Sequence record: ON286972
Strand: one strand, 5' to 3'
DNA length: 64,000 nucleotides
Source of the DNA: Escherichia phage A4
Below the pieces are notes generated by a model. It made no database searches. It had not been told where the DNA came from and worked only from the letters and a program-made list of their open reading frames with translations. Positions 1-64,000 of this stretch are shown here, in pieces. Made by a program: the position numbers and the translations under genes. How positions within the stretch are numbered: position 1 is the first letter of the stretch; every line of letters begins with the position of its first letter.

Positions 1-189
1 AAGAAATACTCTTCAGCAGTTCGTGCTCGTTCACAAGAAGAATATGAAACGTTCATTGAAAGTATTCATTATGAAACAATGACTCGTGTAGATGGAAGTA
101 CTTATGAAGTTCGCGTTACAGTACTGAAACCTGAAGTTAATCCTCTTGAGAATTTGAAACCAGTCTACTGCTGGGGAACCTCAAACTAA
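1..189 (+). CDS. 3' end of an upstream gene, 5'-truncated by the window edge
   Basis: Open frame from position 1 to TAA at 187-189, same strand as neighbours; contains two in-frame AGT-ACT/GTA-CTG motifs. Confidence 0.4.
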   Translation, partial: KKYSSAVRARSQEEYETFIESIHYETMTRVDGSTYEVRVTVLKPEVNPLENLKPVYCWGTSN

Positions 190-203
190 TACATAATAAA
201 AAA

Positions 204-229
204 GGTCGGGAATATTCTCGGCCTTTTTG
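204..229 (+). terminator. Rho-independent terminator
   Basis: Hairpin ggtcgggaa..ttctcggcc followed by T-run, directly after the stop at 189. Confidence 0.5.
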
Positions 230-242
230 TCTATGAGGCACT

Positions 243-1082
243 ATGAAATTAAATTTTATTATCAACTTTAATGTTAAAGAAACCGATCATTACGCATCAG
301 AAGATGACCGTGTTGCACCAGCTTCGTCTGAATACATCAGAAATGAAAATGTCCATATGCATGAAAATTATTTCGACTTTGGTAATTTTATTATCTACCG
401 TGGATTTAAGGATGTTGTATTCCGTTCCAGATATGAAGACTTTGAACATGCACTCATTGATGTACCGGATGAATTAGTATTCCAGTTCATGTTACTTGGT
501 ATTAAAGATTATGACTTTATAGTTTATAACCATTATACTAAGCGTATTATGATTGGTAATGATTCATATGATCTTACTTATTATTCCAGTACTGATGAAG
601 ATTTAGAAAATATTAAACGCCGTTCTGGTGGTATACGTAATTGTTCATCTTCAAACTCCAGTAGAATGAGTGAAAGGTTTTTTGATTTCAAAAATAGCAA
701 TAATAACGACTGTGAAGACGCGGACAATACTGAACATGTAATGTTTGAAATTGACCACAATAATGGATATAATGACTTCCTTAACGTTCTGAAGCCTTAT
801 ATCAATCATAAATTCGTCAAAGATGTAAATCTGGTGGCACGTGACTTACAGTACAGTGATCGTACTGGTGGTATGCCTGTACCAATGGATCGTGTATGTA
901 CGAACAATACAGTATTCAATGTCCCACGAGAAGATGTTGCATTTGTATTTCTGGCATTTTTGAATTCAGATGCACTATGGGACGATAATGAAAGACAATT
1001 TAGTTCAAGACATATTGAAATAATTCGTCAAAATACATTACTACTGTGGAAGAAATTTACTGAAAATACCCAGGACAAATAA
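243..1082 (+). CDS. Hypothetical protein (279 aa)
   Basis: Track ORF with ATG start; no recognisable motif. Confidence 0.6.
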   Translation: MKLNFIINFNVKETDHYASEDDRVAPASSEYIRNENVHMHENYFDFGNFIIYRGFKDVVFRSRYEDFEHALIDVPDELVFQFMLLGIKDYDFIVYNHYTKRIMIGNDSYDLTYYSSTDEDLENIKRRSGGIRNCSSSNSSRMSERFFDFKNSNNNDCEDADNTEHVMFEIDHNNGYNDFLNVLKPYINHKFVKDVNLVARDLQYSDRTGGMPVPMDRVCTNNTVFNVPREDVAFVFLAFLNSDALWDDNERQFSSRHIEIIRQNTLLLWKKFTENTQDK

Positions 1083-1090
1083 ATTCTTGG

Positions 1091-1099
1091 TGATATAAT
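1091..1099 (+). promoter_or_regulatory. Extended -10 element TGaTATAAT (candidate promoter for the downstream structured element)
   Basis: TGATATAAT about 85 nt upstream of the conserved block; no good -35. Confidence 0.35.
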
Positions 1100-1184
1100 G
1101 ATGAGTGGCAATATATCTTTGTCACTCTTTTTTTTTTAATCCTGAAAGGTTCCATATGGAAATGATTAAGAGCCTAATCCACTC

Positions 1185-1653
1185 GAAAATGTAGAGGGTA
1201 GATGAGTAGTCCTTTCAGTACGAACAGCAGATGAAACCCGTCAGATGTGGGCATATTATGAACCCCTCACGGCAATGCGGCTGTATAAAGAACTCCGATA
1301 AGCACACAGAGAGTTCCTAGATAGACATATAAGGATCGCACCTTACCAGATTTGCTAAGGGAGATTTCATTAGAAATTGCGGTCAACTATTTGTACAAGA
1401 TAGTTGCGTCCAAAATTTGGTGAAATCAAATACCAGTACTGTTCATATGGTACTCGTATTATGTGTCGGGATGTTTAAGACCGACGACCGTTGCTACAAG
1501 AACCGCGATAGAGAGAAACAGAGCAACCCGCTTTCGCCTCGTTAAGAGAATTCGTGATATGAAATATGTGAAGACCACCAGCGTCAAATTTTAATTCTTT
1601 CCCCCAGTGGGGGGATGAAATATGCTCTTCCAAACCTCGTCAATATTAATTAA
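1185..1653 (+). ncRNA. Candidate large structured non-coding RNA, copy 1 of 2
   Basis: No ORF of 60 aa or more; GC-enriched; conserved blocks shared with 61771-62334; hairpins with compensatory changes. Confidence 0.45.
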
Positions 1654-1776
1654 AACCATTTAGTACTATTAGAATTATTCAGAGCGTAGCGATGAATTAA
1701 TTCTACTGATGTTGATTGAGTGCTAACGAAATCAATATCGAGTACATTATTTGATGTTTCCTAAAAAGGAATAATA

Positions 1777-2319
1777 ATGCCTGTATTTTCAAAGAACAAA
1801 ACAACAGAGATCATTTATAAATCAAAAGAATTTGAAGTACTAGAAGAATTTGATAGAGATTCATTTGATGGATATAAAATAGTAAAAGAAAAAGGAACTA
1901 TCAATCATATTGTTGAGTACATGGGAGGTGTAGAACTAGCAAAAATCACTTGTAGACCTACAAAAAACCCAGTAATTTTTTCTGTTCGCTATGGACATTA
2001 CGGAGAAGAGCGATATAATTCTAATACAGTATCAAGGAAATTCCATGTTGTAGATGGGAAATTAGAAGGGGAATCCAGACAATATAGTGTTCTTGGACTT
2101 CCTTTGTCAGTGAAGTACTTCCATCAAGGACATGATGTTACTATTGAAATTATGGATTTTATTGGGTTCAATGGTACAGTAGATGACTTCAACTTCTATG
2201 TATTAGCAGAAGATGAAGCATTCAATATAATGATGAAGTACGGTTCTAGATTTAAATTTTTATATGAGTACAACCTGGACAGTAAACTGTTCGATAATAT
2301 CTTACAGAACTGTCTATAA
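1777..2319 (+). CDS. Hypothetical protein (180 aa)
   Basis: Track ORF, AAAGGA RBS-like sequence before ATG. Confidence 0.55.
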   Translation: MPVFSKNKTTEIIYKSKEFEVLEEFDRDSFDGYKIVKEKGTINHIVEYMGGVELAKITCRPTKNPVIFSVRYGHYGEERYNSNTVSRKFHVVDGKLEGESRQYSVLGLPLSVKYFHQGHDVTIEIMDFIGFNGTVDDFNFYVLAEDEAFNIMMKYGSRFKFLYEYNLDSKLFDNILQNCL

Positions 2320-2333
2320 TTAAAGGAAAATCA

Positions 2334-2948
2334 GTGATATATAATTTTGGTATTAATGACATTCCTGGCGACTCCATACCATCAAGTTTGGATTATCATA
2401 TATATGATAAATGGACTGGAATAATTAGGCGTTGCTATAGTCTTAAAAGAACTGATAAGAATTTATCATACATAAACACAACAGTTTGTGATGAATGGAA
2501 ATATTATTCCAATTTCAAAAAATGGTTTAAACTTCACTATATTGAGGGATATCAATTAGATAAAGATATAATTGGGGGAGATAAAGATATTTACTCACCT
2601 GAAACGTGTGCCTTTATACCTGGTTTAATTAACAGTTGTATAATTGACGGAAATAGAGGTAATAATTATATTGGTGTGTCGTATTTCAATGATGATAGGT
2701 GTTCCAAAAAATATAGACCTGCAATATGTAAATTTGGAAAACAAATACGAAACTTTGGGTTATTTCACACACCTGAAGAAGCTCATCAAGTATGGCAAAG
2801 GGAGAAAATAAAATATCTATATGAAATCATAGAAAAATACAGTTCTGTTGTCGATTTAAGAGTTATTAATGGAATAAAGCGTAGAATAGATATTTTACAA
2901 TATGATTTAGATAATGGTTTGATAACAGAAACAATAAGTAAAATTTAA
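2334..2948 (+). CDS. Putative DNA-binding protein with AP2-like C-terminal region, possibly homing-endonuclease related
   Basis: GTG start after AAAGGA; C-terminal YIGVS..FG.F.TPEEA pattern resembles AP2 domains seen in phage HNH/AP2 proteins. Confidence 0.4.
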   Translation: MIYNFGINDIPGDSIPSSLDYHIYDKWTGIIRRCYSLKRTDKNLSYINTTVCDEWKYYSNFKKWFKLHYIEGYQLDKDIIGGDKDIYSPETCAFIPGLINSCIIDGNRGNNYIGVSYFNDDRCSKKYRPAICKFGKQIRNFGLFHTPEEAHQVWQREKIKYLYEIIEKYSSVVDLRVINGIKRRIDILQYDLDNGLITETISKI

Positions 2949-2964
2949 TAATGGAGAAAGTATT

Positions 2965-3486
2965 ATGTCGAAGAAGGATGCTTCGAAAAAACATTCGGTA
3001 CACTTCAGTACTGGAAAAGATAACTGGACTACTCCAAAGGAATTCTTTGAAGATTTGGATGAAGTCTGGGGATTCACACTTGATGCAGCATGTGTTAAAG
3101 AAACTGCATTATGTGACAAGTTTTTTACACCGGAAGATGATAGTCTTTCACAGGATTGGGGAAACAATATCGTCTTTCTTAACCCACCATACAGCGACCT
3201 GAAACCTTGGCTATCTAAGGCAGTTGATGCTTATAATAATGGTGCAACAGTACTGATACTTGTTCCATCACGTACTGATACAATTGCATTTCAGGAATAT
3301 GCATCTAAGCTTTGTGACTGTATTTGTTTTATTAAAGGACGTTTAAAATTTGGCATCCCTGAAGAACCAGATAAAAAGACTGATAGTGCTCCATTCCCTA
3401 GCTGTTTAATAGTACTGGATAAGTACTTAACACCAGCTAAAATCAACTATCTTAAATCTCTCGGTCAGGTGATGAAGAATATATGA
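2965..3486 (+). CDS. Phage Dam-like DNA N6-adenine methyltransferase
   Basis: WTTP..F..LDEVWGFTLDAAC, FLNPPYS, PSRTDT and RLKF motifs typical of the phage N6A-methyltransferase family. Confidence 0.85.
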   Translation: MSKKDASKKHSVHFSTGKDNWTTPKEFFEDLDEVWGFTLDAACVKETALCDKFFTPEDDSLSQDWGNNIVFLNPPYSDLKPWLSKAVDAYNNGATVLILVPSRTDTIAFQEYASKLCDCICFIKGRLKFGIPEEPDKKTDSAPFPSCLIVLDKYLTPAKINYLKSLGQVMKNI

Positions 3487-4022
3487 AAGACACTTGTATA
3501 GTAACGTATGGACGTATAAATCCAGTGCATTTGGGACATGGGTTAATTTTTGATAAAGCCGTATCGATGAAAGAACAATACAATGCTGACTTGAAAATAT
3601 ACCTTAGTACTACACAAGATTGTATTAAGAATCCATTACCACCTGAATTGAAAATGTATTACACTGAGGGTTTCTATCCAAGAATTCAACACAACATCAG
3701 TACTGAAGATAATCTTTTTGATATTATGCAGGAATTGAATGGTAAGTACAGTGATGTTCTTTTCATATGTGGTTCAGACAGGATAGAAAACTTTCAAAAT
3801 GTACTTGACAGATACAATGGAAACTTGTATAATTTTCGTAATATAAAAGCAATCCAAGCTGGTATAGACCGAACCGTTAGCAAGTACAGTTCAACTGAAA
3901 TGCGTTCTTTTGCTAAGCGTGATGATTTTGAAAGCTTCAGTTCTTATCTACCAGGTGATGATAATGACTTGAAAATAAAACTTTTTAAAGATGTAATAAA
4001 ATACATGAGGAAAGAACCATGA
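3483..4022 (+). CDS. Nucleotidyltransferase of the NadD/NMNAT/PPAT class (possible NMN adenylyltransferase)
   Basis: N-terminal YGRINPVHLGH (HxGH motif) and C-terminal SSTEMR (ISSTxxR-like) motif. Confidence 0.55.
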   Translation: MKDTCIVTYGRINPVHLGHGLIFDKAVSMKEQYNADLKIYLSTTQDCIKNPLPPELKMYYTEGFYPRIQHNISTEDNLFDIMQELNGKYSDVLFICGSDRIENFQNVLDRYNGNLYNFRNIKAIQAGIDRTVSKYSSTEMRSFAKRDDFESFSSYLPGDDNDLKIKLFKDVIKYMRKEP

Positions 4023-4312
4023 CAGTACTCTTCAAAACTAACCCAGTACTATGGGAACAAAATGAAAGTTCAGGATATCGTAATATCCAAGTAGAATACA
4101 AAGGTAACACTATTGTATCGGTTGTTGCGAACAAAACCCTAGGTGAATGGACATGTCAAGTGGTTCCAATGGGTTATTCATATCGTCTGGATGAAGTTGA
4201 ATTTCTCGCTAATCTTTATTCACAAATGCAGTTCATTATGAACTTCCTTTGTACTGATACTGAACTTACACACGATGATGTAATCAACTTACTGGACAAT
4301 TTACATGTCTGA
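4019..4312 (+). CDS. Hypothetical protein (97 aa)
   Basis: Track ORF, ATGA start/stop overlap with upstream gene. Confidence 0.5.
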   Translation: MTVLFKTNPVLWEQNESSGYRNIQVEYKGNTIVSVVANKTLGEWTCQVVPMGYSYRLDEVEFLANLYSQMQFIMNFLCTDTELTHDDVINLLDNLHV

Positions 4313-4595
4313 AATAAATGATATCACTTCTATCATATTGGATGAGTGTATTTTAGGATCATACGAAACATTTTCAGTACTAGACGGTATAGAACTATGG
4401 CACATTAAATGCCGTGGTATCAATGGCTTCAGTACTGAATGCAAAAAACTCTTGACTTCGTACAGTACAGAAGGTAAACTGTGTACAGTGAGGTCATCAC
4501 CGAGTCTTTCATATACTGGATATATAATTTATCTTGGAAGTGATCATTTATTCTATCTCACCAAGGAGAACTATTTTGACAAATACAAACAGTAA
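4305..4595 (+). CDS. Hypothetical protein (96 aa)
   Basis: Track ORF overlapping the upstream stop. Confidence 0.5.
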   Translation: MSEINDITSIILDECILGSYETFSVLDGIELWHIKCRGINGFSTECKKLLTSYSTEGKLCTVRSSPSLSYTGYIIYLGSDHLFYLTKENYFDKYKQ

Positions 4596-5193
4596 TACTT
4601 ATTTTCGTTATCTACGCCTTGGGCTATCCCTTCGTCCAATTCGAGGTAAATGTGATTCTCTTGCTGATTTAGATTATGCATATTCCATTTATGATGATGG
4701 TGTACAGTATGTTCTGGGTGACTTCGGTGAGTTTGAAGAAACCAATGACAGTACTGGTATTATGGACGGCATTGAGAATCTAGATTGCATCGTAAACAGT
4801 TCAAGACATGATGTAATCAAAGAAATTCATAAATTTATTGAAACTAACACAGCAAAAACTACATGGTGTTTAGTAGGTACAGATCCACAAATGGCAATTG
4901 CTTTTGGTAATGAAGATGGATATGTAGCACAACTTATCATGGATTTTGCATCTAAAGAGAAATTTGAAGAATTCAAAGCAAAGATGGTTCAATCACTTCT
5001 TCAGATGGGTATCCCTGAAGATAAGATGCCAGAGATTCAAGATATTGAAGAATTTGTCTTAATTCCTTCAGATGAAAAATATGACGTATTATTCAGTACT
5101 CTGAACATTCCAGGTGTTATCGTTGAAAGCTTTGATGACGATGATGGTGAAATCTACATCGAACTGGATGATGATGACGACGACGATGAATAA
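4576..5193 (+). CDS. Acidic hypothetical protein with poly-Asp C-terminal tail
   Basis: Track ORF 4534-5193 trimmed to TTG at 4576, 6 nt after AAGGAGA; C-terminus DDDDGEIYIELDDDDDDDE. Confidence 0.45.
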   Translation: MTNTNSNTYFRYLRLGLSLRPIRGKCDSLADLDYAYSIYDDGVQYVLGDFGEFEETNDSTGIMDGIENLDCIVNSSRHDVIKEIHKFIETNTAKTTWCLVGTDPQMAIAFGNEDGYVAQLIMDFASKEKFEEFKAKMVQSLLQMGIPEDKMPEIQDIEEFVLIPSDEKYDVLFSTLNIPGVIVESFDDDDGEIYIELDDDDDDDE

Positions 5194-5198
5194 TAATT

Positions 5199-5227
5199 AT
5201 GCCCGACTTTGTTCGGGCATCTTTTTA
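5199..5227 (+). terminator. Rho-independent terminator
   Basis: Hairpin atgcccga/tcgggcat followed by CTTTTT. Confidence 0.5.
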
Positions 5228-5238
5228 AGGAAAAGTAA

Positions 5239-5511
5239 ATGGATTATCGAGTACTGAATAGAACATATAAAGCTTTATACAAAACATATATTGAAAGTAA
5301 AGTACATAATCCTATCATTTATAAAAATCCAGTTTATATTATATGGAATGAATATTTTACAATGATTCAAAATTACTTTTACGCTAACGAAATCTTTATA
5401 GATGGTGAAATGCGTAAGCTAACACGCGTTGATAGTATAGGTGGTGAAATTGTGTTATTCTATACTGATTCTATTATTGGACAACAATCTATAAATTTAG
5501 AGATATTATAA
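5239..5511 (+). CDS. Small paralog family protein (array 1, member 1)
   Basis: ~90 aa; shares N-terminal Y/F-rich helix and central hydrophobic motif with neighbours. Confidence 0.55.
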   Translation: MDYRVLNRTYKALYKTYIESKVHNPIIYKNPVYIIWNEYFTMIQNYFYANEIFIDGEMRKLTRVDSIGGEIVLFYTDSIIGQQSINLEIL

Positions 5512-5777
5512 TGAATTATAAGGATTTACATTTCACCTATAAACTAACATTTTATATGTATCGTTACGCTGATAACAACTTCATGGATAATGCATTTTAT
5601 CATCGTTTGTGGAGTGATTATATAAATTCTTTACGTGAACATTTTATAGGTACTATAATTCAATACGAAGGTAAAACAGTAAAAATATTTCAAGTTGATA
5701 GTTACAACGGGGATCTATGCTTCAAGGGTAGAGATTCTAGTGATGGATTACATGAGATTTATATCTATGAATTATAA
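5511..5777 (+). CDS. Small paralog family protein (array 1, member 2)
   Basis: MNYKDLHFTYKL... HFIGT motif; TAATG overlap with upstream gene. Confidence 0.6.
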   Translation: MNYKDLHFTYKLTFYMYRYADNNFMDNAFYHRLWSDYINSLREHFIGTIIQYEGKTVKIFQVDSYNGDLCFKGRDSSDGLHEIYIYEL

Positions 5778-6042
5778 GGATTTACAATTCACGTACAAAA
5801 TTCTTCATGAACAATATGAACGTGGTGAAGGAATATTAACTTACGATGAACGAGATTTTTTTCTTACATTGTGGTGTGAATATTTGGCAATGATTAACGA
5901 GATTTTTGTTGATAAAGAATATATGATTGACGACATGACTGTACGTATTATCAGAATTAAAAGTTATAATGGAAGTCTTGTTGGAATTTACTATAACAAT
6001 GAAAAGGCGAAAAGCGGATTTGTTGATTTGGAGTACCTATGA
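5767..6042 (+). CDS. Small paralog family protein (array 1, member 3)
   Basis: Track ORF 5695-6042 trimmed to internal ATG 5767 giving MNYKDLQFTYKIL, matching paralog N-termini. Confidence 0.55.
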   Translation: MNYKDLQFTYKILHEQYERGEGILTYDERDFFLTLWCEYLAMINEIFVDKEYMIDDMTVRIIRIKSYNGSLVGIYYNNEKAKSGFVDLEYL

Positions 6043-6302
6043 ACTATAATGATTTACAATTCACGTATCAACTTTTATATGATGATATGAATAACGAACT
6101 AGGTTTCTATTATGAAGCACATAATAAAATATGGTCAAATTATCTATCTGAGATACAACATCATTTTATAGGACTTCCAATACGTAGAAATAATAAAAAC
6201 TATCGTTGTACTGATGTAGTAAGTCATAGAGGTAGGTTGCGTTTAGAATTCTACCGCAGAGACGGGGACTTCATTGGTATAAATTTACTGGATTTTAAAT
6301 GA
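6039..6302 (+). CDS. Small paralog family protein (array 1, member 4)
   Basis: MNYNDLQFTYQLL... HFIGL motif. Confidence 0.6.
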   Translation: MNYNDLQFTYQLLYDDMNNELGFYYEAHNKIWSNYLSEIQHHFIGLPIRRNNKNYRCTDVVSHRGRLRLEFYRRDGDFIGINLLDFK

Positions 6303-6586
6303 TGAAAAACAACTTAAAGGAAATACAAGTATTTTATAGATTCTTATACTTGTCATATGTAACAGATGAGTACTATGAAAGTGTATATTATTTTTTATGG
6401 CAACATTACCGTACTATAGTAAGAGATTTATATATAGGAAAATCTATCATATCCAATGGTGAAAAATGTACCTGTACTGATGTCGTTAGTTTTAATGGTT
6501 CTTTAACACTGTGTTTCATATGCGATAATAATAGTGGGTCATTTTCATTAAACGTATATCAGTTAGAAGGAATAAATTTTGAATAA
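6299..6586 (+). CDS. Small paralog family protein (array 1, member 5)
   Basis: ...LYIGKSIISNG... motif; ATGA overlap. Confidence 0.55.
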   Translation: MMKNNLKEIQVFYRFLYLSYVTDEYYESVYYFLWQHYRTIVRDLYIGKSIISNGEKCTCTDVVSFNGSLTLCFICDNNSGSFSLNVYQLEGINFE

Positions 6587-6779
6587 GTGTCCATATTGTA
6601 ACAGTACTCAATTAGCTCGTTTCCGCTTAGATTCAGACTGGGCCACTGGTGCTGGGGATTTCTTTCCCATCAATGATGATGCGGAATACACTGAAGAACA
6701 GCACAAAGATTTTGATAAATCATGGCGACCAGACATTGAGTGCATTTATTGCCTTAATTGTGAGCGTGTACATGACTAA
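6579..6779 (+). CDS. Small zinc-ribbon protein
   Basis: CPYC ... CIYCLNC cysteine pairs; TTG start, so start uncertain. Confidence 0.4.
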   Translation: MNKCPYCNSTQLARFRLDSDWATGAGDFFPINDDAEYTEEQHKDFDKSWRPDIECIYCLNCERVHD

Positions 6780-7035
6780 AGCTGAACTAATAGTTCATAC
6801 ATATAAAATGATAGCCAGTACTGAGTTATCCTGTGGTGCAGATAATCCAGTACTGGACTATTTTATAGAATCTTTGAAAGAACATTATATTGGTAAATCA
6901 CTGATTCTTAATAATATTAATTTCACTGTAAAGGATGTAGCACCTGGAAAAAACGTACTAATAGTATGTGTTACTTCATCTGATAACCCAGTATACCCAA
7001 TAACAATAATTTTTGAGGTATTAGGTGATTTATGA
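6772..7035 (+). CDS. Small paralog family protein (array 1, member 6)
   Basis: Track ORF 6649-7035 trimmed to ATG 6772 (ATGACTAA overlap); contains HYIGKSLIL motif. Confidence 0.5.
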   Translation: MTKAELIVHTYKMIASTELSCGADNPVLDYFIESLKEHYIGKSLILNNINFTVKDVAPGKNVLIVCVTSSDNPVYPITIIFEVLGDL

Positions 7036-7322
7036 ATATCATTTTAATACAGAAAACATATGCTATATTGGTGAAAGATTATTCCATTACTTTCGATTCA
7101 CAAGAAAGTGCTCTACATAACCTATACAAAAACGTATCACAAGAATACAGAAATATGTTTTCTGACTTAGTAGTAGGAAGATATTTCAGTACTAGAAAAT
7201 ATCCAAAACTTCAAGTAGAAGATGTTTCTTTTTATTTCAATGGTCATATTACTATTCATAGTTTAGACCAAAATTCACCAACGTACTTAAACTTTTCATT
7301 CGATGAGGTAACCTTTTTATGA
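7032..7322 (+). CDS. Small paralog family protein (array 1, member 7)
   Basis: Same length class and motif spacing (LVVGRYF). Confidence 0.5.
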   Translation: MNIILIQKTYAILVKDYSITFDSQESALHNLYKNVSQEYRNMFSDLVVGRYFSTRKYPKLQVEDVSFYFNGHITIHSLDQNSPTYLNFSFDEVTFL

Positions 7323-7501
7323 GAACATTATTTTTTATCTGGAGTCTTTTTTCTCTTGCAGTACTGACAGTATGTGGGATTTGTTTCTTATCGACAATGA
7401 ATGTCTGGTACATTAATTTACTATTCCCATTCGTAGGTGTAGGTTTAGGATTTACTTTACATAGTGTATGTAAGGATTTCAATGACAAATCAAACAAATG
7501 A
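7319..7501 (+). CDS. Small membrane protein (60 aa)
   Basis: Two hydrophobic segments; ATGA overlap. Confidence 0.45.
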   Translation: MRTLFFIWSLFSLAVLTVCGICFLSTMNVWYINLLFPFVGVGLGFTLHSVCKDFNDKSNK

Positions 7502-7766
7502 AGTACTTATTGCTGAAACAATGAAGATGATTTATAGTATTACTACAGCACAGAATATGCCCTATCCCATTAAGTCTTTATTGAGGACCGTGTATCTTGT
7601 GACTGTGCAGGAATACTATAAATCCAAGCACAAAAGCATTATTAGTGTTCATCGTGATTATGAAAGGATTCGTATTTTGTACTGGAACAAGAACCGAGTA
7701 CGTTCTGAATGTGACCTTGCGGACTTCAAATTAGAGAATCTTTATTGTTATAAAGCGGGACAGTAG
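7482..7766 (+). CDS. Hypothetical protein
   Basis: Track ORF 7464-7766 trimmed to ATG 7482 (MTNQTNEV). Confidence 0.45.
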   Translation: MTNQTNEVLIAETMKMIYSITTAQNMPYPIKSLLRTVYLVTVQEYYKSKHKSIISVHRDYERIRILYWNKNRVRSECDLADFKLENLYCYKAGQ

Positions 7767-7824
7767 TATAAGTAGTGATATAATTGTTGGTATGGAATAA
7801 TAACTAACACAAGGAGCGTGTAGA

Positions 7825-8553
7825 GTGATTGACCGTATCAGATTTGCCAGCGAGTTAGCAAACCAATTAAACATTGCAAATTTCCAAATGCTAACATCCG
7901 TAATGGCAGAACATGCAACTGCATATTCAGTAAGTGGTGTCCAATGCGGACAAGAGAATTTACTAGCTGATGTATACAGTGAAGTGCAAGGTAAACAATA
8001 TTCAGTCAAAACATACAAGGATAAGTTTGTTAGTCTGTATATGAACGGCGATATTGAAGAAGAACGTAAGTTTACCGATTTTATTATTGAACGCCGTGTA
8101 TCAGGTGTGTCAAACCCGAATGCTGCAAGTGATGTAGTATTTGATGAAGTACTGAAAGATATATACGAAAATGAAGCAAAAAGTAAGAATCATTACAATG
8201 TACGTGAAACTAACACAGTGCTCTTGGGATATGATGAAGACGAATTTTTCTATTATTTCCGTATAACTGAAGTACCTTTTGATTATAAAAAACCACATAC
8301 CACATGTGCTCGTGAATTTACTGAAAAGAGTAAAAACTACAAAAAGCACGAAGGTAATCGTTGTAGCGTAAATGGTTATGATGAGAATGGTGTACACATT
8401 TATGAATGGGTGCACCCGAACTGTCAGACTTACACACGTTGCCTTAAAAAGAGATATAATTTAGAAGAACATGAGTCTTTCTACTTCAAAGTTAAGAAGC
8501 AAGATTATAACAGACCAGACGATTCTGAATTACTTGGTATGATTTACTTCTAA
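7825..8553 (+). CDS. Hypothetical protein (242 aa)
   Basis: GTG start 9 nt after AAGGAG. Confidence 0.55.
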   Translation: MIDRIRFASELANQLNIANFQMLTSVMAEHATAYSVSGVQCGQENLLADVYSEVQGKQYSVKTYKDKFVSLYMNGDIEEERKFTDFIIERRVSGVSNPNAASDVVFDEVLKDIYENEAKSKNHYNVRETNTVLLGYDEDEFFYYFRITEVPFDYKKPHTTCAREFTEKSKNYKKHEGNRCSVNGYDENGVHIYEWVHPNCQTYTRCLKKRYNLEEHESFYFKVKKQDYNRPDDSELLGMIYF

Positions 8554-8561
8554 GGTAAGTT

Positions 8562-8840
8562 ATGAATTTACAAAGAGATGTGTGGACATATGAATATCTT
8601 TTAGAACTTTATGGTGATATGTATATTAAAAATAAACCATACATAGACGATATAAGGGCTATGATAGATGATTTTTCTTCTGAGTTTATTCCACTTTATA
8701 CTAATAAAGAAGTTACACATAAATCAATGAATAAATCAGGTATCATTGATGAAATTGATTTTGATACACATGGTGTATATTTTTATATTATTTTCTCCAA
8801 TGATACTGTTGGTATATACACGTATAAAGAATTAAAATAA
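8562..8840 (+). CDS. Hypothetical protein (92 aa)
   Basis: Track ORF followed by terminator. Confidence 0.5.
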   Translation: MNLQRDVWTYEYLLELYGDMYIKNKPYIDDIRAMIDDFSSEFIPLYTNKEVTHKSMNKSGIIDEIDFDTHGVYFYIIFSNDTVGIYTYKELK

Positions 8841-8845
8841 GTACA

Positions 8846-8872
8846 GGCCAGCATGGATTGCTGGTCTTTTTT
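8846..8872 (+). terminator. Rho-independent terminator
   Basis: Hairpin ccagc-atggatt-gctgg followed by TCTTTTTT. Confidence 0.55.
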
Positions 8873-8883
8873 GTAGGTACATT

Positions 8884-9183
8884 ATGGACAAAATACAATT
8901 AGTTAGTAGTACGATAACAATGCTCGCAGATGCTGCCAGATGGAGCAGTGGTGGTTCCGTTAGTACTATGCTCAGTATACTCACGCAATACACCTATACC
9001 TGCAATGCAATGTTATATGGCAAGGAAGTTGAAATTGATGATCCCTATGGAATTCCCATATCATATGACCGAGGTGTAATAAAAAGGGTTACTATGAGAC
9101 TAACATATCATCCATATTTTGTAGTAGAACTTCCTGATGGAAAATTAAGAGAATATGTTGCTAAAAGGTTAAAACTAAAATGA
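8884..9183 (+). CDS. Hypothetical protein (99 aa)
   Basis: Track ORF. Confidence 0.5.
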   Translation: MDKIQLVSSTITMLADAARWSSGGSVSTMLSILTQYTYTCNAMLYGKEVEIDDPYGIPISYDRGVIKRVTMRLTYHPYFVVELPDGKLREYVAKRLKLK

Positions 9184-9758
9184 ATATTGTAGAATTAAGT
9201 ACTAAGCTGATTACTATGCGTAACGAGTGGTACAATTGGTATTATAACGGTACTGACATGGATTTTTCAAAATATCCATTTATGGAATCAGGATGTGATT
9301 CAAGATACCGCTGGTTGAGTAAAGATGATTCTGGTTTACATATTCGAGTTGATGATAGTGGTCAGGGAATTATAAAAGATTTACTTCAAGTTGAAGAACT
9401 CGTCCATGATGAGTGGTGTGATAATGATCCATACCTAGGAAATATAATTTATGTAACTGAAGATGATTGTATATTCGTCATTCAGCGTCATGGTGATTCT
9501 ATGTTTTATATAGCAGACAGCAGTACACCTGAAGGTGCAGCATCAGATGGTCTTATTCCTAAGATTAATATATTAGATTTTGGCTTACCTGAGCACTTCC
9601 AGATGAGTACTCTATTCGATATTCCACCGTTTGAGTTCTTTGAAGAATTTAAATTGTACTACAGTGATCTTCAGAAATTGAGTACCGAGAGTCGTATTGA
9701 AATAACTGTCAGGTACATGGACGGGGCAAAATTAACCGACACGGGGATAGAATTTTGA
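9180..9758 (+). CDS. Hypothetical protein (192 aa)
   Basis: Track ORF, ATGA overlap. Confidence 0.55.
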   Translation: MNIVELSTKLITMRNEWYNWYYNGTDMDFSKYPFMESGCDSRYRWLSKDDSGLHIRVDDSGQGIIKDLLQVEELVHDEWCDNDPYLGNIIYVTEDDCIFVIQRHGDSMFYIADSSTPEGAASDGLIPKINILDFGLPEHFQMSTLFDIPPFEFFEEFKLYYSDLQKLSTESRIEITVRYMDGAKLTDTGIEF

Positions 9759-10444
9759 TTAAAGATTTAGATAGAATTTTATATGTACTAAGGGGTGTAA
9801 TTACTTTACAACCACAGATTAACCGCATGGAGAGAGCCTTTGAATTAAAATCAAGAGAAACTCCATATTCACATATATCAAATGTAGTTGGATCATTCTG
9901 CTCTGAAGACTCTCCTTACGATATTTGTGTATGTGAAGTACAGCCCAGTAATGATCTTGGTTTTGCAATCTTCGATAAAAATCAAGTACTGGTCAGTATG
10001 TTTCAGTGTAATAATCCTTTCTGGAAAACATGCCTGTACCCTGATTGGGCTATGCTTGACCCTACGAATAGTAAGATTAAAGTATATGACTCTAAGAATG
10101 AAGAAGTTGTTATTGATTTAGATGAATCAATGACAGAGGAAGAACACTTCCAGCTTATGATGATGCGTGCAATGCCAGACTATGAAGCAATGATTAACAC
10201 CGTACAATACATTAAGGATACGATGAGATCATTGCGTACACATGAGTTTTGTCATCCAGTATCGTATGAACATTTGGATTTAGATTTCAGTACTATCAAG
10301 TTTAAAGATAGTGTTATTGAATATATCCAAGAGAACACTAAATTTGATTTTATTAGTACTATGATTAATAATCCTGATACAAATTTCAGGCATCAGTACA
10401 ATGAATCTTTGTCTGGTGGTCGAGATACCAGTTGGTGGAAATAA
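9755..10444 (+). CDS. Hypothetical protein (229 aa)
   Basis: Track ORF, overlap with upstream stop. Confidence 0.55.
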   Translation: MIKDLDRILYVLRGVITLQPQINRMERAFELKSRETPYSHISNVVGSFCSEDSPYDICVCEVQPSNDLGFAIFDKNQVLVSMFQCNNPFWKTCLYPDWAMLDPTNSKIKVYDSKNEEVVIDLDESMTEEEHFQLMMMRAMPDYEAMINTVQYIKDTMRSLRTHEFCHPVSYEHLDLDFSTIKFKDSVIEYIQENTKFDFISTMINNPDTNFRHQYNESLSGGRDTSWWK

Positions 10445-10445
10445 T

Positions 10446-10709
10446 ATGAATATCCAAGATAGATTGCAATTGTTGCACACACTTGAAGAAGCTGCTTTTG
10501 AACTTGTTAATAAAATTGCACAAGAACTCCCAAAAGGAACCAACGTTCGTGTTCGTGAAATGGATTATTTAACGGGAGAAATTGAAGAAAAAGTTCTAAC
10601 AGTGATCAAAGTAACATACTATGAATCAGAGTTATCAATTCAATGTAAGTCAGATAATGGTTACGTTTCCTACTATGGCACAGATGTAGATATAGAGGTA
10701 ATTAGATGA
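10446..10709 (+). CDS. Hypothetical protein
   Basis: Track ORF 10401-10709 trimmed to ATG 10446 just after the upstream stop. Confidence 0.45.
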   Translation: MNIQDRLQLLHTLEEAAFELVNKIAQELPKGTNVRVREMDYLTGEIEEKVLTVIKVTYYESELSIQCKSDNGYVSYYGTDVDIEVIR

Positions 10710-11851
10710 GTAATTTACGAGAAATATACAATGATTTAATGGAACTATGTGAATCTAATGATGCATTTTTCTATATAGATCACACAAGCCCTGGTGGTGG
10801 TTTATACCGTGTATTCACCTATCGTCTGGCATCTTATACCGATTTCACAAATAAAAATGCACTAGAAACTCGTGGTTCTATGTGGGAAATCGATTCCAAC
10901 GGAATTATGATTCGTTGTGCAGCACGTACAATGAAAAAGTTCTTCAATGCATATGAAAACCCGTACACAATGTTCAGTACTGATACGACATGTGATGATA
11001 TTGCAGTTGTAATGCCTAAACTTGATGGTTCTATCATCAGCACATTCCGTGATAACGATGGTGAAATCCGTTGCAAATCACACACTTCGTTATCTTCTGA
11101 CCATGCTATTAACAGTACTCGACTTTTGAACGAGAACCAAAATCTCTATCAATACATTGATGAAGCAGACCGTTTGGGCTATACTGTGAATCTGGAATAC
11201 ACAAGCCCAGAGTATCGAATTGTGTTACCATATCAGGTGGAACAGTTATTTGTTCTTAACGTTCGTCATCGTATTAGTGGTGAGTTGTTATGCGGTAAAG
11301 CACTACGTGATAAGTTTCCATGCCTTTCACAGTACAGTACTAATATGACAGGTAATGACATTCATCATACATTCCCGATTATGCCTACATTTAAAGAGTC
11401 AATCGATAAAGTACGTTCTATGATTGACATTGAAGGTTTTGTGTGTATAATGAAAGATGGTACAATGTGCAAAATCAAAACTGACTGGTATTGCTCTTTG
11501 CATTTAACAAAAGATTCCATTCTTATTGATTCCCATTTATATGAAGCTGTACTGACTGGTGCAAGTGATGACTTAAAACAATTGTTCAGTACTGATACAT
11601 ATGCAATGGATAAGATATTAAGAATGGAACAATTGGTATTTTCGTGCTATAATGCTTTACAAGATGAGGTAGAAAGCTTCGTCCATGCATACAAGCACTT
11701 AGAGCGAAAGGAATTCGCTCAAAAGGTTCAGCAAGATTTACCTAATGTATTGAACCGACAAGGCTTGGCCTTTGCGTTGTACAATGGCAAAAGTGTCGAT
11801 TATAAAGAGACTTTACTAAAGTACTACAAAGATGTACTAAAGGATTTTTAG
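10706..11851 (+). CDS. rnlA: RNA ligase 1 (T4 Rnl1-like)
   Basis: Extended similarity to recalled T4 RnlA: FFY.D..S..G...R.F.Y..AS, RG.MFE, KFFN..ENP, GYV..MKDG...KIK.DWY.SLH.TK, GASDDLK. Confidence 0.9.
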   Translation: MSNLREIYNDLMELCESNDAFFYIDHTSPGGGLYRVFTYRLASYTDFTNKNALETRGSMWEIDSNGIMIRCAARTMKKFFNAYENPYTMFSTDTTCDDIAVVMPKLDGSIISTFRDNDGEIRCKSHTSLSSDHAINSTRLLNENQNLYQYIDEADRLGYTVNLEYTSPEYRIVLPYQVEQLFVLNVRHRISGELLCGKALRDKFPCLSQYSTNMTGNDIHHTFPIMPTFKESIDKVRSMIDIEGFVCIMKDGTMCKIKTDWYCSLHLTKDSILIDSHLYEAVLTGASDDLKQLFSTDTYAMDKILRMEQLVFSCYNALQDEVESFVHAYKHLERKEFAQKVQQDLPNVLNRQGLAFALYNGKSVDYKETLLKYYKDVLKDF

Positions 11852-11880
11852 TACTAACTAGCCCAGCACAAGGAGAAGTG

Positions 11881-12135
11881 ATGGCTAAACCTAAGTATAA
11901 AAATGATGGTTCCCTTTCTCCTACTGAGTTCAGGAAAATACAACAAGAAATCGATGATTTACAGCACAAACGCTCAATGAAAGGTGTGAAGATTAGTAAG
12001 AAGCGAATCGAGAATACTTTTGGGTGTAGTAGTACTGAATATAAGAAGAAAAGGAAACCAAAGGATGTTAAGCCGAGAATACATGATGTAACTCGCTATA
12101 CATCGAAACGTGAAAATAAATTCGATCCACTATAA
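11881..12135 (+). CDS. Small basic protein (K/R-rich)
   Basis: ATG 5 nt after AAGGAG; track start GTG 11878 is adjacent. Confidence 0.5.
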   Translation: MAKPKYKNDGSLSPTEFRKIQQEIDDLQHKRSMKGVKISKKRIENTFGCSSTEYKKKRKPKDVKPRIHDVTRYTSKRENKFDPL

Positions 12136-12144
12136 GGAGTTCAT

Positions 12145-12381
12145 ATGAAAGTTGAAGTTCAGCATAGTATTGTTCAGGATATGTCAGTGGTTAAGTTTCT
12201 TTCTCTGAAAGATTACTTCAGATGTATCAAGTTCCTTGAAGAATCTCAATTACAGTGGACCCCCTTAAAGTACAGTTCATCCAATGACACTGCTAGTATT
12301 CGTTGTGATGAAGCTGTACTTGTAAAAATCTCCAAGCGATTTGGAGTTGGGAAATACAATGAAAAACAATCATTCAAGTGA
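12145..12381 (+). CDS. Hypothetical protein (78 aa)
   Basis: AAGGAG RBS, ATG start. Confidence 0.5.
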   Translation: MKVEVQHSIVQDMSVVKFLSLKDYFRCIKFLEESQLQWTPLKYSSSNDTASIRCDEAVLVKISKRFGVGKYNEKQSFK

Positions 12382-12613
12382 TTTGTTATATTATAAAGTA
12401 CTATCAGAATGTTTGACGGATATATTGTACCGTGAGAGTAATACTCTACGTGCAAAATATATTAACAAAAGAGTACGTTATAAATCATCTTATGATGGGA
12501 TGAATGTTTATGGTAAAATCACTAATGTATATGTAGATGATGATTTTACATTGAATATCATTGTCGATAATTGTATTGATATCTCAATTGATGATATTAT
12601 TGAGGTAATCTAA
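12359..12613 (+). CDS. Hypothetical protein
   Basis: Track ORF 12341-12613 trimmed to ATG 12359. Confidence 0.45.
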   Translation: MKNNHSSDLLYYKVLSECLTDILYRESNTLRAKYINKRVRYKSSYDGMNVYGKITNVYVDDDFTLNIIVDNCIDISIDDIIEVI

Positions 12614-12924
12614 TGAATAAAGCATTAAAAGAACTTAATAATTTAATGAATGCAGAAATTGAATTAACTAATACTATTTCTGAAATTGTTCATGATATGA
12701 TTACACAATACAAGAAATCACTCATTGGTAAGAAAGTTGAATGCTGGGATTACAACACTAAAACATGGTTCGAAACTATCATTAGTGATGTTAATGTTAA
12801 ATTTCATGTAGTTACTCATCACATTTCTGACGAGTGCTATGTAGAAGTAACTATAGGACACAACACGAGACATGAACGTTTTTCGTGGTACAATCTAAAG
12901 AATGTGAAATTTATTGAGGATTAA
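12613..12924 (+). CDS. Small paralog family-like protein
   Basis: Contains SLIGKKVECWDY motif shared with arrays 1 and 2. Confidence 0.5.
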   Translation: MNKALKELNNLMNAEIELTNTISEIVHDMITQYKKSLIGKKVECWDYNTKTWFETIISDVNVKFHVVTHHISDECYVEVTIGHNTRHERFSWYNLKNVKFIED

Positions 12925-13857
12925 ATGCCAACTATTACACTAACAGTTGGATTGCCAGGATGTGGTAAAACCACGTGGGCAGTGCAAGAAATTAAAAAAG
13001 CAAAGTCCAAGACTATCAACATCAATCGTGATGATATTCGAGAGTCTATGGCTGGGTCACATGATGCTTATAAATTCACTGATGCGAACGAGAAGTACGT
13101 AACTAATCAACAGTTCAGTGCAGCAAACGCAGCAGCAGCGAATGGATGGAACATTATTGTGTCCGATACGAACCTGAAACAAGGTTTTCGTGATGAATGG
13201 AAACGTTGGGCTAAAGATAATGGCTACGACTACAAAGAAAAGAACTTCTACGAAGATTTTGTACCGAATGAAGACCGTGGTGCAGATGTTCATGAATTCT
13301 TTAAGATTAAGGAATTCGTGAAGCTCTGTAAGAAACGCAACCTTCTTCGTGTGCGTTCAGTACAAGATGAAATCATTGACACTATGGCAGATACGTACTA
13401 TTATAGTAAGGCGATGCACATTGGTTACTATGGTAATGCACGTGAAGCTGCTATCATTGTTGATATCGACGGTACTCTTGCTCATAAGTGGGGACGTAAC
13501 CCGTTTGATGAAAGTACTGTCCTTCAGGATACACCAGATGAAGAAGTAATTCTGTCTGTCATTGCTGAGGCTGTTTTCCATAAGCGTAAGGTAATCGTCA
13601 TGAGTGGGCGTACTGAAGGGTGTCGTGCTGATACTGAACAGTGGCTTAAGAATTGGGGCATTCCCTACGATGTATTGTTAATGCGAGCTATCGATGATAA
13701 ACGTCCTGATGATGTTGTCAAATTCGAGTTGTATATGAATAACGTTGTTAATCATTACGATGTTAAGAAAGTATTTGATGACAGGGCCGCCGTTGTATTC
13801 ATGTGGCGTAAGCTACTAGGCTTGAAAGTATTTCAGGTGGAACCTGGACTATTTTGA
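12925..13857 (+). CDS. pseT: Polynucleotide 5'-kinase/3'-phosphatase (T4 Pnk-like)
   Basis: N-terminal P-loop GLPGCGKTTWA, NINRDD, and HAD-type phosphatase DIDGTLA with DDR..VV.MW; matches recalled T4 PseT. Confidence 0.9.
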   Translation: MPTITLTVGLPGCGKTTWAVQEIKKAKSKTININRDDIRESMAGSHDAYKFTDANEKYVTNQQFSAANAAAANGWNIIVSDTNLKQGFRDEWKRWAKDNGYDYKEKNFYEDFVPNEDRGADVHEFFKIKEFVKLCKKRNLLRVRSVQDEIIDTMADTYYYSKAMHIGYYGNAREAAIIVDIDGTLAHKWGRNPFDESTVLQDTPDEEVILSVIAEAVFHKRKVIVMSGRTEGCRADTEQWLKNWGIPYDVLLMRAIDDKRPDDVVKFELYMNNVVNHYDVKKVFDDRAAVVFMWRKLLGLKVFQVEPGLF

Positions 13858-13867
13858 TTATTACAAA

Positions 13868-13894
13868 GGGATCAGTACTGATCCCTTTTCTTTT
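13868..13894 (+). terminator. Rho-independent terminator
   Basis: Perfect hairpin gggatCAGTACTGatccc followed by TTTTCTTTT. Confidence 0.6.
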
Positions 13895-13909
13895 AATTTA
13901 GGTGATATA

Positions 13910-14170
13910 ATGGATAATAGTTATGATGTACATTTCAAACAATGCCAGTTGGTTTTACACTCCCTAATGGAAGAGTTGCGAATCAAGTACATAGGCAAAA
14001 TTGCTACATGTTTATCAACTGGAAGACGTGGGCAAATTGTAGAGATTTATTATTCTCCACTTAGTGATGAAATTAAAATAAAAGCTAAAATATTCCTAAC
14101 TGGATCTAACAATTTCTTGGGTGAACATATGGTAAAAATTATCTCTGAATTATCGATAACGGATGAATAA
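13910..14170 (+). CDS. Small paralog family protein (array 2)
   Basis: KYIGKIATC motif, ~86 aa. Confidence 0.55.
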   Translation: MDNSYDVHFKQCQLVLHSLMEELRIKYIGKIATCLSTGRRGQIVEIYYSPLSDEIKIKAKIFLTGSNNFLGEHMVKIISELSITDE

Positions 14171-14172
14171 AC

Positions 14173-14439
14173 ATGAATATTAATATAGATTTCCAATTTG
14201 TTAATTCACATATTCAAGTACTGAAAAATTTAGTAAAGCAACTATCAGAAAAATATAAAGATACATATGTTAAATGTGTTTATGATACAAGTGACTGGGA
14301 ACGCATTATTAAAATTGATTCAGTATATCTTGATACTAACAATAATATAGTTGTATCTGGCGTTGATATGTATGGGCATAGATACCAATTCACAACGCGA
14401 GCAACAATAACTACAGTGGATGGATATGAATACGAATGA
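14173..14439 (+). CDS. Small paralog family protein (array 2)
   Basis: Same size class and N-terminal helix pattern. Confidence 0.5.
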   Translation: MNINIDFQFVNSHIQVLKNLVKQLSEKYKDTYVKCVYDTSDWERIIKIDSVYLDTNNNIVVSGVDMYGHRYQFTTRATITTVDGYEYE

Positions 14440-14725
14440 ATTCCAAGCATTATTGAAAACATTATATCTTCTTAAAGAAGAATCTCTTGCAATGTATAAT
14501 GAAAAACAATACAAGTTTGAAGAACAACTCATTCATTTTCATGATGAATATCTTGCCTTTTTGAATAAAAAATACTCAAATGTTCAGTGCAAATATCGAG
14601 GTAGTGATGTTATTATTACCGAAATAGAATCAAGTACTTACGGATATCCATACCTTTGTTGCAAATATATCCCAAGTGATATAACATTTCGCTCAAGAAT
14701 ATATTCGAGGTTTATTTTTTCATGA
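14420..14725 (+). CDS. Small paralog family protein (array 2)
   Basis: Track ORF, overlaps upstream stop. Confidence 0.5.
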   Translation: MDMNTNEFQALLKTLYLLKEESLAMYNEKQYKFEEQLIHFHDEYLAFLNKKYSNVQCKYRGSDVIITEIESSTYGYPYLCCKYIPSDITFRSRIYSRFIFS

Positions 14726-15003
14726 ATAATGATTCATTGAAGTTTTTTTATTATCATTATCGTATTTTACGCAGTTTATATTTTTCAGAATCCGATGAAA
14801 GATTACTAACATCATTATCAGTACTGATGGATAATTACGAGAACGAATTGTCTAAATTGGTTTTTGGTGTCAATGTTCTAGATGATACCGATTTAACATG
14901 GACAATTATTGAAGTGGCGACCTGGAATGGTAATATTTTGTACAGGTGCGAACGAGCAGGTTTTTTATGGGATGCCACATATGACGAAATTAGAATTGTA
15001 TGA
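14722..15003 (+). CDS. Small paralog family protein (array 2)
   Basis: Track ORF, ATGA overlap. Confidence 0.5.
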   Translation: MNNDSLKFFYYHYRILRSLYFSESDERLLTSLSVLMDNYENELSKLVFGVNVLDDTDLTWTIIEVATWNGNILYRCERAGFLWDATYDEIRIV

Positions 15004-15280
15004 CAGGCAAGTGAAATTGATAAGAGATACTCGTCGTTTCTTTCATACTCAATTAGTAGATCCATGTTATGATATTTCCGATTTCCTTGAAACCTATCTC
15101 CTTGATCTAACTACACCACTGCTTAAAAAATACGTAGGCACAAAAGCTATATATCTTGGAAGAGAAGTTGAAATTACCAACATATCATATTCTTATGGGG
15201 CATACATGTATACGGCAAAATCTGATAATGGACAAAGATATTATGCAATACGATCAAGAGAACTTACGATTATTGGATAG
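14981..15280 (+). CDS. Small paralog family protein (array 2)
   Basis: Track ORF 14909-15280 trimmed to ATG 14981 (MTKLELYDRQ), contains YVGTKAIYLG. Confidence 0.45.
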   Translation: MTKLELYDRQVKLIRDTRRFFHTQLVDPCYDISDFLETYLLDLTTPLLKKYVGTKAIYLGREVEITNISYSYGAYMYTAKSDNGQRYYAIRSRELTIIG

Positions 15281-15572
15281 GCATCTTGCTATTCTTATCG
15301 ACCTTGTGATGGAAAGTGATGTAAAAATTTTTGAAAGTAGATTTCTTGAGGATTATAAAACTGAATTGCAAGAACTGTACAAAGGTAAAAAAGTATTACT
15401 TAGTACTGGTGACTATGGTAAAATTGAGTACGTGTATTATGAATGGAAAAAGGTTATATATTTTATAAAAACCAAAATAAAATACCAAAATAAAACAAGA
15501 ACCTATAAAGCATATTACGATTCAAATGAGATAGAGATTATATATGACCAACACGTTAATAACAAAAAGTGA
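15243..15572 (+). CDS. Small paralog family protein (array 2)
   Basis: Track ORF 15156-15572 trimmed to ATG 15243; contains LYKGKKVLLSTGDYG. Confidence 0.45.
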   Translation: MQYDQENLRLLDRHLAILIDLVMESDVKIFESRFLEDYKTELQELYKGKKVLLSTGDYGKIEYVYYEWKKVIYFIKTKIKYQNKTRTYKAYYDSNEIEIIYDQHVNNKK

Positions 15573-15867
15573 ATTAGATTATTTGAATTATATAAACAGA
15601 TACTTTCTGATTCTATATAATATACTTCTTGAAGAACAATGCACTAAATCAAACCATCAGTTATATAACTATATTAACTGTATAATTAGTGAAATATATG
15701 AATCATTGGAAAAGAGATTTAAGTACAGAACTATTAAGTGCGAAGATGATATTGTATATATTCATGGTGTTTTTGGTACAGGATATGGAATATTCGTTGA
15801 TTATAAAATACACCCATTTGATCCGTACATAGAAAATAGTATGTACATAGAAGAGATTGAACTATGA
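15544..15867 (+). CDS. Small paralog family protein (array 2)
   Basis: Track ORF. Confidence 0.5.
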   Translation: MTNTLITKSELDYLNYINRYFLILYNILLEEQCTKSNHQLYNYINCIISEIYESLEKRFKYRTIKCEDDIVYIHGVFGTGYGIFVDYKIHPFDPYIENSMYIEEIEL

Positions 15868-16181
15868 CACAAGAAGAATATAATAAATTAATAATGTACG
15901 AGAATCATTTTAATTATTGTCTGAAATGGTTATTGTACATTGATAACGTTGAGATGGATATGTACAGAAAAGAGGTGAATAAACGTGTTAAAGATTTCTA
16001 TTACGAATTGACTGATCTTTTTTATAATAATGTAGTATATGAAGCAAATACCAGTCGTGATTATGACCTTTATATCAAGCAAATATGGGGTACTGACTAC
16101 GGTCTGATGATTGATTGCAGTACTGGTCCTAATATAGACAGACCCAGTACTACATTGTATCTGGATGAGATTTTCATATGA
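15864..16181 (+). CDS. Small paralog family protein (array 2)
   Basis: Track ORF, ATGA overlap. Confidence 0.5.
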   Translation: MTQEEYNKLIMYENHFNYCLKWLLYIDNVEMDMYRKEVNKRVKDFYYELTDLFYNNVVYEANTSRDYDLYIKQIWGTDYGLMIDCSTGPNIDRPSTTLYLDEIFI

Positions 16182-16480
16182 ATGAACTATTACTTTGTCA
16201 TAAAACATACATTATGCTATTCAGAACGTGCCATGATATGCGAATTGAAGGTATACTAGACTACCCAACTATGATGATTAACTTCAGGGTGTTAATGGAT
16301 TCATATTCACAATCTGTCATTGATGCATTTGAAGGTAGAGAAATAAAGTTCAAAAATGCCAGGACAAATAATGAGCTATGTGATACAATTAAATCAGTGG
16401 GGATTTCGGTTCCAAATGTGTACGTAATCCCATTGATGTACGGAAGAGTAGTATCCACTAACGAAATTATTAGTATATGA
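16178..16480 (+). CDS. Small paralog family protein (array 2)
   Basis: Track ORF, ATGA overlap. Confidence 0.5.
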   Translation: MNELLLCHKTYIMLFRTCHDMRIEGILDYPTMMINFRVLMDSYSQSVIDAFEGREIKFKNARTNNELCDTIKSVGISVPNVYVIPLMYGRVVSTNEIISI

Positions 16481-16776
16481 TTAAAATATTATATGAAGCA
16501 GAAGAAACATATAAACTTCTGTGGGAAACTTTTATTTTTGACAAATACTATAATAGAACTGAATGGTTAGAGGTAAGTAAAATATATCTTCAAATTTTAA
16601 ATGATTATTTTTGTCCGTTCGTTGCTGAATGTAAAAATAATCCAATTGAAGAAATTAATATAATCGAAATAGTAGATGGGTTTGGTGCGTGGTTGATATA
16701 CCAAGACAACTATCACTTTTCTAATTATATCGAAGATATCGGTAAAATAATTGTAATTAAAGGAGTCATACTATGA
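16477..16776 (+). CDS. Small paralog family protein (array 2)
   Basis: Track ORF, ATGA overlap. Confidence 0.5.
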   Translation: MIKILYEAEETYKLLWETFIFDKYYNRTEWLEVSKIYLQILNDYFCPFVAECKNNPIEEINIIEIVDGFGAWLIYQDNYHFSNYIEDIGKIIVIKGVIL

Positions 16777-17378
16777 TTTATGCACTATACGTACTATACG
16801 TACTTGGTCTGGTTATTGGTTGGTTTTTGGCAAAATCTTACAACCGTAATGCACTGGCATACACAGTATTTGGTATTATTTTTACGCCAGTACTAGAACT
16901 AGGTTTACTCATTATTATGGGTCGCCGTGACATGACACCAGTCATTGACGATAATCGTGATAAAGCAGTACATGATGTACCCGTTTTTGAAGGATATACG
17001 CCAACTTTAACAGTTGATGACGTTTACATTGATGGTGCTGAAGAAGTTAAATCAGTTCAGGAAGAAGTTGAAGAAGTTCCAGTTAAAGAAGAACCACAAC
17101 CAAAAGCACCAACAACTAAAACAAAAGCAAAAACTTCTAAGAAAACGAAAGGTCGCAAGACTAGCACTAAAAATACCAAAAAAACCAGTACAACTCGCAA
17201 AAGCACTAAAACTGATAAGGAAGCATCTTCCAGTACTGATGATGGTACAAGCACTGTTCTACTGACAGCAGCAACAACTGCCGCAATTATCAGTACTTCA
17301 TCCTATAGCGACTCATCTTCCTCTTATGATAGTGGCTCTTGTGATAGTTCAAGCTCAAGTTCAGGAAGCTGTGATTAA
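16773..17378 (+). CDS. Membrane protein with low-complexity Lys/Thr/Ser-rich C-terminal region
   Basis: Two N-terminal hydrophobic helices, then KTKAKTSKKTKGRKTSTK and SSYSDSSSSYDSGSCDSSSSSSGSCD. Confidence 0.55.
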   Translation: MIYALYVLYVLGLVIGWFLAKSYNRNALAYTVFGIIFTPVLELGLLIIMGRRDMTPVIDDNRDKAVHDVPVFEGYTPTLTVDDVYIDGAEEVKSVQEEVEEVPVKEEPQPKAPTTKTKAKTSKKTKGRKTSTKNTKKTSTTRKSTKTDKEASSSTDDGTSTVLLTAATTAAIISTSSYSDSSSSYDSGSCDSSSSSSGSCD

Positions 17379-17722
17379 TGGTTCCGTTATCATCTGAACT
17401 AAGGTACTTCGAATCTCTCCTTGATCTTCAATCAGAATTCGTTAGTGCCTTAAAAAATAAATTAATAGGCAAAAAAGTAAAATTCACTCAAGAGTATATT
17501 GACCACATCAATAAGGCTAAGGAGGATGAAGTAGATTCTGACTGGATTTATTGTGATGATGAAGCTTCTCATATCAACGAAAATACAGTTATGTTTATTA
17601 CTTTGTTGCGAGTAAAGAATTCATCAATCTATGTTGATGTGGAATATGAAAATCCAAAAAGTTCTGAATGGTACGGATTCACTTACCGTTTAGATCGTTT
17701 AGAACTAATAGAAGAGGAATAA
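17378..17722 (+). CDS. Small paralog family-like protein
   Basis: KLIGKKVKF motif. Confidence 0.5.
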   Translation: MVPLSSELRYFESLLDLQSEFVSALKNKLIGKKVKFTQEYIDHINKAKEDEVDSDWIYCDDEASHINENTVMFITLLRVKNSSIYVDVEYENPKSSEWYGFTYRLDRLELIEEE

Positions 17723-17965
17723 ATGATTTTATTTTTTGCTTTGTATGGTGTAGGAGTACTGAGTACATTTTTGAGTACTTTTCTTATCATCAATTGGGGT
17801 TCTTTTAAAGATACCCCTACCACAATGATTAATATTAGTACCTGCTCTATGTTATCAGTACTGTGGCCTGTGTCGTTGGTGTATCTTTTCATTTCAATCT
17901 GTAAAGATTTTTACGATACACTAACAAAATTCAAGAAGAAGAAACATGACAAAGACGGAAATTGA
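17723..17965 (+). CDS. Small membrane protein (80 aa)
   Basis: Two hydrophobic segments. Confidence 0.5.
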   Translation: MILFFALYGVGVLSTFLSTFLIINWGSFKDTPTTMINISTCSMLSVLWPVSLVYLFISICKDFYDTLTKFKKKKHDKDGN

Positions 17966-18200
17966 ACAGTTAAAGATGTTACAATCGTTATCTGATGATT
18001 TTGTCCAACGTGCTAAGCACAAATATATTGGTCAAGAAATTCTTCTTAAACACTCCAGAGGTTGGCAAAAAATATGCATAAGAGATATGGGAACATATCA
18101 TGGTGATGTGCGATATTACGTAGATTGCTATGTTAATGACCAAATTGCCAATACTCAAGTTGTCACCTATGATAAAATTATATGGATTAAAGAACAATGA
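17946..18200 (+). CDS. Small paralog family-like protein
   Basis: KYIGQEILL motif. Confidence 0.5.
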   Translation: MTKTEIEQLKMLQSLSDDFVQRAKHKYIGQEILLKHSRGWQKICIRDMGTYHGDVRYYVDCYVNDQIANTQVVTYDKIIWIKEQ

Positions 18201-18940
18201 AACATTTCTTAGAAGTAACAGTTCCTGATGAAAAAGATTTGTATATAGTAGGAGACATTCACGGTAATGCAAAACTATGGGAACATACCAAGAAAGAATT
18301 TGGTATTACTCCTGAAGATTATGTATTCAGTTTAGGCGATTTAATTGACAGAGGTGAGCAAAGTGCTCACCTTTTGTTTGAGTTTTTATTCGCTGAGAAT
18401 CGATATATGATCATGGGCAATCATGAATCGATGTGTATTGATTCTGCAACTCATCGTGACTGGTATCATTGCTGGACACAGAATGGGGGCGATAAGTTCC
18501 TGGAAGAAGTTGGTGTATCAGGAGTGGAATTCTTCCGTCAGTACTTGGACCAGCTACCTATGATTATCCAAATCAATCACAGAGGACTCAAGATTGGTCT
18601 TGTACATGCAGGTGTAGATCTGAAGTACAATGACTGGAATAAGTTCATTACTGGGACAAAATCAATGTCCAGTGATACAATTGAGTCATGCCTATGGGAC
18701 AGAAAGACATTTGATTTCTGTAAAGCCAACAACGTCTTTAATGCATCACGTATTACCAACGTAGATTATGTACTTAGTGGGCATACTGCCGTGTTTGATC
18801 CCCTCATTTATGGTAACCGTATCTGGATTGACAGTCAGTTTCTTACTGGTGATTTGACTATTGCTACCCCACAAGGTGGTAAGATGCGTTATTTGCGTAA
18901 AGAAAAAGACGAATATTCATTTAGTCGATTCAAAAGGTAA
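18197..18940 (+). CDS. Ser/Thr protein phosphatase (PPP family, lambda-phosphatase-like)
   Basis: GDIHGN, GDLIDRG and GNHE metallophosphatase signature motifs. Confidence 0.8.
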   Translation: MKHFLEVTVPDEKDLYIVGDIHGNAKLWEHTKKEFGITPEDYVFSLGDLIDRGEQSAHLLFEFLFAENRYMIMGNHESMCIDSATHRDWYHCWTQNGGDKFLEEVGVSGVEFFRQYLDQLPMIIQINHRGLKIGLVHAGVDLKYNDWNKFITGTKSMSSDTIESCLWDRKTFDFCKANNVFNASRITNVDYVLSGHTAVFDPLIYGNRIWIDSQFLTGDLTIATPQGGKMRYLRKEKDEYSFSRFKR

Positions 18941-18945
18941 TTATT

Positions 18946-19224
18946 ATGCATGACATGATTGATAGTGCATTAACCGAATTTAACTTTTTTAAAAAATCAC
19001 TCGATGCAATAATCAATGATACCAACCAACAAATGAAAGACCATTTAAGTGATAAATTGGTTGGTCGTTGGGTTGAGCTACCATATATAGATGGAACTAC
19101 TGTTGGTGTGATTCATAGAATTGTAACAATTCATGAAGTGAAGGTGTATGTTGAAATTCTGGTTGACAATGAAACTAACAAATGTTTTGTACAATTAAGT
19201 ACTGAAGATTTAACTTTTTTATAA
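18946..19224 (+). CDS. Small paralog family-like protein
   Basis: KLVGRWVELPYIDG motif. Confidence 0.5.
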   Translation: MHDMIDSALTEFNFFKKSLDAIINDTNQQMKDHLSDKLVGRWVELPYIDGTTVGVIHRIVTIHEVKVYVEILVDNETNKCFVQLSTEDLTFL

Positions 19225-19233
19225 GGATATAAA

Positions 19234-19461
19234 ATGAAAGTAATTTATGTTCAGGTTGAAAAATATCAAACTGAAGATGGTCGCATTTTTGATTCAGCTA
19301 AACAAGCTGAGCATCATGAACGTATTATTTCTGGTGTTCGTCGCATTTGTCCTAAATGTAACGGAACACAACAAGTTCCCGATGAAGAATTTCGTCGCTA
19401 TTATGCATGTCCAGATTGTGATGGTAAAGGATATGTAGAAAAACAAGAGGTATGGAAGTGA
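19234..19461 (+). CDS. Small zinc-ribbon protein
   Basis: CPKCNG ... CPDCDGKG cysteine pairs. Confidence 0.5.
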   Translation: MKVIYVQVEKYQTEDGRIFDSAKQAEHHERIISGVRRICPKCNGTQQVPDEEFRRYYACPDCDGKGYVEKQEVWK

Positions 19462-19871
19462 AACTATATTGCTTAACAAACATGTACTGTCAGGGTGTTC
19501 AGGCTGGAGTTCAGGCATTTCATGCTGGTATTAAACTTGTCAAAGAGTATGAAGGTTCAGTATTCAGTACTCTAATCGATGAATGGTATAATGAGCACGA
19601 AACTATTGTAATCCTCAATGCTGGCAACCAAGATAAATTAACCACTCACTATGAGAATCTATCCAAACAGGGCAAGGTTCCATTTGCTAAATTCAATGAA
19701 CCAGGTTTGAACGATACCCTCACTAGTGTAGCAGTATTATGCACTGAAGAAATGATTGATGACATGGCACTGATGCGTACTAACGACCCAATGACTGATT
19801 TACAGCTATGTCACAAATACGGTCATATGTACGAAACACTAAAAGCTATGAGTACAATGAGGACTATTTGA
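19452..19871 (+). CDS. Hypothetical protein (139 aa)
   Basis: Track ORF. Confidence 0.5.
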   Translation: MEVKLYCLTNMYCQGVQAGVQAFHAGIKLVKEYEGSVFSTLIDEWYNEHETIVILNAGNQDKLTTHYENLSKQGKVPFAKFNEPGLNDTLTSVAVLCTEEMIDDMALMRTNDPMTDLQLCHKYGHMYETLKAMSTMRTI

Positions 19872-21067
19872 TGAATTTTCCTGAAAAGATTTTCGTCGCA
19901 AGACGTTTTGTTAGTGGGGATCAGGTTGACGGATATATTATCGACGCAACTAAAATGCACACTAAAGCATTTGAAACTAAGAAAGAACGTGTTGAGTACT
20001 GGGCAAGAACCAATAATATGCCGTCACTTACACTCGACAATGAACCGAAAAAAGGTTTCGCTATTGTTCAGAAATTGATTCACAGTGGTCGCGATACTTA
20101 TTTCGTTTGCCGTCACCCAGAAGGATTTGAGTTCAATATCACTGCAAACAATATGCTGGACTTAATCACACACAATGATATCGTTAATGGTGTATTCCAA
20201 GATGCTATGTTCTTTAATAATAATCTTGAACTCATTAATGGTAATACAAAAACATTTGCTAAGATGCAAGAGAAGCAAGAGAAAGCTGAAGAACGTAAAT
20301 GCGTTGTTGGTGAGTTGAAAGTTGGTGATGGATTCCTTTATAACAAAAAAGAGTACTACTATTGTGGTCGCGTTCATGCTCTTTGTTTGAAGAAAACTAA
20401 AGAATTCTCTTTACCTAACAAAAGTTCTTTCTATCATATGGTGTATTGTATCGCTGATGGTACATATGGTGTATGTGCAAGCCTTGACCGATACGAATTA
20501 ACACCCAGAGCACTCCATAACGTTAAAACAACAATGGAAGCTGAAATTGTTAAAGCAAATGCGTATTTCAATACGTACCGAATGCGAACTGAGAACGCAT
20601 TAGGTGAATGCAATAGACCAGTACTGATCAGTACTAAATCATTTAAAAGTACTGATATGAAAGTAAAATACACTGAAATCACTAAAGACGTTCTTGTTAA
20701 TGGTCGTTTCAATGAAAACGTATTATTCATGACTGAACAGAATGGTCAAAAATATCGTGTATTCTTTGGTATTTCAGATAACAACAGCAGAAATTCTTAT
20801 GGATATTATCGCCATGATTATTCTATAGCGTACAAGGGTGATTTTGAAAAATACTGCGGATACCCAGTAGAAGTTGATGCGAATGGTGTAATGTCAATGG
20901 ATGTTGATATCGATGAACATACATCTTTCAATACATGGCGTGGTTATAATTCACCTTTCTATCCACCAACCAAACGATACAGTAATAATACATCAGAATC
21001 TAATAAAAAACCTATGGTTCATATTAGCACTGACTGTCCTATTTTTTATGGAACCTATTATCTATAA
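19871..21067 (+). CDS. Hypothetical protein (398 aa)
   Basis: Track ORF 19808-21067 trimmed to ATG 19871 (TGATG overlap with upstream stop). Confidence 0.5.
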   Translation: MNFPEKIFVARRFVSGDQVDGYIIDATKMHTKAFETKKERVEYWARTNNMPSLTLDNEPKKGFAIVQKLIHSGRDTYFVCRHPEGFEFNITANNMLDLITHNDIVNGVFQDAMFFNNNLELINGNTKTFAKMQEKQEKAEERKCVVGELKVGDGFLYNKKEYYYCGRVHALCLKKTKEFSLPNKSSFYHMVYCIADGTYGVCASLDRYELTPRALHNVKTTMEAEIVKANAYFNTYRMRTENALGECNRPVLISTKSFKSTDMKVKYTEITKDVLVNGRFNENVLFMTEQNGQKYRVFFGISDNNSRNSYGYYRHDYSIAYKGDFEKYCGYPVEVDANGVMSMDVDIDEHTSFNTWRGYNSPFYPPTKRYSNNTSESNKKPMVHISTDCPIFYGTYYL

Positions 21068-21076
21068 GGGAATATA

Positions 21077-22495
21077 ATGAGCATTTTAGCAATTCTGGAA
21101 CAAATCAAAAAGACTTCAAGTACACTTGGTAAGAAAGCAATCCTTGAAGAAAACAAAAACAATGAAACACTCAAAAAAGTACTGAAATATACGCTAGACC
21201 CTACTATCGTAAGTGGCTATAAGAAGCTACCAGACGCTGCTGACGTGTATCAACATATGACGTTAGATGAAGCTATTGATAAGCTAGAATGCATCTATAA
21301 GCGTGGTGTGACGGGTAATACAGGGCGTGATTTCATTGCTTCAGTACTAGGTGCTGTTCCTGAAGATGACCAGGAAGTTCTCCGTAAAATGCTCACGAAG
21401 AACCTTGATTGTGGTATTCAGGAAAAGAACTGTAATGATGTATTCGGTAAAGGCTTCATTAAAGATGAACCTTATATGCGTTGTTCATTGATTGACAAGA
21501 AAACTGCTAAGAACATCAACTTCAAAGATTATGGTTATGCCGTTGCTGAAGTTAAGATGGATGGTCAGTACTTGAACCACGTTGTTATCAATGCATCATT
21601 AACATCCACTTCCCGTAATGGTAAGATTTATGACTTCCTCGGTTGTCGTGATGCTGAAATGGCTGGTCTTGCTCATCATATCCAACGTACAGATGAACGT
21701 TTCAGTAGTGGTGTAGTCTTTATGGGCGAGGGTTTAGTACTGGATACTGATGGGGAAACTATTCTTCCACGTACAACTGGTAACGGCATCATTCAGAAAG
21801 CTGGTAAGGATACTATCACCCAAAACGAAGCAATGCGTACTGTATTTGTACTATGGGATGTAGTGCCATACGATGCATATTGTGATGGTATCTGGGATGT
21901 AAAACGTAAGGAACGACGCGAGATTCTCGAAGGTGCAATCAATGCATTAGGTAGTGAATTCGTGCGTATGGTTGGATATCGTAAGGTGAAGGATCTCAAA
22001 GAAGCCTTTGCTTACAACTCTGAACTCATGAGTTCCGGTGAAGAAGGTTCAGTACTGAAATGTGAAGATGGTATCTGGAAATCTCATACTTCTCCTAAGC
22101 AGTTGAAAATGAAATTGAAAATGCAACTGGACTTGCGTATTGTTGGTTTCAATGAAGGTGAAGGTAAGCGTAAAGGTATGCTTGGTTCTTTACAACTGGA
22201 AAGTGCTTGTGGTACACTAAAAGTAAGCGTAGGAACAGGCATTAAAGAGAAAGATGCTGAATGGACATTTAAAACCATTTGGGAAAGAATGCAAGAACTC
22301 ATTGGTAAAGTTGTTACAATTGAGTGCAATGACGTAGTATATGATAAGCGTACTGGTGAACCGTCACTATTCTTACCAGTGTTTATTGAATTTAGATTTG
22401 ACAAAAACACTTGTGACGATTATACTCGTATCTTAGAAATTCGCGATAGTGCAGTTGAGGTCTTCTCAAACAGTATTATTGAATCACTTGGCTAA
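21077..22495 (+). CDS. ATP-dependent DNA ligase (T4 gp30-like)
   Basis: N-terminus KKAILEENKNNETLKK parallels recalled T4 ligase KQAILEKNKDNELLKR; motif I AEVKMDG (KxDG); similar length. Confidence 0.9.
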   Translation: MSILAILEQIKKTSSTLGKKAILEENKNNETLKKVLKYTLDPTIVSGYKKLPDAADVYQHMTLDEAIDKLECIYKRGVTGNTGRDFIASVLGAVPEDDQEVLRKMLTKNLDCGIQEKNCNDVFGKGFIKDEPYMRCSLIDKKTAKNINFKDYGYAVAEVKMDGQYLNHVVINASLTSTSRNGKIYDFLGCRDAEMAGLAHHIQRTDERFSSGVVFMGEGLVLDTDGETILPRTTGNGIIQKAGKDTITQNEAMRTVFVLWDVVPYDAYCDGIWDVKRKERREILEGAINALGSEFVRMVGYRKVKDLKEAFAYNSELMSSGEEGSVLKCEDGIWKSHTSPKQLKMKLKMQLDLRIVGFNEGEGKRKGMLGSLQLESACGTLKVSVGTGIKEKDAEWTFKTIWERMQELIGKVVTIECNDVVYDKRTGEPSLFLPVFIEFRFDKNTCDDYTRILEIRDSAVEVFSNSIIESLG

Positions 22496-22514
22496 ACATT
22501 TATTGGAGGTAATT

Positions 22515-23306
22515 ATGAAATTTGTCGTAACATCTGATGTGCACGGTGGCACTGATTACCTCCACAGTGGTGATTACAGTGACACAGTACTGATCATTGC
22601 TGGTGACTTTGATGAAGTTAAACGCAGCCGTTATCGTACTGGTATCGAATCACTGTGTAAGCAGTTCAAGAATGTAGTACTGGTTCCTGGCAACCACGAG
22701 TACTACGGTTCGAACATTTACAAAACGCATCAAGTACTGTCCGATATACAAGATGAGTTTCCTAATTTCATCTTTTTGCAAAACAAATTTGTATGGCTGG
22801 ATGGTGTTTTGCTCGTTGGGAGTACTCTGTGGACAGACTTTGACAAAGGTAATTCCATGACGAAGTTTGATGCTCGTCAGAAGATGAACGATTACAAACA
22901 CATCCGTCATGGAACAACATCCGAGCCTTGGCGTAAGAAACTGACACCAGAAGATACTGAGTTCATGCATCACAAAGATAAACAATTTATCAAAAATTCA
23001 GTTGACACAGTACGCTTAATGCAGGATAATGATTTCAAGGTCATCGTGATTACCCATCACGCACCGAGTTTTCAAAGTGTTTCACCAAAATATAAAAACG
23101 ATTCACTGAATGGTTGTTACTGTTCAGACATGGATCAGTACATTGAAGATTTGGGTGCTGATGTTTGGATTCATGGTCATGTTCATAGTAGCTTTGATTA
23201 CCACATCGGTAAGACACGTATCATTTGTAATCCAAGAGGTTACGAATCTTATAGTGGAGCTTGTGAGAATTTCGATTACAATCCTAAATTGGTATTCGAA
23301 ATCTAA
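22515..23306 (+). CDS. Calcineurin-like metallophosphoesterase
   Basis: Trimmed to ATG 22515 after GGAGG; SDVHGG, AGDFDE and GNHEYYG motifs. Confidence 0.7.
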   Translation: MKFVVTSDVHGGTDYLHSGDYSDTVLIIAGDFDEVKRSRYRTGIESLCKQFKNVVLVPGNHEYYGSNIYKTHQVLSDIQDEFPNFIFLQNKFVWLDGVLLVGSTLWTDFDKGNSMTKFDARQKMNDYKHIRHGTTSEPWRKKLTPEDTEFMHHKDKQFIKNSVDTVRLMQDNDFKVIVITHHAPSFQSVSPKYKNDSLNGCYCSDMDQYIEDLGADVWIHGHVHSSFDYHIGKTRIICNPRGYESYSGACENFDYNPKLVFEI

Positions 23307-23315
23307 GGGATTACT

Positions 23316-23711
23316 ATGATATATACATTGCATACAAAAGACAAAATGATCGTAATCAATGGAAGTGCTCGTATGTTCCAAAGATATGGTATGCGTCTGG
23401 TGACATATTGTGATAAAGTTCAATTCTATGATGATAAGAAAGGAATCAACTCAGTACTGAAAGATAGGTATCACTATAGTCGTGATATCCAGAGAGCAGA
23501 TGATTTGGATTCTTTTAGTGGTAAAGTGTACGTTGTTGTTTGTGATGATAGTAAAGGTGATGTGTTACCTTTCAGTACTTTTGCATGTAATATGTTCTTT
23601 AGAAATGAACTCCCTGATTCATTAAGAATGATTGAGGTTGATTTTGATACCATACCATGTGGAATTCGTTTAGAATTTCTTAACGCACTGGTATCAATTA
23701 GGGAGTACTGA
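23316..23711 (+). CDS. Hypothetical protein (131 aa)
   Basis: Track ORF. Confidence 0.5.
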   Translation: MIYTLHTKDKMIVINGSARMFQRYGMRLVTYCDKVQFYDDKKGINSVLKDRYHYSRDIQRADDLDSFSGKVYVVVCDDSKGDVLPFSTFACNMFFRNELPDSLRMIEVDFDTIPCGIRLEFLNALVSIREY

Positions 23712-24094
23712 TGAAAATTATTACTGTGTACACAATTGTATATAATAACGAAATCAAGTACGTGTTAAATGCAAACTTACACCACACTAGAGGTGAAACA
23801 AAGTTACAACAGAACAGTACTGAAATCTCTCACTACTGGCTGGATGATGATTCAGTTGAAGTGTATATTGATGGTCGTGCTGAATACTATGATGCAGTTT
23901 TCTTTGAAGATTTAGATAAATCGAACGAATTCTTCATTTATGTCAGTACTGACCAATATTATACGCATTCTTTGTTTGACATTACCAACACTTCTGTGTA
24001 TGATACATGTATGGTTAGGTTACTGAAGATAGACCCAACTCTGTACAACAAAGAAACAATTTACGGTTTACTAGATTTTACAAGAAAATTGTAG
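23711..24094 (+). CDS. Hypothetical protein (127 aa)
   Basis: Track ORF. Confidence 0.5.
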   Translation: MKIITVYTIVYNNEIKYVLNANLHHTRGETKLQQNSTEISHYWLDDDSVEVYIDGRAEYYDAVFFEDLDKSNEFFIYVSTDQYYTHSLFDITNTSVYDTCMVRLLKIDPTLYNKETIYGLLDFTRKL

Positions 24095-24119
24095 ACAAAT
24101 ACGAACACTGTGATATAAT
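24092..24119 (+). promoter_or_regulatory. Sigma70-like promoter with extended -10
   Basis: TAGACA, 16 nt spacer, TGaTATAAT, about 35 nt upstream of the ClpP start. Confidence 0.45.
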
Positions 24120-24154
24120 ACTCACATCAATGAAACAATAGAGGAAAATATACA

Positions 24155-24850
24155 ATGACTCAACAATTTATGTTTGGTGGTTATGCGAATGGTGAAACAA
24201 CTAACATTTCAATTCCATATGTAGTTGAAAAAGTTAATGGCAACGAACGTACTTATGATCTAGCATCTCGTATGATGCAAGACCGTATCATTTTCCTTGA
24301 TACTGATTTCAACGACCAGATGGCACATATCATCAAGCAACAATTGGTGTGGTTGGATTCTCAAGGTTCTGAACCAATTACTCTTTATATTTCCTCGCCG
24401 GGTGGTAGTGTTCATGCAGGTTTGGGTATTTCTGATATTGCTAAATCTTGTGTATCACCAATCCGCACAGTAGTGATGGGTTATGCAGCATCAATGGGTT
24501 GCTACACACAATCAGTAGTTGGTACTAAAGGTTATCGTCTTGGTGGTAAACGCTCGTACTTTATGTGTCACCAAGTAAGTTCTGGTACACAAGGTCTGAT
24601 CACTGATCAGAAAATTGCACTAAAACACTCTGATGCATTGAACACATTGCTGACGAAAGAAATCGCTGAAGCTGTAGGTGTTTCTCATGAAAAACTACTA
24701 GAAGATGCGGACCGCGATTTGTGGTTGAGTGCAGATGAAGCACTTGAGTATGGTGAACTTGGATTTATCGATGGTATTATCCTTGGTCCACGTAATGAAA
24801 AAGGTCAATACCTAGTTAAACGTCGCGGTGGTGTGGAAGAGTGGGTATAA
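24155..24850 (+). CDS. clpP: ClpP-family serine protease
   Basis: RIIFL, LYISSPGGSV, GYAASMG and HQ motifs align with E. coli ClpP catalytic regions. Confidence 0.8.
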   Translation: MTQQFMFGGYANGETTNISIPYVVEKVNGNERTYDLASRMMQDRIIFLDTDFNDQMAHIIKQQLVWLDSQGSEPITLYISSPGGSVHAGLGISDIAKSCVSPIRTVVMGYAASMGCYTQSVVGTKGYRLGGKRSYFMCHQVSSGTQGLITDQKIALKHSDALNTLLTKEIAEAVGVSHEKLLEDADRDLWLSADEALEYGELGFIDGIILGPRNEKGQYLVKRRGGVEEWV

Positions 24851-24876
24851 TTCAGTACTAAAACTTAAAATATATT

Positions 24877-24901
24877 ATGCCTCACTATGTGGGGCATTTT
24901 C
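24877..24901 (+). terminator. Probable terminator
   Basis: Hairpin atgcctcac/gtggggcat followed by TTTTCT. Confidence 0.35.
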
Positions 24902-24913
24902 TAAGGAGTTAAA

Positions 24914-25207
24914 ATGTCAAAGAAACTTGTACGAAACTCTAGCACTGAAGAAGTTGAAATTCTTGATGATTCGGAATTCATCAGTACTGCACTAGAGCAG
25001 ATCAGTACTCAAGCGTTAGCACTAAAAGACATTAAAGAATCAGAAGACCTACTGGTTGGTATGGCTGAAATTCTTGAATTGATGCAAGAAGTTCTTATGA
25101 AGAACAATATTAAACCAATTGATGCGGTGCAATATGCTGCAAATTTGCGAGCCGAACACGGTTCATTCAACGAGAAAAAAGCTGTCAGCACAGAAGATAA
25201 GGAATAA
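24914..25207 (+). CDS. Hypothetical acidic protein (97 aa)
   Basis: AAGGAG RBS, ATG. Confidence 0.5.
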   Translation: MSKKLVRNSSTEEVEILDDSEFISTALEQISTQALALKDIKESEDLLVGMAEILELMQEVLMKNNIKPIDAVQYAANLRAEHGSFNEKKAVSTEDKE

Positions 25208-25211
25208 TACA

Positions 25212-25658
25212 ATGGCTAATGAACAATACAAAGATGGTTATGATGCGTTTAAAAATAAACTAGTATTGTCACCAGAACAACTTAAAATGCAGCATCCAAT
25301 TTTCCGTCAAGGCTATCGTGCTGCACAAGCTGACGCAATGAAGAAAAACAATGTAACCTTCCCAACTACATTGTTTGATATTCCTAAACGTCCTGAAGTG
25401 TTTAAGGCTGATTGGACTGATATTATGGCAGCAACTAAACGACCACGTTTTGCAAAACTACATACCGACGAAGGTAAATGGCTGCTAATGGGTATCATGA
25501 AAGCTGTTGAAAAACGTGCACATACTATTGTCCGTTATCGTGATGTTGTTACTATGGTAGATGAAGCATTTGATATTGTACTTCAGTACGGCTACGATGA
25601 AGGTGTATTAACTGTTGAAGATTGTCAACAATATAACTATACACCGACCGAAAAGTGA
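25212..25658 (+). CDS. Hypothetical protein
   Basis: Track ORF 25119-25658 trimmed to ATG 25212 just after the upstream stop. Confidence 0.5.
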   Translation: MANEQYKDGYDAFKNKLVLSPEQLKMQHPIFRQGYRAAQADAMKKNNVTFPTTLFDIPKRPEVFKADWTDIMAATKRPRFAKLHTDEGKWLLMGIMKAVEKRAHTIVRYRDVVTMVDEAFDIVLQYGYDEGVLTVEDCQQYNYTPTEK

Positions 25659-25668
25659 TTAAATAAAT

Positions 25669-25690
25669 GGGAGTCATTGTACTCCCTTTT
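25669..25690 (+). terminator. Rho-independent terminator
   Basis: Hairpin gggagtcattgtactccc followed by TTTT. Confidence 0.55.
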
Positions 25691-25706
25691 CGCATAGGTA
25701 AATTAT

Positions 25707-26060
25707 ATGAGTAAAGTTTACATTTCTGTTGATATGGATTATTCATCTGATCCTATATGGACTTCTGAAACAGGAGACTATTGGATTAATGATGATCTTG
25801 ATGGATACAAAAAACTTTTTAGTGCAGGTTTAATGCATAGCTTGTATGTTTACCAGCAAATTTGGGAGGCATCCAATTGGAGTTCATATCTGTCACCATC
25901 GGATATGATAAATGTGGAAGCACCTGGGATGTTTATGATCCAACAAGCATCACATATATTAAGTCAAGCTTGTGCAGTACAAATAAAGAAGGAGTTTCCT
26001 GACTGGCACGTCTTTTATTGGTGCGACGCAAGTAACACTAGGAAGGAGGTAATACTTTAA
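25707..26060 (+). CDS. Hypothetical protein (117 aa)
   Basis: Track ORF. Confidence 0.5.
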   Translation: MSKVYISVDMDYSSDPIWTSETGDYWINDDLDGYKKLFSAGLMHSLYVYQQIWEASNWSSYLSPSDMINVEAPGMFMIQQASHILSQACAVQIKKEFPDWHVFYWCDASNTRKEVIL

Positions 26061-26569
26061 TGATCTTTAAAATCACTAAAGAAAGCAGTATTGAGTTCTC
26101 AAAAAATATGTTTTTAATAAATGAGTACGCAAAAAATATCAGTACTGAAGCAATAGAAATAACCAAGAAATGGTACGATAATTATTTGAATACAAGAAAA
26201 TGGTATCATAAAATTAATGATTACCAGTGGTTTCTTACTACTATAACTGAGGGAGATGGACTAGTATTAAGATATAATTGTATGAATTTTAATTACATTG
26301 GACTTGATTTCAATTCAACAATTGTTGGTATGGATATTAAAAAAATTAGAAAATTAACATCAATCAATACTAAGGAAATATATGAAGAATCGGGTAAAGT
26401 TTGGGAAGCTGTAACATTTATGATTAAGCACTCGTCATTTATGTATAGAAATTATGATATTAGTATGGATTTACAAAGTCGTAATATCCCATATACTTTA
26501 GATGAAAAACAATATCATCACATGAAAATGTGTGAAGAGATGGTTGAATCTTTAAAATTAAAGGAGTGA
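26060..26569 (+). CDS. Hypothetical protein (169 aa)
   Basis: AAGGAGG RBS. Confidence 0.5.
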   Translation: MIFKITKESSIEFSKNMFLINEYAKNISTEAIEITKKWYDNYLNTRKWYHKINDYQWFLTTITEGDGLVLRYNCMNFNYIGLDFNSTIVGMDIKKIRKLTSINTKEIYEESGKVWEAVTFMIKHSSFMYRNYDISMDLQSRNIPYTLDEKQYHHMKMCEEMVESLKLKE

Positions 26570-26570
26570 T

Positions 26571-27092
26571 ATGAACTATAATCAATTATCACAAGAAGAT
26601 ACTGATATTTGGCTAAAGAACGTAAACAATACGTTGGAACTTGTGCGACAATGTATTTCGGAAGCTGACCGTGTATCAGACGAAGCTAAAGAAAAAACAT
26701 ACAAACACTTTCACCGTAATATCTTCATGAAAATTTATGCACTTACTATGTATAATATGTACAAACCATCTGATATTTTTATTGGGTTGTATAGTGGGGC
26801 GATGTTCACATTAGGTGGGATTTTTTCAGATACTGGTCGTACATTAGAACAAAACGAAAAAGATGTTATCGTGGCAGTTGATAAGATTATGAATAAGGAA
26901 GTGGATTTCATTCTGGAAATCGTTCGTTGCTGGAATGTTTATAGCTCAAAACCATTTGACATTACACAGAAAGATATAGTAGACTATATGCGTATTTTAC
27001 GTACACATCAGATCTGTAAAGAACTATTAACCAATTTAGGGACATATGATGAAACATACAACGTGGTTGAAGATAGCCAGTGTCGTTGCTGA
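26571..27092 (+). CDS. Hypothetical protein (173 aa)
   Basis: Track ORF. Confidence 0.5.
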   Translation: MNYNQLSQEDTDIWLKNVNNTLELVRQCISEADRVSDEAKEKTYKHFHRNIFMKIYALTMYNMYKPSDIFIGLYSGAMFTLGGIFSDTGRTLEQNEKDVIVAVDKIMNKEVDFILEIVRCWNVYSSKPFDITQKDIVDYMRILRTHQICKELLTNLGTYDETYNVVEDSQCRC

Positions 27093-27528
27093 GGAAAGTA
27101 AGTGTCTTTCCCAGAAAGTAGGTTGTGTTATTGTAAAGAATAACCGAGTATTGAGTACTGGATATAACGGTACACCATCAAAGCAACCTAACTGTTGTGA
27201 TGTTAATAAACATCTCGTAAACAATGGTCAGTTTCAGGATTGGATTGATGAAGATGCAAAACACTTACATCACGAGTGGAGCAACATTCATGAGATCCAT
27301 GCGGAAATGAATGCATTACTATATAGTTCACCACAAGAACGTCAGGGTGCAACACTTTACACCACACTCCAACCGTGCTATACTTGTTCTAAGTTAATCG
27401 CTGGTAGTGGTATTTCTCGTGTAATTTACGAAAAATCGTATCCTCGCACTCCACCAGAAGCTATTAAAGTACTGGAAGATGCTGGGATTATTGTAAATTG
27501 TATCTATGATAATGGACTCAATAAATGA
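27046..27528 (+). CDS. cd: dCMP deaminase
   Basis: Zinc-binding HAEMNAL and PCYTC motifs; close parallel to recalled T4 Cd (LQIA..VS.ESKC.S.KVG.VI.KN.R..STGYNG). Confidence 0.9.
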   Translation: MMKHTTWLKIASVVAEESKCLSQKVGCVIVKNNRVLSTGYNGTPSKQPNCCDVNKHLVNNGQFQDWIDEDAKHLHHEWSNIHEIHAEMNALLYSSPQERQGATLYTTLQPCYTCSKLIAGSGISRVIYEKSYPRTPPEAIKVLEDAGIIVNCIYDNGLNK

Positions 27529-27785
27529 CAATGGTATATTTGTTTCTAGGTTGTATTGTTATATTTGTATTGTTTGCTATCTATTGTTTAGTTGATACTG
27601 ATTATTCAATGCGTGGTAATAAGAATTATCAAGTACGTTTTTCCCCGCATAATAACAAGTACTACATTGTGAATGTTAGCCACACTACTGGTCGTGAAAT
27701 GAAAGTAACTGGTAGATTTGGCTTTACAATTTACTATGATAACCAAATTGATGTTGATTATGTTGTTGAAAAGTTAAATAAATGA
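27525..27785 (+). CDS. Small membrane protein (86 aa)
   Basis: N-terminal hydrophobic helix. Confidence 0.45.
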   Translation: MTMVYLFLGCIVIFVLFAIYCLVDTDYSMRGNKNYQVRFSPHNNKYYIVNVSHTTGREMKVTGRFGFTIYYDNQIDVDYVVEKLNK

Positions 27786-27786
27786 G

Positions 27787-27812
27787 AAAAGGAGCCTATG
27801 GCTCCTTTTTTA
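27787..27812. terminator. Bidirectional terminator between convergent genes
   Basis: Hairpin ggagcc-tat-ggctcc flanked by A-run and T-run. Confidence 0.6.
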
Positions 27813-28187
27813 TTATGCTTTTTTACGTAGGATGTATTGTCCATTATGTAATTTAATTTTGTGAATCATGTACATAGTGCAAAACCCTTCAATACCTGCT
27901 TCTTCATCTTTCAATTTAATGAAGAAAGTATTATCTCTTAGGCTTTCTACAAGGCTTTCATCTGAATCTTCGAAATTCATGATATATGAATCTTTATTTC
28001 TATACACCATCTGAACATATTCATAAACCTTACCGCTTTCATCGATTAGATCATAAGTATGTGCTGAACGTTGTTTTAAAATATATAGTTTACCAAGAAT
28101 AGCTGCTCCATTAATTTTAGCACCAGTAATTTCGATACCATTAATAGAAAAAGGAAGTCTTCCGGTTAATGCAATTGGTTTACCCAT
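27813..28187 (-). CDS. Small protein paralogous to the N-terminal domain of the Ig-repeat protein
   Basis: Trimmed to the ATG with GGAG RBS; LPFSINGIEITGAKINGAAILGKLYILKQRSAHTYDLID resembles the N-terminus of 28245-30413. Confidence 0.5.
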   Translation of the reverse strand: MGKPIALTGRLPFSINGIEITGAKINGAAILGKLYILKQRSAHTYDLIDESGKVYEYVQMVYRNKDSYIMNFEDSDESLVESLRDNTFFIKLKDEEAGIEGFCTMYMIHKIKLHNGQYILRKKA

Positions 28188-28244
28188 TATTATACTTCTC
28201 CAAGTAAAGTGCATGATAATTTTCATGCACTATATTATTAAAAA

Positions 28245-30413
28245 TTAAGCACTGATTGTTACAGTTGCAGTATCAGTTTTATTGCCATTCGCAGTAGTCA
28301 CTGTAATGACTACAGTACCTTCTTCTAGAGCAGTTACTAATCCATCATCACTAATAGATACTTTAGTAGGTTCATCTGCACTATAAGTTACTGATTTGTT
28401 AGTTGCGTTAGCTGGAAGAACTTCTGGAACTAGTTGAACTGTTTTAGTACCTGATAGTGAAAGATCAGTGGCTTTAGGTGTTAAACCAACGCTGGATACT
28501 GGTACTGGAATATTAACAGTTACAGCACATTTTGCAGTTTTTGCACCATCAGTAGTTTTTACAGTGATATCAGCAGTACCGTTTGCAACAGCAGTGATTA
28601 AACCACTTGCACTAACAGTTGCGACCCCAGCAGCAGAAGTACTATAAGTTACTGCTTTGTTAGTTGCATTAGCTGGTAGTACAGTTGGTGTTAGTTGTTG
28701 AGTTGCACCAACAGATGTTAAAGTTGCTGTTGTTGGAGAAACAGAAACACTAGCTACAGGAACTGGGATTGACACAGTAATGACACCTTGACCTGTTTTA
28801 CCACTTCCATCAGCGGCAGTTGCGATAATGTTTGCAGTACCGTTAGTTAACGCAGTTACAACACCAGTACTAGCATCAACTTTCGCTACAGCAGGTGCAC
28901 TAGAAGACCATGTTACAGCTTTATTAGTTGCGTTAGCTGGAAGAACTTCAGCAGCCATTGCTTGAGTTGCGTTAACAGCAGTCAATGTTTTAGTTGCTGG
29001 AGTAACATTAATAGTTGTTACTGGAACTGGAATTGCTACAGTTACTGCACAAACTTTACTAAAGCCACCATCAGCAGTAGTAGCCGTGATATTAGCAGTG
29101 CCATTCGCTACCGCAGTGATTAAACCACTTGTACTAACGGTTGCAACACCAGCAGCAGAAGTTGCGTATGTTACTGCTTTGTTACGAGCATTAGCTGGTA
29201 GAACAGTTGCAGTTAATTGCTGTGTTGCACCAACAGAAGTTAATGAAGCGGTTGCAGGTGTTAGGTTAATACCAGTTACTGGAATCGTCACATCAATAAT
29301 TGATTGTGCGGTTTTTTCACCATCAATAGTTGTTACTGTAATAGTGGCAGTACCATTATTAACAGAAGTTACTAAACCGTCATCATCAACTTCTGCTACT
29401 GTAGGTGCAGAAGATTCATAACGAACTTCCTGATTTGATGCAGTTCTTGGTAGTACCGTTGCTGTTAATGGTTCATTTGCACCAATAGTAGTGAATGTAT
29501 ATGTTTCAGGTGTTAACGTAACACCAGTTACTGCTGTTTGAACTTTAATAGAAGAAGTATCAGTAAATGAACCATCTTCAGTTGTTGCAGTAATAGTAAC
29601 ATCACCATTGGATACACCTGTTACCAACCCAGAATCTTTATCAACTGTTGCAACGGATGGAGCAGATGAAGCCCATGTAACTTTCTTGTCTGTTGCTGAG
29701 GCCGGAGTAACTTCAGCTAACAATTGTTGAGTTGCCCCAACGTTTACAGTTGCAGTTTTAGGAGAAACGGTAACACCAGTAACACCAGTACTGACAACGA
29801 TAGAACACACATCTGTGAAATCACCATCGTGAGTTGTTACGGTTACATCAGCATTGCCATTTGCAAGTGCAGTTGCTAGACCTGTTTGAGCATCAACTTC
29901 AACGATTGTAGGAGCAGATGAAGAGTAGGTTACTGCCTTGTCTTTTGCATTAGATGGAACTACTTGGGCTGATAGTTGTTTTGTTGCACCAACTTTAAGA
30001 GATGCATCTTTGGGTGTAATTACAACACCAGTTACGGGGACATCAGCATTAACATAATCGCGTTTTACGATACGACCATTATTTAATTTAATAACACGAC
30101 CCATATAAAGCATAGTATATCCCATGCTAATACCATCATCAACATAGATCATGAATGAATTGTCTTGAACCATATTAATTGCGTCTGCTGGTTCAACAGA
30201 ATTTGGAATGTCGATACCACGAGTATCATACCAACGCATGGAAACTTTGTAATAGATATCACCATTATCATTGATGAGATCATACACGTTACCGGAACGT
30301 TGACGGTTAATATATAAAGTTTCGGTTAACACCTTACCATCGATTTTAGCGACGGAAACTTTAATACCACCAATACCAAAAGGCAATTTACCTTCACTAG
30401 ATATTGCTTTCAT
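28245..30413 (-). CDS. Virion-associated candidate with N-terminal domain plus seven Big_2 Ig-like repeats
   Basis: Seven ~85 aa repeats of VTPA..L.VGATQQL.A.VLPANATNKAVT..SSAP.VA.V...GL.TAV..G.A.IT..T.DG; late promoter upstream. Confidence 0.75.
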   Translation of the reverse strand: MKAISSEGKLPFGIGGIKVSVAKIDGKVLTETLYINRQRSGNVYDLINDNGDIYYKVSMRWYDTRGIDIPNSVEPADAINMVQDNSFMIYVDDGISMGYTMLYMGRVIKLNNGRIVKRDYVNADVPVTGVVITPKDASLKVGATKQLSAQVVPSNAKDKAVTYSSSAPTIVEVDAQTGLATALANGNADVTVTTHDGDFTDVCSIVVSTGVTGVTVSPKTATVNVGATQQLLAEVTPASATDKKVTWASSAPSVATVDKDSGLVTGVSNGDVTITATTEDGSFTDTSSIKVQTAVTGVTLTPETYTFTTIGANEPLTATVLPRTASNQEVRYESSAPTVAEVDDDGLVTSVNNGTATITVTTIDGEKTAQSIIDVTIPVTGINLTPATASLTSVGATQQLTATVLPANARNKAVTYATSAAGVATVSTSGLITAVANGTANITATTADGGFSKVCAVTVAIPVPVTTINVTPATKTLTAVNATQAMAAEVLPANATNKAVTWSSSAPAVAKVDASTGVVTALTNGTANIIATAADGSGKTGQGVITVSIPVPVASVSVSPTTATLTSVGATQQLTPTVLPANATNKAVTYSTSAAGVATVSASGLITAVANGTADITVKTTDGAKTAKCAVTVNIPVPVSSVGLTPKATDLSLSGTKTVQLVPEVLPANATNKSVTYSADEPTKVSISDDGLVTALEEGTVVITVTTANGNKTDTATVTISA
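28250..30050 (-). repeat. Tandem ~260 bp coding repeats (Big_2 domain units)
   Basis: Recurring gttactgctttgttagttgcattagctgg-like segments at ~260 bp periodicity. Confidence 0.6.
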
Positions 30414-30449
30414 ATACTTTCCTTTATAAATTGTATTGTAGTGTTATAT

Positions 30450-30457
30450 TATTTATA
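30450..30457 (-). promoter_or_regulatory. T4-type late promoter TATAAATA
   Basis: Plus-strand TATTTATA (TATAAATA on minus) about 37 nt upstream of the minus-strand start at 30413. Confidence 0.55.
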
Positions 30458-30481
30458 TTATACCAAAAGTATTTTAGGATT

Positions 30482-30504
30482 AAAAAAGGAGTCCGAAGAC
30501 TCCT
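30482..30504 (-). terminator. Rho-independent terminator (minus strand)
   Basis: Hairpin ggagtc-cgaa-gactcc with T-run on the minus strand, just downstream of the gene ending at 30517. Confidence 0.5.
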
Positions 30505-30516
30505 TAAAATATAAAG

Positions 30517-31020
30517 TTATTGGAAACGAGCATACGGTGGAAATCTGGTTTGGTCAGGCCAATCTTTCGGAGAGAAGTAAGCAGTGAATTGCATTTTATC
30601 ATTTGAATAAAGAACAAAATCATCTGGCTTTATTATAACTTTAGACAACGAATTTGGCTCCACGTTCGTTCTTCTGAAAATTATTTCACCATTATGTAAT
30701 TTTATTTTATTACTTTGATATTGAATACCAAAACCATACTTATTATTAATAGCATCAGCTTCTTTTATGCAAAATGTATTATTTGCTAAAGATTTAGCAA
30801 TTTCAGCATCGTCATCATCATACTACAATGTTGATTTATCTTTATTTCTACCTGTGATTTTTATCTTGAAATTTTCAGATATTAAATCATATGAATCGAA
30901 TGTTCTTTGTTTTATAACATACAATTCTTTAACAAATACTTGCCCTTCTATCTTTGCAGCAGTAACCTGCAATCCACCTATAACAAATGGAAATTGATCT
31001 AAGCCAGCTATTGGTTTCAT
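30517..31020 (-). pseudogene. Third N-domain paralog interrupted by a single in-frame TAG (nonsense allele or read-through gene)
   Basis: Track ORF 30823-31020 ends at TAG; the same frame continues 101 codons to TAA at 30517-30519 and stays similar to paralog 27813-28187. Confidence 0.45.
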
Positions 31021-31154
31021 AACATCTCCTTACCTTAAAAATGGGATTGTAAACTGCCTCCCAATATGATACCATAGTTCAAATGGTCAATTGGTAAATC
31101 AATGAACTTAACAAAAACACTTGATACTACAGTCATAATTGTTCAGTTTTGCAC

Positions 31155-31183
31155 TTGACATAATTGATCAATTATTGTACTAT
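31155..31183 (+). promoter_or_regulatory. Candidate sigma70-like promoter
   Basis: TTGACA, 17 nt spacer, TACTAT, about 35 nt upstream of 31219. Confidence 0.35.
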
Positions 31184-31218
31184 TATTTATGTTCCTTAAC
31201 TCAAATCCGAGGTAATCA

Positions 31219-31824
31219 ATGAAACGAATCTTGAAAGAGATTGTACAAACCGTTGTTTTAATCGCTGCATTAAACTTTCCGGCAGCGGCAGAAGTTTCAA
31301 AAAAATCATCAGTTTTTCTATTAAATGAACATGTTGTGTCAATTGATGGTGAACTAAATGATGAAACTGTACAAGAAGTGAAGAAGTTGTGGAAAGAAAC
31401 AAGATTTAAAATTTTAACAATTACATCACCTGGTGGAGATTTTGATGCAGGATTAGATTTGGGATTGTTTGTGGCTGCTAAAAAGTTAACTGTTTATGTC
31501 CCAAAGCAATGTAATTCGTCTTGTAGTCTGGTTTTTTTCTCTGCATCATCTGAACGTAGGGATATGAGTGATACCGCAGTGATGGGTTTACATAACATCT
31601 CACTAGTATCTACGAATGGTGCAGATCCAGATACGACATTCGTTTCAGTTAGACAGTTGATGGAGTTTACACATCAAGTCTCAACTAAAGTTGGGTATCT
31701 TTTTACACTGTACGCACATAACGGTATCCCCGCTGAAACACTCATTGATATCAGTACTAAACATGGTGAGGATATCGTTGTCTTACGAAGAACAGATCTA
31801 GTTAAATGGGGAATTATTCAATAA
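31219..31824 (+). CDS. Secreted ClpP/NfeD-like serine peptidase-fold protein
   Basis: N-terminal signal-like segment, then ILTITSPGGDFDAG resembling the ClpP-class SPGG motif. Confidence 0.45.
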   Translation: MKRILKEIVQTVVLIAALNFPAAAEVSKKSSVFLLNEHVVSIDGELNDETVQEVKKLWKETRFKILTITSPGGDFDAGLDLGLFVAAKKLTVYVPKQCNSSCSLVFFSASSERRDMSDTAVMGLHNISLVSTNGADPDTTFVSVRQLMEFTHQVSTKVGYLFTLYAHNGIPAETLIDISTKHGEDIVVLRRTDLVKWGIIQ

Positions 31825-31951
31825 AAGTTGTATTTTTTATGAAGCAATGATATAATCCTAATACTAATTCATGATTTTGGTTAAGGGTGGTGTACTGCCA
31901 CCCGATTTTAAGATATAATGGTTGCACATTAAACAACCAAGGAAACAAAAA

Positions 31952-32215
31952 ATGACAGAATTATCACATCTTCAAGGCTGGACAGAGTTCATCTTCTATG
32001 CTACTATAGTTACATATGGAATCATTGTTCTTTTATCAGTGATTATGGCAAATGATTTTAAGAGTGGTTTTCTTGAAGAAAATGGTGAGTTTTCTTCTAA
32101 AACTGAAAAGTACTTTTATTATTTCTTTAAAATTTCGTATACAATTTTACTCATAATTTTGGGTTTACTATTGTATTTCATGTACACAATCTTAGATGTA
32201 ATGCATCTTTTATAA
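31952..32215 (+). CDS. Small membrane protein
   Basis: Trimmed to ATG 31952 after AAGGAAA; two hydrophobic helices. Confidence 0.45.
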   Translation: MTELSHLQGWTEFIFYATIVTYGIIVLLSVIMANDFKSGFLEENGEFSSKTEKYFYYFFKISYTILLIILGLLLYFMYTILDVMHLL

Positions 32216-32226
32216 CGGAGATAACA

Positions 32227-32829
32227 ATGACTTGTATTATTGCTTACACTGATGGTAACACATCTTTTATCGCGGGTGACAAACTGGGTAGTAATGGTTT
32301 CACTAAAGCAATTCAAACTGAACCAAAAGTGTTTGAAAAAGAATTCATCAAAATCGATGAAAGTGGATTGAATCGCACCAAAGAAGTTATGGCAATGGGA
32401 TACACGTCGAGCTTCCGCATGGGACAATTGCTGACGTATAAACTTGATTTACCTGAACAGCAATCAAACCAAACATTCTCACAGTACTTAGTACTTGAGG
32501 TAATCCCACGTATTCGCACACTATTCAAAGAAGAATGGGGTGCTCGTGATACAACTCAAGATGTGGGTGGTGGTCAATTTATCATTCTTCATAATCATAC
32601 AATTTATGAAGTGCAAGAGGACTTTTCAGTACTCCAGCCTAAGACTCAAATTACGTCAGTAGGTAGTGGGACATATCATGCAATTGCAGCTATGCAAGCA
32701 TATATTGAAGTTCAAAAAGAAACAGGTGTTAAGATGGTTGATCGCACCGATTCTATCTTCAAAATTGTAAGTGATAATGTTACCAGCGTTAGTGCTGAGT
32801 ATGATTTACTAAGCTATCCTAAGCTGTAA
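32227..32829 (+). CDS. Ntn-hydrolase, HslV/proteasome-beta-like peptidase
   Basis: Thr2 after Met, IAGD and SVGSG..YA.AA motifs paralleling E. coli HslV. Confidence 0.5.
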   Translation: MTCIIAYTDGNTSFIAGDKLGSNGFTKAIQTEPKVFEKEFIKIDESGLNRTKEVMAMGYTSSFRMGQLLTYKLDLPEQQSNQTFSQYLVLEVIPRIRTLFKEEWGARDTTQDVGGGQFIILHNHTIYEVQEDFSVLQPKTQITSVGSGTYHAIAAMQAYIEVQKETGVKMVDRTDSIFKIVSDNVTSVSAEYDLLSYPKL

Positions 32830-32889
32830 TACAAAAAAGGGGATTCTTATAATCCCCTATATTAATTTAATAAGGAGAGTATTATAACT

Positions 32890-33102
32890 ATGATAACTAT
32901 CAATTACTTTTCACTATGCTTTGTTTATTTTGTTGTTGTATTTCTAGCAGTTGTAGCGTACAATAATATTAAATGTATATATAAAATTATCAAAAACAAA
33001 GAGAAATTCAATGGATGGATGATATATCACATTGTCATCTCGGTTGTGTGTATCTTATTTGTATACGATTTGAGTTCATTAGGTACAGTAGGTAAGCTAT
33101 GA
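32890..33102 (+). CDS. Small membrane protein (70 aa)
   Basis: Two hydrophobic helices; AAGGAG RBS. Confidence 0.45.
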   Translation: MITINYFSLCFVYFVVVFLAVVAYNNIKCIYKIIKNKEKFNGWMIYHIVISVVCILFVYDLSSLGTVGKL

Positions 33103-33851
33103 TTTCTGACTCTTTTATAAAAAATAAAGGTAATAAACGTGTATTGGTTATTTCCGGTGCAGGTCTATCCGTTGAAAGTGGGATGGAACCGTTTCGCATG
33201 GACGATGGCCTATGGGATCAATTTCAAATAAATGATGTATGTAACATTGCACGTCTTAGTACTAAGTATCATTTAGTACACACTTTCTATAATACATTAC
33301 GTGTTAAAATGAAAGATTGTGTTCCTAATGATATGCATTATTATATCAAATCTCTAGAAGATACATACGGTGATAACTTTTTACATATGACTTCGAATAT
33401 GGATGATCTCTATACTCGTATTGGTGGTAATGAATTAAAGTTACATGGTAATTTAAAAGAAGTTATTGAGAATTTTACAATTGGTGGTGACGATTATAGT
33501 ATTGTGGATTGTGGTTATGAACCGTACATTCCGAAAGAAGGTGTCTTTGCGAAACCAAACGTAGTGTTCATTGGTGAATATTATCGTTATGTTGATGGTG
33601 AAAAACTCCCAATATACGATGAGCGTAATTTAATATTGCAATCCTTAACAGAAGATGATACAGTTGTAGTCATTGGTAGCAGTGACACAGTACTGAAATG
33701 GTCACATCTGGTTGCTTGTTTACCATGCTTTAGTGTTAATATCAACATCAGAAAAAATGATAACGATTTCATGTTCAATGAAAAAATTATAAAACCAGCT
33801 ACAAAAGCGATTCCAGTACTGGAAACTATCATTAAGGATAGAATGAAATGA
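33099..33851 (+). CDS. Sir2-family (sirtuin-like) protein
   Basis: VLVISGAGLSVESG..PFR..DGLW and HMTSNMDDL...HG motifs match the sirtuin NAD-binding core; no Cys4 zinc module seen. Confidence 0.7.
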   Translation: MISDSFIKNKGNKRVLVISGAGLSVESGMEPFRMDDGLWDQFQINDVCNIARLSTKYHLVHTFYNTLRVKMKDCVPNDMHYYIKSLEDTYGDNFLHMTSNMDDLYTRIGGNELKLHGNLKEVIENFTIGGDDYSIVDCGYEPYIPKEGVFAKPNVVFIGEYYRYVDGEKLPIYDERNLILQSLTEDDTVVVIGSSDTVLKWSHLVACLPCFSVNINIRKNDNDFMFNEKIIKPATKAIPVLETIIKDRMK

Positions 33852-34396
33852 TTCGAGAAGTACCTCTAGGTGAGTATGGTAAACGAGCAAACTTTGTATT
33901 CTGTTACTTCTTTGCTCGAAATTGTAACCCATATAAAGGTTATGAATTAAATGATATCCCTGTTGTGAATCTGGTATTACTCCAGCTTCGTTGGGATGGT
34001 TTACTGGGTGGTTGTGGTGGAACAGTCGAAGATACCGATGCCACCTTAGAAGATGCACTATTCCGTGAAATTCAGGAAGAGATGGATTATAATATTTTCA
34101 TCGAACAACTGAAACCATTGAAAACTTACGAACTATATCCTGGAGCACATACCCATAGCTATAGTTATGAAGTTACTTACGAAGAATTGAATGCGATTCG
34201 CGACGGATACAGTACTGCTAAACATGCAAGTGCAGAAGTGGCTGGTGTTAATTTATGTCACATTTCTCGTTATTCAAAGGGACAAAACCGAGAAGCAGGA
34301 TATAATAATCTTATGACACAAAACTTCATAGGAACTGCTAAAATGGAATTAGAACATCTTGTTCAATCCGAGAATTTACTGATTAGTTACTTATAA
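33848..34396 (+). CDS. Nudix-like hydrolase
   Basis: GGTVEDTDATLEDALFREIQEEM approximates the Nudix box GX5EX7REUXEE. Confidence 0.45.
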   Translation: MIREVPLGEYGKRANFVFCYFFARNCNPYKGYELNDIPVVNLVLLQLRWDGLLGGCGGTVEDTDATLEDALFREIQEEMDYNIFIEQLKPLKTYELYPGAHTHSYSYEVTYEELNAIRDGYSTAKHASAEVAGVNLCHISRYSKGQNREAGYNNLMTQNFIGTAKMELEHLVQSENLLISYL

Positions 34397-34407
34397 GGTG
34401 AATTATA

Positions 34408-34740
34408 ATGTCTTACTCAATGTTTCTGGATGATATTCGTGATCCTGAAAAGTATTATCCAAATCAAAACATGGTTTTATGTCGTGATTATGAAAGTGCA
34501 TGTGCTTATGTAAATGAACATGGTTTACCACAATTTATTAGCTTCGATCATGACTTAGGTGATGTTGGGGAGGATGAAAAAACAGGGTATTCATTTGCAA
34601 AATTTCTAATTGATTATATGGTCGAAAACAATATCAGTACTGAATTCGATTATATCATCCATAGCAGTAATCCTGTAGGGAAGGTCAACATTGACACATA
34701 CTTACAGAATGGTTTTAGATTTTTGAGAGGGGACAATTGA
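34408..34740 (+). CDS. Hypothetical protein (110 aa)
   Basis: Track ORF. Confidence 0.5.
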   Translation: MSYSMFLDDIRDPEKYYPNQNMVLCRDYESACAYVNEHGLPQFISFDHDLGDVGEDEKTGYSFAKFLIDYMVENNISTEFDYIIHSSNPVGKVNIDTYLQNGFRFLRGDN

Positions 34741-35036
34741 CAAAACATCATATACAAAGCTTTATAATCACAAGTGTTATATTTCTTGTTGTGTTTTGGT
34801 TCTTCTATCATCAAGATCAAACCAAGCACAGAAATATATACTACCGTACTGCTGTTGTTACTGACATAGGGCAGTGTGAAGAAAATACATGTTCATTTAC
34901 TTATAAGACTGAAGATGGGTCTATTAAGTATGGAGCATCAAGTAAACCAGTTTCAGTTGGGCAAATTGTTTACAATGAATGCTGGACAGAAAAGGCTCGC
35001 GGTCACCGCTGCTACGTTGACTATGAGCCACAATAA
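34737..35036 (+). CDS. Small membrane-anchored protein
   Basis: TTG start overlapping the upstream stop; N-terminal hydrophobic helix. Confidence 0.4.
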   Translation: MTKHHIQSFIITSVIFLVVFWFFYHQDQTKHRNIYYRTAVVTDIGQCEENTCSFTYKTEDGSIKYGASSKPVSVGQIVYNECWTEKARGHRCYVDYEPQ

Positions 35037-35100
35037 GAAGTGTCTGAGTCTATAATCTACCGTAGAGCACAAGGATGTGCTCATAACTCAAGGATGTTTT

Positions 35101-36540
35101 ATGAAAAAATACACAATTGACACAAACGTACTACTATCCGATCCAAATGCAACTGTAGCATTTGATGGGGCAGCAGTGATTCTACCATTCACTGTTCTTG
35201 AAGAACTTGATTCAATCAAGAGCCGTAATGTTGACGTATCACGTGATGCACGTTTCGCAATCCGTAACATCGATGCAATTCTGAAAGATGCTACTCATGA
35301 AGAAATCAGCAGTACTGGTGTTAATATTGCCAATATCCACAAAAATATGGATGCATCCAGTAAGCTATTCGTTATGACGAATGAAGAAGCTGAAGCACTT
35401 ATTCGTATGGGCGGCAGTGAAGATAAAGTAGAAACTCTACTTAAAAGTACTGTACCAGATGACAAAATCATTCTAGTGGCTTTGGCATCACAATCAGTAC
35501 TGGTAACTCGCGACATTAACATGCGTATCAAAGCAATGAGCTACGGTGTTGAGGTACAAGATTACCGTCATGACGTTGCAATCGAAGATAGTGAGTTGAT
35601 TCATATTGGTCAGCACCACCTTGATATTGATTTCTGGAAAACATTCAGTGAAGTTAATAATGCTGAAATTAAATCCCAACAAGAAGGTCGCCGTCTATAT
35701 CACTATATTCCAACCGCATTGATTCAAGATGTTCTACCAGATAATCTATGTATTGGTGATTATCTATATGATAATGCTGATGTACTATTCGTATACGAAG
35801 GTCAATCTGCTATCGAAGAAGAAGACGGTTCACTAACACCTGAAGATATTTTGGTATTCCAGGATATTGGTCAAAGTATCGCTCTTCGTGCTAAAGTTTG
35901 GGATATTAAAGCAAAGAATATTCAACAGGCACTAGCAATTAACAGTATTCTTGACCCTGATGTACATTTGACAGTACTACTCGGTTCAGCAGGTACTGGT
36001 AAAACATTGATTACTGTTGCTACTTCACTCGAATTAGTGCTGGAAAAACGTAAATACGATCGTATAATCTTCTCCAAAACACAAGATTCTCAATTTGAAG
36101 AAATTGGTTTCTTGCCTGGTTCTGAAGCTGAGAAGGTCATCCCATTCTGTGGGGCTGCAATTGATGCACTAGAGTATCTACACAAAGACGATGCTAACCC
36201 ACAAGGTAGTATTGAAGAGATTCTCAAACGTAACGTAATGCAGTTTAAAGCATTGAACTTTATTCGTGGTCGTTCTTTTACTAATACAATTCTAATTGTT
36301 GATGAATTCCAGAACATCACCCCTGCACAGGCAAAAACTATTCTTACCCGTGCAGGTCAAAACTGTAAGGTTATCATTATGGGTAACTTAGCACAGATTG
36401 ATAGTAAGTTTATTAGTCCAGTTAATAGTGGTTTGACATATGTAACTGAAAAATTCAAAGATTGGGAAGGGTGTCGTATCATTGAATTGGAAGGTGTTGT
36501 ACGTTCTGCACTTGCAGAGTTTGCAGAAGAAAATATGTAA
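35101..36540 (+). CDS. phoH: PhoH-like ATPase with N-terminal PIN domain
   Basis: Trimmed to ATG 35101; PIN-like N-terminus (IDTNVLL), Walker A GSAGTGKT, Walker B-like ILIVDEFQN. Confidence 0.8.
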   Translation: MKKYTIDTNVLLSDPNATVAFDGAAVILPFTVLEELDSIKSRNVDVSRDARFAIRNIDAILKDATHEEISSTGVNIANIHKNMDASSKLFVMTNEEAEALIRMGGSEDKVETLLKSTVPDDKIILVALASQSVLVTRDINMRIKAMSYGVEVQDYRHDVAIEDSELIHIGQHHLDIDFWKTFSEVNNAEIKSQQEGRRLYHYIPTALIQDVLPDNLCIGDYLYDNADVLFVYEGQSAIEEEDGSLTPEDILVFQDIGQSIALRAKVWDIKAKNIQQALAINSILDPDVHLTVLLGSAGTGKTLITVATSLELVLEKRKYDRIIFSKTQDSQFEEIGFLPGSEAEKVIPFCGAAIDALEYLHKDDANPQGSIEEILKRNVMQFKALNFIRGRSFTNTILIVDEFQNITPAQAKTILTRAGQNCKVIIMGNLAQIDSKFISPVNSGLTYVTEKFKDWEGCRIIELEGVVRSALAEFAEENM

Positions 36541-36547
36541 TCTATTA

Positions 36548-36576
36548 TTGACATTAAATGTGTTCATTGCTATAAT
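36548..36576 (+). promoter_or_regulatory. Consensus sigma70 promoter
   Basis: TTGACA, 17 nt spacer, TATAAT, about 30 nt upstream of 36609. Confidence 0.65.
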
Positions 36577-36608
36577 GAACACACCATTATCGAAGAAGGA
36601 AGTAAATC

Positions 36609-36797
36609 ATGGCTAAACAACCTAAGAAAAAAGAACCAGAAGTTAAAGTTAAAAAAGTGAAAGTTATTCAATCCAAAGAACAACGCACTTATGAGCTACG
36701 TAAAGCTGAAACTTTAAGTGGGCTTCAGTCTCTACGTAAGCAAGGTGTACTAACACGTGCACAATATCGTGAACTGGTTGCACAAAAAGGTTTTTGA
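36609..36797 (+). CDS. Small lysine-rich protein (62 aa)
   Basis: Directly downstream of a consensus promoter; GAAGGAAG RBS. Confidence 0.55.
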   Translation: MAKQPKKKEPEVKVKKVKVIQSKEQRTYELRKAETLSGLQSLRKQGVLTRAQYRELVAQKGF

Positions 36798-36902
36798 TTT
36801 AACGCGTTTTTTTGGAGTTCTTAATAAATACTTTCATAAGAATAATAATACTTTTTATGAATTTAAAAAGAACTCCATGTGTTATTTCAGTAAGTTTTTC
36901 AT

Positions 36903-36928
36903 CCCTGTCAATTGGCAGGGATTTTTTA
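36903..36928 (+). terminator. Rho-independent terminator
   Basis: Hairpin ccctg-tcaattgg-caggg followed by ATTTTTTATT. Confidence 0.55.
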
Positions 36929-36941
36929 TTGGTGGTAAACT

Positions 36942-37688
36942 ATGGATCTTGAAAAACAAACCGAAGCAATCATCACCGAACTAATCAAAATTGGTTATAA
37001 ATGCCCATTTATCTATGGTTCGTGGAATACTTTTTGTTTGTATAAGTATGATGACAAATTACCAAATGATATTGATGTTATTAATATAGTACCAGAAGAG
37101 TTTGAAGAAGGTGAGTTCTCTGTAAAATTAGATTGTATTGATATACCTGTCAATATTGAATGTATGACTCTCAATCATCTTCGTGTCGAATTAATGCGTG
37201 GTGATGTTAAATACTATACCATCGGTTTTGGTACTATTGTACCGAAATGTGCAAATCATCTTTTGATGTACCTTGGTCATATCGGTTCGGTTATGATGAC
37301 ACGCCGTAACAGTGAGATTCGTAAAATTTGCAGTACTGCATCAGATAAAGCCTTTAATAAAGGAAAAAAGAAGTTGACAGTACTGGAAGATTACGATAAG
37401 ATGTTAGGACTAAAGAACATCTGGCATAGCATTCACTTCATCTATATCATTACGCATTATTACAATCTGTACAGATCTAACACTGAACATGAAATGAATA
37501 TTGCGTCGATGAAACAAGAGTTTGATGTGCTTGAAATGCTGAACATTCGCGACAACATCTATAAGATATATGATGAAACATATGGTGATTATCATGTAAA
37601 AGCACAAGCTGTTATTGATTACGCGAAACCGATTCGTAACAAACTGATGACTGAATTTAGAAAATTATACCCCAAGGAGGATGTATGA
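36942..37688 (+). CDS. Hypothetical protein (248 aa), possible minimal nucleotidyltransferase fold
   Basis: GS followed ~17 aa later by DID; weak evidence only. Confidence 0.45.
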   Translation: MDLEKQTEAIITELIKIGYKCPFIYGSWNTFCLYKYDDKLPNDIDVINIVPEEFEEGEFSVKLDCIDIPVNIECMTLNHLRVELMRGDVKYYTIGFGTIVPKCANHLLMYLGHIGSVMMTRRNSEIRKICSTASDKAFNKGKKKLTVLEDYDKMLGLKNIWHSIHFIYIITHYYNLYRSNTEHEMNIASMKQEFDVLEMLNIRDNIYKIYDETYGDYHVKAQAVIDYAKPIRNKLMTEFRKLYPKEDV

Positions 37689-37751
37689 AAGATACTTTCA
37701 GAGGTCGCATGACTTTCCATTAAGGAACTTTAACTTAATGGAGAAAATAAT

Positions 37752-38309
37752 ATGTTCTTTGACCAAACATTTACGTTGTACCATGATTCTGGAAAAGTAG
37801 AGATTGTTGATAATCTTCTACAATATATTGCTGACCACGAAGGGGTTGAACGATTTCACAGCAAAATGAAATTTGATTTATCCGAGTTCAACAAGAAGAA
37901 TCGTGAATCATTCTGGAAAAATCGTTTCTATTATGAAATGTATCCTGAAAAGTTTGTCAGTTATTATCTCTGTACTGAAAAAGGTTTACTTGTATCGCCT
38001 GATTTACTTATGGGTGAATACATGGTTCTCTATAATGAGTACTGGGAACATAAACGTAAGGCCCGTGACACCGAATGGCGACACAAACGCTCTTACATGT
38101 ACAAGCATAACCATTTTCGCTACAAACGTCCTAAGACCCAACAAGAGCGTCGTATGGCGTGTGCAGTACTGAAGGATGATGGTGAACCTGATATTCGTGG
38201 AAAACGCAAGATGCGTTCACTACCGACATATTGGGACGATTTTAGAACAAGACACAGTACTGGCTGGAAATACAGTACTAAACGTAAACATCAATACAAA
38301 GGGAGCTAA
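37752..38309 (+). CDS. Hypothetical basic protein (185 aa)
   Basis: GGAG RBS; K/R/H-rich C-terminal half. Confidence 0.5.
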   Translation: MFFDQTFTLYHDSGKVEIVDNLLQYIADHEGVERFHSKMKFDLSEFNKKNRESFWKNRFYYEMYPEKFVSYYLCTEKGLLVSPDLLMGEYMVLYNEYWEHKRKARDTEWRHKRSYMYKHNHFRYKRPKTQQERRMACAVLKDDGEPDIRGKRKMRSLPTYWDDFRTRHSTGWKYSTKRKHQYKGS

Positions 38310-38324
38310 TGCTCCCTATTTTTA
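38301..38324 (+). terminator. Rho-independent terminator overlapping the stop codon
   Basis: Hairpin gggagcTAAtgctccc followed by TATTTTTA. Confidence 0.55.
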
Positions 38325-38336
38325 TATAGGTATATT

Positions 38337-38666
38337 ATGAACAAAATTGACGTTGAAGTTGTTATTGGCTATATTGAAATTGAACAGTGTGGTATTGATA
38401 CATTTATTGACACTCTTAATAAGTACCGTGCAGAGTACAAGGGGCACATTAGTCTTTCACCAGACGGTGGTTACGGCGGGTTCGATGGATACAATGTAAT
38501 TTGGACACGAGAAGAAACGGATGAAGAATACAATATCCGTTTGCAGTTAGAATCACAACGTCGCGAAGAAATTGAACGTCAAGAAATGAAACATTTAATG
38601 AACAAGAAATCATTAAGTGCTGAAGAGAAATCTAAACTTCTAAAATATATCAAGGATTACATGTAA
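38337..38666 (+). CDS. Hypothetical protein (109 aa)
   Basis: Track ORF. Confidence 0.5.
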   Translation: MNKIDVEVVIGYIEIEQCGIDTFIDTLNKYRAEYKGHISLSPDGGYGGFDGYNVIWTREETDEEYNIRLQLESQRREEIERQEMKHLMNKKSLSAEEKSKLLKYIKDYM

Positions 38667-39316
38667 TGAAAAATGTAACTCAAGAAAAGATTCTGTATCA
38701 CGCTAAACATAACGGTTCTTTCAATATTATTAGTCGAGAATACGTTGGTCATATGGCTAAGTTGATTGATAATTTATTGGAATTTGATTTCCTGAAATGG
38801 GAAACTAATAATCTTTGGTATGAATACGCTGGACAGCAATGGGAAAGTGATTATGATAATGCAACACATTCATATACTATCACCAAAGCAGGTGAAGTTC
38901 GTTTAGCCATTATGCGTTGTGCATATGCTTACAAAAATCACAAAGGTGAAGAAAAACATACTCGCAGAAATGAAGAGCTATTGCTTCTCATGGAATCAGC
39001 GAAAGTTACAATGTATGATTTGTTCAACCATCCGCGTTGGTATGAAAATCTAACCAAAGCAGAGTACAAAGCGTTGCGTTACATTGATGAACAGACCAAA
39101 ACGCCAATTTTAGTAGATGATGTAAGTGACGGTGAACTAAGCCTCAAATGTGTATTTGACAATTCCAGTACTGAGAGCATTGCTGACATTTCAGTACAAA
39201 TGGCACTTAAAGCTATGGAACTATTCAAGACGCAATACCAAGGTACAAATGCCGATGAAATTGAACGTGAGTTCATTACACGCGTACAGATTGCATTAGC
39301 TAAGACCAAAACTTAA
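38666..39316 (+). CDS. Hypothetical protein (216 aa)
   Basis: Track ORF. Confidence 0.5.
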   Translation: MKNVTQEKILYHAKHNGSFNIISREYVGHMAKLIDNLLEFDFLKWETNNLWYEYAGQQWESDYDNATHSYTITKAGEVRLAIMRCAYAYKNHKGEEKHTRRNEELLLLMESAKVTMYDLFNHPRWYENLTKAEYKALRYIDEQTKTPILVDDVSDGELSLKCVFDNSSTESIADISVQMALKAMELFKTQYQGTNADEIEREFITRVQIALAKTKT

Positions 39317-39334
39317 AAACATTGGAAAATAATC

Positions 39335-39520
39335 ATGAAAAGACTTGCATATGTATTAGTATTAATGTTAATATCATCTTGTTCACTAATGGACTTTAAA
39401 TACAGTACACAATACTATTCAGTGTTTGAAGAAGCACCAGATAACTGTTTACTAGAAAGTAATCAGATGTATGTCATTAATGGTGAAACAAAATTACAAT
39501 ACATTTGCAAAGAGGATTAA
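39335..39520 (+). CDS. Small lipoprotein
   Basis: Signal peptide with lipobox-like LISSC. Confidence 0.5.
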   Translation: MKRLAYVLVLMLISSCSLMDFKYSTQYYSVFEEAPDNCLLESNQMYVINGETKLQYICKED

Positions 39521-39523
39521 TTC

Positions 39524-39757
39524 ATGAAAAAGATTATCATTTCTTGTTTAGTTGCTGGGGCAACCTTACTCGTAGGCTGTGCACCTAAAGTTAACGAGAT
39601 GGATGCAGAAATGATCCGTAAGGACTTAACTAAACTGAATCATAATGGCACACTCTATGCCTGTCATGAGATGCGTCACGGACAGGATCTAAATCTTATG
39701 TGTCGCAAAATTGTTAACCGCAAACGCTTAACAACAGTTCCAAAGGATGCTCAATGA
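39524..39757 (+). CDS. Small lipoprotein
   Basis: Signal peptide with lipobox-like LLVGC. Confidence 0.5.
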   Translation: MKKIIISCLVAGATLLVGCAPKVNEMDAEMIRKDLTKLNHNGTLYACHEMRHGQDLNLMCRKIVNRKRLTTVPKDAQ

Positions 39758-39779
39758 AAGACGTAATGGGATATAAACT

Positions 39780-40139
39780 ATGAGTGATTATGTTGCATTC
39801 CTACATCGTTTTGGTAAAGCTGAAGAAAAGCACATCATTCGTCTACCAGCTTATGGTGAGAAAGACTGGTACAAAAGTACTATCAGCGTAGGTGCATTCC
39901 GTGACCGTGAAGCTGAATTCTTTCTCGGTAAGCAACATGAACGAGCAGTACTTTGCTCCCTTTGGCGTTTAGACGAATGGGATGAAGAGAATGCAAGAAC
40001 TGCGGTATCAATGCTTAAAATTGTTGGCATTGCAAACTATCAGCACCCATATGATCTATTACCTACGTTTACCCATGCTTCATTGTTTGACTTTTATAAA
40101 GCAATCGGGTATGATTATAAAAAGAAACGTTATATCTGA
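39780..40139 (+). CDS. Hypothetical protein (119 aa)
   Basis: Track ORF. Confidence 0.5.
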   Translation: MSDYVAFLHRFGKAEEKHIIRLPAYGEKDWYKSTISVGAFRDREAEFFLGKQHERAVLCSLWRLDEWDEENARTAVSMLKIVGIANYQHPYDLLPTFTHASLFDFYKAIGYDYKKKRYI

Positions 40140-40149
40140 GGATCAATCC

Positions 40150-40953
40150 ATGTCGAATCCAATCTGTAAGCATTGTTCAAAAACTAAATTCTACCATGAA
40201 CCACATACATTGAAATGTCCTAAACCTTCTCGTTCTCTTCTCGTCACTTATGAAGATGTTAATGTATATGATGAAGTAGTTTCTGAACCAAACGTTTTAG
40301 TTATTCCAGAAATCAATCAAACCGTAAGTACATTACTAGATTGGAAAGAACAGATTACCAATGTAGATGATTTTGTTATTCCGTTACATGACAAACAATG
40401 GGTTTTTGATACGATTTATAAAAATGCCGATGTTGATTGTGAAGAAGAAGCAGATGACCTAAAATGTGCATTAAACAATTGTGATGGAACTGTCGTTTTA
40501 GGTAAACCGGATACTGCAAATGATGGAACTTATCTAATGTTTGGTATGAAAACCAATATCGGTGAACTTGAAGATGATTATTGCCTTCTTGATAATATTA
40601 CATTAATAGAATGGAGTAAGCTTTCTAATTTAGAATTGATTGAAATTGGCACTTTTGAAAGTCATATGGATATTGATGAAAGTAAGAATAAAGGTATTAA
40701 TGCCTTTATGTCTGAAGTTATTGGGCGTTCATTGTATAGTCCCGATTCCGTTGATATCAAAACGACTGCTGATTGTAAAGCATTCCTAAAGCAAGAATAT
40801 GATGTTGAAAAAGCAAAACGCATTAAAAAAGAAAAATGGGGTCAAATCGAATACCGCTTATTTGAATCAGATGAAGGTAGACATTACACCTTAGTATCGT
40901 ATAACGATAAACTAATTTCTCATTACGCTTTTGCATATAACGAAGACTACTAA
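40150..40953 (+). CDS. Hypothetical protein with N-terminal Cys/His cluster
   Basis: Track ORF 39982-40953 trimmed to ATG 40150; CKHCSKTKFYHEPHTLKC. Confidence 0.45.
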   Translation: MSNPICKHCSKTKFYHEPHTLKCPKPSRSLLVTYEDVNVYDEVVSEPNVLVIPEINQTVSTLLDWKEQITNVDDFVIPLHDKQWVFDTIYKNADVDCEEEADDLKCALNNCDGTVVLGKPDTANDGTYLMFGMKTNIGELEDDYCLLDNITLIEWSKLSNLELIEIGTFESHMDIDESKNKGINAFMSEVIGRSLYSPDSVDIKTTADCKAFLKQEYDVEKAKRIKKEKWGQIEYRLFESDEGRHYTLVSYNDKLISHYAFAYNEDY

Positions 40954-40959
40954 TAGTTC

Positions 40960-40986
40960 AGTACTGTCCATGTGGCAGTACTTTTT
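40960..40986 (+). terminator. Rho-independent terminator built from the CAGTACTG palindrome
   Basis: agtactg-tccatgtgg-cagtact followed by TTTTT. Confidence 0.5.
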
Positions 40987-40997
40987 ATGGAGACTAT

Positions 40998-41615
40998 ATG
41001 ACTACATCACAAAAGTACTGGTGGATTTTGGGACACCCTGAATTTATCAATAAAGACTACGTTGATGCTCGCATTGATGTTGAGCCACACGATGTATGTC
41101 CCATCACAAATCGAATTGAAGATTATCCGGCCCTGAATACAAAAACACAGTACTGGATCGAAATGCTAACTCCGTTTTTCGATGAAGACGAAGGGAAGTT
41201 CGTTCGTGGACATGAGTACGAGTTGGATTGTGGTGGTGATACATATGAAGAAGCAATTGATAATTTATACACCAAGATCCTAGAAAAGTACGGTGATTAC
41301 ACACAAGAAGAAGCGGAAGCTAAGTATGATGCTGTACATCAGCGTGTAGTGACGAAAAGTGCTTTTCCTTCATCAATGTTCCAACCAGAAGAACTTCGTA
41401 ACACATGGGAGAACTCAAAATTATCTGAAATTGAACGTGATTATATTCCAGGTGATATTGAAAACATTAAAGGTACAATAAAAGCCTTGAAAGAATTCCT
41501 CAAAACTTGTACAATAGAAGAACAAGAAGAGGCAAACAAACATTTACAATCCGAGGAATGTAAACTATGGGTGCTTGAGGAATCACTTAGAAAAGGCATA
41601 GACTACAACATATGA
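40998..41615 (+). CDS. Hypothetical acidic protein (205 aa)
   Basis: Track ORF. Confidence 0.5.
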   Translation: MTTSQKYWWILGHPEFINKDYVDARIDVEPHDVCPITNRIEDYPALNTKTQYWIEMLTPFFDEDEGKFVRGHEYELDCGGDTYEEAIDNLYTKILEKYGDYTQEEAEAKYDAVHQRVVTKSAFPSSMFQPEELRNTWENSKLSEIERDYIPGDIENIKGTIKALKEFLKTCTIEEQEEANKHLQSEECKLWVLEESLRKGIDYNI

Positions 41616-41980
41616 ACCCGAAATTGCTTAAACTGGTAGAAGAACTCCGTGAGATGCCGCCGATTGAACAAGTTGGCAATTACAAACGGTATAGAGTAAT
41701 TGCTCGTGCACTGGATAAGAAAGGTCGAGTACTGGCTACTCGTACCAACTCTTACACACAGACTCACCCTAAGCAGAAAGGCTTTGCAATTCGTGCGGGT
41801 CGCCCTCAAGGGGAATTTTTACACGCTGAAATTTCGTGTCTTCTTGCTGCTCGTGCTGAAGTACATACTCTTCTTATCGCTCGTGTAAGTAAAGATGGAA
41901 TTCCAGTTCCAGCAAAACCTTGTGAGATTTGTACATTAGCAATTCAGGAGTACGGGGTAAAAGAGATTATCCATACATGA
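41612..41980 (+). CDS. Small CDA-fold zinc deaminase-like protein
   Basis: HAE and PCEIC zinc-ligand motifs in a 122 aa protein, distinct from cd. Confidence 0.55.
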   Translation: MNPKLLKLVEELREMPPIEQVGNYKRYRVIARALDKKGRVLATRTNSYTQTHPKQKGFAIRAGRPQGEFLHAEISCLLAARAEVHTLLIARVSKDGIPVPAKPCEICTLAIQEYGVKEIIHT

Positions 41981-42198
41981 AAATTGAACGATATCAGCAC
42001 CATACTGTACTGTTTGGTGAATCAATAATGTACTATTATATTTTTGAGCCAAAACATTCGTTACAAATAACTATATACGAAAATGGTAAATTTAAAGATA
42101 CCAATTTCCCATTACATGAATTGGCATTATATTCCAGTACTGATCACTTTAAGCATTTAGTATTTGTATATTGTATTCCAAATGAAAACGAGGAATAA
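41977..42198 (+). CDS. Hypothetical protein
   Basis: Track ORF 41929-42198 trimmed to ATG 41977 (ATGA overlap). Confidence 0.4.
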   Translation: MKIERYQHHTVLFGESIMYYYIFEPKHSLQITIYENGKFKDTNFPLHELALYSSTDHFKHLVFVYCIPNENEE

Positions 42199-42200
42199 CT

Positions 42201-42611
42201 ATGTTAGAAGATGAGTTTCTAAAATTAAGTAGAAAGATATTTGATATACTAGGTGATGAAACAGATTTCAATCTAAGCGATAAAGATATCCCATTGGAAG
42301 ATGGTGGTTTCTTTTTCGCATTTGGATCTACGTATAATCTGGATATTTCAAAGCCTATCAGTGATGATAGTGATTATACTGCAACAACATATTTTGATTT
42401 CCAGCTTAATGGACACAAAGAGCGTTTACTAACGTACAGACGTAAAGGTAGTTTCAATAGAACCGAGATTACATTAATGGATTTTGAGAAACGCATCGAA
42501 CTCGCGAAGAAACATCCATTCATCAGTACTCATGCGTTTAATAGGCTAATCGATCTATTAGACAGTTATCCAGAGACAATACGAGGGTCATTACGTTTAA
42601 ATGCAGATTGA
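42201..42611 (+). CDS. Hypothetical protein (136 aa)
   Basis: Track ORF. Confidence 0.5.
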   Translation: MLEDEFLKLSRKIFDILGDETDFNLSDKDIPLEDGGFFFAFGSTYNLDISKPISDDSDYTATTYFDFQLNGHKERLLTYRRKGSFNRTEITLMDFEKRIELAKKHPFISTHAFNRLIDLLDSYPETIRGSLRLNAD

Positions 42612-42786
42612 AATTTTTAAAAAAGAATATGATGGTGAAAGTATCTGTGATATCCAACGTGATGTACATGAAGCGTTTAATTCCAGATTCAATCCATTAG
42701 TTGCTCAAATTCCACAAGATGAGTATGGATTCCAGGAAGGTACATTTACTGTAACTATTACATGGAGTCCAGATGAGACTAATTAA
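42601..42786 (+). CDS. Hypothetical protein (61 aa)
   Basis: Track ORF. Confidence 0.4.
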   Translation: MQIEIFKKEYDGESICDIQRDVHEAFNSRFNPLVAQIPQDEYGFQEGTFTVTITWSPDETN

Positions 42787-42865
42787 ACTATTCATTGGTT
42801 GCAGTGCAATTGCAATTTATATGTTATGCTAATCTGGTCAGTTGTTATTTTGTCTATTCTATAAA

Positions 42866-42890
42866 GCACCCAAGTGGTGCTTTTTGTGTT
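42866..42890 (+). terminator. Rho-independent terminator
   Basis: Hairpin gcacc-caagt-ggtgc followed by TTTTTGTGTTT. Confidence 0.55.
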
Positions 42891-43019
42891 TGTACAGTAC
42901 TTAATCAATTGCACTTTTCCTTGATTTAGGTCAAGAGAAAAAGGCCAATATGAGGCTATAATGCTCTTTGTTGAAGTTAAATAAATTCACCCAAACGAAT
43001 AACATACAAGGAATGTGAA

Positions 43020-44825
43020 ATGCAAATAGATAAATTATATACGGACGTAACTAACTTCCTCAACCAGAGTAACGCTGATTTAACAAACGAAAATGCAAAT
43101 AAAGACGCTAAATGTGTTAATACACATCGTGATTTATTGGCAGGTATTCTTTCTAAACATTATTCCCAAGATGTGATTCCTGATGAATTGATGAAGTGGC
43201 ATAATGAAGGTTACGGTCATATTCATGATTTAGACTATTACATTAGCCCATTAACAAACTGTTGTTTAGTTAATTATCCTGATATGCTTGCTAATGGCTT
43301 CATGATTGGTTGTGCCAAGATTGAAGAACCAAAAAGCTTTGGGGTAGCTTGTACAGTACTAACACAGATTGTTCAGGCTGTTGCAAGCTCACAGTACGGT
43401 GGTCAGTCGTTGGCTCACATTGACACTGGCCTTGCACCATATGTACAAAAGTCATGGAATAAACTTCTAGAAAAACAAAAGAAATACAATCTTAGTACTG
43501 AATTCATTGAAGATGAGTTGCGTAAGGAAGTTTATGACGGTTGTCAAACAATTCTATATCAAACAAACTCAATGATCAGTACTAATGGTCAGGCTGCGTT
43601 CATTTCTTTAAGTTTAGGATTAGGTACATCTAAATTTGAAAAACTAATCACTGAACAATATTTGAAAGTACATGAAAATGGACTAGGTAAAGATAAGATT
43701 ACTCCAGTATTCCCTAAAGTAATATTCTTTCTTCAGGATGGAATTAATATGAACAGTACTGATTGTAATTATGACTTAAAACAATTAGCTATGCGTTGTG
43801 CAGCTAAACGCATCTATCCTGATTTTGTATCAGTACCTTTGAATCAAAAAGTTACTGGAAGCACAACTATTCCTGTTACTCCGATGGGATGCAGAAGTTT
43901 CTTAGGGAAATGGGAAAATACACAAGGAGAAGAAAAATACAATGGTAGATTCAACCTTGGCGTTGTGTCTATCAACTTACCACTAATTGCTCTTGAGAGT
44001 GAGTCTGATGGTGATTTCTTTGATAAGATTGACGAGCACATGAATATTGCTTACAGAGCACAGATGAACCGTGTAGAACGTTTAAAAGGTACAAAGGCAA
44101 AACAAAACCCTATACTTTTCGCTGAAGGTGCGATTGCACGTCTTGATCCTGAAGACACTATTGACCATTTATTTTATAATGGTTATGCTAGTATCAGTAT
44201 TGGTTATGTTGGGTTATCTGAGTGTTCAGAGATCCTCACTGGTTCAATTAGTAAAGAGTTCTGTATGAGTATTTTGAACTACATGAAAGCAAAATGTGAT
44301 GAATTCAAAAAAGAGAGTAACATTGCATTTAGTCTTTACGGTACACCAGCAGAATCACTATGTTATAAATTTGCACGTTGTATTGAGGCAAAACATCCTT
44401 CAGTACTGAAACGTGACTTTATCACTAACTCATTCCATCAACCAGTATGGGTTGAAAGTACACCTTTTGCTAAATGGGATTATGAGGAAAACTTTGCTTA
44501 TCTAAGCAATGGTGGTAATATTAGCTATGTCGAAACACCAAATCTAGCTAATAATATACAAGCACTAGAAACATTAATAAATTTTGCTTATACTAAAATT
44601 CCATATTTTGGTATTAATCAGAAGGTCGATAAGTGTTTTGAATGTGATTTTGAGGGTGAATTTAGTGTAGATAAAAATGGTTTCCATTGTCCGGTATGTG
44701 ACAACCGCAATGAACGCACAATGTCGGTTATTCGCAGAGTATCAGGATATCTTAGTGCACCAAATAGTCGCCCGTTCAATAAAGGTAAACAAGCTGAAGT
44801 TATTCAACGTATACAACACATGTAA
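43020..44825 (+). CDS. nrdD: Anaerobic ribonucleoside-triphosphate reductase
   Basis: 601 aa; C-terminal Cys cluster CPVCDNRNERT and glycyl-radical motif RRVSGYL; uninterrupted. Confidence 0.9.
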   Translation: MQIDKLYTDVTNFLNQSNADLTNENANKDAKCVNTHRDLLAGILSKHYSQDVIPDELMKWHNEGYGHIHDLDYYISPLTNCCLVNYPDMLANGFMIGCAKIEEPKSFGVACTVLTQIVQAVASSQYGGQSLAHIDTGLAPYVQKSWNKLLEKQKKYNLSTEFIEDELRKEVYDGCQTILYQTNSMISTNGQAAFISLSLGLGTSKFEKLITEQYLKVHENGLGKDKITPVFPKVIFFLQDGINMNSTDCNYDLKQLAMRCAAKRIYPDFVSVPLNQKVTGSTTIPVTPMGCRSFLGKWENTQGEEKYNGRFNLGVVSINLPLIALESESDGDFFDKIDEHMNIAYRAQMNRVERLKGTKAKQNPILFAEGAIARLDPEDTIDHLFYNGYASISIGYVGLSECSEILTGSISKEFCMSILNYMKAKCDEFKKESNIAFSLYGTPAESLCYKFARCIEAKHPSVLKRDFITNSFHQPVWVESTPFAKWDYEENFAYLSNGGNISYVETPNLANNIQALETLINFAYTKIPYFGINQKVDKCFECDFEGEFSVDKNGFHCPVCDNRNERTMSVIRRVSGYLSAPNSRPFNKGKQAEVIQRIQHM

Positions 44826-44834
44826 GGAGATATT

Positions 44835-45197
44835 ATGTCAATTCAAGGTAAACAAGTCATGTCTGGTGAGCACCGTGGAACTATCATGCTAATAGAAAAT
44901 GATATTGCACGTATTATTGTATCAAAGACCTTTTCTGAAGATGATGAAGTACTTTTGAGTACTTTTGATGGTGAGGTACTGCGTGATGTGGAAATTCAAC
45001 ACGCACCGAATATTGAAGGTGGGCAGCACTTGAATGTAAATGTTCTATCTAAAGAACAACTCATTGATGCACAAAATAATCCAGAAAAGTATCCGCAACT
45101 TACAATTCGTGTTAGTGGTTATGCAGTTCGTTTCAATTCACTAACAAAAGAACAACAAGATGATGTAATCAATCGTACTTTTACTAAAGGTCTATGA
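44835..45197 (+). CDS. grcA: Autonomous glycyl-radical cofactor (GrcA/YfiD-like)
   Basis: [11 protein letters not shown] and [35 protein letters not shown] are near-identical to recalled E. coli GrcA/PFL C-terminus. Confidence 0.85.
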
Positions 45198-45529
45198 TGG
45201 ACTTAAAACCAATTGTAGTTAACAAATATAAAGAACCATATGATGTGTATATTGGTCGTGGGTCTAAATGGGGAAATCCATTTACCCACATTAATGACAA
45301 ACAAACAAAGGCAGAGTTTATAGTTCCGACACGAGAAGAGTCGATTGAGAAGTTCAGAGAGTATCTTATCCAAAGAATTGAAAATGGTGAGGTTACTATC
45401 GAAGAACTACTTGAATTGGCTGGGAAGCGTCTTGGGTGCTTTTGTAAGCCAAAATCATGTCATGGTGATGTTCTTGTAGAAATAGTGAGTGCAATATTAG
45501 ATGAATTACCAGACGATAATCAAGGATGA
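45194..45529 (+). CDS. DUF4326-like protein
   Basis: [15 protein letters not shown] and [13 protein letters not shown] motifs recalled as typical of that family. Confidence 0.55.
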
Positions 45530-45980
45530 TTTAGTTAATGGGGAGGGAGTTAGATGCTCCCTTTTTGTTTCAGGGTGTAGCCACGGATGTGAAGAATGCT
45601 TCAACGAAAAAGCATGGGATTATCGCAGTGGTTCAGAATTCAGTACTGAAACAGTTGAAATCATCCTGAATGAACTTAACAAGCCATATGTACAAGGATT
45701 ATCCCTTTTAGGTGGTGATCCATTGATGCCAAAGAATATCAGTACTGTTATTGAGTTATGTAAAGTAGTAAAAGAAAAATATCCAAATAAAGATATTTGG
45801 TGCTGGAGTGGTTATACTTTAGAGGAAATAATAAATAATCATGCCTCCGCAATACTAGAGTACATTGATGTATTAGTTGATGGTAAATTTATTCTTGAAG
45901 AAAAGAATTTAGAATTACCATTTAGAGGCTCTAATAATCAACGTATTCTTCGTAAAGGAGTAGATTATGCGTTATCTTGA
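45501..45980 (+). CDS. nrdG: Anaerobic ribonucleotide reductase activating protein (radical SAM)
   Basis: [24 protein letters not shown] (CxxxCxxC) and GGDPL; parallels recalled T4 NrdG N-terminus. Confidence 0.85.
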   Translation: MNYQTIIKDDLVNGEGVRCSLFVSGCSHGCEECFNEKAWDYRSGSEFSTETVEIILNELNKPYVQGLSLLGGDPLMPKNISTVIELCKVVKEKYPNKDIWCWSGYTLEEIINNHASAILEYIDVLVDGKFILEEKNLELPFRGSNNQRILRKGVDYALS

Positions 45981-46125
45981 TATTATTTCTGAAAAGATAC
46001 AGAAACGTGGAAATGAGTGGGTTGTTACTGACCACACAGGGAAGAAAGTTCTCGGTCGTCACCCAACCAGAAAAGAAGCACTTAAACAATTAAGAGCAGT
46101 TGAATTTTCTAAACACGGCGGTTAA
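45967..46125 (+). CDS. Small hypothetical protein (52 aa), below the ORF-track cutoff
   Basis: ATG 6 nt after AAGGAG; MRYLDIISEKIQKRGNEWVVTDHTGKKVLGRHPTRKEALKQLRAVEFSKHGG. Confidence 0.4.
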   Translation: MRYLDIISEKIQKRGNEWVVTDHTGKKVLGRHPTRKEALKQLRAVEFSKHGG

Positions 46126-46133
46126 TATGAAGA

Positions 46134-46157
46134 AGCACCCTTTGGGTGCTTTTTTTA
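46134..46157 (+). terminator. Rho-independent terminator
   Basis: Hairpin agcaccc-ttt-gggtgct followed by TTTTTTT. Confidence 0.6.
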
Positions 46158-46164
46158 TACTATT

Positions 46165-46172
46165 ATAAATAC
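46165..46172 (+). promoter_or_regulatory. T4-type late promoter TATAAATA
   Basis: Exact TATAAATA about 30 nt upstream of the 894 aa gene. Confidence 0.55.
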
Positions 46173-46202
46173 ACTATGGATATCTAGATAAAAGGGATAT
46201 AT

Positions 46203-48887
46203 ATGGCAAAGAAAATATATGGTGGCATTGATGTTACACATAATGTAACAGTCAAAGGTAAGAGAAGTGTTCAGAGCATCAATGATAACGTATTTGATGA
46301 AAATGGCAATCTCACAATAGATGCATATACACAAGATGATATGCTGGAAATGGTTGGTATGTTACCCATTTCTCGTTATGGTACACAAAACTATCTACCT
46401 GCTGGTGTCAATGGTACAACAGTTGGTTCTTCAGAAAATACTAAATCCAGAAATACAAAATTATTTTTGGAAGATGATAACACTTTAGTAATGCTACGTC
46501 CTGGTACAAATGGGAGTACACAAGGGGTTTATTATAGTTATATGACCCAGGCGGTTGGTACAACAAATACAAGTCGTATGGTTAATACTACTCGTGCATA
46601 TAAACCAAATTATTTTGGTGATTATTATGCATACCATTTATATTCATGTAGTGATGATATTACATGTGGTATGGCAAGTAATGGTTCAATTAATAAACTT
46701 TTTGTATCCGTTAATAATGGCACAATGAACGATGCAATGCATACCGGAATTTTAATTGATGACTATGCTTCAGTTAGGCCAATTGGTGAAGTACAATTTG
46801 TTATTCGTGCAGAAGATGGTGCATTATACTTTTTCAGTTTAGATACACCAAGCAATACTCTTAAAATATCAGTGGTTAAAGTTACTTTTAGTCCAAGTAA
46901 TAACCCAGGTGGTGGTACTTATAGTGTTACTAGAATTACTGGTTGGGCCACAAGAACTTTTTATAATGCAATGGTATATGATGACAATATTGTTCCAACT
47001 ATGAAAATAAATTCAACAAATACCAATGATAATCCATACGTTTTAATTCCAAGTGGTATTATTGGGTTTGGTATTTATATGACAGACCCAGATTTATATG
47101 TTGCACAGAAATCAGGTACAACTACATTTAAATTTAGATTATGTGGCGATATGTGGATGACTAACGGCAGATATGATATACGACCACAACACAGTTTTAG
47201 TATGACTTTTGATATTGCTACTAAGCAATGTGCATTGGATAATATGACAACTACTACACCAGTTGCTGTTTATGATAATGGTACAAGCATGAATGAATCT
47301 GGTCCATGTTTAACAACTGACCCGTTTTATCTTCACGCAGGTGGACGTAACATTTTCAGTAATTATTGCTATGTTCCATCAACTGGGGATGCGTTTTGCT
47401 CATTTTCACCAAACCTTGCAGAAGCATTGAATATATCATATGCAAAATACCCACCCAAATCATTATTTGATTTAATGGATGTTAGAAGTGTATCGGCAAC
47501 TGATTTTATTAATGGTGTCGTATCACCAAGATTTGGTTCAGCAGTTGGTTCATTCCAAGTGGGTGTGGAGTTATTACCAAATAACAGTACTAAGCAATAT
47601 TCAAGACGTTCAGGTGATGGTCGTTTTTATCCATCCTATGCTGTACATAAAGCTACCCCGAACTTTACATTTAAGTCTCTAGACTATGGTAATGTTCTTG
47701 GCTATGAACCAACACCAGACCGAGCGTTTATAACTACACCAGAATCTAGAATTTTTATAAGTTCAATTTCTGGTTCAACGGTAACGACTAATGGTGGTGT
47801 TTTGGTGGCTGATAATAGAACATCAACGCCAATTAGTTTTGATTATAAAGGTAATGTACTGAATAATGGTACAATCAGTATGTCACAAGATATAATGAAT
47901 TCCATTAGAAATTCCGAATTTGCTAAAGTTGCTAGTTCATGGAATATATCACCAGCATCAATAAAAACATTATCTGTATTTGTTCCACAACAAACTGATA
48001 TTCCTGTTTTTGGTGTTCTTGCAGCATCTACTACAGCCCGTGGTCTATATATTCGAGTTGTTGAATTGAATGTCAATACAAGAACTGGTGATATTACAAC
48101 ATGGTCGTTCAAACGTTTAGTACATGAAAGTGTTCAAGCTGGGGATTACAAAACAGATACCGCATATCATCTTGATAGTGGAAGTATTGGTATTACTATA
48201 TATGATGCGGGTTCTTTCTACTTCATTGGTGGTGGTATTCCTGGTTTCTTTAATACAGTTGGTAATACAAACTCTCCATTTTTCCGTGCTACAGTGGATA
48301 AAGCGACAGCCCAATTTAATAATTTCCATATAGCTGGTGCACGTCCGATCTATGCATTAGATGGTCAACCATTCGCTTTACCTAACATTGGGTTTGGTAT
48401 TCTTCAAAGTATAGATAATAATAACAAAACAATTTTTAGAACATATGGTACAACATTAGCGGATTATAATGCATGGACTGATAAAGGAAATCCATTTATA
48501 TGTCTTGTTTCCCAAGATGTTGCTCAAGGTTTTATTATATACTTCACCGAAGAGACACCAGTACTGATATCCGGTAAACACTATACATTACCAATATCAA
48601 ATATAGATTTAACAACTGTGAAAGCAAATCCTGCCAATACTACATTTTATGTGTATATTAAATTAGTACAGGGTATTGCAAACTATCATATATCAACAAC
48701 TGAATTAGCTGAAACTCATTCAATATTCTGGATTGGTACAGTGAAAACTGATAATTTACAAATAACCGAAATTAATATAGAAAAACGTTCTCGTTTAGAC
48801 CTGTTTGGTTCATCATTCAACGCTGCCGGAAGTTCCTTCCCAGTAAGTTCTGGGTTCCCTTCAAGTTCTGGTAATGTGAATTGGTAA
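46203..48887 (+). CDS. Large late (structural, fibre-like candidate) protein, paralog A
   Basis: 894 aa behind a late promoter; N- and C-terminal regions similar to 49499-52240. Confidence 0.6.
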   Translation: MAKKIYGGIDVTHNVTVKGKRSVQSINDNVFDENGNLTIDAYTQDDMLEMVGMLPISRYGTQNYLPAGVNGTTVGSSENTKSRNTKLFLEDDNTLVMLRPGTNGSTQGVYYSYMTQAVGTTNTSRMVNTTRAYKPNYFGDYYAYHLYSCSDDITCGMASNGSINKLFVSVNNGTMNDAMHTGILIDDYASVRPIGEVQFVIRAEDGALYFFSLDTPSNTLKISVVKVTFSPSNNPGGGTYSVTRITGWATRTFYNAMVYDDNIVPTMKINSTNTNDNPYVLIPSGIIGFGIYMTDPDLYVAQKSGTTTFKFRLCGDMWMTNGRYDIRPQHSFSMTFDIATKQCALDNMTTTTPVAVYDNGTSMNESGPCLTTDPFYLHAGGRNIFSNYCYVPSTGDAFCSFSPNLAEALNISYAKYPPKSLFDLMDVRSVSATDFINGVVSPRFGSAVGSFQVGVELLPNNSTKQYSRRSGDGRFYPSYAVHKATPNFTFKSLDYGNVLGYEPTPDRAFITTPESRIFISSISGSTVTTNGGVLVADNRTSTPISFDYKGNVLNNGTISMSQDIMNSIRNSEFAKVASSWNISPASIKTLSVFVPQQTDIPVFGVLAASTTARGLYIRVVELNVNTRTGDITTWSFKRLVHESVQAGDYKTDTAYHLDSGSIGITIYDAGSFYFIGGGIPGFFNTVGNTNSPFFRATVDKATAQFNNFHIAGARPIYALDGQPFALPNIGFGILQSIDNNNKTIFRTYGTTLADYNAWTDKGNPFICLVSQDVAQGFIIYFTEETPVLISGKHYTLPISNIDLTTVKANPANTTFYVYIKLVQGIANYHISTTELAETHSIFWIGTVKTDNLQITEINIEKRSRLDLFGSSFNAAGSSFPVSSGFPSSSGNVNW

Positions 48888-48897
48888 TGGAGATAAT

Positions 48898-49488
48898 ATG
48901 GCTTATAAATTTAGATCTGATGTGGAAGCGTATGCTTCCGTTAAATCACAAGGAAAAAATACTGGGACCACGATAACTGATCGTTCTGGTAATGTGTATC
49001 AAGCTGATGCTAATGGGAATGTTGATGTACCACTCATGAGTACAGATGATGTGAATTACATTACCAGTTCCTTTCCGTTATCACAATTTGGTTCACTTTA
49101 CAGTACTGAACCATTGGGTATTTCTGCTGCTGGTTTCAATTTAACTTTCAGTAAAGAATTACCATTGTTCATGGCGGGAGCGGTTTATACCCTCCCTGCT
49201 AAAACAATAACGGACCCAGGAGTTACTGGAACTAATATTGAAACACATTATGTATATGTTATATTAGATGTTGGGGTAGCTGACTACCTCATTTCTAAAA
49301 CTCAACGCCCTGAAAGTAGTGTTAATATGTACATAGGACAACTGACAGTTTTCCCAGATGGCATTACAGGGGTCAGTATAAATAAAGTGTCAAGATTTGA
49401 CGACTTCAGAGTAAGTGCTACAAAAATTGGTTCAGCTATCCCTATCAGTTCTGGTACACCAGATGTGAATAGTGGGACAGAATGGTAA
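48898..49488 (+). CDS. Short protein carrying the C-terminal module of the large late paralogs
   Basis: 196 aa; C-terminus aligns with the last ~100 aa of both flanking large proteins and ends in W. Confidence 0.55.
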   Translation: MAYKFRSDVEAYASVKSQGKNTGTTITDRSGNVYQADANGNVDVPLMSTDDVNYITSSFPLSQFGSLYSTEPLGISAAGFNLTFSKELPLFMAGAVYTLPAKTITDPGVTGTNIETHYVYVILDVGVADYLISKTQRPESSVNMYIGQLTVFPDGITGVSINKVSRFDDFRVSATKIGSAIPISSGTPDVNSGTEW

Positions 49489-49498
49489 AGGAATATAT

Positions 49499-52240
49499 AT
49501 GGCTTCGAGACGAATTATAGGAAACGCAGAAATACTAGGGAATTTGAAAATTAATGGAAAGTATGCATTACGTTCCTTTAATGGATTCCCTGCTGATTCT
49601 GCTGGTAATATCACTTACCAATATTATGACAAAGCGGAAGTGGATCAAATGTTTGATATGCTTCCTGTTTCAAGGGTAGGTGATCAAGATTACCTACCGA
49701 TGAGTATTAACGGTACATTTGAAGGTGCTTCTTCCTTTTCATTTGCAAAAATAATGCAACCTTGTATCATTGAAAATGATGGTACTGGTGTAATTTTACG
49801 TGCAGGTACAAATGGAAGTTCTTATGGTTTCTATTATGCTTATATAAAAAATATAAGAGATATAGAAACATTAACTCAAGATAATATAATTACAACCAAC
49901 ACGATGTATAGACCTTCTGTGCTACCAAGTACTGATTACATTTATGAATTTTATGGGTCAAATGCATATGAATTACTATTTTGGGAATCAACTGATAGAG
50001 CATCATACTACCTTACATTAACAAATGAAACATTAAATGAATCAGCACACAAACATTGCAGAATTCCAAAAACAGCAATAACAAATAAACCAATCTATGC
50101 ACACATCGTAAATGATTCAGTTTATATATGGTGTATGGATTCAAGTGTATTGAGTAGTGTTCGCGGGTGTGCATTTATCATATACACAGTACCTTTAACT
50201 GCATTTAATACTGGTTCAGTTTCGACAGTAACACAGATTAGTGGTTATTCAGGAAGAACTATAAGAAATGTAACATACACTGCATCTAATAATATTCGTG
50301 TTTATGATAGTTATTCAGCGTTGGGTTCAGGTGGTGATGCACTAATAGCATATGATAATGGTGTTTCCAGAATAGATTATTGGGAAAATAACGCATTTAA
50401 TACCCAAGCAGTTCTTAGTCCAGATGGTACAAAAATAAGAGTAGCGATATATCCAGGGTTTCGTGTCTTAACCGCAACAAAAACATCTGGTGTATATGCA
50501 CTTGGTATCAGCTTTACATATGATATCAGTACTAAAACAATGACACTTGACGGTTCTGAACGTGGTCCAATCAGAGTATCAGCTAATGCATCAACTGGTA
50601 GTATAACAGTGAGTAACCCGTTTTCAATCAATATGGAAAACTTTACAGGGTTTTATGATGGTGCACTTGGTAACTATGGTTCAATCTGTCAAACTTCTGA
50701 TGGTTTTGTTTTCACTACCAAAGCAAGATGGTCATCCATGCCGACCTATGCAGTACAAACATACAAAGTTTCTGGTACACCTTATGATAGTTGGGTTGCT
50801 AAAACACGTACTGGTAGTAATTTAAAACGCGTAGAAGTAATGCCCGTTTATGGTTCACCTGTAGGTGAAAACTTAATAGGTGTTCGTTTCGTTGATAAAC
50901 GTAAGATACTTGTTGCATGTTCTGGTACTGCTGATGGAATTTCTTATGGTTATGATAGTACAGTTTTTACTGAAATAGGTGAGAATCCAACTTATAGTTA
51001 TAAAAACTTGGAACAAAATACCACAATGAATGGTTTTGCACCATCAGGTAATAGACACTATTTAAGTACTGATTACAAATATGCAGGTATGGTAACATTG
51101 GTTGATGCCAATGGAAATGTCAGCACTTATGGATCTTCTTTAATAGAAGGTATCGATAAACCAGCTTATGGAAAATTCGACCCTGTTACAATGGACTTTA
51201 ACAGTGATAGATATGAAATTTCAGGAACTACATTATCAGGTATAGGTTATAATGCCGTTGCTAAAGCTGGATTGACTGGAATAACTGAACATAAAACTGT
51301 TTTTTATTATGTACCTGATACTACATATTCTAAATCTATTGCAGTCACTTCTGCACTAAACGGTACTACCAACGTGTGTTATATTATTTTTTCCGAAATA
51401 TCATGTAGTGCACTGGGTACAAGTGGTACTATAATTTTACGTGGTATTAGTGTTGATACAGCAAGATATACATCAATCACGAATACATTCCAAATTTCAC
51501 CAAATGAAATGATCAAACGTTGGGCTGGTATGACTGTTGCTAAGTTTAGTGGTTTTAACTACTTAGGTGTGAACATTTTATATGGCATTGATACCCCAGG
51601 TTGGACTCGTTATCCTAACATGATTGCTAAAGTGAAAAATGGTATTATTTCAAGTCAACGATATATGGAAACAACTTATATTTCAAACGCACAATTTGAT
51701 ATAGGTACAATTCCAGGGATTGGGTTTGGATATTACCAAATGAACAAAAACGATTATCAAACTAAATCAGTTTTTGCTGTATGTGGTACTACTGAAGCAG
51801 ATATGGATAAACTAATATCTGGTAATGAAACGATATCACAGTACTTAGTTGTTGCTTCACAGGATGTGGCACAAGGGTTCAACGTGTACTTTTCACAAGA
51901 AGTACCAGTTTTCTTGGGTGGAAAGTTTGCAAAGATACCACCGACTATGATAGACTTATCTACCATAAGTACTACACCAGATAATTCAACATTCTACATA
52001 TATGCGGTTATGGATAGAGGTACATCTACAGCTTCGTATCAGATATCACTATATCAATTATCAGAAACTATGACATCAACCTACATTGGTAAGATAGTAA
52101 CTGATGCTAATGGTATTGCATCAATCGAGTCTGAAAAAGTGTCCAGATTCTTGCTATACCGCCCAAGTACCTACAATCGTGGTTCTGCTATCCCAGCTAG
52201 TTCTGGGTTACCATCACAATCTGGTACTCGTTGGAGTTAA
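49499..52240 (+). CDS. Large late (structural, fibre-like candidate) protein, paralog B
   Basis: Track ORF 49472-52240 trimmed to ATG 49499; shares MLP.SR.G.Q.YLP, LRAGTNGS and DVAQGF..YF motifs with paralog A. Confidence 0.6.
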   Translation: MASRRIIGNAEILGNLKINGKYALRSFNGFPADSAGNITYQYYDKAEVDQMFDMLPVSRVGDQDYLPMSINGTFEGASSFSFAKIMQPCIIENDGTGVILRAGTNGSSYGFYYAYIKNIRDIETLTQDNIITTNTMYRPSVLPSTDYIYEFYGSNAYELLFWESTDRASYYLTLTNETLNESAHKHCRIPKTAITNKPIYAHIVNDSVYIWCMDSSVLSSVRGCAFIIYTVPLTAFNTGSVSTVTQISGYSGRTIRNVTYTASNNIRVYDSYSALGSGGDALIAYDNGVSRIDYWENNAFNTQAVLSPDGTKIRVAIYPGFRVLTATKTSGVYALGISFTYDISTKTMTLDGSERGPIRVSANASTGSITVSNPFSINMENFTGFYDGALGNYGSICQTSDGFVFTTKARWSSMPTYAVQTYKVSGTPYDSWVAKTRTGSNLKRVEVMPVYGSPVGENLIGVRFVDKRKILVACSGTADGISYGYDSTVFTEIGENPTYSYKNLEQNTTMNGFAPSGNRHYLSTDYKYAGMVTLVDANGNVSTYGSSLIEGIDKPAYGKFDPVTMDFNSDRYEISGTTLSGIGYNAVAKAGLTGITEHKTVFYYVPDTTYSKSIAVTSALNGTTNVCYIIFSEISCSALGTSGTIILRGISVDTARYTSITNTFQISPNEMIKRWAGMTVAKFSGFNYLGVNILYGIDTPGWTRYPNMIAKVKNGIISSQRYMETTYISNAQFDIGTIPGIGFGYYQMNKNDYQTKSVFAVCGTTEADMDKLISGNETISQYLVVASQDVAQGFNVYFSQEVPVFLGGKFAKIPPTMIDLSTISTTPDNSTFYIYAVMDRGTSTASYQISLYQLSETMTSTYIGKIVTDANGIASIESEKVSRFLLYRPSTYNRGSAIPASSGLPSQSGTRWS

Positions 52241-52247
52241 AAAATTA

Positions 52248-52276
52248 AGCCTGTCTATTGACAGGCTTTTCTTTTA
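52248..52276 (+). terminator. Rho-independent terminator
   Basis: Hairpin agcctgtc-tatt-gacaggct followed by TTTCTTTTAT. Confidence 0.6.
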
Positions 52277-52286
52277 TCCGTATAAT
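52258..52286 (+). promoter_or_regulatory. Consensus sigma70 promoter overlapping the terminator hairpin
   Basis: TTGACA (inside the hairpin), 17 nt spacer, TATAAT, about 20 nt upstream of 52309. Confidence 0.6.
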
Positions 52287-52308
52287 GCTAAAAAACTAGG
52301 AGGAAACT

Positions 52309-52869
52309 ATGGTACAATCACGTTTTAGACCACCGCTGTCACCAGCACAGTTACAACGTTTAAAAGAAAAAGAGCAGCACTTTCAGAATACCCTAGTAGT
52401 TCGTTTGCTATGCAAAAGTGTAACTCTTAAAGATTTTGTGAAAACCGATAATGATCGTAAATCACTTATCGAACTTAAGTACAAGTTAAGTAAGCATAAA
52501 CTATATGGATTACTGGCAGAATACACCCAAAATCCATTCAGTGATCGTTGGTCTATGGTTCAAAAAAAACTGTGGGGTGGTGATGAAGAATTCATACTAC
52601 GCGATTTAAAAAATGCAATCATGTTTAAGGTTGAGTATACACCAGCAGGGATTGAACACAGAACCGAAGAAACTATCATTCAATCAAGAGATTTGTCATG
52701 TGTTGTTTCTTCAAACTTCGGTGTTCATTATGATATGCTTGATGATGATGAGTTAATGATTCTGTTCCATGTCATTATTGGTGCTGAAGATATTAAAGAA
52801 AAGTTATCACAAATTGAAGAAGAACAGCGTAAATTCAAAATCCAAAAGAGAATAACTGATTTATATTAA
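52309..52869 (+). CDS. Early paralog triplet, member 1
   Basis: ~170-186 aa; shares TD.DR...I..K..LS.H N-terminal motif with the next two genes. Confidence 0.55.
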   Translation: MVQSRFRPPLSPAQLQRLKEKEQHFQNTLVVRLLCKSVTLKDFVKTDNDRKSLIELKYKLSKHKLYGLLAEYTQNPFSDRWSMVQKKLWGGDEEFILRDLKNAIMFKVEYTPAGIEHRTEETIIQSRDLSCVVSSNFGVHYDMLDDDELMILFHVIIGAEDIKEKLSQIEEEQRKFKIQKRITDLY

Positions 52870-52878
52870 GAGGTTACT

Positions 52879-53379
52879 ATGTTTTTCAAAAAGAAAAATA
52901 ATGATCACAAAAGAGAAAATGTAGAGTGGTGTACATTAATTCTTCCAGTACTGATGAAAAGCTATTCTTTAAAAGAAATTATCCGTACTGATGAAGATCG
53001 TAGAACTATACTTAAAATTAAAGAAATGTTAAGTTCTCATTCTCTAATGAAACTAATCACAGACCTAGTTAAAGAACCATACGGTGAACGTTGGTTATAT
53101 GAACCAGTATTCATATATGGTAATCATATCAACCGTGTAAAATTGTTTGATACCGAAACTAAGGTTGATTTTAATGCAGTAACATATTCATCTAAAGATT
53201 ATGATGAAAAACATACATTTGTTTATATTAACGGAGATGCGAATATTCTACCTAAACATGAACAAATGTTTTTGTTTCATTTACTCGTTGCACTTCGTGA
53301 GCTTGAAACAAAGTACAAGAAGTTAGAATACGAGCAGCATAAACTTAATGAATTTAATAAATTAAAAGGATTATACTAA
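52879..53379 (+). CDS. Early paralog triplet, member 2
   Basis: LKEIIRTDEDRRTILKIKEMLSSH. Confidence 0.55.
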   Translation: MFFKKKNNDHKRENVEWCTLILPVLMKSYSLKEIIRTDEDRRTILKIKEMLSSHSLMKLITDLVKEPYGERWLYEPVFIYGNHINRVKLFDTETKVDFNAVTYSSKDYDEKHTFVYINGDANILPKHEQMFLFHLLVALRELETKYKKLEYEQHKLNEFNKLKGLY

Positions 53380-53882
53380 TGTTCTTCGGTAAACATAAAG
53401 TAAAAGATGATGGTATTCTTCAGTACTTAGTTGCGTTGATTTTAAACAAAAGTACTTTATTAGTACCTAATATTAAATCAGACAAAGATCGCAGAGAAAT
53501 TATTCAAAACAAATATCTTCTTTCAAAATGTGATCCTGTTATCTATGCATTTTGTAAGTACTGTTCAAAAAACTTGTTCAGTATTCATGTAGATTTTGAA
53601 AGACACGAGAGTAGAACAGATTCTAGGATCAACGTGTATATAATTAATGATTTAAATCGAGGGAATCGAGGGTTCATGTTCTGGATGGACGGACGTGATA
53701 TACGTGTGCGTATTAAAATGTCGGTTGGGTGGAAGGATTTTTCAACTTCTGTATCTGATTATCTTGTACTTCACGCACTATATAACAGTATTACTAACGT
53801 GAAAGATATCGACAAGAAAATTCAGGAACAAAAAGAACTGGATGATGCAAAGAACGAATACTTACAATATTACAGGAGTTAA
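53379..53882 (+). CDS. Early paralog triplet, member 3
   Basis: IKSDKDRREIIQNKYLLSK; ATGA-type overlap. Confidence 0.55.
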   Translation: MFFGKHKVKDDGILQYLVALILNKSTLLVPNIKSDKDRREIIQNKYLLSKCDPVIYAFCKYCSKNLFSIHVDFERHESRTDSRINVYIINDLNRGNRGFMFWMDGRDIRVRIKMSVGWKDFSTSVSDYLVLHALYNSITNVKDIDKKIQEQKELDDAKNEYLQYYRS

Positions 53883-53885
53883 TAT

Positions 53886-54287
53886 ATGGATCTTGATGAT
53901 GTGTATAGCACCATAAGACAGATGGATTCGTATAAAAAAGTATATAGTGGTTACAAGAGTGATAAACAATTTTATGGAATCGGGGAGTATGATGTAATAT
54001 CATTCGAATACGATGATACTGGTGAAAGTTCCATTAATATTGTTTGCCCTCGTGACCGTGAAAATAACTTCATGTACGTTGAAATCAATAATGATGGTTT
54101 ACACTTTACTAAAATATTAAATGGTGGCAAACAATCTATTTCTCTGGATTTATCCGAAGAAGAAAAGTTCTTTCAAGAAGATACTATAATCAATCTTGGT
54201 TTTAGTTTATCAGAATACAAAGTTCTTCATAAAGATTTCATGAAGTACTATAATGGGTTTCTTAAGGAGCTAACATTACATCTATGA
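53886..54287 (+). CDS. Hypothetical protein (133 aa)
   Basis: Track ORF. Confidence 0.5.
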   Translation: MDLDDVYSTIRQMDSYKKVYSGYKSDKQFYGIGEYDVISFEYDDTGESSINIVCPRDRENNFMYVEINNDGLHFTKILNGGKQSISLDLSEEEKFFQEDTIINLGFSLSEYKVLHKDFMKYYNGFLKELTLHL

Positions 54288-55525
54288 ATAATAACAAATT
54301 TCTTGAACAAACAATTGTGAAGCACTTAGCAGGTTCACAAGCGTATGGAACCAGTACACCTGAAAGTGATACGGATTATCGTGGTATTTTTCTTGCTAAC
54401 AAAGAATTCATCCTTACGCCTTTTTATAATGTAAAGGAAGTTTCTGATTCAAGAGAAGAAGATACTAAATTCTATGAACTAAACCAGTACTTAAGACTAT
54501 ACACAGAGGCTAACCCAAATATCCTTGAATCACTATGGGTCGATCCTGAACACATCGTAGAAAGTACTGAGATCTATGATTATCTACGCACTTTCAATCA
54601 ACAATTGCTTAGCTCAAAGATTGCACACTCTTATACTGGTTATGCCTATAATCAGGTTAAGCGTATGTCTAATCACCACGGGTGGATGGATAAAGAGCGT
54701 ATTGCTGAAAAACGTCTAAATGAAATCTTAGAAGATTTTCCAGTAGATGAAACTTTAGCATGGATGTATGAAAACTTCCCACACTATTTGGTAGAACGTT
54801 TAGATACTTCTAAACTACATCCATTTAATGCTAAGAAAATAGATTTTGAAAAATACATGCGTGATACTTCATTGCAGTTAGTTTCAACTAATCCGTTGAA
54901 ACAGTATCATTTTGTACGTTTAGTACATAATTACAGTACTGATAAAGTACTAGACCGTGATTTCAACTTATTGGATTATAACAATGGGTACGAATTAATT
55001 CATTACGGTGAAAATATCTTTGGTGTTATTATCAATCCTAATGAAAGTACAGTTAACGCGGATGGTTCTTTACGTTATTTCAACAAAGAACGCAGTACTG
55101 AAGAATTGAAAGTACGACCTGAACTCATTGTTAAATTCAATGAAAAAGAATACAGTGAGAACAGTGAGAACCGTAAAAGTTATCACAAATGGAAAGAGAA
55201 TCGTAATGCTAAACGTGCAATTCTTGAATCCAAACACGGCTACGATTGCAAACATGCTATGCATACGATCAGACTTTTGAATACAGCCGAAGAAGCATTA
55301 CAAAGCGGTATTATTCTGGTGAAACGTCCTGATGCTGATATGCTAATGGATATTCGCAACGGTAAGTGGAAATATGAAGAAGTCATGGAGTACTTTAACG
55401 ATAAGGTAAAATATATTCGTGAAGTACTTTATCCTAAGTCAGTACTCCCGAAGAAACCAGATATTGCATTAGCTGCGAAAGTACTGTTAGATATTCGCGA
55501 AATGCAGTGGTACGGTAAGAAATAG
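54284..55525 (+). CDS. Pol-beta-superfamily nucleotidyltransferase-domain protein
   Basis: N-terminal LAGSQAYGTSTPESDTDYRGIF (GS...D.D nucleotidyltransferase signature). Confidence 0.5.
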   Translation: MNNNKFLEQTIVKHLAGSQAYGTSTPESDTDYRGIFLANKEFILTPFYNVKEVSDSREEDTKFYELNQYLRLYTEANPNILESLWVDPEHIVESTEIYDYLRTFNQQLLSSKIAHSYTGYAYNQVKRMSNHHGWMDKERIAEKRLNEILEDFPVDETLAWMYENFPHYLVERLDTSKLHPFNAKKIDFEKYMRDTSLQLVSTNPLKQYHFVRLVHNYSTDKVLDRDFNLLDYNNGYELIHYGENIFGVIINPNESTVNADGSLRYFNKERSTEELKVRPELIVKFNEKEYSENSENRKSYHKWKENRNAKRAILESKHGYDCKHAMHTIRLLNTAEEALQSGIILVKRPDADMLMDIRNGKWKYEEVMEYFNDKVKYIREVLYPKSVLPKKPDIALAAKVLLDIREMQWYGKK

Positions 55526-55609
55526 TATTATTGAATATTGGTCTAAATGGGTCTAAAAAATCCACTTAGACCAATAAATACCCAATAATAACTAATTTAA
55601 GGATGGATT

Positions 55610-56239
55610 ATGGCTATTTCCTTTTACACCACAATGGAAGTTACTGGTGTTGTTAAATTCTCGAAAGCTGAATTTAAAAAACCAATATTAACATTTGATA
55701 CATCGTCTTTTAATATTATCAGAACACACGAAATTTCTGGTGCAGATAATCATTTAAGTAATTCAGTGATTACAACACTAGGAACAGATAGCAACCAATC
55801 GTTACAGATTGCTGCGTGGGCTGGGATGACAGAGACTAATAACGGTGTTAAAATACAAGCACGCACAACAAATGACACAAACAGTACTGAATGGGTTACA
55901 TTATATGATAGCTCCAACAGTACTGTGACAGTATTACCACAAGCTGATAGTTACGATATAGATACCAGTACTGGTAATAAAGTTTTTAATTTAACTCTAA
56001 ACAAACCAAACACTACAATTAATATCCTTCCTAATGCTAAAACTCAAGTATATGATTGCACTGTTATCATAGAACAAGGCACAGGTTCAAATCTTGTAAG
56101 CTGGAGTTCTAATGTGAAATGGTCATTCAATCGTCAAGTTCTTCTTTCATATGAACAATCCCAAAAAGATATAATTTCCCTAGAAACCTATGATGGTGGT
56201 ATTACATGGTACGGTGCTCTTATTCGAGCAGGGGTATAA
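55610..56239 (+). CDS. Hypothetical protein (209 aa), Ser/Thr/Asn-rich
   Basis: AAGGATGG RBS. Confidence 0.5.
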   Translation: MAISFYTTMEVTGVVKFSKAEFKKPILTFDTSSFNIIRTHEISGADNHLSNSVITTLGTDSNQSLQIAAWAGMTETNNGVKIQARTTNDTNSTEWVTLYDSSNSTVTVLPQADSYDIDTSTGNKVFNLTLNKPNTTINILPNAKTQVYDCTVIIEQGTGSNLVSWSSNVKWSFNRQVLLSYEQSQKDIISLETYDGGITWYGALIRAGV

Positions 56240-56240
56240 A

Positions 56241-59024
56241 ATGACAAAATATAACATAGATAACGTTATACAATTACTTTATGGTCATCATAGATTTTTA
56301 GAAAGAAATACAGGTGATACAGTAGATCCAACAAAACAGCATTACGTAATAAACGATCAAGGTGTATTAGCAAATAACCGTCATTTTATTAATTTCAGTG
56401 CAATGGAAGGTCAACCAAATGGTGACGGGACAACTGAGGGTCAAAGTCTTTTGATCATTGGTTATATCTATGCTTATCTTGCAACTAATGATGAAATGTT
56501 TTTGGATAAAGCTAAGTATTATTGGGACGCATATCACAAATATTTTTATGCTAATAGACAGTTTCCAGATCCACCACGTCCATTACAATGTAACTGGATT
56601 GTGAATGCTAAAGAACCAATACTCGCCAACTGGCCTTTGTCAGATGATGATTGGCCTACTCACGGTGGATTCAAAGGCGTAGAATTTAATTTCATAGATG
56701 GTCAATGTCGTATTCCACATGATGAGCCGTATTATGGACAATTCCTTGATAAAGTTACTTTTGCATTCAAAGGTGCACTTGCATGGAATCAGATTAACGC
56801 GTCAGTACAGGCAATATTACCAGATGGTAGTACTGACTGGGATAACCCTGGTGAACAATATGATGTTGATTGGGTAATTGATTACTTAGGACGTAAAGTA
56901 GATTATAATGGGGATATTATCAGTACTGGACACTATGAGTCAGAAAAAGGAACAGTACAGGTAAAAGACAGAACATTAAATGGTGTTTATAAATTAAACT
57001 TCGCTAATAGACAACCTGTTGAATTTGGTGGTACGTACATCGCACGTAATCAGATGCAACACAACCGTCCATTACATGTTCCTATTACTCTTGACTTTGC
57101 TGATAACGCATCTGATGCTGAATTATGGTTCAGTGATGCTTCTTACTTGTTATATAAAATAACAAAGGAAAGAAAACATTATCTTGGATGGAAATGTTCT
57201 TTACTTACTTGTTATGCATATGGTGACATTGATGCATTTGATAAATTCTTCAGACAAAGTACTAAAGTATCTTCGCCATTTACTGATGGTATTTCATATG
57301 ATTATTTTTATCCAAGTGATGCGATTGCTACATATTCCCGCAACGTTGATGGTTATATCAGAATACGTCAGGAACAAAGTGCACAAAGTACTCTTGAACA
57401 GCAAGCAATATGGTTCAGACTAAATTCTGATTCGAAATTGGTTGTTGATTATGGTGGAATATGTGATGATGGTTCTCCATTAACATTTAAGCCAGTACTT
57501 GACTTATCAAAAACAAAAAGTGATAATGATGCTATAAGATACCGTTGTGGTTTACCACTGAGTACCAGTACTGAAATTAAACACTCTGAAACTCCATTAA
57601 GTGTTTTTGTCCGTGAGAAGAAAGATGATGGTAGCTCTTATATTATGGCTGACAGCCGTTCAGTTGTTGATTATGGGGGAGCCGTATATAAAATGGAATA
57701 TAGTACTGATATTCTTGGTTCCAGAGTTGATACTATATGCGATATCAGTACTGGTGAAGACGGTGGTATAGTTGTAGGATTTTGGTTATTAGATTCAGAA
57801 AAAGCACCTATTAATTCTTTTACATATCGTTCATATGAAGATGATTTTAATATCAGAATCGAAGATGATAATGGATGGCGTTGGTGGTGGATGATTCCTG
57901 CAACACATGGTGAATGGACCACAATAGAATTGAAACCAGAGGATTTACATCTTTCTGGATATCAGCCAAATCACAGCGATGATCCTGACCCAGAAGCCCC
58001 AGTATATAGTGAATTGGAAGATTTCACTCTATTACCCGATACAACACCAATCAATGGAACTGCTAAAATCCAATGGTATTGTATAAATGATATTCCACCA
58101 CTATATACATCCGAAAATGGCGATGACTATACAATGACATTCTCTATTACTGTTTCTGGAACAGCAGCATATTCGGCGTATTTGGGGGATTGTGTAATTA
58201 AAGATTATGAATTAAATTCGTTACGTTACACTCCTGGTACTATTCCATTTTCAAATATTACTGATCCATATGCAAATCAGTACGGTGGGTGGCGTGGACT
58301 ACCATATCCTGGATACCAATACCCAGTAATTTACTGCTTTAAAGACGAACCAGTAGACCATACAAGAATGGGTAATATGTTGGATTTTATGAAAGATTCA
58401 CAAGAATGGTTTACAAACCAATTCGGTACAGTTGGTCCTTGTGCACAGGCATATGTATGGAACCGCTGGGACAACCTCAAATATGGTGAACCTGATACGT
58501 TTACAATGTTACACTGGGGTGATGAAGCATGGAGTGGATATGAACCACGTGCATTCTTTGGTGCGGCTCGTTGCTGGCAAGAATTAGCAGAGCGTGGTGA
58601 AGAACCACCAGTTGAATTGGTTGAGTTCTGTGAGAACTGGATTAACTTTTTAATTCAATTCCAGGATGAAAATGAAGGTCGTTCACCAACAATCTTTAAT
58701 AAAGATGGAACAGTTGAAGGCCCAGCATGGGATTTCACAGGACATATGTGTGGATTGTGGTTGGCAGGTGGTAGTGCATGTGGCTTAGCTGGGTGCAAGA
58801 TTGAACGCTTACCAGAAATGGTTGACAGATTGGTTGATGAATTGCAAAATAACTATGTAATAACAAAACCAGGTTCACCGATGAACGGCTCATGGAGTCC
58901 AGCAGTTCGAGAAGATTCAGACAATGGGATGTTCTTTGGATTTTGGGCTGGTGAAATCATGCGTGGTCTTGGTTTGTACTCAATGTACAGACTGAACTCA
59001 CACAATCGTTATAGTGAATTATAA
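56241..59024 (+). CDS. Large hypothetical protein (927 aa)
   Basis: Track ORF 56190-59024 trimmed to ATG 56241 immediately after the upstream stop. Confidence 0.55.
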   Translation: MTKYNIDNVIQLLYGHHRFLERNTGDTVDPTKQHYVINDQGVLANNRHFINFSAMEGQPNGDGTTEGQSLLIIGYIYAYLATNDEMFLDKAKYYWDAYHKYFYANRQFPDPPRPLQCNWIVNAKEPILANWPLSDDDWPTHGGFKGVEFNFIDGQCRIPHDEPYYGQFLDKVTFAFKGALAWNQINASVQAILPDGSTDWDNPGEQYDVDWVIDYLGRKVDYNGDIISTGHYESEKGTVQVKDRTLNGVYKLNFANRQPVEFGGTYIARNQMQHNRPLHVPITLDFADNASDAELWFSDASYLLYKITKERKHYLGWKCSLLTCYAYGDIDAFDKFFRQSTKVSSPFTDGISYDYFYPSDAIATYSRNVDGYIRIRQEQSAQSTLEQQAIWFRLNSDSKLVVDYGGICDDGSPLTFKPVLDLSKTKSDNDAIRYRCGLPLSTSTEIKHSETPLSVFVREKKDDGSSYIMADSRSVVDYGGAVYKMEYSTDILGSRVDTICDISTGEDGGIVVGFWLLDSEKAPINSFTYRSYEDDFNIRIEDDNGWRWWWMIPATHGEWTTIELKPEDLHLSGYQPNHSDDPDPEAPVYSELEDFTLLPDTTPINGTAKIQWYCINDIPPLYTSENGDDYTMTFSITVSGTAAYSAYLGDCVIKDYELNSLRYTPGTIPFSNITDPYANQYGGWRGLPYPGYQYPVIYCFKDEPVDHTRMGNMLDFMKDSQEWFTNQFGTVGPCAQAYVWNRWDNLKYGEPDTFTMLHWGDEAWSGYEPRAFFGAARCWQELAERGEEPPVELVEFCENWINFLIQFQDENEGRSPTIFNKDGTVEGPAWDFTGHMCGLWLAGGSACGLAGCKIERLPEMVDRLVDELQNNYVITKPGSPMNGSWSPAVREDSDNGMFFGFWAGEIMRGLGLYSMYRLNSHNRYSEL

Positions 59025-59055
59025 GTTGACAACCAACAAACAGTGATATAAACTA

Positions 59056-59087
59056 AGAGAACTTCATGAGAGGTTCTCTTTTTTTTA
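59056..59087 (+). terminator. Rho-independent terminator
   Basis: Hairpin agagaac..gttctct followed by TTTTTTTT. Confidence 0.55.
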
Positions 59088-59099
59088 TAAGGTGAAAAA

Positions 59100-59525
59100 A
59101 TGCTAAACGAACAAATCAAAGACGCACTACGTGTACTGAATCGCGAAGTTAGCCGTATCCATAAAAGTACTGATCGTTATAAAGTAATGCATGAAATTAA
59201 ACTAGAATTAGAAGCTATCAATAAGGGTGAATGGTTCCTTGAACCAGAATACCGTACACGTGAACCATCTGACGTTGAAAAAGCAATTGCAAAATTCATT
59301 TCTGGTCGTTATAGTGATGTATCAGAGAAAGATGTACTGATGAATTTACATTTAACCTCCTTAGAAATTGAAGAAAAATTCAAATTTGATTCACTGGACT
59401 GGGTAGAAATGATCATGGAACTTGAAGATGAATTTAAGGTTGAGATCGAAGATAAGTATGAATCAGGTGATACCAGAATCGTACATCTCGTAGCACATGT
59501 ACAAACAATGATCGATAAACGATAA
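59100..59525 (+). CDS. Hypothetical acidic protein (141 aa)
   Basis: Track ORF. Confidence 0.5.
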   Translation: MLNEQIKDALRVLNREVSRIHKSTDRYKVMHEIKLELEAINKGEWFLEPEYRTREPSDVEKAIAKFISGRYSDVSEKDVLMNLHLTSLEIEEKFKFDSLDWVEMIMELEDEFKVEIEDKYESGDTRIVHLVAHVQTMIDKR

Positions 59526-59570
59526 TTTTCAGCACTCTAAATAATATCATCATCTATAGGAGATATTATT

Positions 59571-59945
59571 ATGAGTGTACTAGATATTATTGTTTCAAAA
59601 GTACTGATACCGTTCTGGAAACCAATTGCGTTTGTTCTCCTGATGGCATCATGTACTTTTGGAGGCTGGAAGGCTAATACTTTTTATACTGGGTATAAAG
59701 AAAGTATTGAATTAAAAATAGAGAAGAAAGTAGATGCGGCTTTAAGTAAAATTGAAAGCCAAAATACCAAAAACTATGTAGAAACTAAACAGATAATGCA
59801 AAATAATGCAAAGGTAATAGAAACTAAAGTACCAGTTATTATTGAGCGTGAAGTGTATAGAAATGTATGTTTAGATGAAGAAGGGGTAAAACTTTTGAAT
59901 GATCTAAAACAAAATTCACTTGCAGCTAGAGAGAAATTTAAATGA
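59571..59945 (+). CDS. Candidate i-spanin (type II membrane protein)
   Basis: N-terminal transmembrane helix then predicted coiled-coil periplasmic region; followed by overlapping lipoprotein gene. Confidence 0.4.
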   Translation: MSVLDIIVSKVLIPFWKPIAFVLLMASCTFGGWKANTFYTGYKESIELKIEKKVDAALSKIESQNTKNYVETKQIMQNNAKVIETKVPVIIEREVYRNVCLDEEGVKLLNDLKQNSLAAREKFK

Positions 59946-60256
59946 AATACATATTAACATTCTTGATTACTTTTATGTTTATCACTGGGTGTTCTAATAA
60001 GGTTCCAGTTCAAGCGTCACCAATAATCACCCAGGAAATATTATTAGAACGATGCGAAGAAGATACACCAATTCCTAAAAAAATTGTTGTTGACTCACAT
60101 GGTAATAGAGGATATGCTGGTGATGAAATTCTTAACGTTCTGACGCGTTGGGATTCCATGTACAATGATTGTGCACTGAGATATGATGCACTAATTGATA
60201 CAATTCGCAAACTCCAAGACCAAAATATTCGTGTTAACATAAAAGTTAAGGAATAG
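59942..60256 (+). CDS. Candidate o-spanin (outer-membrane lipoprotein)
   Basis: Signal peptide with lipobox ITGC; ATGA overlap with the upstream membrane protein gene. Confidence 0.4.
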   Translation: MKYILTFLITFMFITGCSNKVPVQASPIITQEILLERCEEDTPIPKKIVVDSHGNRGYAGDEILNVLTRWDSMYNDCALRYDALIDTIRKLQDQNIRVNIKVKE

Positions 60257-60257
60257 T

Positions 60258-60869
60258 ATGTCTAAATATCATGTTTATTATGTAACCAAATTGAGTTTAC
60301 TAGATGAACTCAATCATACTAGTACCAAAATGAAACGTTATACTTATAATGGTATTACTTTCAGATACTTTCCACAAAAAGTACTAACATTCGTTAAGAA
60401 TTGTAAGTGCATTGCTTGTGGCATCGAGGCTACAGAAGTTCGAATCGAACGTTCCAACTGTAGTGATCCGGTATATGGTAAACCGCATTTAAATGTGTAT
60501 GCAGTATGTGGTCTTTATGAAGTTATGATGACTGTAGATCATAATCATCTTGCATCTAAAGGTGGTGCTGATTTGGAGTCAAACTTTAATACAATGTGTG
60601 CGAGATGTAATCAGTTGCGTTCAAATAAAACTGAAACGGTTGATGAATTCCTTGAGAAAGTCAAAAACCGAAATCTACTTGAAGAACATATGAATCGTTA
60701 TTTCAATAAGATTGAGAAGGAAAGTAAACGTCCTACACCAGAAATGCTCGAAGAACGTAGATTGCGTCAAGAGCTATGGGATAACGATCATCTGTGGCAT
60801 GTTCGTGAGTACGGGCGACACATGAAAGCATTAAAAAAGGCACAAAAGCTGTTGGATAAACATGAGTAA
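60258..60869 (+). CDS. HNH endonuclease
   Basis: CKCIACG ... VDHNHLASKGG ... NTMCARCN: HNH motif with flanking zinc-binding Cys pairs. Confidence 0.75.
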   Translation: MSKYHVYYVTKLSLLDELNHTSTKMKRYTYNGITFRYFPQKVLTFVKNCKCIACGIEATEVRIERSNCSDPVYGKPHLNVYAVCGLYEVMMTVDHNHLASKGGADLESNFNTMCARCNQLRSNKTETVDEFLEKVKNRNLLEEHMNRYFNKIEKESKRPTPEMLEERRLRQELWDNDHLWHVREYGRHMKALKKAQKLLDKHE

Positions 60870-60882
60870 TATGTTATAATAG

Positions 60883-60908
60883 GGACTTGAGAAATCAAGT
60901 CCTTTTTT
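60883..60908 (+). terminator. Rho-independent terminator
   Basis: Hairpin ggacttga-gaaa-tcaagtcc followed by TTTTTT. Confidence 0.6.
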
Positions 60909-60922
60909 AATGGAGAAAATAA

Positions 60923-61279
60923 ATGAAATCAAAAATCTTTTTACCACAGTTAATGTGGCATCTTGCAGAGTTAGATGAAGATGATGTGTATACAGACTAT
61001 GGTGCATGGGATGACAGTACTGAAACCGTTGGTCCAGATGTGCAGTACAAAATCATTTGCAATGAAAGTAAAGGGCATAGACGATTTACTGAAGAATTTG
61101 ATCTTGTTTTTCTTGACATAAACGAGAACAAGTATTATCATTGTACGTATGAACGAGGTTTAACAGAATATCGACCACAACGACCATTCGAGTATGAAAC
61201 GGATGGTGTTAAGTGCAATGAAGTTTCTGTTACCAGAGAAGAAATTATCACTTATAGAACTTTGTGGAAATATGTGTAA
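60923..61279 (+). CDS. Hypothetical protein (118 aa)
   Basis: GGAG RBS. Confidence 0.5.
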   Translation: MKSKIFLPQLMWHLAELDEDDVYTDYGAWDDSTETVGPDVQYKIICNESKGHRRFTEEFDLVFLDINENKYYHCTYERGLTEYRPQRPFEYETDGVKCNEVSVTREEIITYRTLWKYV

Positions 61280-61677
61280 TGCTTAAAGATTTAGATTTTT
61301 CAAACTTAGAAATTGTTAGTGCTGTGAAAAATATCTCTGACATGGGAGACGAAAAGACAGTACTGTTAACTATTACATTTGTCAAAGAAGAAGATAGTTA
61401 TTTACATCTTACAGGTATTGAAGAACTAATTCATAAAACTAATCTACAAGATAATAGGAAGTATATTAAGCTTCAGGCTTCCTATACGAAAAAAACGTCA
61501 AATTTTGTAGACCTAAATAGTGTAGTCAAGGTGGTATTCAATCACCCTGAACAAAAGTACAGAAATGTGTCACGCAATGAGACAGATGCCAGTACTCTAC
61601 AGCTTCTTCAGGATATTGAGTTCATTGAAACAGTATTTGAACGAAGCAGCAAAGAATTGAAAAAAGTTTATATGTAA
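61279..61677 (+). CDS. Hypothetical protein
   Basis: Track ORF 61264-61677 trimmed to ATG 61279 (TAATG overlap). Confidence 0.45.
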   Translation: MLKDLDFSNLEIVSAVKNISDMGDEKTVLLTITFVKEEDSYLHLTGIEELIHKTNLQDNRKYIKLQASYTKKTSNFVDLNSVVKVVFNHPEQKYRNVSRNETDASTLQLLQDIEFIETVFERSSKELKKVYM

Positions 61678-61698
61678 TTGGGACAATACTTTATATTG

Positions 61699-61707
61699 TG
61701 CTATAAT
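61699..61707 (+). promoter_or_regulatory. Extended -10 element TGcTATAAT (candidate promoter for structured element copy 2)
   Basis: TGCTATAAT about 65 nt upstream of the conserved block; weak -35. Confidence 0.35.
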
Positions 61708-61770
61708 TATATTGTAATGGAAAATGTCAGTGGACGTTTTAACAACGGACAAGAAGAACCTACTTCTCTT

Positions 61771-62334
61771 GAAAATGTAAAGGATAGATGAGCCTTCCCA
61801 CTGAGGCGATGAGCAAAAGAAACCCGTTAGTACCATCCAAGTGCATTCATACAAACGCGAAATAAGACACGGATCACACGGCGACACGGCTCAATAAAGA
61901 ACTCCGATAAGCATACAGAGAGTTCCTCGATAGATGTATAAGGATCGCACCTTACCAGATTTGCTAAGGGAGTTTTACTTAAAACAAGCGGTCAATTTTT
62001 CTACGGGAAAGTTGCACCCAAAATTTGAGTAAAACGAGTACTGAATTGATCGAATAGTTCCAGTACTTTAGTGCAGGGGATGAAAATACCTGCGACCGTT
62101 GCATATGACTGCGATAGAGAGAAACAGAGCAACCCGCTTTCGTTCTCCAAAAATTGGACACCCTTGATCCGTCCAAAATATGGAGAAATTCGCAATTCGA
62201 TAAATTCCGATGCCATCAGCGTCAAAATCAAGAACCTTAATTGGTTCTTTTTTAATATCATTCCCCTGCGGGGGGATGAAAATGTCCTCAACAAATCCCG
62301 TCAATCTTTAAAAGTACAATACAATATTAATTAA
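61771..62334 (+). ncRNA. Candidate large structured non-coding RNA, copy 2 of 2
   Basis: Shares ordered conserved blocks with 1185-1653; embedded track ORFs are not conserved in copy 1. Confidence 0.45.
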
Positions 62335-62397
62335 TATGAATGAGTGAGTTATCGTAGATAACGAAACGAATTCTTGAGTTACGAGAGAACGAAGTGA

Positions 62398-62814
62398 ATG
62401 AGTAACGCAACGAATATTAAAAATTCATCTGATTTAACCAAAGAATTGTTTAAAAAGTTTTTTGAGTATCAAATCAATGAAGAGCATGGAATTAAACAGA
62501 ATTACATAAGTACAATAAAAACCAATAATATCCGAACTGAAATCTATGATAGTGTAATCGAATTTATTAATGCATTGAGTACTGAAAGACCTATAGTAGT
62601 TTTGTTTTTTAAACGAGATTATCCAGTACAAGTCAACAGGAATGTTCATTTCATTACAGAAAATGATTTAAGTACTTACACAACGAGTTCTCTTAGGAAT
62701 TGTATACTGATAGTATGTGATGACTCCGAGTATTATAGTAAAGTTGTATGGGATAGAAGACGTAATTCAGTAATAAGAGATATGAATCCCGAATTTACAT
62801 TTCTGATCAAATAA
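62398..62814 (+). CDS. Hypothetical protein (138 aa)
   Basis: Track ORF. Confidence 0.5.
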   Translation: MSNATNIKNSSDLTKELFKKFFEYQINEEHGIKQNYISTIKTNNIRTEIYDSVIEFINALSTERPIVVLFFKRDYPVQVNRNVHFITENDLSTYTTSSLRNCILIVCDDSEYYSKVVWDRRRNSVIRDMNPEFTFLIK

Positions 62815-62825
62815 ATAGACATAGA

Positions 62826-63287
62826 ATGACTCCCTGGAGAGATTTTATGGAAAATATTAACGACTTGCGACATGTTATGGACTTCATTGGCTGTACTGAA
62901 GAAGACAGTGCTTATGATGAAGTACTATTGACATTTATTGAAAACAGCATTATACTACCAGCAATTGCACATAGCTGGCATTTACAAAGTAAACACTACA
63001 CAAAACATCTACAATTAGATGAGTTGTATAAAGAGTTACCAGAATATGTCGATGCGTTCATTGAAGGCATTATGAACACTCGTGGTGCTTTACAAATTGG
63101 TACTGGACACAGTTATAAGTTCACACCAATTGAACAGTGTATTCCGATTCTTGAAGAATACTGTGAACAATGTAAGTACGTTCATGCTATGCTTGAAGAA
63201 GCTGAAGACTATGGCAGTACTAATACCCTTGAAGATATAATGAGTTTCATTGAGGGTACTTTATATAAACTTAAGTATCTTGAATAA
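62826..63287 (+). CDS. Hypothetical acidic protein (153 aa)
   Basis: Track ORF. Confidence 0.5.
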   Translation: MTPWRDFMENINDLRHVMDFIGCTEEDSAYDEVLLTFIENSIILPAIAHSWHLQSKHYTKHLQLDELYKELPEYVDAFIEGIMNTRGALQIGTGHSYKFTPIEQCIPILEEYCEQCKYVHAMLEEAEDYGSTNTLEDIMSFIEGTLYKLKYLE

Positions 63288-63296
63288 TATAAACAT

Positions 63297-63326
63297 GGAG
63301 AGTCATTTTGACTCTCCTTTTCTTTT
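63297..63326 (+). terminator. Rho-independent terminator
   Basis: Hairpin ggagagtc-atttt-gactctcc followed by TTTTCTTTT. Confidence 0.6.
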
Positions 63327-63341
63327 ACTATAAAAAAGAGG

Positions 63342-63701
63342 TTGACTATGAGTGATTATCGCATAACAGCAGGTCTTATTGCACGTTTAGTAGATCCAGT
63401 ACCACGAGAAGATTGGGAATCTATCACTGACCGTCTGTTTCAAGCAGATGTAAACCTTCATATTTCTTATGATGGTATGCTAGTATATAGTACTGATAAA
63501 GATGTTACAATGTACGAGTTTGATATTCTCATTGGAGAACCAAGTGACAGTACAGAATTCAGTACTAAATGTGAACGAGAAGGTCTTTGCATTGATACTT
63601 CTTCTATTAAGCCTTATGTATCTTTATGGTATGATGGTGCTGATAGTCCAATGTCAACTACTGAAATCGGTGATTTCCTGAATGCAAATCAAAAAAATTA
63701 A
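63342..63701 (+). CDS. Hypothetical protein (119 aa)
   Basis: GAGG RBS. Confidence 0.5.
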   Translation: MTMSDYRITAGLIARLVDPVPREDWESITDRLFQADVNLHISYDGMLVYSTDKDVTMYEFDILIGEPSDSTEFSTKCEREGLCIDTSSIKPYVSLWYDGADSPMSTTEIGDFLNANQKN

Positions 63702-63750
63702 ATTCCATCAGCATTGCTCAATTCATGAATGTGATGACTGTGGTATGTGT

Positions 63751-64000
63751 ATGAGTGATATTTTTACAGTTTCCTGTAAAGGATTCAAATTCACACATGG
63801 TGAACCTGCGTATTGTTATGGTACAGAAGAAGGTGATATTGAAGTAGTACTGAAAGAGTTGTTCCAGTACTTGCAAAGTGCAGGGCATGATGTTACAATG
63901 CCCACATATTATGAAGATGAATATGACACTCATGTGGAAGAAAACATTTACTATAATCAATTCGTTTATGGTAATGGTTTTATCACATACCTTCACGAGA
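63751..64000 (+). CDS. 5' part of a gene running off the window end
   Basis: ATG 63751 (MSDIFTVSCKGFKF...) open to the window edge; absent from the track because it has no stop. Confidence 0.35.
   Translation, partial: MSDIFTVSCKGFKFTHGEPAYCYGTEEGDIEVVLKELFQYLQSAGHDVTMPTYYEDEYDTHVEENIYYNQFVYGNGFITYLHE

What the first reader, a model, noticed from the sequence alone, without database searches (positions are those of the whole stretch)
12613..19224. Second, larger array of the same or a related small-protein family
At least a dozen further ~85-110 aa ORFs around rnlA/pseT and between pseT and the phosphatase share the central motif (SLIGKKVECW, KYIGKIATC, KLIGKKVKF, KYIGQEILL, KLVGRWVEL). With the first array this makes roughly twenty members in this window, a substantial share of its coding capacity.
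Basis: seen in the sequence. Interest (0 to 1): 0.5.

Follow-up and report, generated by a model that had tools for sequence, protein, structure and literature searches.

The report
Tandem arrays of SH3-like phage proteins
A jumbo E. coli phage carries about two dozen very divergent copies of one small protein (one or two helices followed by an SH3/Tudor-like beta-barrel) in two tandem arrays around its RNA-repair genes; the family is real and undescribed, its function is unknown, and I infer a host-interaction role.

Summary
Between 12613 and 19224 there are 14 co-directional ORFs of 84-114 aa, and all five quoted motif strings are present. The motif is not compositional. It occurs 14 times in the small array proteins, against 1.1±1.0 in shuffles and 0 of 29 small proteins elsewhere in the window.

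Profile-profile comparison, an HMM search with reversed decoys and two AlphaFold models all show one divergent family of about 24 members (10.6% of the window). Each member has one or two N-terminal helices followed by a five-stranded SH3/Tudor-like barrel. The motif is the junction between the last helix and strand 1.

There are two subfamilies. The long-N type makes up array 1 and the 14420-16776 block. The short-N type lies around pseT and the phosphatase.

The family is confined to Asteriusvirus, Alcyoneusvirus and related Erwinia jumbo phages, and within 121Q almost entirely to the syntenic 13 kb. Members show 27-45% identity, or have no orthologue, where the neighbouring enzymes show 76-90%. 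Close relatives nevertheless show purifying selection. The orthologous genes are absent from the phAPEC6 virion proteome.

No function is known. The best guess is non-virion accessory binding proteins for host takeover or counter-defence. The finding is solid but moderately interesting.

The parts
10401..10709 (+). Probable family member (102 aa) just upstream of rnlA; weaker support
   Evidence: Included by the iterated HMM with 0 decoys. Best hhalign P=0.0067. 79% identical to its 121Q orthologue.
12359..12613 (+). Family member, short-N subfamily (84 aa; YINKRV at the junction)
   Evidence: hhalign P=5e-6 to 17378-17722 and 7e-5 to 17946. Called as an 84-aa gene on public contigs.
12613..12924 (+). 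Family member, short-N subfamily (103 aa; SLIGKKVECW)
   Evidence: hhalign P=4e-5 to 17946, 7e-5 to 17378 and 6e-4 to 18946. Matches phrog_31355, unknown function. The exact protein is on 11 public contigs.
12925..13857 (+). pseT polynucleotide kinase/phosphatase; not a member; conserved anchor gene
   Evidence: 90% aa identity to 121Q PseT. Pfam AAA_33 and HAD_PNKP.
13865..13888 (+). Terminator-like hairpin between pseT and the core of array 2, 21 nt before the next start codon
13910..14170 (+). Family member, short-N (86 aa; KYIGKIATC); no orthologue in 7 relatives
   Evidence: Included by the HMM. hhalign P=0.0023 to 12359.
14173..14439 (+). Family member, short-N (88 aa; YKDTYV)
   Evidence: 9 hhalign partners at P<0.01, all of them candidates. 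Matches phrog_33398, unknown function.
14420..14725 (+). Family member, long-N/array-1 type (101 aa); lineage-specific
   Evidence: E=1.3e-5 to an HMM built from array 1 only. No tblastn hit in 50,697 phage genomes.
14722..15003 (+). Family member, long-N (93 aa; VFGVNV); mixed support
   Evidence: Array-1 HMM E=1.3e-3. Included. Its orthologue P0004 aligns well in A3. hhalign alone is not significant.
14972..15280 (+). Family member, long-N (102 aa; KKYVGTKAIYLGREV)
   Evidence: Start codon taken from P0020. No tblastn hit in phage genomes.
15228..15572 (+). Family member, long-N (114 aa; LYKGKKVLL)
   Evidence: Start codon taken from P0027.
15544..15867 (+). Family member, long-N, Gly replaced by Tyr (107 aa)
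   Evidence: hhalign P=1e-5 to 15864. Weak match to phrog_34190. Included.
15864..16181 (+). Family member, long-N, Gly replaced by Asn (105 aa)
   Evidence: Matches phrog_34190 at E=7e-11..
16178..16480 (+). Probable member (100 aa; FEGREIKF); weak support
   Evidence: Best hhalign P=0.0086. Included. No orthologue in relatives.
16477..16776 (+). Probable member, long-N (99 aa; Gly replaced by Pro)
   Evidence: Array-1 HMM E=3.4e-3. hhalign P=0.0029 to the array-1 core. Dropped in the last HMM iteration.
16773..17378 (+). Not a member: 201-aa protein with N-terminal hydrophobic helices and a K/T/S-rich low-complexity tail
   Evidence: Sequence. 41% identical to 121Q gene 451.
17378..17722 (+). 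Family member, short-N with a long loop insertion (114 aa; KLIGKKVKF)
   Evidence: hhalign probability 86, P=5e-6 to 12359. Cross-hit to phrog_31355, the PHROG family of 12613.
17723..17965 (+). Not a member: 80-aa small membrane protein
   Evidence: Sequence. A similar small membrane protein follows array 1 at 7319-7501.
17946..18200 (+). Family member, short-N (84 aa; KYIGQEILL); hub of the similarity network and the protein modelled
18197..18940 (+). NinI-like Ser/Thr phosphatase; not a member; conserved anchor gene
   Evidence: 76% identical to 121Q gene 455.
18946..19224 (+). Family member, short-N (92 aa; KLVGRWVEL)
   Evidence: hhalign P=6e-4 to 12613 and 1.9e-3 to 7032. Matches phrog_38615, unknown function.
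5239..7322 (+). Array 1: seven long-N members (5239-5511, 5511-5777, 5767-6042, 6039-6302, 6299-6586, 6772-7035, 7032-7322) plus a zinc-ribbon ORF at 6579-6779
8562..8840 (+). Isolated probable member (92 aa)
   Evidence: Included. hhalign P=0.0047 to 12359.

Best explanation
The span holds the larger of two tandem arrays of one lineage-specific, very divergent paralogous family (about 24 genes in the window).

Each product is a small, mostly acidic-to-neutral cytoplasmic protein. It has one N-terminal helix (short-N subfamily) or a helical hairpin (long-N subfamily), followed by a five-stranded SH3/Tudor-like beta-barrel. The 'central motif' (two hydrophobic residues, Gly, a basic residue, x, a hydrophobic residue) is a structural element. 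It caps the last helix and starts strand 1.

The genes are co-directional and mostly overlap by 4 nt. The Shine-Dalgarno sequence of each gene is often written into the conserved acidic C-terminal codons of the gene before it. From this I infer that they are made as a polycistronic, translationally coupled set.

Shown or predicted here: family membership, the predicted fold, the layout, the restriction to one phage lineage, purifying selection among close relatives, deep divergence or replacement between lineages, and absence of the orthologous genes from a related virion proteome.

Inferred: the proteins are non-structural accessory factors. The conserved barrel would serve as a scaffold, and the variable, indel-rich loops would bind different host (or phage) macromolecules. 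Under this reading they form a set of host-takeover or counter-defence binders kept in a plastic region beside the RNA-repair genes rnlA and pseT.

Confidence is about 0.9 for family and fold and about 0.4 for the binder mechanism.
For: Family.
- The array-1-only HMM ranks array-2 proteins first.
- In the hhalign matrix, 14.7% of candidate-candidate pairs have P<0.01, against 0.7-0.8% for controls. Twelve pairs have P<1e-3, against none for controls. Mann-Whitney p=2.6e-30.
- The short-N subfamily has 14 of 21 pairs at P<0.01. Between subfamilies the figure is 11 of 84.
- An HMM built from the 23 window cores finds 31 proteins of related phages at E<1e-3 with 0 reversed decoys.
- In the whole 121Q genome, every hit but one falls in the syntenic 196.2-209.4 kb.

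Fold.
- The two models have pLDDT 84.4 and 91.4.
- G29 and G47 both lie between the last helix and strand 1.

Layout. 4-nt overlaps, with GAGG-type Shine-Dalgarno sequences inside the C-terminal codons.

Evolution.
- Members show 27-45% identity, or have no orthologue, where RnlA, PseT, the phosphatase and the ligase show 76-90%.
- Six to seven central genes have no orthologue in 7 relatives.
- The 13900-16800 block has no blastn match, and two of its proteins have no tblastn match, in 50,697 phage genomes.
- Pooled dN/dS among close relatives is 0.15-0.29, against 0.11-0.16 for the neighbouring genes.

Not structural. phAPEC6 gp360-gp399 do not appear in the virion proteome table.

Not enzymatic. 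No Pfam, NCBIfam or PADLOC family matches.

Charge. Median pI is 5.7 and most members are acidic. This argues weakly against general nucleic-acid binding.
Against: - There are no expression, interaction or phenotype data for any member in any phage, so the functional part is inference from fold, context and evolutionary pattern.
- The models rest on shallow alignments of paralogues (15 and 19 sequences). Only two members were modelled, and no long-N member of array 2 was modelled.
- Three to four members (14722, 16178, 16477, 10401) pass only some of the tests.
- dN/dS is below 1, so there is no direct signature of an arms race.
- SH3/Tudor/KOW/LSm-like barrels bind nucleic acids as often as proteins.
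- The arrays sit next to RNA-repair enzymes, which fits an RNA-related role equally well.
Confidence: 0.5

Rival explanations
1. The proteins are RNA- or DNA-binding LSm/KOW/Tudor-like factors. They would act as chaperones or regulators of transcripts or tRNA, working with the adjacent RNA-repair module (rnlA, pseT, Pth-like hydrolase) or on RNA polymerase, rather than as binders of diverse host proteins.
For: [quoted passage not shown] A GoF mutant stabilises an mRNA (PMC12152347).
- Synteny with rnlA and pseT is conserved across genera.
Against: - Most members are acidic (median pI 5.7, net charge down to -11).
- No Pfam LSM or KOW match.
- No sequence relation to GoF, MotB.1 or MotB.
- A single conserved nucleic-acid function would not obviously need about 24 copies that share under 25% identity.
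Confidence: 0.22
2. The ORFs are not one homologous family. They would be unrelated small proteins that converged on a common helix-plus-small-barrel architecture and share a generic helix-to-strand junction motif.
For: - BLASTP finds no significant pair within array 2.
- The same junction motif draws chance hits in plant ribosomal protein eS7 and a WD40 protein, and it occurs in the window's own DNA ligase.
- PHROGs places the members in about 12 separate families.
Against: - The whole-length profile-profile signal is far above that of controls of the same size and composition from the same operon-rich genome.
- There are 0 reversed decoys among 89 HMM hits.
- Hits are confined to the syntenic arrays out of 1,040 ORFs of 121Q.
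- Tandem position and equal length are what duplication predicts.
Confidence: 0.06
3. The genes are largely dispensable filler: selfish or neutral duplicated ORFs kept in a recombination-tolerant region, with no specific molecular target.
For: - Gene content in this region differs between close relatives (10 genes between pseT and 16773 here, 7 in 121Q).
- GC is lowest here (0.29).
- 121Q has about 100 kb of small genes of unknown function and other tandem arrays.
Against: - Pooled dN/dS of 0.15-0.29 among close relatives shows that the protein sequences are under purifying selection.
- Reading frames are intact and tightly coupled.
- Family positions are conserved from Asteriusvirus to RaK2 and an Erwinia phage.
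Confidence: 0.12
4. The proteins are morphogenetic or virion-associated, for example decoration or fibre-adaptor subunits or assembly chaperones.
Against: None of phAPEC6 gp360-gp399, which cover both arrays, is among the 62 virion proteins found by mass spectrometry. The arrays lie in a nucleotide- and RNA-metabolism region, far from the structural modules.
Confidence: 0.05

Closest known systems
T4 GoF / MotB.1 / Frd.2 'LSm-like fold' early proteins of Tevenvirinae (Kim et al. 2025, PMC12152347)
   Different: There is no detectable sequence relation. In T4 the barrel is N-terminal with a variable C-terminal domain, whereas here it is C-terminal after one or two helices. T4 has three scattered genes, whereas here there are about 24 in two tandem arrays.
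Sm/LSm/Hfq fold
   Different: There is no Pfam LSM match and no Sm1/Sm2 motif detected. Ring formation was not tested. Long-N members have a helical hairpin rather than a single helix. Most members are acidic.
Tudor / chromo / BAH / PWWP ('Royal') and KOW domains, including bacterial CarD, UvrD and PcrA Tudor-like RNA-polymerase-binding domains
   Different: Sequence identity is 4-21% and no Pfam hit was found. An aromatic cage and RNA-polymerase binding were not tested. This is a resemblance of fold only.
Lineage-specific expansions in other jumbo phages, such as the ~35-copy zinc-ribbon expansion of Bacillus phage G (PMC7824862), the 'nearly 10% paralogues' of RaK2 (PMC3622015) and the 22 paralogous ORFs of CBB (PMC5259590)
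   Same: These are also multi-copy small-protein families of unknown role in jumbo phage genomes. 121Q itself has RCC1-like and ~60-aa ORF arrays.
   Different: The fold is different. None of those papers describes this family, and PHROGs splits it into about 12 families of unknown function.

Membership tests
   The array-1-only HMM gives 14420 E=1.3e-5, 14722 1.3e-3, 16477 3.4e-3 and 17946 0.019, and all top non-seed hits lie in the arrays. In hhalign, 7 of 45 comparisons between array 1 and array 2 have P<0.01, against a null of about 0.8%. This is met for the set as a whole. For 16178 and 12613 the link is only indirect, through other members.
The window's array-1 small-protein family | Architecture: N-terminal helix or helices, an hhG[KR]xh junction, then a small beta-barrel, in 84-120 aa | tested here: met
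   The models of 17946-18200 (H3-27, five strands) and 5511-5777 (H3-18, H24-45, four strands plus a short helix) place G29 and G47 at the helix/strand-1 junction. All 26 candidates align in register at the junction. Only two members were modelled.
The window's array-1 small-protein family | Tandem, co-directional arrangement in the syntenic rnlA-pseT-phosphatase region | tested here: met
   The same positions are occupied in JP4, 121Q, Turkey5, JNE01, RaK2 and Hallingskeid.
T4 GoF/MotB.1/Frd.2 LSm-like family | Bent five-stranded antiparallel SH3/LSm-like barrel | tested here: met
T4 GoF/MotB.1/Frd.2 LSm-like family | Sequence-profile relatedness to GoF, MotB.1 or Frd.2 | tested here: not met
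   hmmsearch and hhalign of the A4 profile against T4 GoF, MotB.1 and MotB give E of 0.18 or worse and probability below 1%. Frd.2 was not fetched.
T4 GoF/MotB.1/Frd.2 LSm-like family | Barrel at the N-terminus followed by a linker and a variable C-terminal domain | tested here: not met
   Here the barrel is C-terminal and ends the protein.
T4 GoF/MotB.1/Frd.2 LSm-like family | Early expression and non-essentiality | not testable with these tools
   No transcriptome or genetics for Asteriusvirus-like phages was found in the library.
Sm/LSm/Hfq | Sm1/Sm2 sequence motifs (Pfam LSM) | tested here: not met
   No Pfam match at E≤1 for the 20 members scanned.
Sm/LSm/Hfq | Hexameric or heptameric ring assembly | not testable with these tools
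   No multimer prediction was available.
KOW / Tudor / chromo domains | Family-specific sequence signature (Pfam KOW, Tudor, Chromo and so on) | tested here: not met
   No Pfam hit. PDB sequence searches with the A3 and A4 profiles found no such domain.
KOW / Tudor / chromo domains | SH3-like barrel fold | tested here: met
Known anti-defence or defence protein families (PADLOC) and NCBIfam | Profile match | tested here: not met
   No members match in NCBIfam. In PADLOC there is one chance-level match, to a methyltransferase model.

The most novel reading that the evidence does not exclude
The arrays are a diversified 'binder repertoire'. Each paralogue would use the variable loops of a common SH3/Tudor-like scaffold to neutralise a different host factor, for example anticodon nucleases and other abortive-infection or defence effectors that the neighbouring RnlA/PseT repair module also counters. 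Whole cassettes would be swapped between phage lineages to track host immunity. This would be a phage counterpart of a variable-receptor gene family.
Probability: 0.15. Interest if true: 0.75.

Novelty: new member of a known kind. Interest (0 to 1): 0.45.

Why it matters
Most genes of jumbo phages are 'hypothetical', and roughly 100 kb of 121Q is made of small genes of unknown function. Here about 24 such genes in this phage, at least 15 in 121Q and at least 10 in RaK2 are shown to be one fold family (helix plus SH3/Tudor-like barrel) with two subfamilies. That collapses a dozen PHROGs of unknown function into one testable unit and gives a profile for annotating them.

The family has four properties typical of host-takeover and counter-defence genes:
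- It evolves under constraint within a lineage.
- It is replaced wholesale between lineages.
- It sits in a conserved slot beside the RNA-repair genes.
- Its orthologues in phAPEC6 are absent from the virion proteome.

That makes it a defined candidate set for screens for host-takeover or anti-defence proteins. In itself, the existence of a lineage-specific paralogue expansion in a jumbo phage is expected rather than surprising.

Tried and rejected
- BLASTP all-against-all found no significant pair within array 2, so profile methods were needed. The first hhalign matrix timed out.
- The search for homologous proteins with alignments A1 and A2 returned only near-identical proteins of the same phage lineage. 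One call failed on an evalue limit.
- The search for related loci in viral contigs returned only 121Q.
- The exhaustive HMM search of 1.84 billion representatives gave 23 hits. All were same-lineage proteins except a WD40 repeat protein (P0017), which I rejected as a repeat-driven false positive.
- The PDB sequence search hit plant eS7 at E=8e-5. The score is the sum of two helix-to-strand junctions of 13 and 11 bits, so I rejected it as homology.
- A relationship to T4 GoF, MotB.1 or MotB was rejected at the sequence level.
- The compositional-artefact explanation was rejected.
- A virion role is disfavoured.
- Whole-gene positive selection was not found. dN/dS between this phage and 121Q, JP4 or Turkey5 is unusable because dS is saturated.
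- DNA-level repeats exist only at the 5' ends of three array-1 genes, with none in array 2.
- Sigma-70-like promoter matches are not enriched: 88 found against 89.4 expected.
- There are no tRNA genes in the window.
- No paper in the library describes the family or gives a transcriptome for this phage group.


Full report
**Context.** The window is part of a jumbo myovirus related to Escherichia phages 121Q, PBECO4 and JP4 (genus Asteriusvirus), but it is not one of the deposited genomes. Only 28% of 12000-20000 aligns to them, at about 84% DNA identity. PseT is 90% identical in protein to that of 121Q, 63% to Klebsiella phage RaK2 and about 58% to Cronobacter phage GAP32. The exact protein encoded at 12613-12924 is found on 11 public contigs. 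One of them is a 358,987-nt contig in an E. coli assembly (GCA_011911785.2), and several are SRA assemblies. Gene order around the finding is conserved in all the relatives: cytidyltransferase, small ORFs, rnlA, small ORFs, pseT, small ORFs, NinI-like phosphatase, small ORF, DnaJ-type zinc-finger protein, Pth-like hydrolase, DNA ligase. Every small ORF is annotated 'hypothetical protein'.

**Observation check.** Inside 12613-19224 there are 14 + strand ORFs of 84-114 aa, with two more just upstream at 10401 and 12359. When the ORFs are anchored on the motif, all 26 candidates from both arrays line up in the same way. An amphipathic helix ends in two hydrophobic residues. Then comes Gly (D, N, S, A, Y or P in ten of the 26), then usually K/R/T, x and a hydrophobic residue, then beta-strand-like alternation. 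The proteins end in a second conserved element, [DE][DE]-h-x-h-h. A regex for the central motif hits 14 times in the 30 small proteins of 5.2-19.3 kb. Shuffles give 1.06±1.0 (maximum 6 in 2000). None of 29 small proteins elsewhere in the window has it, and the rate per residue is 11 times that of the remaining proteome. The motif is therefore not an artefact of AT-rich coding.

**Is it one family?** BLASTP sees clear similarity only within array 1 (E down to 8e-9) and nothing significant within array 2. Profile methods do better.
- An HMM built only from five array-1 proteins ranks array-2 proteins as its best non-seed hits: 14420-14725 at E=1.3e-5, then 14722, 16477, 17946, 14981 and 15243.
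- I fetched syntenic loci from seven relatives and built orthologue-group profiles. I then ran all 1,485 hhalign comparisons among 22 candidate groups and 33 control small proteins of the same window. Of the candidate-candidate pairs, 14.7% have P<0.01 and 12 have P<1e-3. Candidate-control and control-control pairs behave as the null predicts (0.7-0.8% and none). Mann-Whitney p=2.6e-30.
- The strongest links are 12359~17378 (P=5e-6), 15544~15864 (1e-5), array-1 core~6772-7035 (4e-5), 12613~17946 (4e-5), 17946~6772-7035 (5.5e-4) and 12613~18946 (6e-4).
- An HMM of the 23 trimmed window cores (alignment A4) was searched against 406 ORFs of the window and seven relatives plus their reversed copies. 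It finds 54 proteins at E<1e-3, of which 31 are from other phages, with no decoy. On iteration it reaches 89 members: window 23, 121Q 14, JP4 13, JNE01 13, Turkey5 12, RaK2 10, Erwinia phage Hallingskeid 4, GAP32 0. Still no decoy appears.
- In a six-frame scan of the complete 121Q genome (1,040 ORFs), every hit of the window-only HMM at E<0.01 lies in 196.2-209.4 kb, the syntenic arrays. The one exception is gene 376, at 173.6 kb.
- An independent cross-check comes from PHROGs: 17378-17722 also hits phrog_31355, the PHROG family of 12613-12924.
- Support is uneven. 14722, 16178, 16477 and 10401 pass only some of the tests, and 7482-7766 and 8884-9183 pass none.

**Fold.**
- AlphaFold2 on 17946-18200, with the 15 array-2 paralogues as alignment, gives pLDDT 84.4. 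The model has a helix at 3-27 followed by five strands.
- The array-1 protein 5511-5777 gives pLDDT 91.4. It has helices at 3-18 and 24-45, then strands at 49-52, 55-65, 68-75 and 80-84.
- In both models the motif glycine (G29, G47) lies exactly between the last helix and strand 1. The 'central motif' is therefore a fold-determining junction, not an active site.
- Against predicted viral structures, the best matches are uncharacterised 121Q and RaK2 proteins (TM 0.65-0.71 at 13% identity). Weak matches to T4-type MotB proteins follow.

**Anatomy.** Two subfamilies emerge.
- Short-N members have a single helix, with the Gly at residue 29-40. They are 12359, 12613, 13910, 14173, 17378, 17946 and 18946, and 14 of their 21 pairs have P<0.01.
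- Long-N members have a helical hairpin, with the Gly at about residue 45-60. They are all of array 1 plus 14420-16776.
- Links between the two subfamilies are also in excess: 11 of 84 pairs at P<0.01.
- Array 2 is therefore composite. Short-N genes flank pseT and the phosphatase, and a central block of eight long-N genes is of the array-1 type.
- Non-members in the span are pseT, a 201-aa membrane/low-complexity protein (16773-17378), an 80-aa membrane protein (17723-17965) and the phosphatase.
- Genes are co-directional, and most overlap the next by 4 nt (ATGA). The C-terminal acidic motif is often encoded by GAG-GTx or GAT-GAG, which doubles as the Shine-Dalgarno sequence of the next gene.
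- Terminator-like hairpins at 5199-5220, 8845-8867 and 13865-13888 each sit about 20 nt before the next start codon.
- The 24 members cover 6,809 nt, or 10.6% of the window.

**Evolution.**
- Against 121Q, JP4 and Turkey5, the neighbouring enzymes are 76-90% identical. Family members are 27-45% identical or have no detectable orthologue.
- 13910, 14420, 14722, 14981, 15243 and 16178 are singletons among seven relatives, and 15544 has only a 27%-identity match.
- The 13900-16800 block has no blastn match in 50,697 phage genomes. Two of its proteins have no tblastn match there either.
- This block also has the lowest G+C of the window, 0.29.
- Among close relatives, where dS is not saturated, pooled dN/dS is 0.15-0.29 for family genes and 0.11-0.16 for the other genes. 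The proteins are thus under purifying selection that is only mildly relaxed, and there is no whole-gene positive selection.
- The pattern is constraint within lineages and replacement or turnover between them.
- A patch at 6299-7500 is 91-96% identical to 121Q with dS 0.06-0.10. This shows recent recombination inside array 1.
- In 1.84 billion cluster representatives, the family profile finds only proteins of this phage lineage.

**Function.**
- No Pfam, NCBIfam or PADLOC family matches. PHROGs spreads the members over about 12 families, all of unknown function.
- The phAPEC6 orthologues of both arrays are gp361c-gp389c. No gp360-gp399 appears in that phage's table of 62 virion proteins found by mass spectrometry. 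A structural role is therefore unlikely.
- Members are mostly acidic or neutral, with a median pI of 5.7.
[quoted passage not shown] They were recognised by profile searches and AlphaFold as a family with an SH3/LSm-like barrel, and their function is still unclear (PMC12152347). The present family shows no sequence relation to GoF, MotB.1 or MotB, and its barrel is at the other end of the protein.
- Reviews and genome papers on this phage group mention paralogues only in general terms and do not describe this family.

**Most likely mechanism (inference).** These are non-virion accessory proteins made as translationally coupled sets. The conserved helix-barrel scaffold would carry variable, indel-rich loops that bind different host or phage macromolecules. 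I favour protein targets, meaning host takeover or counter-defence. The reasons are the acidic charge, the number and divergence of the copies, and the turnover between lineages in a plastic region next to the RnlA/PseT module, which the phAPEC6 paper suggests might counter Prr (anticodon-nuclease) abortive infection. An RNA- or RNA-polymerase-binding role in the manner of LSm, KOW or Tudor domains is the main rival. Convergence, neutral filler and morphogenetic roles are less likely.

**Novelty and verdict.** It is an undescribed family, but of a known kind: a lineage-specific expansion of small SH3-like proteins in a large phage. Interest is moderate. The family offers a defined candidate set and a usable profile, but there is no mechanism yet and nothing that overturns expectation.

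Noticed in passing
window 6299-7500: These genes are 91-96% identical in protein to 121Q with dS 0.06-0.10, while genes on either side have dS of about 1. This looks like a recent recombination patch inside array 1.
   Followed up: partly
window 7319-7501 and 17723-17965: A small hydrophobic membrane protein (60 and 80 aa) directly follows a family member in each array. The two are only weakly similar (hhalign P=0.0057).
   Followed up: partly
window 16773-17378: A 201-aa protein with N-terminal hydrophobic helices, a K/T/S-rich low-complexity middle and a poly-Ser/Cys C-terminus. It holds the same position in 121Q (gene 451, 41% identity).
   Followed up: no
window 6579-6779: A 66-aa ORF (TTG start) with two CxxC pairs, zinc-ribbon-like, embedded in array 1. 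It is annotated as a gene in 121Q (gene 427) and in JP4.
   Followed up: no
window 19234-19461: A 75-aa protein with CxxCxG...CxxCxGxG, a DnaJ-type zinc finger. It is annotated 'chaperone protein (DnaJ-like)' in 121Q and is followed by a Pth-like hydrolase.
   Followed up: no
window 5190-19240, the gene junctions: The conserved acidic C-terminal motif of the family is often encoded by GAG-GTx or GAT-GAG codons. These double as the Shine-Dalgarno sequence of the next gene, which overlaps by 4 nt. This is a dual coding constraint.
   Followed up: partly
window 5199-5220, 8845-8867, 13865-13888: Terminator-like hairpins lie only about 20 nt upstream of the next start codon, leaving no room for a promoter. 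They may be attenuators, processing sites or RNA-stabilising elements.
   Followed up: no
L017 (121Q 117-135 kb): 121Q has other tandem arrays: 13 RCC1-like 'DNA condensation' genes on the minus strand, followed by about 17 consecutive ORFs of about 60 aa.
   Followed up: no
L018 (121Q 173592-173900, gene 376): This is the only clear family member outside the two arrays in the whole 121Q genome (E=4.8e-5 in the genome-wide scan with the window-only HMM).
   Followed up: partly
window 21077-22495 (DNA ligase, residues ~405-416): The ligase carries the same 'ELIGKVVTIE' helix-to-strand junction motif. Ribosomal protein eS7 and a WD40 protein have it too. The motif alone is therefore not diagnostic of the family.
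   Followed up: yes
window 46203-52240: Three adjacent genes (894, 196 and 913 aa) are paralogues (BLASTP E=7e-53 and about 1e-15 to 1e-18). Three genes at 52309-53882 are also paralogous. These are further tandem duplications in the window.
   Followed up: no

What the first reader, a model, noticed from the sequence alone, without database searches (positions are those of the whole stretch)
24155..32829. Several phage-encoded peptidase-fold proteins without a visible partner ATPase
The window encodes a canonical ClpP (24155-24850) behind a sigma70-like promoter, a second signal-peptide-bearing ClpP/NfeD-like protein (31219-31824), and an HslV/proteasome-beta-like Ntn hydrolase (32227-32829), the last two interleaved with small membrane proteins. 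No ClpX/ClpA/HslU-like ATPase is present here. The phage may hijack host unfoldases or deploy these as decoys or inhibitors.
Basis: partly seen in the sequence, partly recalled or inferred. Interest (0 to 1): 0.5.

Follow-up and report, generated by a model that had tools for sequence, protein, structure and literature searches.

The report
Three phage peptidases; ClpA lies off-window
A giant E. coli phage carries three real, catalytically intact protease-type genes, but the "missing" motor protein for its ClpP is encoded about 86 kb away in the same genome, so most of this is ordinary and already annotated.

Summary
All three ORFs exist at the stated coordinates in an Asteriusvirus/Rak2-like jumbo coliphage.

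- **ORF1 (24155-24850)** is a true ClpP with an intact Ser113/His139/Asp188 triad behind a conserved extended -10 promoter.
- **ORF2 (31219-31824)** is a secreted, very divergent ClpP/NfeD-fold protein. Its family keeps SxGG, C-x-S100-x-C and H125 invariant.
- **ORF3 (32227-32829)** is a proteasome-beta/HslV/BPH-like N-terminal-Thr hydrolase with Thr1/Asp17/Lys33 and GSG invariant.
- Two small ORFs with two predicted TM segments each flank ORF3.
- No unfoldase gene lies in the 64 kb window.

A contig 99% identical to the window carries a 761-aa ClpA with an LGL ClpP-docking loop, about 77 kb downstream of ORF3. This ClpA is conserved across Rak2-like phages, annotated as clpA in many GenBank records, and noted in the literature. 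ClpP therefore has a phage-encoded partner and is most likely part of a phage ClpAP protease.

ORF2 is predicted to be periplasmic, where no ATPase partner is expected. Only ORF3 is a genuine orphan, and orphan phage proteasome homologues have already been catalogued (Fuchs, Alva, Lupas 2021). Intact catalytic residues argue against decoys, and a separate T4 gp21-type protease covers prohead processing.

Interest is low to moderate.

The parts
24092..24119 (+). sigma70-type promoter with extended -10 (TAGACA-16-TGTGATATAAT) upstream of clpP
   Evidence: 11/12 consensus match. The -10 element and the downstream RBS are strictly conserved in JP4, L026 and TH47.
24155..24850 (+). ORF1: phage ClpP (231 aa), cytoplasmic, catalytic Ser113/His139/Asp188
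   Evidence: Pfam PF00574 at 7.7e-42. NCBIfam ClpP subfamily 158 bits, versus 52 bits for the ClpP-related head-maturation model (cut-off 120). PDB ClpP hits at 1e-37. Triad, oxyanion Gly84/Met114 and the N-terminal loop are conserved. No hydrophobic segment.
31155..31183 (+). promoter-like site (TTGACA-17-TACTAT) upstream of ORF2
   Evidence: 10/12 match. The -35 is partly conserved in JP4 and L026. This is weak evidence.
31219..31824 (+). ORF2: exported, divergent ClpP/NfeD-fold putative Ser-His peptidase (201 aa) with a C98-x-S100-x-C102 motif
   Evidence: PHROG 26024 'protease'. S70, G72, G73, C98, S100, C102 and H125 are invariant over 56 family members. The family profile hits ClpP at 3e-5 and NfeD at 6e-3. 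hhalign to ClpP places S100 on the catalytic Ser and H125 on the catalytic His. Signal-peptide-like residues 1-24 end in AAA|E.
31952..32215 (+). 87-aa protein with two predicted TM segments, ending 11 nt before ORF3
   Evidence: Two hydrophobic segments, KD 2.4. Gene called at the same place in contigs 98.6% (L019) and 100% (L021) identical to the window. A syntenic small ORF is present in JP4. An RBS (GGAG) precedes the ORF3 ATG.
32227..32829 (+). ORF3: proteasome-beta/HslV/BPH-like N-terminal-Thr hydrolase (200 aa) with no propeptide
32838..32858 (.). GC-rich hairpin after ORF3 (terminator-like on both strands)
32890..33102 (+). 70-aa protein with two predicted TM segments, overlapping the Sir2 start by 4 nt
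   Evidence: Two hydrophobic segments. A syntenic small ORF is present in JP4 and in near-identical contigs.

Best explanation
The region holds three evolutionarily separate, catalytically competent peptidase genes of an Asteriusvirus/Rak2-like jumbo coliphage. They are accessory (non-morphogenetic) genes embedded in an early, nucleotide-metabolism-type gene block. (1) ORF1 is a genuine cytoplasmic ClpP. Its partner is the phage's own ClpA, a 761-aa double-ring AAA+ unfoldase with an LGL docking loop, encoded about 86 kb downstream and outside the window. Together they most likely form a phage ClpAP protease that degrades host and/or phage proteins during infection. The pairing is inferred from co-conservation and motifs and has not been shown. 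(2) ORF2 is exported by a Sec signal peptide and is a very divergent ClpP/NfeD-fold enzyme. It probably uses a Ser100-His125 dyad, with the Ser framed by two Cys that likely form a disulfide. It would act without ATP in the periplasm or at the membrane on an unknown substrate. (3) ORF3 is a group-I proteasome homologue, equidistant from HslV and BPH. Removing Met1 exposes Thr1, and Asp17/Lys33/GSG are intact. It is most likely an active self-compartmentalising peptidase that needs no dedicated phage ATPase, like BPH. Use of host HslU cannot be excluded.
For: Identity of ORF1. ClpA in a complete relative genome: E=3.8e-180 to E. coli ClpA, Walker A in both D1 and D2, no ClpB M-domain, IGM at the IGL position. 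ClpA on the same contig as a 100%-identical ORF3, with that contig 99% identical to the window. The docking tripeptide [LIVM]-G-[LMV] is kept in 10 of the 11 Rak2-like-group ClpA clusters aligned (SE_PL-type has MNM) and is absent in ClpB. ClpA is present in 35 phage records at 80% identity or more and throughout the Rak2-like group, often annotated clpA. [quoted passage not shown] Not the prohead protease: phAPEC6 and Sharanji have a T4 gp21-type prohead protease in the head module, and group 2 jumbo phages use S77. ORF2. ORF3. No HslU, ClpX or Lon homologue in TH47, and none next to distant ORF3 homologues. The literature reports no co-occurring AAA+ for the novel proteasome homologues (PMC8665760).
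Against: No experiment links phage ClpP to phage ClpA. The two genes are far apart and not in one operon. The ClpP docking pocket differs from E. coli ClpP at four positions recalled from memory (Y60T, F82S, F112L, L114G); this could mean co-adaptation to phage ClpA or weaker docking in general. ORF2's relation to ClpP is remote (best E 3e-5), its AlphaFold model failed (pLDDT 44), and no counterpart of the triad Asp is conserved. The signal peptide was judged only by hydrophobicity and an AxA motif, not by a dedicated predictor. ORF3's oligomeric state and activity are unknown. A single ClpP peptide was found in CBB virions.
Confidence: 0.72

Rival explanations
1. The phage ClpP, lacking its own motor, hijacks host ClpX/ClpA, and ORF3 hijacks host HslU.
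For: No unfoldase gene in the window. The ClpP N-terminal loop residues that contact unfoldases (Pro4, Val6, Glu8, Glu14, Arg15, Asp18 equivalents) are conserved. There is no phage HslU. Host E. coli has ClpX, ClpA and HslU.
Against: The phage encodes its own ClpA with a docking loop. Four ClpP pocket positions differ from the host ClpP. For ORF3, identity to HslV is only about 15% and BPH, which has no known ATPase partner, is an equally close structural neighbour.
Confidence: 0.25
2. One or more of the three are prohead/scaffold maturation proteases.
For: PHROG 94 and several GenBank records label ORF1 homologues 'head maturation protease'. One ClpP peptide was detected in CBB virions.
Against: ORF1 scores 158 bits on cellular ClpP models versus 52 bits (cut-off 120) on the ClpP-related head-maturation model. 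It sits among DNA ligase, phosphoesterase and dCMP deaminase genes behind a sigma70-type promoter. Relatives have a T4 gp21-type prohead core protease beside the major capsid gene, detected in virions. ORF2 carries an export signal.
Confidence: 0.05
3. The proteins are catalytically dead decoys or inhibitors that titrate host unfoldases.
For: None beyond the apparent absence of a partner in the window.
Against: Catalytic residues are invariant across divergent homologues in all three families, which indicates selection for catalysis.
Confidence: 0.04
4. ORF2, the 87-aa TM protein, ORF3 and the 70-aa TM protein form one envelope-associated proteolytic module (for example a membrane-tethered protease pair acting in lysis timing, superinfection exclusion or receptor remodelling).
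For: The gene order ORF2, small TM, ORF3, small TM is conserved in JP4 and L027, and ORF2 and ORF3 are adjacent in TH47. Only 11 nt separate the 87-aa gene from ORF3. In an unrelated phage contig a ClpP-fold gene with the same CxSxC motif lies two small genes upstream of an ORF3 homologue.
Against: ORF3 has no signal or TM segment and ORF2 is predicted to be exported, so they would sit in different compartments. The distant ClpP-fold neighbour lacks a signal peptide and matches only weakly (E 3e-4). Other distant ORF3 homologues lack such a neighbour.
Confidence: 0.12

Closest known systems
Bacterial ClpAP protease (ClpP, MEROPS S14, with the ClpA double-ring AAA+ unfoldase), and its annotated homologues in Rak2-like jumbo phages
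   Same: ORF1 has the ClpP fold signature, the Ser-His-Asp triad, the oxyanion residues and the N-terminal loop. The phage ClpA has D1 and D2 rings, no M-domain, and a hydrophobic-Gly-hydrophobic docking loop at the IGL position.
   Different: Only 38% identical to E. coli ClpP and below the NCBIfam equivalog cut-offs. It has an N-terminal extension of about 19 aa and a C-terminal extension of about 22 aa. The docking pocket is altered at four positions. clpP and clpA are about 86 kb apart rather than functionally clustered. Substrates are unknown.
HslV and BPH (group I proteasome homologues); phage-borne homologues PPH, AAH and CPH of Fuchs, Alva and Lupas 2021
   Same: ORF3 has the Ntn beta-sandwich with two helix pairs, Thr1/Asp17/Lys33, a GSG loop and no propeptide. 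It is compact, without a C-terminal H5 helix. It has no co-encoded AAA+ partner, like BPH and the novel homologues.
   Different: About 15% identity to both HslV and BPH. The Asteriusvirus clade has an insertion of about 16 residues forming a beta-hairpin between the Lys33 strand and the Gly47-equivalent strand, which distant homologues lack. It has both H1 and H2 and is 200 aa long, so it is not PPH (about 140 aa, lacks H2). Assignment to AAH, CPH or a new cluster could not be tested.
NfeD/1510-N membrane protease and SppA (ClpP-fold, ATP-independent envelope peptidases)
   Same: ORF2 shares the ClpP-clan fold signature (SxGG, nucleophile Ser after a beta-strand), is exported or membrane-associated, and has no ATPase.
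   Different: ORF2 keeps the ClpP-type His (H125) rather than the Ser-Lys dyad of NfeD/SppA. It has a family-specific C-x-S-x-C motif. It is a 201-aa single domain with no OB-fold or stomatin partner.

Membership tests
ClpP (Pfam PF00574 / MEROPS S14) | Significant match to the family model above the curated threshold | tested here: met
   143.7 bits versus a gathering score of 20.2. The NCBIfam equivalog cut-offs (249-361 bits) are not reached, at 158 bits, so it is a divergent ClpP.
ClpP (Pfam PF00574 / MEROPS S14) | Ser-His-Asp catalytic triad and oxyanion residues | tested here: met
   Ser113, His139 and Asp188 align with Ser97, His122 and Asp171; Gly84 and Met114 align with Gly68 and Met98.
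ClpP (Pfam PF00574 / MEROPS S14) | Partner AAA+ unfoldase with an IGF/IGL-type docking loop available | tested here: met
   Phage ClpA P0231 (LGL loop) lies on the same genome contig as the window's genes. Physical interaction was not tested.
ClpP (Pfam PF00574 / MEROPS S14) | Conserved hydrophobic docking pocket | tested here: inconclusive
   7 of 11 pocket positions (the list is recalled from memory) are conservative; Y60T, F82S, F112L and L114G differ.
ClpP (Pfam PF00574 / MEROPS S14) | Tetradecameric barrel assembly | not testable with these tools
   No multimer prediction is available.
ClpP-related phage head maturation protease (NF045542) | Match above the curated cut-off, with the gene in the head-morphogenesis module | tested here: not met
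   52.4 bits versus a cut-off of 120. The neighbours are DNA ligase, phosphoesterase and dCMP deaminase. The prohead protease of relatives is gp21-type.
ClpP/NfeD clan, for ORF2 | Statistically supported homology to clan members | tested here: met
   As a single sequence it is sub-threshold (E 0.02). The 56-sequence profile hits ClpP at 3.2e-5 and NfeD at 6e-3, and almost all of the 82 PDB hits are ClpP or NfeD. hhalign gives E 4e-4 over 146 columns. No usable 3D model.
ClpP/NfeD clan, for ORF2 | Nucleophile Ser and general base at the family positions | tested here: met
   S100 and H125 are invariant in 56 sequences and align to the ClpP Ser and His. No conserved Asp equivalent was found.
ClpP proper, for ORF2 | Cytoplasmic location, docking to an AAA+ unfoldase, Pfam threshold | tested here: not met
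   15 bits versus a gathering score of 20.2. It has an N-terminal signal-like segment. ORF2 is therefore not a ClpP orthologue.
Proteasome-beta/HslV superfamily (Ntn hydrolases, MEROPS T1), for ORF3 | Fold: four-layer alpha-beta-beta-alpha with strands S1-S11 and helices H1-H4 | tested here: met
Proteasome-beta/HslV superfamily (Ntn hydrolases, MEROPS T1), for ORF3 | N-terminal Thr nucleophile, Asp17, Lys33, the oxyanion Gly and the GSG loop | tested here: met
   T2, D18, K34, G146 and G148 are invariant, and G58 is nearly invariant, over 29 sequences. Met-Thr at the N-terminus permits Met removal (inference).
HslV proper (HslVU peptidase subunit) | Match to the HslV equivalog model and a cognate HslU | tested here: not met
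   NCBIfam HslV 20 bits versus a cut-off of 137. No Pfam Proteasome hit for ORF3 itself. No HslU homologue in TH47.
PPH / AAH / CPH clusters of Fuchs et al. 2021 | Cluster membership by sequence; PPH is about 140 aa and lacks helix H2 | tested here: inconclusive
   ORF3 is 200 aa and has both H1 (63-72) and H2 (84-104), so it is not PPH. Reference sequences for AAH and CPH were not obtainable.

The most novel reading that the evidence does not exclude
ORF3 and its relatives are a distinct phage lineage of group-I proteasome homologues, with a clade-specific hairpin inserted between the Lys33 strand and the Gly47-equivalent strand. This is the S3/S4 site where, per Fuchs et al. 2021, connectase carries its specificity element. 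On this reading ORF3 works either as an ATPase-independent degradation chamber or with the phage ClpA as a shared motor. Together with the exported CxSxC ClpP-fold protein and the two small membrane proteins, it would form a previously undescribed phage proteolytic module acting on host envelope or defence proteins.
Probability: 0.1. Interest if true: 0.6.

Novelty: new member of a known kind. Interest (0 to 1): 0.25.

Why it matters
If the phage ClpAP pair is active, it is a virus-encoded, self-sufficient ATP-dependent protease able to reshape the host proteome or destroy defence proteins. This has been hypothesised (Iyer et al. 2021; Attai et al. 2018) but, as far as the searched literature shows, never tested. 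The orphan proteasome-like ORF3 and the exported ClpP-fold ORF2 belong to uncharacterised families, so a culturable coliphage offers a tractable system for a first functional assignment. The specific claim of the finding, proteases without a partner ATPase, is largely an artefact of the window boundary.

Tried and rejected
- **ORF2 structure.** The AlphaFold model of ORF2 from the 6-sequence alignment failed (pLDDT 44), so no fold search was possible. I relied on profile methods instead.
- **PDB sequence searches.** Single-sequence searches for ORF2 and ORF3 gave nothing meaningful.
- **AFDB50 fold search.** The library was unavailable.
- **E. coli genome collection.** The window phage is not in the complete E. 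coli genome collection, so I used a relative's complete genome (TH47) plus exact-protein contig look-ups.
- **ClpX search.** This was superseded by the local whole-genome search.
- **Genome papers.** The Sharanji and fEgEco12 papers contain nothing on Clp, HslV or AAA+ proteins. No paper uses the phrases 'phage ClpP', 'phage ClpA' or 'phage-encoded ClpP'.
- **Proteasome-homologue supplement.** The supplement of the proteasome-homologue paper holds no sequences or phage names.
- **ClpS-like ORF.** A ClpS-like ORF in TH47 is below the Pfam threshold (17 bits versus 23), so it is kept as a lead only.
- **PhoH.** I considered PhoH, which recurs next to ORF3 homologues, as a possible ATPase partner. 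I rejected it as unsupported: it is not an AAA+ unfoldase, and the co-location may only reflect conserved module order.


Full report
**What the window is.** The window (GC about 35%, genes almost all on the + strand) belongs to a jumbo enterobacterial myovirus of the PBECO4/121Q/G17 type, genus Asteriusvirus, one of the 'Rak2-like' phages. The finding's region matches 44 phage records of about 320-386 kb at 77-84% identity. A Logan contig is 100% identical to the window, and NCBI E. coli-assembly contigs of 352,052 and 358,987 bp are 99% identical to it. The gene order around the finding is conserved in relatives such as JP4: DNA ligase, metallophosphoesterase, two small genes, ClpP, five small genes, dCMP deaminase, (variable minus-strand structural genes), 'protease', small gene, 'HslV family peptidase', small gene, Sir2, NUDIX, cREC_REC, PIN-PhoH.

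**Observation check.** All three ORFs exist as described.

ORF1 (24155-24850, 231 aa) matches Pfam CLP_protease at 7.7e-42 and solved ClpP structures at about 1e-37. Aligned with E. coli ClpP (38% identity), Ser113, His139 and Asp188 coincide with Ser97, His122 and Asp171. The oxyanion residues and most of the N-terminal loop (Pro, Val, Glu8, Glu14, Arg15, Asp18 equivalents) are also conserved.

A TAGACA-16-TATAAT site preceded by TG lies 36 nt upstream. Promoter-like matches in the region as a whole are not enriched (37 versus 43.9 expected). However, this TGTGATATAAT box and the following RBS are strictly conserved in four relatives whose flanks have diverged, so the promoter call is reasonable.

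ORF2 (31219-31824, 201 aa) has only sub-threshold Pfam hits to CLP_protease and NfeD1b_N (E about 0.02). It fully matches PHROG 26024 'protease'. Its N-terminus (MKRILKEIVQTVVLIAALNFPAAA|EV) is the only hydrophobic segment.

ORF3 (32227-32829, 200 aa) matches PHROG 1040 'peptidase HslV family' at 3.6e-21.

The two interleaved ORFs (31952-32215, 87 aa; 32890-33102, 70 aa) each have two strongly hydrophobic 19-residue segments.

No window ORF resembles ClpX, ClpA, ClpB, HslU, Lon or FtsH. The only Walker-A ORFs are 12925-13857 and the PIN-PhoH gene at 35077-36540.

**ORF1 has a partner outside the window.** I assembled the complete genome of the relative TH47 (352,450 bp) and searched it with E. 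coli ClpX, ClpA, ClpB, HslU, Lon, FtsH and ClpS.

- One ORF (289,538-291,823, minus strand, 762 aa) matches ClpA at 3.8e-180.
- It has Walker A motifs in D1 and D2 and lacks the ClpB middle domain.
- It carries IGM exactly where E. coli ClpA has the ClpP-docking IGL loop, which ClpB lacks.
- Pfam finds AAA, AAA_lid_9, AAA_2 and ClpB_D2-small domains.
- tblastn finds this gene in 35 phage records at 80% identity or more and at 60-75% in RaK2, GAP32, Serratia BF, Yersinia fHe-Yen9-04, Erwinia and Salmonella jumbo phages. Many records already name it clpA.
- Cluster P0231 (86% identical to the TH47 protein) lies at 330,747-333,032 of NCBI contig AAREHQ020000002.1. The same contig carries a 100%-identical ORF3 at 252,685-253,287. 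That contig is 99% identical to the window over 5.3 kb.

The window's own phage therefore encodes ClpA about 77 kb downstream of ORF3 (about 86 kb from clpP), beyond the window's end. Its docking tripeptide is LGL. Of the 11 Rak2-like-group ClpA clusters aligned, 10 have [LIVM]-G-[LMV] there and one (the SE_PL type) has MNM.

[quoted passage not shown] It also states that ClpP occurs patchily in jumbo phages and may be deployed against host proteins, with ClpA, ClpX or ClpS in subsets (PMC7824862).

The phage ClpP docking pocket differs from E. coli ClpP at four positions (Y60T, F82S, F112L, L114G; the position list is from memory). This fits, but does not prove, co-adaptation with the phage ClpA.

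**ORF1 is not the prohead protease.** ORF1 scores 158 bits on cellular ClpP models but only 52 bits (cut-off 120) on the ClpP-related head-maturation model. It sits among replication and nucleotide-metabolism genes. Relatives have a T4 gp21-type prohead core protease next to the major capsid and scaffold genes, and it is detected in virions (phAPEC6 gp227c; Sharanji; group 2 jumbo phages use S77). The only contrary hint is one ClpP peptide (4.5% coverage) in CBB virion mass spectrometry. The PHROG and GenBank labels 'head maturation protease' are annotation transfer from ClpP-like prohead proteases of other phages.

**ORF2.** The word-indexed search found only six clusters, all from this phage group. 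The exhaustive profile search found 1,724 representatives at E <= 1e-3. Most are 190-290 aa and start with a hydrophobic N-terminus.

Across 56 members, S70, G72, G73, C98, S100, C102 and H125 are invariant. The 56-sequence profile hits ClpP structures at 3.2e-5 and the NfeD 1510-N protease at 6e-3, and almost all of the 82 PDB hits are ClpP or NfeD. Of 34 distant members, 6 reach Pfam CLP_protease and 4 reach NfeD1b_N at E <= 0.001.

In both the hmmsearch and hhalign alignments, SxGG aligns with ClpP's SPGG oxyanion loop, S100 with the catalytic Ser, and H125-N126 with His-Gln. No counterpart of the triad Asp is conserved.

ORF2 is thus a member of the ClpP/NfeD clan but not a ClpP orthologue. 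It most likely uses a Ser-His dyad. The two Cys flanking the Ser, in a protein with an export signal, suggest a disulfide (inference). An exported enzyme neither needs nor can use an ATPase. The AlphaFold model was unusable (pLDDT 44), so the fold rests on profiles.

**ORF3.** Homologues range from 100% down to 28% identity, and a few distant ones carry Pfam Proteasome. In 29 aligned sequences M1, T2, C3, D18, K34, G146 and G148 are invariant, and G58 is nearly so. Once Met1 is removed these are Thr1, Asp17 and Lys33, the oxyanion Gly and the GSG loop of proteasome-beta/HslV enzymes, as listed in PMC8665760.

The model is confident (pLDDT 91, pTM 0.87).

- Foldseek ranks HslV first (E 2e-10), with BPH giving the best TM-scores (0.71/0.77).
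- Sequence identity to all of these is about 15%. NCBIfam HslV models score only 20 bits against a cut-off of 137.

ORF3 is therefore a group-I proteasome homologue, not an HslV orthologue. It has both H1 and H2 and is 200 aa long, which excludes the PPH type (about 140 aa, no H2). Assignment to AAH, CPH or a new cluster could not be tested.

The Asteriusvirus clade has an insertion of about 16 residues (roughly 37-55) that forms a beta-hairpin between the Lys33 strand and the Gly strand. Distant homologues lack it.

BFVD holds 37 phage proteins with this fold at E < 1e-3. TH47 has no HslU, ClpX or Lon homologue. Distant ORF3 homologues in unrelated phage contigs have no AAA+ unfoldase neighbour. 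Fuchs et al. likewise found no co-occurring AAA+ for the novel homologues and argue that some may act without one.

**Mechanism, with status of each step.**

- Shown by sequence: three catalytically intact peptidase-fold genes; ClpA present in the same genome; a docking loop present; an export signal on ORF2; no phage HslU.
- Inferred: ClpP and ClpA form a phage ClpAP protease that is expressed early and degrades host and/or phage proteins. ORF2 is a periplasmic, ATP-independent Ser-His peptidase. ORF3 is an active Thr1 peptidase that forms rings like HslV or BPH. It either works without an ATPase or borrows host HslU.
- The 11-nt spacing between the 87-aa membrane gene and ORF3, and the conserved order ORF2, TM, ORF3, TM, suggest co-expression. 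A functional link is unproven.

**Verdict.** [quoted passage not shown] The Clp components of Rak2-like phages and phage proteasome homologues have both been described in silico. What remains open is function, which no searched paper addresses experimentally. Interest is low to moderate.

Noticed in passing
window 27813-31020 (minus strand): 27813-28226, 28245-30413, 30823-31020: Three minus-strand paralogues share an N-terminal domain of about 60-110 aa (PHROG 33171/10468 'virion structural protein'). The middle one adds seven Big_2 Ig repeats. In genomes 99% identical to the window this slot holds 722-, 808- or 1881-aa genes, and the 65-aa ORF is a 171-aa gene elsewhere, so it looks truncated here. 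JP4 lacks the large gene. This appears to be a hypervariable surface-decoration cassette inserted between the ClpP block and ORF2.
   Followed up: partly
L022 3868-6558; L024 329-2053; window 32227-36540: ORF3-family genes in unrelated phage contigs lie next to or near PhoH, and close to dCMP deaminase and DNA ligase. This is the same neighbourhood as in the window (ligase 21077-22495, deaminase 27046-27528, PIN-PhoH 35077-36540). No AAA+ unfoldase is adjacent.
   Followed up: partly
L022 4668-5435: A 255-aa gene two small genes upstream of a distant ORF3 homologue weakly matches the ORF2-family HMM (E 3e-4). It carries NSGGG, CGSMC and FSH motifs, that is, a ClpP-fold with the same CxSxC signature, but it has no signal peptide. 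This is a possible recurrent pairing of a ClpP-fold gene with a proteasome-like gene.
   Followed up: partly
window 33099-34740: A Sir2-family gene (33099-33851) and a Nudt16-like NUDIX gene (33848-34396) overlap by 4 nt directly after the ORF3 cluster. They are followed by a cREC_REC-domain gene (34408-34740). This may be an NAD/nucleotide-signalling or anti-defence block.
   Followed up: no
TH47 (MT446416.1) 204859-205419, minus strand (outside the window): A 181-aa ORF has a weak ClpS-like stretch (Pfam ClpS E 0.0046, 17 bits, below the cut-off of 23). It keeps one of the two Asp of the ClpS NDD motif. If real, the phage group would encode ClpA, ClpP and an adaptor.
   Followed up: partly
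window 24155-24850 and contig AAREHQ020000002.1 330747-333032 (L015 6001-8286): The phage ClpP docking-pocket positions differ from E. coli ClpP (Y60T, F82S, F112L, L114G). The phage ClpA docking tripeptide varies (LGL, IGM, IGV, LGM, MGM, VGM; MNM in the SE_PL type). This hints at co-evolution of a private ClpA-ClpP interface.
   Followed up: partly
NCBI contigs AAREHQ020000002.1 (358,987 bp) and JAYLON010000004.1 (352,052 bp): Near-identical full-length copies of this lytic-type jumbo phage genome occur as single contigs inside E. coli isolate assemblies. This suggests carrier-state or pseudolysogenic persistence, or contamination of the cultures. None is present in the complete RefSeq E. 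coli genome set.
   Followed up: no

What the first reader, a model, noticed from the sequence alone, without database searches (positions are those of the whole stretch)
27813..31020. Minus-strand late-promoter island encoding an Ig-repeat protein and two N-domain paralogs
Three consecutive minus-strand genes interrupt an otherwise + strand genome. They are bounded by terminators (27787-27812, 30482-30504) and served by a TATAAATA late promoter (30450-30457). The central 722 aa protein has a ~120 aa N-terminal domain followed by seven Big_2 Ig-like repeats. The two flanking small genes encode paralogs of that N-terminal domain alone. The island is more GC-rich and nearly lacks the AGTACT motif (one site in about 3.2 kb), consistent with recent horizontal acquisition. 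A Hoc-like virion decoration or adhesin is plausible, with the small paralogs possibly competing for the same attachment site.
Basis: partly seen in the sequence, partly recalled or inferred. Interest (0 to 1): 0.6.

Follow-up and report, generated by a model that had tools for sequence, protein, structure and literature searches.

The report
Jumbo-phage virion Ig-fibre gene cluster
This is the conserved late-gene slot of RaK2-like jumbo phages, holding a virion surface protein (a clade-specific anchor domain plus seven Ig-like domains), one intact anchor-only copy and one dead copy; it is an ordinary kind of phage decoration gene and not a recent foreign insertion.

Summary
The sequence features are largely real. 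They comprise a minus-strand unit in a plus-strand window, two flanking terminators, a TATAAATA motif 36 nt before the main gene, and a 722-aa protein with a ~122-aa N-domain plus seven Big_2 repeats. Three details are wrong. The upstream "small gene" is a 167-codon pseudogene with an in-frame TAG and a truncated Big_2. The downstream gene starts at 28187 (124 aa). AGTACT occurs three times, not once.

The horizontal-acquisition reading fails. The same opposite-strand gene sits beside dCMP deaminase in every RaK2-like jumbo phage examined. The extra GC lies only in codon positions 1 and 2.

Homologues were found in purified virions by mass spectrometry: CBB_112, and phAPEC6 gp347 at 75% coverage. 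The N-domain has no Pfam family and no solved structural match. It is predicted as a disordered conserved arm plus an all-beta body. It is fused to nothing, to 1-9 Big_2 domains, or to other modules.

The best reading is a virion anchor carrying a variable display module. Capsid versus tail location, and any competition between paralogs, remain untested. This is a new member of a known kind, of modest interest.

The parts
27785..27811 (.). Hairpin terminator that reads as a terminator on both strands. It ends the minus-strand unit and the convergent + strand gene at 27525-27785.
   Evidence: 12-bp stem, T-runs on both strands; -14.1 kcal/mol, z -4.3
27813..28187 (-). g1: intact N-domain-only paralog, 124 aa (MGKPIALTGRLPF...).
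   Evidence: called as 124 aa in three public assemblies. N-domain HMM E 9e-52, from a profile whose alignment includes g1 itself. AF2 pLDDT 81.5, pTM 0.74. pN/pS 0.31 against a 95.6%-identical relative, from 9 substitutions.
28208..28231 (-). Stable hairpin between g2 and g1 without a good U-tract. Possibly a partial terminator or an mRNA 3' stabiliser (inferred).
   Evidence: (-12.4 kcal/mol, z -4.5)
28245..30413 (-). g2: 722-aa protein made of the N-domain plus seven Big_2 domains
   Evidence: The exact protein occurs in 5 metagenomic contigs. pN/pS is 0.07 for the N-domain and 0.18 for the Big_2 part.
30048..30413 (-). N-terminal domain of g2 (aa 1-122): a conserved arm predicted disordered, then an all-beta body. 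Proposed virion anchor.
   Evidence: pLDDT 85-93 for aa 20-110; aa 1-12 below 50. PHROG 33171 'virion structural protein'. No Pfam hit.
28248..30041 (-). Seven Big_2 Ig-like repeats (aa 125-722). Repeat 6 resembles repeat 4 (71%) and is missing from UE-S1.
30450..30457 (-). T4-type late-promoter motif TATAAATA, 36 nt upstream of the g2 start codon
   Evidence: Conserved in the L018 relative. The CBB paper predicts ATAAATA as the late-promoter consensus of this clade.
30486..30505 (-). Intrinsic terminator with a UUCG loop, downstream of g3 and upstream of the g2 promoter. It is also the breakpoint at which relative L018 diverges.
   Evidence: (-11.7 kcal/mol)
30517..31020 (-). g3: pseudogene of a third paralog. 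It has 167 codons: the N-domain plus a truncated Big_2.
   Evidence: Absent from UE-S1 and ph0011.
30823..30825 (-). In-frame TAG at codon 66 of g3
   Evidence: Present in independent assemblies L014 and L015. L015 carries a second in-frame TAG further downstream. No other TAG-joined ORF pair exists in the window.
31184..31190 (-). Second late-promoter-like motif (C)ATAAATA, about 165 nt upstream of g3
   Evidence: ATAAATA occurs only 9 times in the window on both strands, two of them in the island

Best explanation
The island is the conserved late-gene slot of RaK2-like jumbo myoviruses (the window is an Asteriusvirus-like coliphage). It is transcribed antisense to the surrounding early and middle genes from a T4-type late promoter and is insulated by terminators. 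Its product family is a virion-associated surface protein. A clade-specific ~120-aa N-terminal domain attaches the protein to the particle. A variable C-terminal module is displayed outward; here it is seven Big_2 Ig-like domains, roughly a 25-nm flexible fibre. That module probably mediates weak, reversible adhesion to host-surface or environmental glycans. g1 is an intact, co-transcribed 'bare anchor' paralog. g3 is a dead third paralog. Shown here or in cited papers: the anatomy, the synteny, the presence of homologues in virions, and the pseudogene status of g3. Inferred: the anchor role of the N-domain, the site of attachment (capsid hexamer centre or cement position versus tail), the adhesive function, and late timing.
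For: Synteny: the same opposite-strand gene lies beside dCMP deaminase in UE-S1, ph0011, PBECO4, 121Q, phAPEC6, RaK2, CBB, GAP32, BF, Munch, XbC2 and fHe-Yen9-04. In EJP2 one of the two copies sits there as well. It also recurs in four further metagenomic slot loci, L019-L022. Virion presence: CBB_112 gave 4 unique peptides and 24.3% coverage (PMC5259590). phAPEC6 gp347 is an N-domain-only protein of 14.1 kDa; it gave 8 peptides and 75.2% coverage, the highest of the 62 virion proteins (PMC7247149). Modularity: the N-domain occurs alone, with 1-9 Big_2 domains, or with unrelated C-terminal modules of 220-530 aa. Structure: AF2 models are confident (pLDDT 81-86) and show a disordered but highly conserved N-terminal arm plus a beta-rich body. 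Selection: pN/pS is 0.07 for the N-domain and 0.18 for Big_2. Expression signals. Open positions on the particle: the 121Q and phAPEC6 capsids carry unassigned decoration densities at each hexamer centre and along ridges (PMC5646251; PMC7247149).
Confidence: 0.62

Rival explanations
1. One reading: a recently acquired foreign island, marked by higher GC and a lack of AGTACT.
For: GC is 36.4% against 34.9%. There are 3 AGTACT sites against 9.2 expected, and the longest AGTACT-free gap in the window (1966 bp) lies partly in the island.
Against: The slot and its orientation are conserved across all the RaK2-like genera examined. The GC excess is only in codon positions 1 and 2 of the Ala/Thr/Val/Gly-rich Big_2 part, and GC3 there is 13%, below every other long ORF. 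The N-domain genes have 30-35% GC. The three N-domains are only 32-42% identical to each other, so the duplications are old.
Confidence: 0.04
2. The N-domain-only paralog g1 competes with, or co-assembles with, g2 at the same virion sites and so sets the density of Ig fibres.
For: g1 is intact, has its own ribosome-binding site and shares the g2 transcription unit. It is intact in the L018 relative with pN/pS 0.31. Pairs of an N-only gene and an N-fused gene recur in the same slot in L019, L020/L021 and EJP2. An N-only protein is a virion component detected at high coverage in phAPEC6.
Against: g1 carries internal deletions in UE-S1 and ph0011, which keep g2. It is therefore dispensable. The g1 and g2 N-domains are only 34% identical and could bind different sites. 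The pN/pS estimate rests on 9 substitutions.
Confidence: 0.2
3. The protein decorates the tail (collar, sheath rings or baseplate region) rather than the capsid.
For: phAPEC6 has unassigned elongated decoration proteins and fibre bases at the collar and at three rings along the sheath. Public records call the homologues 'major tail protein'.
Against: The 'major tail protein' label comes only from Big_2 similarity. The tail PHROGs align to the Big_2 part, and the N-domain hits only 'virion structural protein' families. The very high mass-spectrometry coverage of gp347 fits a high-copy capsid site better, although coverage is a weak proxy for abundance.
Confidence: 0.25
4. g3 is a functional gene expressed by amber suppression or programmed readthrough.
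For: The frame stays open for 101 codons after the TAG. The TAG is present in independent assemblies. TAG is the rarest stop, ending 6 of 100 ORFs.
Against: One assembly (L015) has a second in-frame TAG (from TAT) and an H-to-N change downstream. The Big_2 domain is truncated. g3 is deleted in UE-S1 and ph0011. It is the only TAG-joined ORF pair in the window. No tRNA gene lies in the window.
Confidence: 0.04

Closest known systems
CBB_112, RaK2 gp496, GAP32_111 and Serratia phage BF gp105 ('structural protein with Ig domain', often mislabelled 'major tail protein')
   Same: Same N-domain family (PHROG 10468/33171), same genomic slot and orientation, Big_2 fused at the C-terminus. CBB_112 was detected in virions.
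   Different: Those proteins have 1-2 Big_2 domains, whereas this one has 7. Its N-domain is only 26-28% identical to theirs. Here it is flanked by two extra paralogs.
phAPEC6 gp347, PBECO4 gp098 and 121Q gp471 (125-aa virion structural protein)
   Same: Same slot, same N-domain (35-42% identity), same genus-level group (Asteriusvirus). Shown to be in the virion by mass spectrometry.
   Different: No Ig domains at all. They resemble g1 and g3 in architecture rather than g2.
UE-S1 UES1_422 (633 aa) and ph0011 WAE77065 (890 aa)
   Same: Orthologues of g2. The N-domain is 90-92% identical and the repeats correspond one to one.
   Different: 6 and 9 Big_2 repeats instead of 7. In both, g1 is internally deleted and g3 is absent.
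T4 Hoc and T5 pb10 (capsid decoration proteins with Ig-like domains)
   Same: General design: one capsid-binding module plus outward-facing Ig-like domains. They are non-essential and are thought to be adhesive.
   Different: No sequence or fold similarity in the anchor. Hoc anchors through its C-terminal domain, whereas here the anchor is N-terminal. The binding site here is unknown.

Membership tests
Big_2 (PF02368) bacterial Ig-like domain proteins | Pfam Big_2 match above the gathering score | tested here: met
   385.5 bits against a cut-off of 22.8, with 7 stretches in g2. g3 keeps only half of one such domain.
RaK2-like 'virion structural protein' N-domain family (PHROG 33171 / 10468) | Profile match of the ~120-aa N-domain | tested here: met
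   PHROG E-values: g1 2.8e-18 and 2.7e-16; g2 1.6e-13; g3 1.1e-16. The N-domain HMM finds it only in g1, g2 and g3 within the window.
RaK2-like 'virion structural protein' N-domain family (PHROG 33171 / 10468) | Conserved slot: opposite strand, next to dCMP deaminase and a ~86-aa gene | tested here: met
RaK2-like 'virion structural protein' N-domain family (PHROG 33171 / 10468) | Physical presence in the virion | not testable with these tools
   Shown only for the homologues CBB_112 and phAPEC6 gp347
T4 Hoc-type decoration protein | Homology to Hoc; Ig-like capsid-binding domain at the C-terminus | tested here: not met
T4 Hoc-type decoration protein | Binds the centre of major-capsid-protein hexamers | not testable with these tools
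   121Q and phAPEC6 have an unassigned hexamer-centre density. No assignment has been made.
T5 pb10-type decoration protein | Fold similarity of the N-terminal capsid-binding domain | tested here: not met
Phage major tail (tube) protein with a C-terminal Big_2 domain (lambda gpV type; the RefSeq label of the homologues) | N-terminal tail-tube fold or family match | tested here: not met
   The tail-protein PHROGs align to the Big_2 region, with one weak exception on g3 (phrog_3575, E 7e-4, aa 39-116). The N-domain otherwise matches only 'virion structural protein' families. No tube-protein match appears in PDB.
T4-type late transcription unit | TATAAATA element at a suitable distance upstream of the gene | tested here: met
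   30450-30457 (-), 36 nt before the ATG. It is one of 4 copies in 64 kb against 10.95 expected.
T4-type late transcription unit | Late timing and dependence on a phage sigma factor | not testable with these tools
   The phAPEC6 paper reports a phage-encoded sigma factor. No transcript data are available.

The most novel reading that the evidence does not exclude
The ~120-aa N-domain is a previously undescribed, clade-specific virion-docking fold: a conserved N-terminal arm plus a beta-rich body whose only weak structural matches are SH3/Tudor-like barrels. It would account for one of the unassigned decoration densities on T=28 Asteriusvirus capsids, for example the hexamer-centre 'fibre-anchoring protein' of 121Q and phAPEC6. 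The conserved slot would then be a plug-in site where phages swap display modules (none, 1-9 Big_2 domains, or other domains). Bare-anchor paralogs such as g1 would share the sites and tune how many fibres the particle carries.
Probability: 0.2. Interest if true: 0.55.

Novelty: new member of a known kind. Interest (0 to 1): 0.3.

Why it matters
Ig-like decoration proteins affect how phages stick to hosts and mucus, and they are used as display scaffolds. In RaK2-like jumbo phages the capsid and tail decoration densities seen by cryo-EM have not been assigned to genes. This gene family has the highest mass-spectrometry coverage in the phAPEC6 virion proteome and has no known fold, so it is a concrete candidate. 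The slot shows quick turnover: the Ig repeat number is 6, 7 or 9, paralogs are gained and lost, and one relative that is 95.6% identical across the flanking region carries at least 10 kb of extra Ig-like genes. That turnover makes it a marker of surface diversification. The locus itself is otherwise an expected feature of this phage group.

Tried and rejected
1. The exhaustive representative search was wasted by my own design. The profile included a Big_2 domain, so 125,372 Big_2 proteins swamped the list. Only P0120 (97% identical, 722 aa) and P0137 (820 aa, N-domain plus 8 Big_2) were useful.

2. The first word-indexed homologue search with the g2 N-domain found only 2 proteins. A 14-sequence profile was needed to reach 18.

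3. IMG/VR scans found nothing.

5. Genome-wide TAG recoding was considered and rejected. No tRNA gene is present in the window.

6. I considered that this protein forms the long 'hairs' of CBB and phAPEC6. I rejected it because their homologues have one or no Ig domain.

7. I considered that L018 is a chimeric assembly. Its extra region carries the clade's AGTACT signature at 1.6 per kb, so it is probably genuine, but this is not proven.

8. A literature search for AGTACT in phages found nothing relevant.
Full report
WHAT THE WINDOW IS. Megablast places the window among the RaK2-like jumbo coliphages of the genus Asteriusvirus. The nearest isolate is Escherichia phage UE-S1, at about 82% nucleotide identity over the island. 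The exact 722-aa protein and its neighbours occur in five metagenomic contigs. The window is therefore a real, repeatedly assembled phage genome.

CHECK OF THE OBSERVATION: WHAT HOLDS.
- Of 100 non-overlapping ORFs of at least 70 aa, 96 are on the + strand. The island genes are the only substantial minus-strand ORFs.
- Hairpin terminators lie at 27785-27811 (a terminator on both strands) and at 30486-30505.
- TATAAATA lies at 30450-30457 on the minus strand, 36 nt before the ATG of the large gene. The motif occurs only four times in 64 kb against about 11 expected by chance. The shorter clade consensus ATAAATA occurs nine times, two of them in the island.
- The 722-aa protein has seven Big_2 domains after a ~122-aa N-terminal domain that has no Pfam match.
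- Both flanking ORFs carry the same N-domain, at 32-42% pairwise identity.

CHECK OF THE OBSERVATION: THREE CORRECTIONS.
- The upstream 'gene' is not a 65-aa ORF. It is a 167-codon frame (30517-31020) interrupted by an in-frame TAG at 30823-30825. The frame continues through the rest of the N-domain into half of a Big_2 domain.
- The downstream gene starts at 28187 and gives 124 aa beginning MGKPIA, the family consensus. Gene callers on public assemblies agree, and a stable hairpin covers the upstream ATG.
- AGTACT occurs three times in the island, not once. That is a mild depletion: 9.2 expected, P = 0.018, and 5% of equal-sized windows do as well.

THE UPSTREAM COPY (g3) IS A PSEUDOGENE.
- The TAG is present in two independent assemblies. 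One of them (L015) has a second in-frame stop (TAT to TAG) and a His-to-Asn change. Both lie downstream of the first stop, and they are the only two differences in 831 aligned bases.
- The Big_2 part of g3 is truncated just before the terminator.
- UE-S1 keeps only about the last 87 nt of g3, and ph0011 lacks it completely.
- When TAG is read as sense, g3 is the only place in the window where two pieces of at least 60 codons merge. There is therefore no sign of stop-codon recoding. No tRNA gene lies in the window.

THE ISLAND IS NOT A RECENT ACQUISITION.
- The slot was inspected in thirteen isolate genomes. They cover Asteriusvirus, Alcyoneusvirus (RaK2), Mimasvirus (CBB, GAP32, XbC2), Eneladusvirus (BF, fHe-Yen9-04) and the unclassified phage Munch.
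- In all of them an N-domain gene lies on the opposite strand beside dCMP deaminase and a small (~85-aa) gene. In EJP2 this holds for one of the two copies. Four further metagenomic slot loci, L019-L022, show the same arrangement.
- The island's slightly higher GC (36.4% against 34.9%) comes only from the Big_2 part (40.7%). The small genes have 30-31% GC and the g2 N-domain 35%.
- Within the Big_2 part, GC at codon positions 1, 2 and 3 is 53%, 56% and 13%. The genome means are 46%, 33% and 28%. The excess reflects Ala/Thr/Val/Gly-rich composition. Synonymous sites are more AT-rich than in any other long ORF of the window.
- The three N-domains are as divergent from each other as from those of other genera. 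The duplications are therefore old.

WHAT THE PROTEIN FAMILY IS.
- The N-domain matches two PHROG families, 33171 and 10468, both annotated 'virion structural protein'.
- Two published virion proteomes contain homologues. CBB_112 (N-domain plus one Big_2) gave 4 unique peptides and 24.3% coverage (PMC5259590). phAPEC6 gp347 is the 125-aa N-domain-only protein in the same slot. It gave 8 peptides and 75.2% coverage, the highest of all 62 virion proteins and just above the major head protein at 74.9% (PMC7247149).
- Cryo-EM of phAPEC6 and 121Q shows unassigned capsid decoration proteins. One forms ridges in as many copies as the major capsid protein. Another is a 'fibre-anchoring' protein at each hexamer centre. 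There are also unassigned decorations on the tail.
- The searches made here turned up no paper that assigns these densities to genes.

STRUCTURE.
- AlphaFold2 with a 19-sequence alignment gives confident models. g2 residues 1-210 have mean pLDDT 85.5. g1 has pLDDT 81.5 and pTM 0.74.
- The first 12-16 residues are among the most conserved in the family (MGKPIAGRNKSPFG) but are predicted disordered. A ~105-residue beta-rich body follows, and then the first Big_2 domain.
- Among predicted viral structures, the fold appears only in RaK2-like homologues, in Agrobacterium jumbo phage Atu_ph07, and in uncultured phage proteins. All are uncharacterised.
- A conserved flexible arm plus a compact body would suit a docking module, but that is an inference.

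MODULARITY AND TURNOVER.
- The N-domain occurs alone in PBECO4-type phages and in L022.
- It occurs with one or two Big_2 domains in RaK2, CBB, GAP32, BF, Munch and XbC2.
- It occurs with six, seven, eight or nine Big_2 domains in UE-S1, the window, P0137 and ph0011.
- It occurs with unrelated C-terminal modules of about 220-530 aa in fHe-Yen9-04 g095c, L019 and L020.
- Repeats of g2 correspond one to one with those of UE-S1, except that window repeat 6 has no partner there. Repeat 6 is 71% identical to repeat 4.
- Tandem pairs of an N-only gene and an N-fused gene in this slot recur in L019 and L020/L021. EJP2 has such a pair separated by a protease gene. fHe-Yen9-04 has a pair of two differently fused genes.
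- One relative is 95.6% identical across 12.3 kb (L018, from ERR10789687). It diverges exactly at the terminator at 30505. In place of g3 it carries at least 10 kb of same-strand genes for large Ig-like-repeat proteins of 669, 84, 714, 836 and at least 1872 aa. These lack the N-domain. The one tested, the 836-aa protein, has no match in 50,697 phage records.

STATUS OF g1. g1 is intact here and in L018. pN/pS is 0.31, from nine substitutions. For comparison, pN/pS is 0.07 for the g2 N-domain and 0.18 for the Big_2 part. g1 has internal deletions in UE-S1 and ph0011. It is probably expressed with g2, because no canonical terminator separates them, only a hairpin with a poor U-tract. It is dispensable in close relatives.

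MECHANISM PROPOSED. The unit is a late transcript running from the TATAAATA promoter to the terminator at 27785-27811 that is shared with the convergent + strand gene. g2 attaches to the particle through its N-domain and projects seven Ig-like domains. At the usual ~4 nm per Ig domain this gives roughly 25-30 nm (my estimate from general knowledge). These domains act as a weak glycan-binding fibre, as proposed for phage Ig-like domains in general (Fraser et al. 2006, cited in PMC5259590). g1 would occupy sites as a bare anchor. Confidence by step:
- Virion association: well supported.
- Anchor role of the N-domain: moderately supported.
- Capsid as the location: favoured only weakly.
- Adhesion and competition between paralogs: untested.

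COMPARISON WITH KNOWN SYSTEMS. The protein works like Hoc of T4 or pb10 of T5, that is, an anchor plus Ig-like display domains. It is not a member of either family. The anchor is N-terminal, is not an Ig domain, and has no detectable sequence or fold relationship to them. The 'major tail protein' label on several homologues is an artefact of Big_2 similarity. The long hairs described on CBB and phAPEC6 cannot be this protein, because their versions have one or no Ig domain.

VERDICT. The decoration or adhesin idea is supported by evidence from homologues. The horizontal-transfer idea is refuted. The competition idea remains open for g1 and is moot for g3. This is a new member, with an unusually long Ig array and leftover paralogs, of a family already annotated in RaK2-like phages. 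Its anchor domain remains structurally and functionally undescribed.

Noticed in passing
whole window 1-64000; also loci L001-L013 and L018: AGTACT occurs 178 times against 17.7 +/- 4.3 expected, about one site per 360 bp. Its flanks are biased toward the 8-mer palindrome CAGTACTG (C before the motif in 57% of sites, G after it in 53%). The enrichment, 1.3-4.3 sites per kb, is shared by every RaK2-like phage locus fetched, including RaK2, CBB, GAP32, BF, XbC2, EJP2 and Munch. A literature search found no explanation.
   Followed up: partly
L018:1-9903 (contig ERR10789687_1861): A relative 95.6% identical across 12.3 kb diverges exactly at the terminator that corresponds to window position 30505. 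It carries at least 10 kb of same-strand genes for large Ig-like-repeat proteins (669, 84, 714, 836 and at least 1872 aa). These lack the N-domain, and the 836-aa protein has no tblastn match in 50,697 phage records. The region carries the clade's AGTACT signature at 1.6 per kb, so it is probably not a chimera.
   Followed up: partly
window 28248-30038 (-): GC3 of the Big_2 region is 13.4%. That is lower than in any of the 42 + strand ORFs of at least 150 aa (range 18.6-38.8%, mean 28%). It suggests strong A/T-ending codon bias in this late gene, or a strand-specific mutational bias.
   Followed up: no
window, both strands: TATAAATA is under-represented, with 4 copies against 10.95 +/- 3.3 expected. 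This is consistent with avoidance of spurious late promoters. The other copies are at 46164 (+), 47072 (-) and 49377 (+).
   Followed up: no
L003:8922-9164 (-) (phage ph0011): The g1 remnant in ph0011 is an 81-codon stop-free stretch. It keeps the conserved N-terminal arm (profile positions 4-19) and the C-terminal third (positions 79-123) of the N-domain, as if by an in-frame internal deletion.
   Followed up: no
L020:1-313, L021:1-313, L022:238-684: In metagenomic RaK2-like relatives an Acb1 (anti-CBASS, PF23474) gene lies a few kb from the slot, beyond the NAMPT and NMN-adenylyltransferase/NUDIX genes.
   Followed up: no
window 31219-31824 (+) and 27046-27528 (+): The genes flanking the island are a 201-aa protease-family protein (PHROG 26024, no Pfam hit; its 121Q counterpart is annotated 'ClpP-like') and a dCMP deaminase. 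The 173-aa gene at 26571-27092 matches PHROG 19307 'virion structural protein', although it lies in an early-looking + strand block.
   Followed up: no
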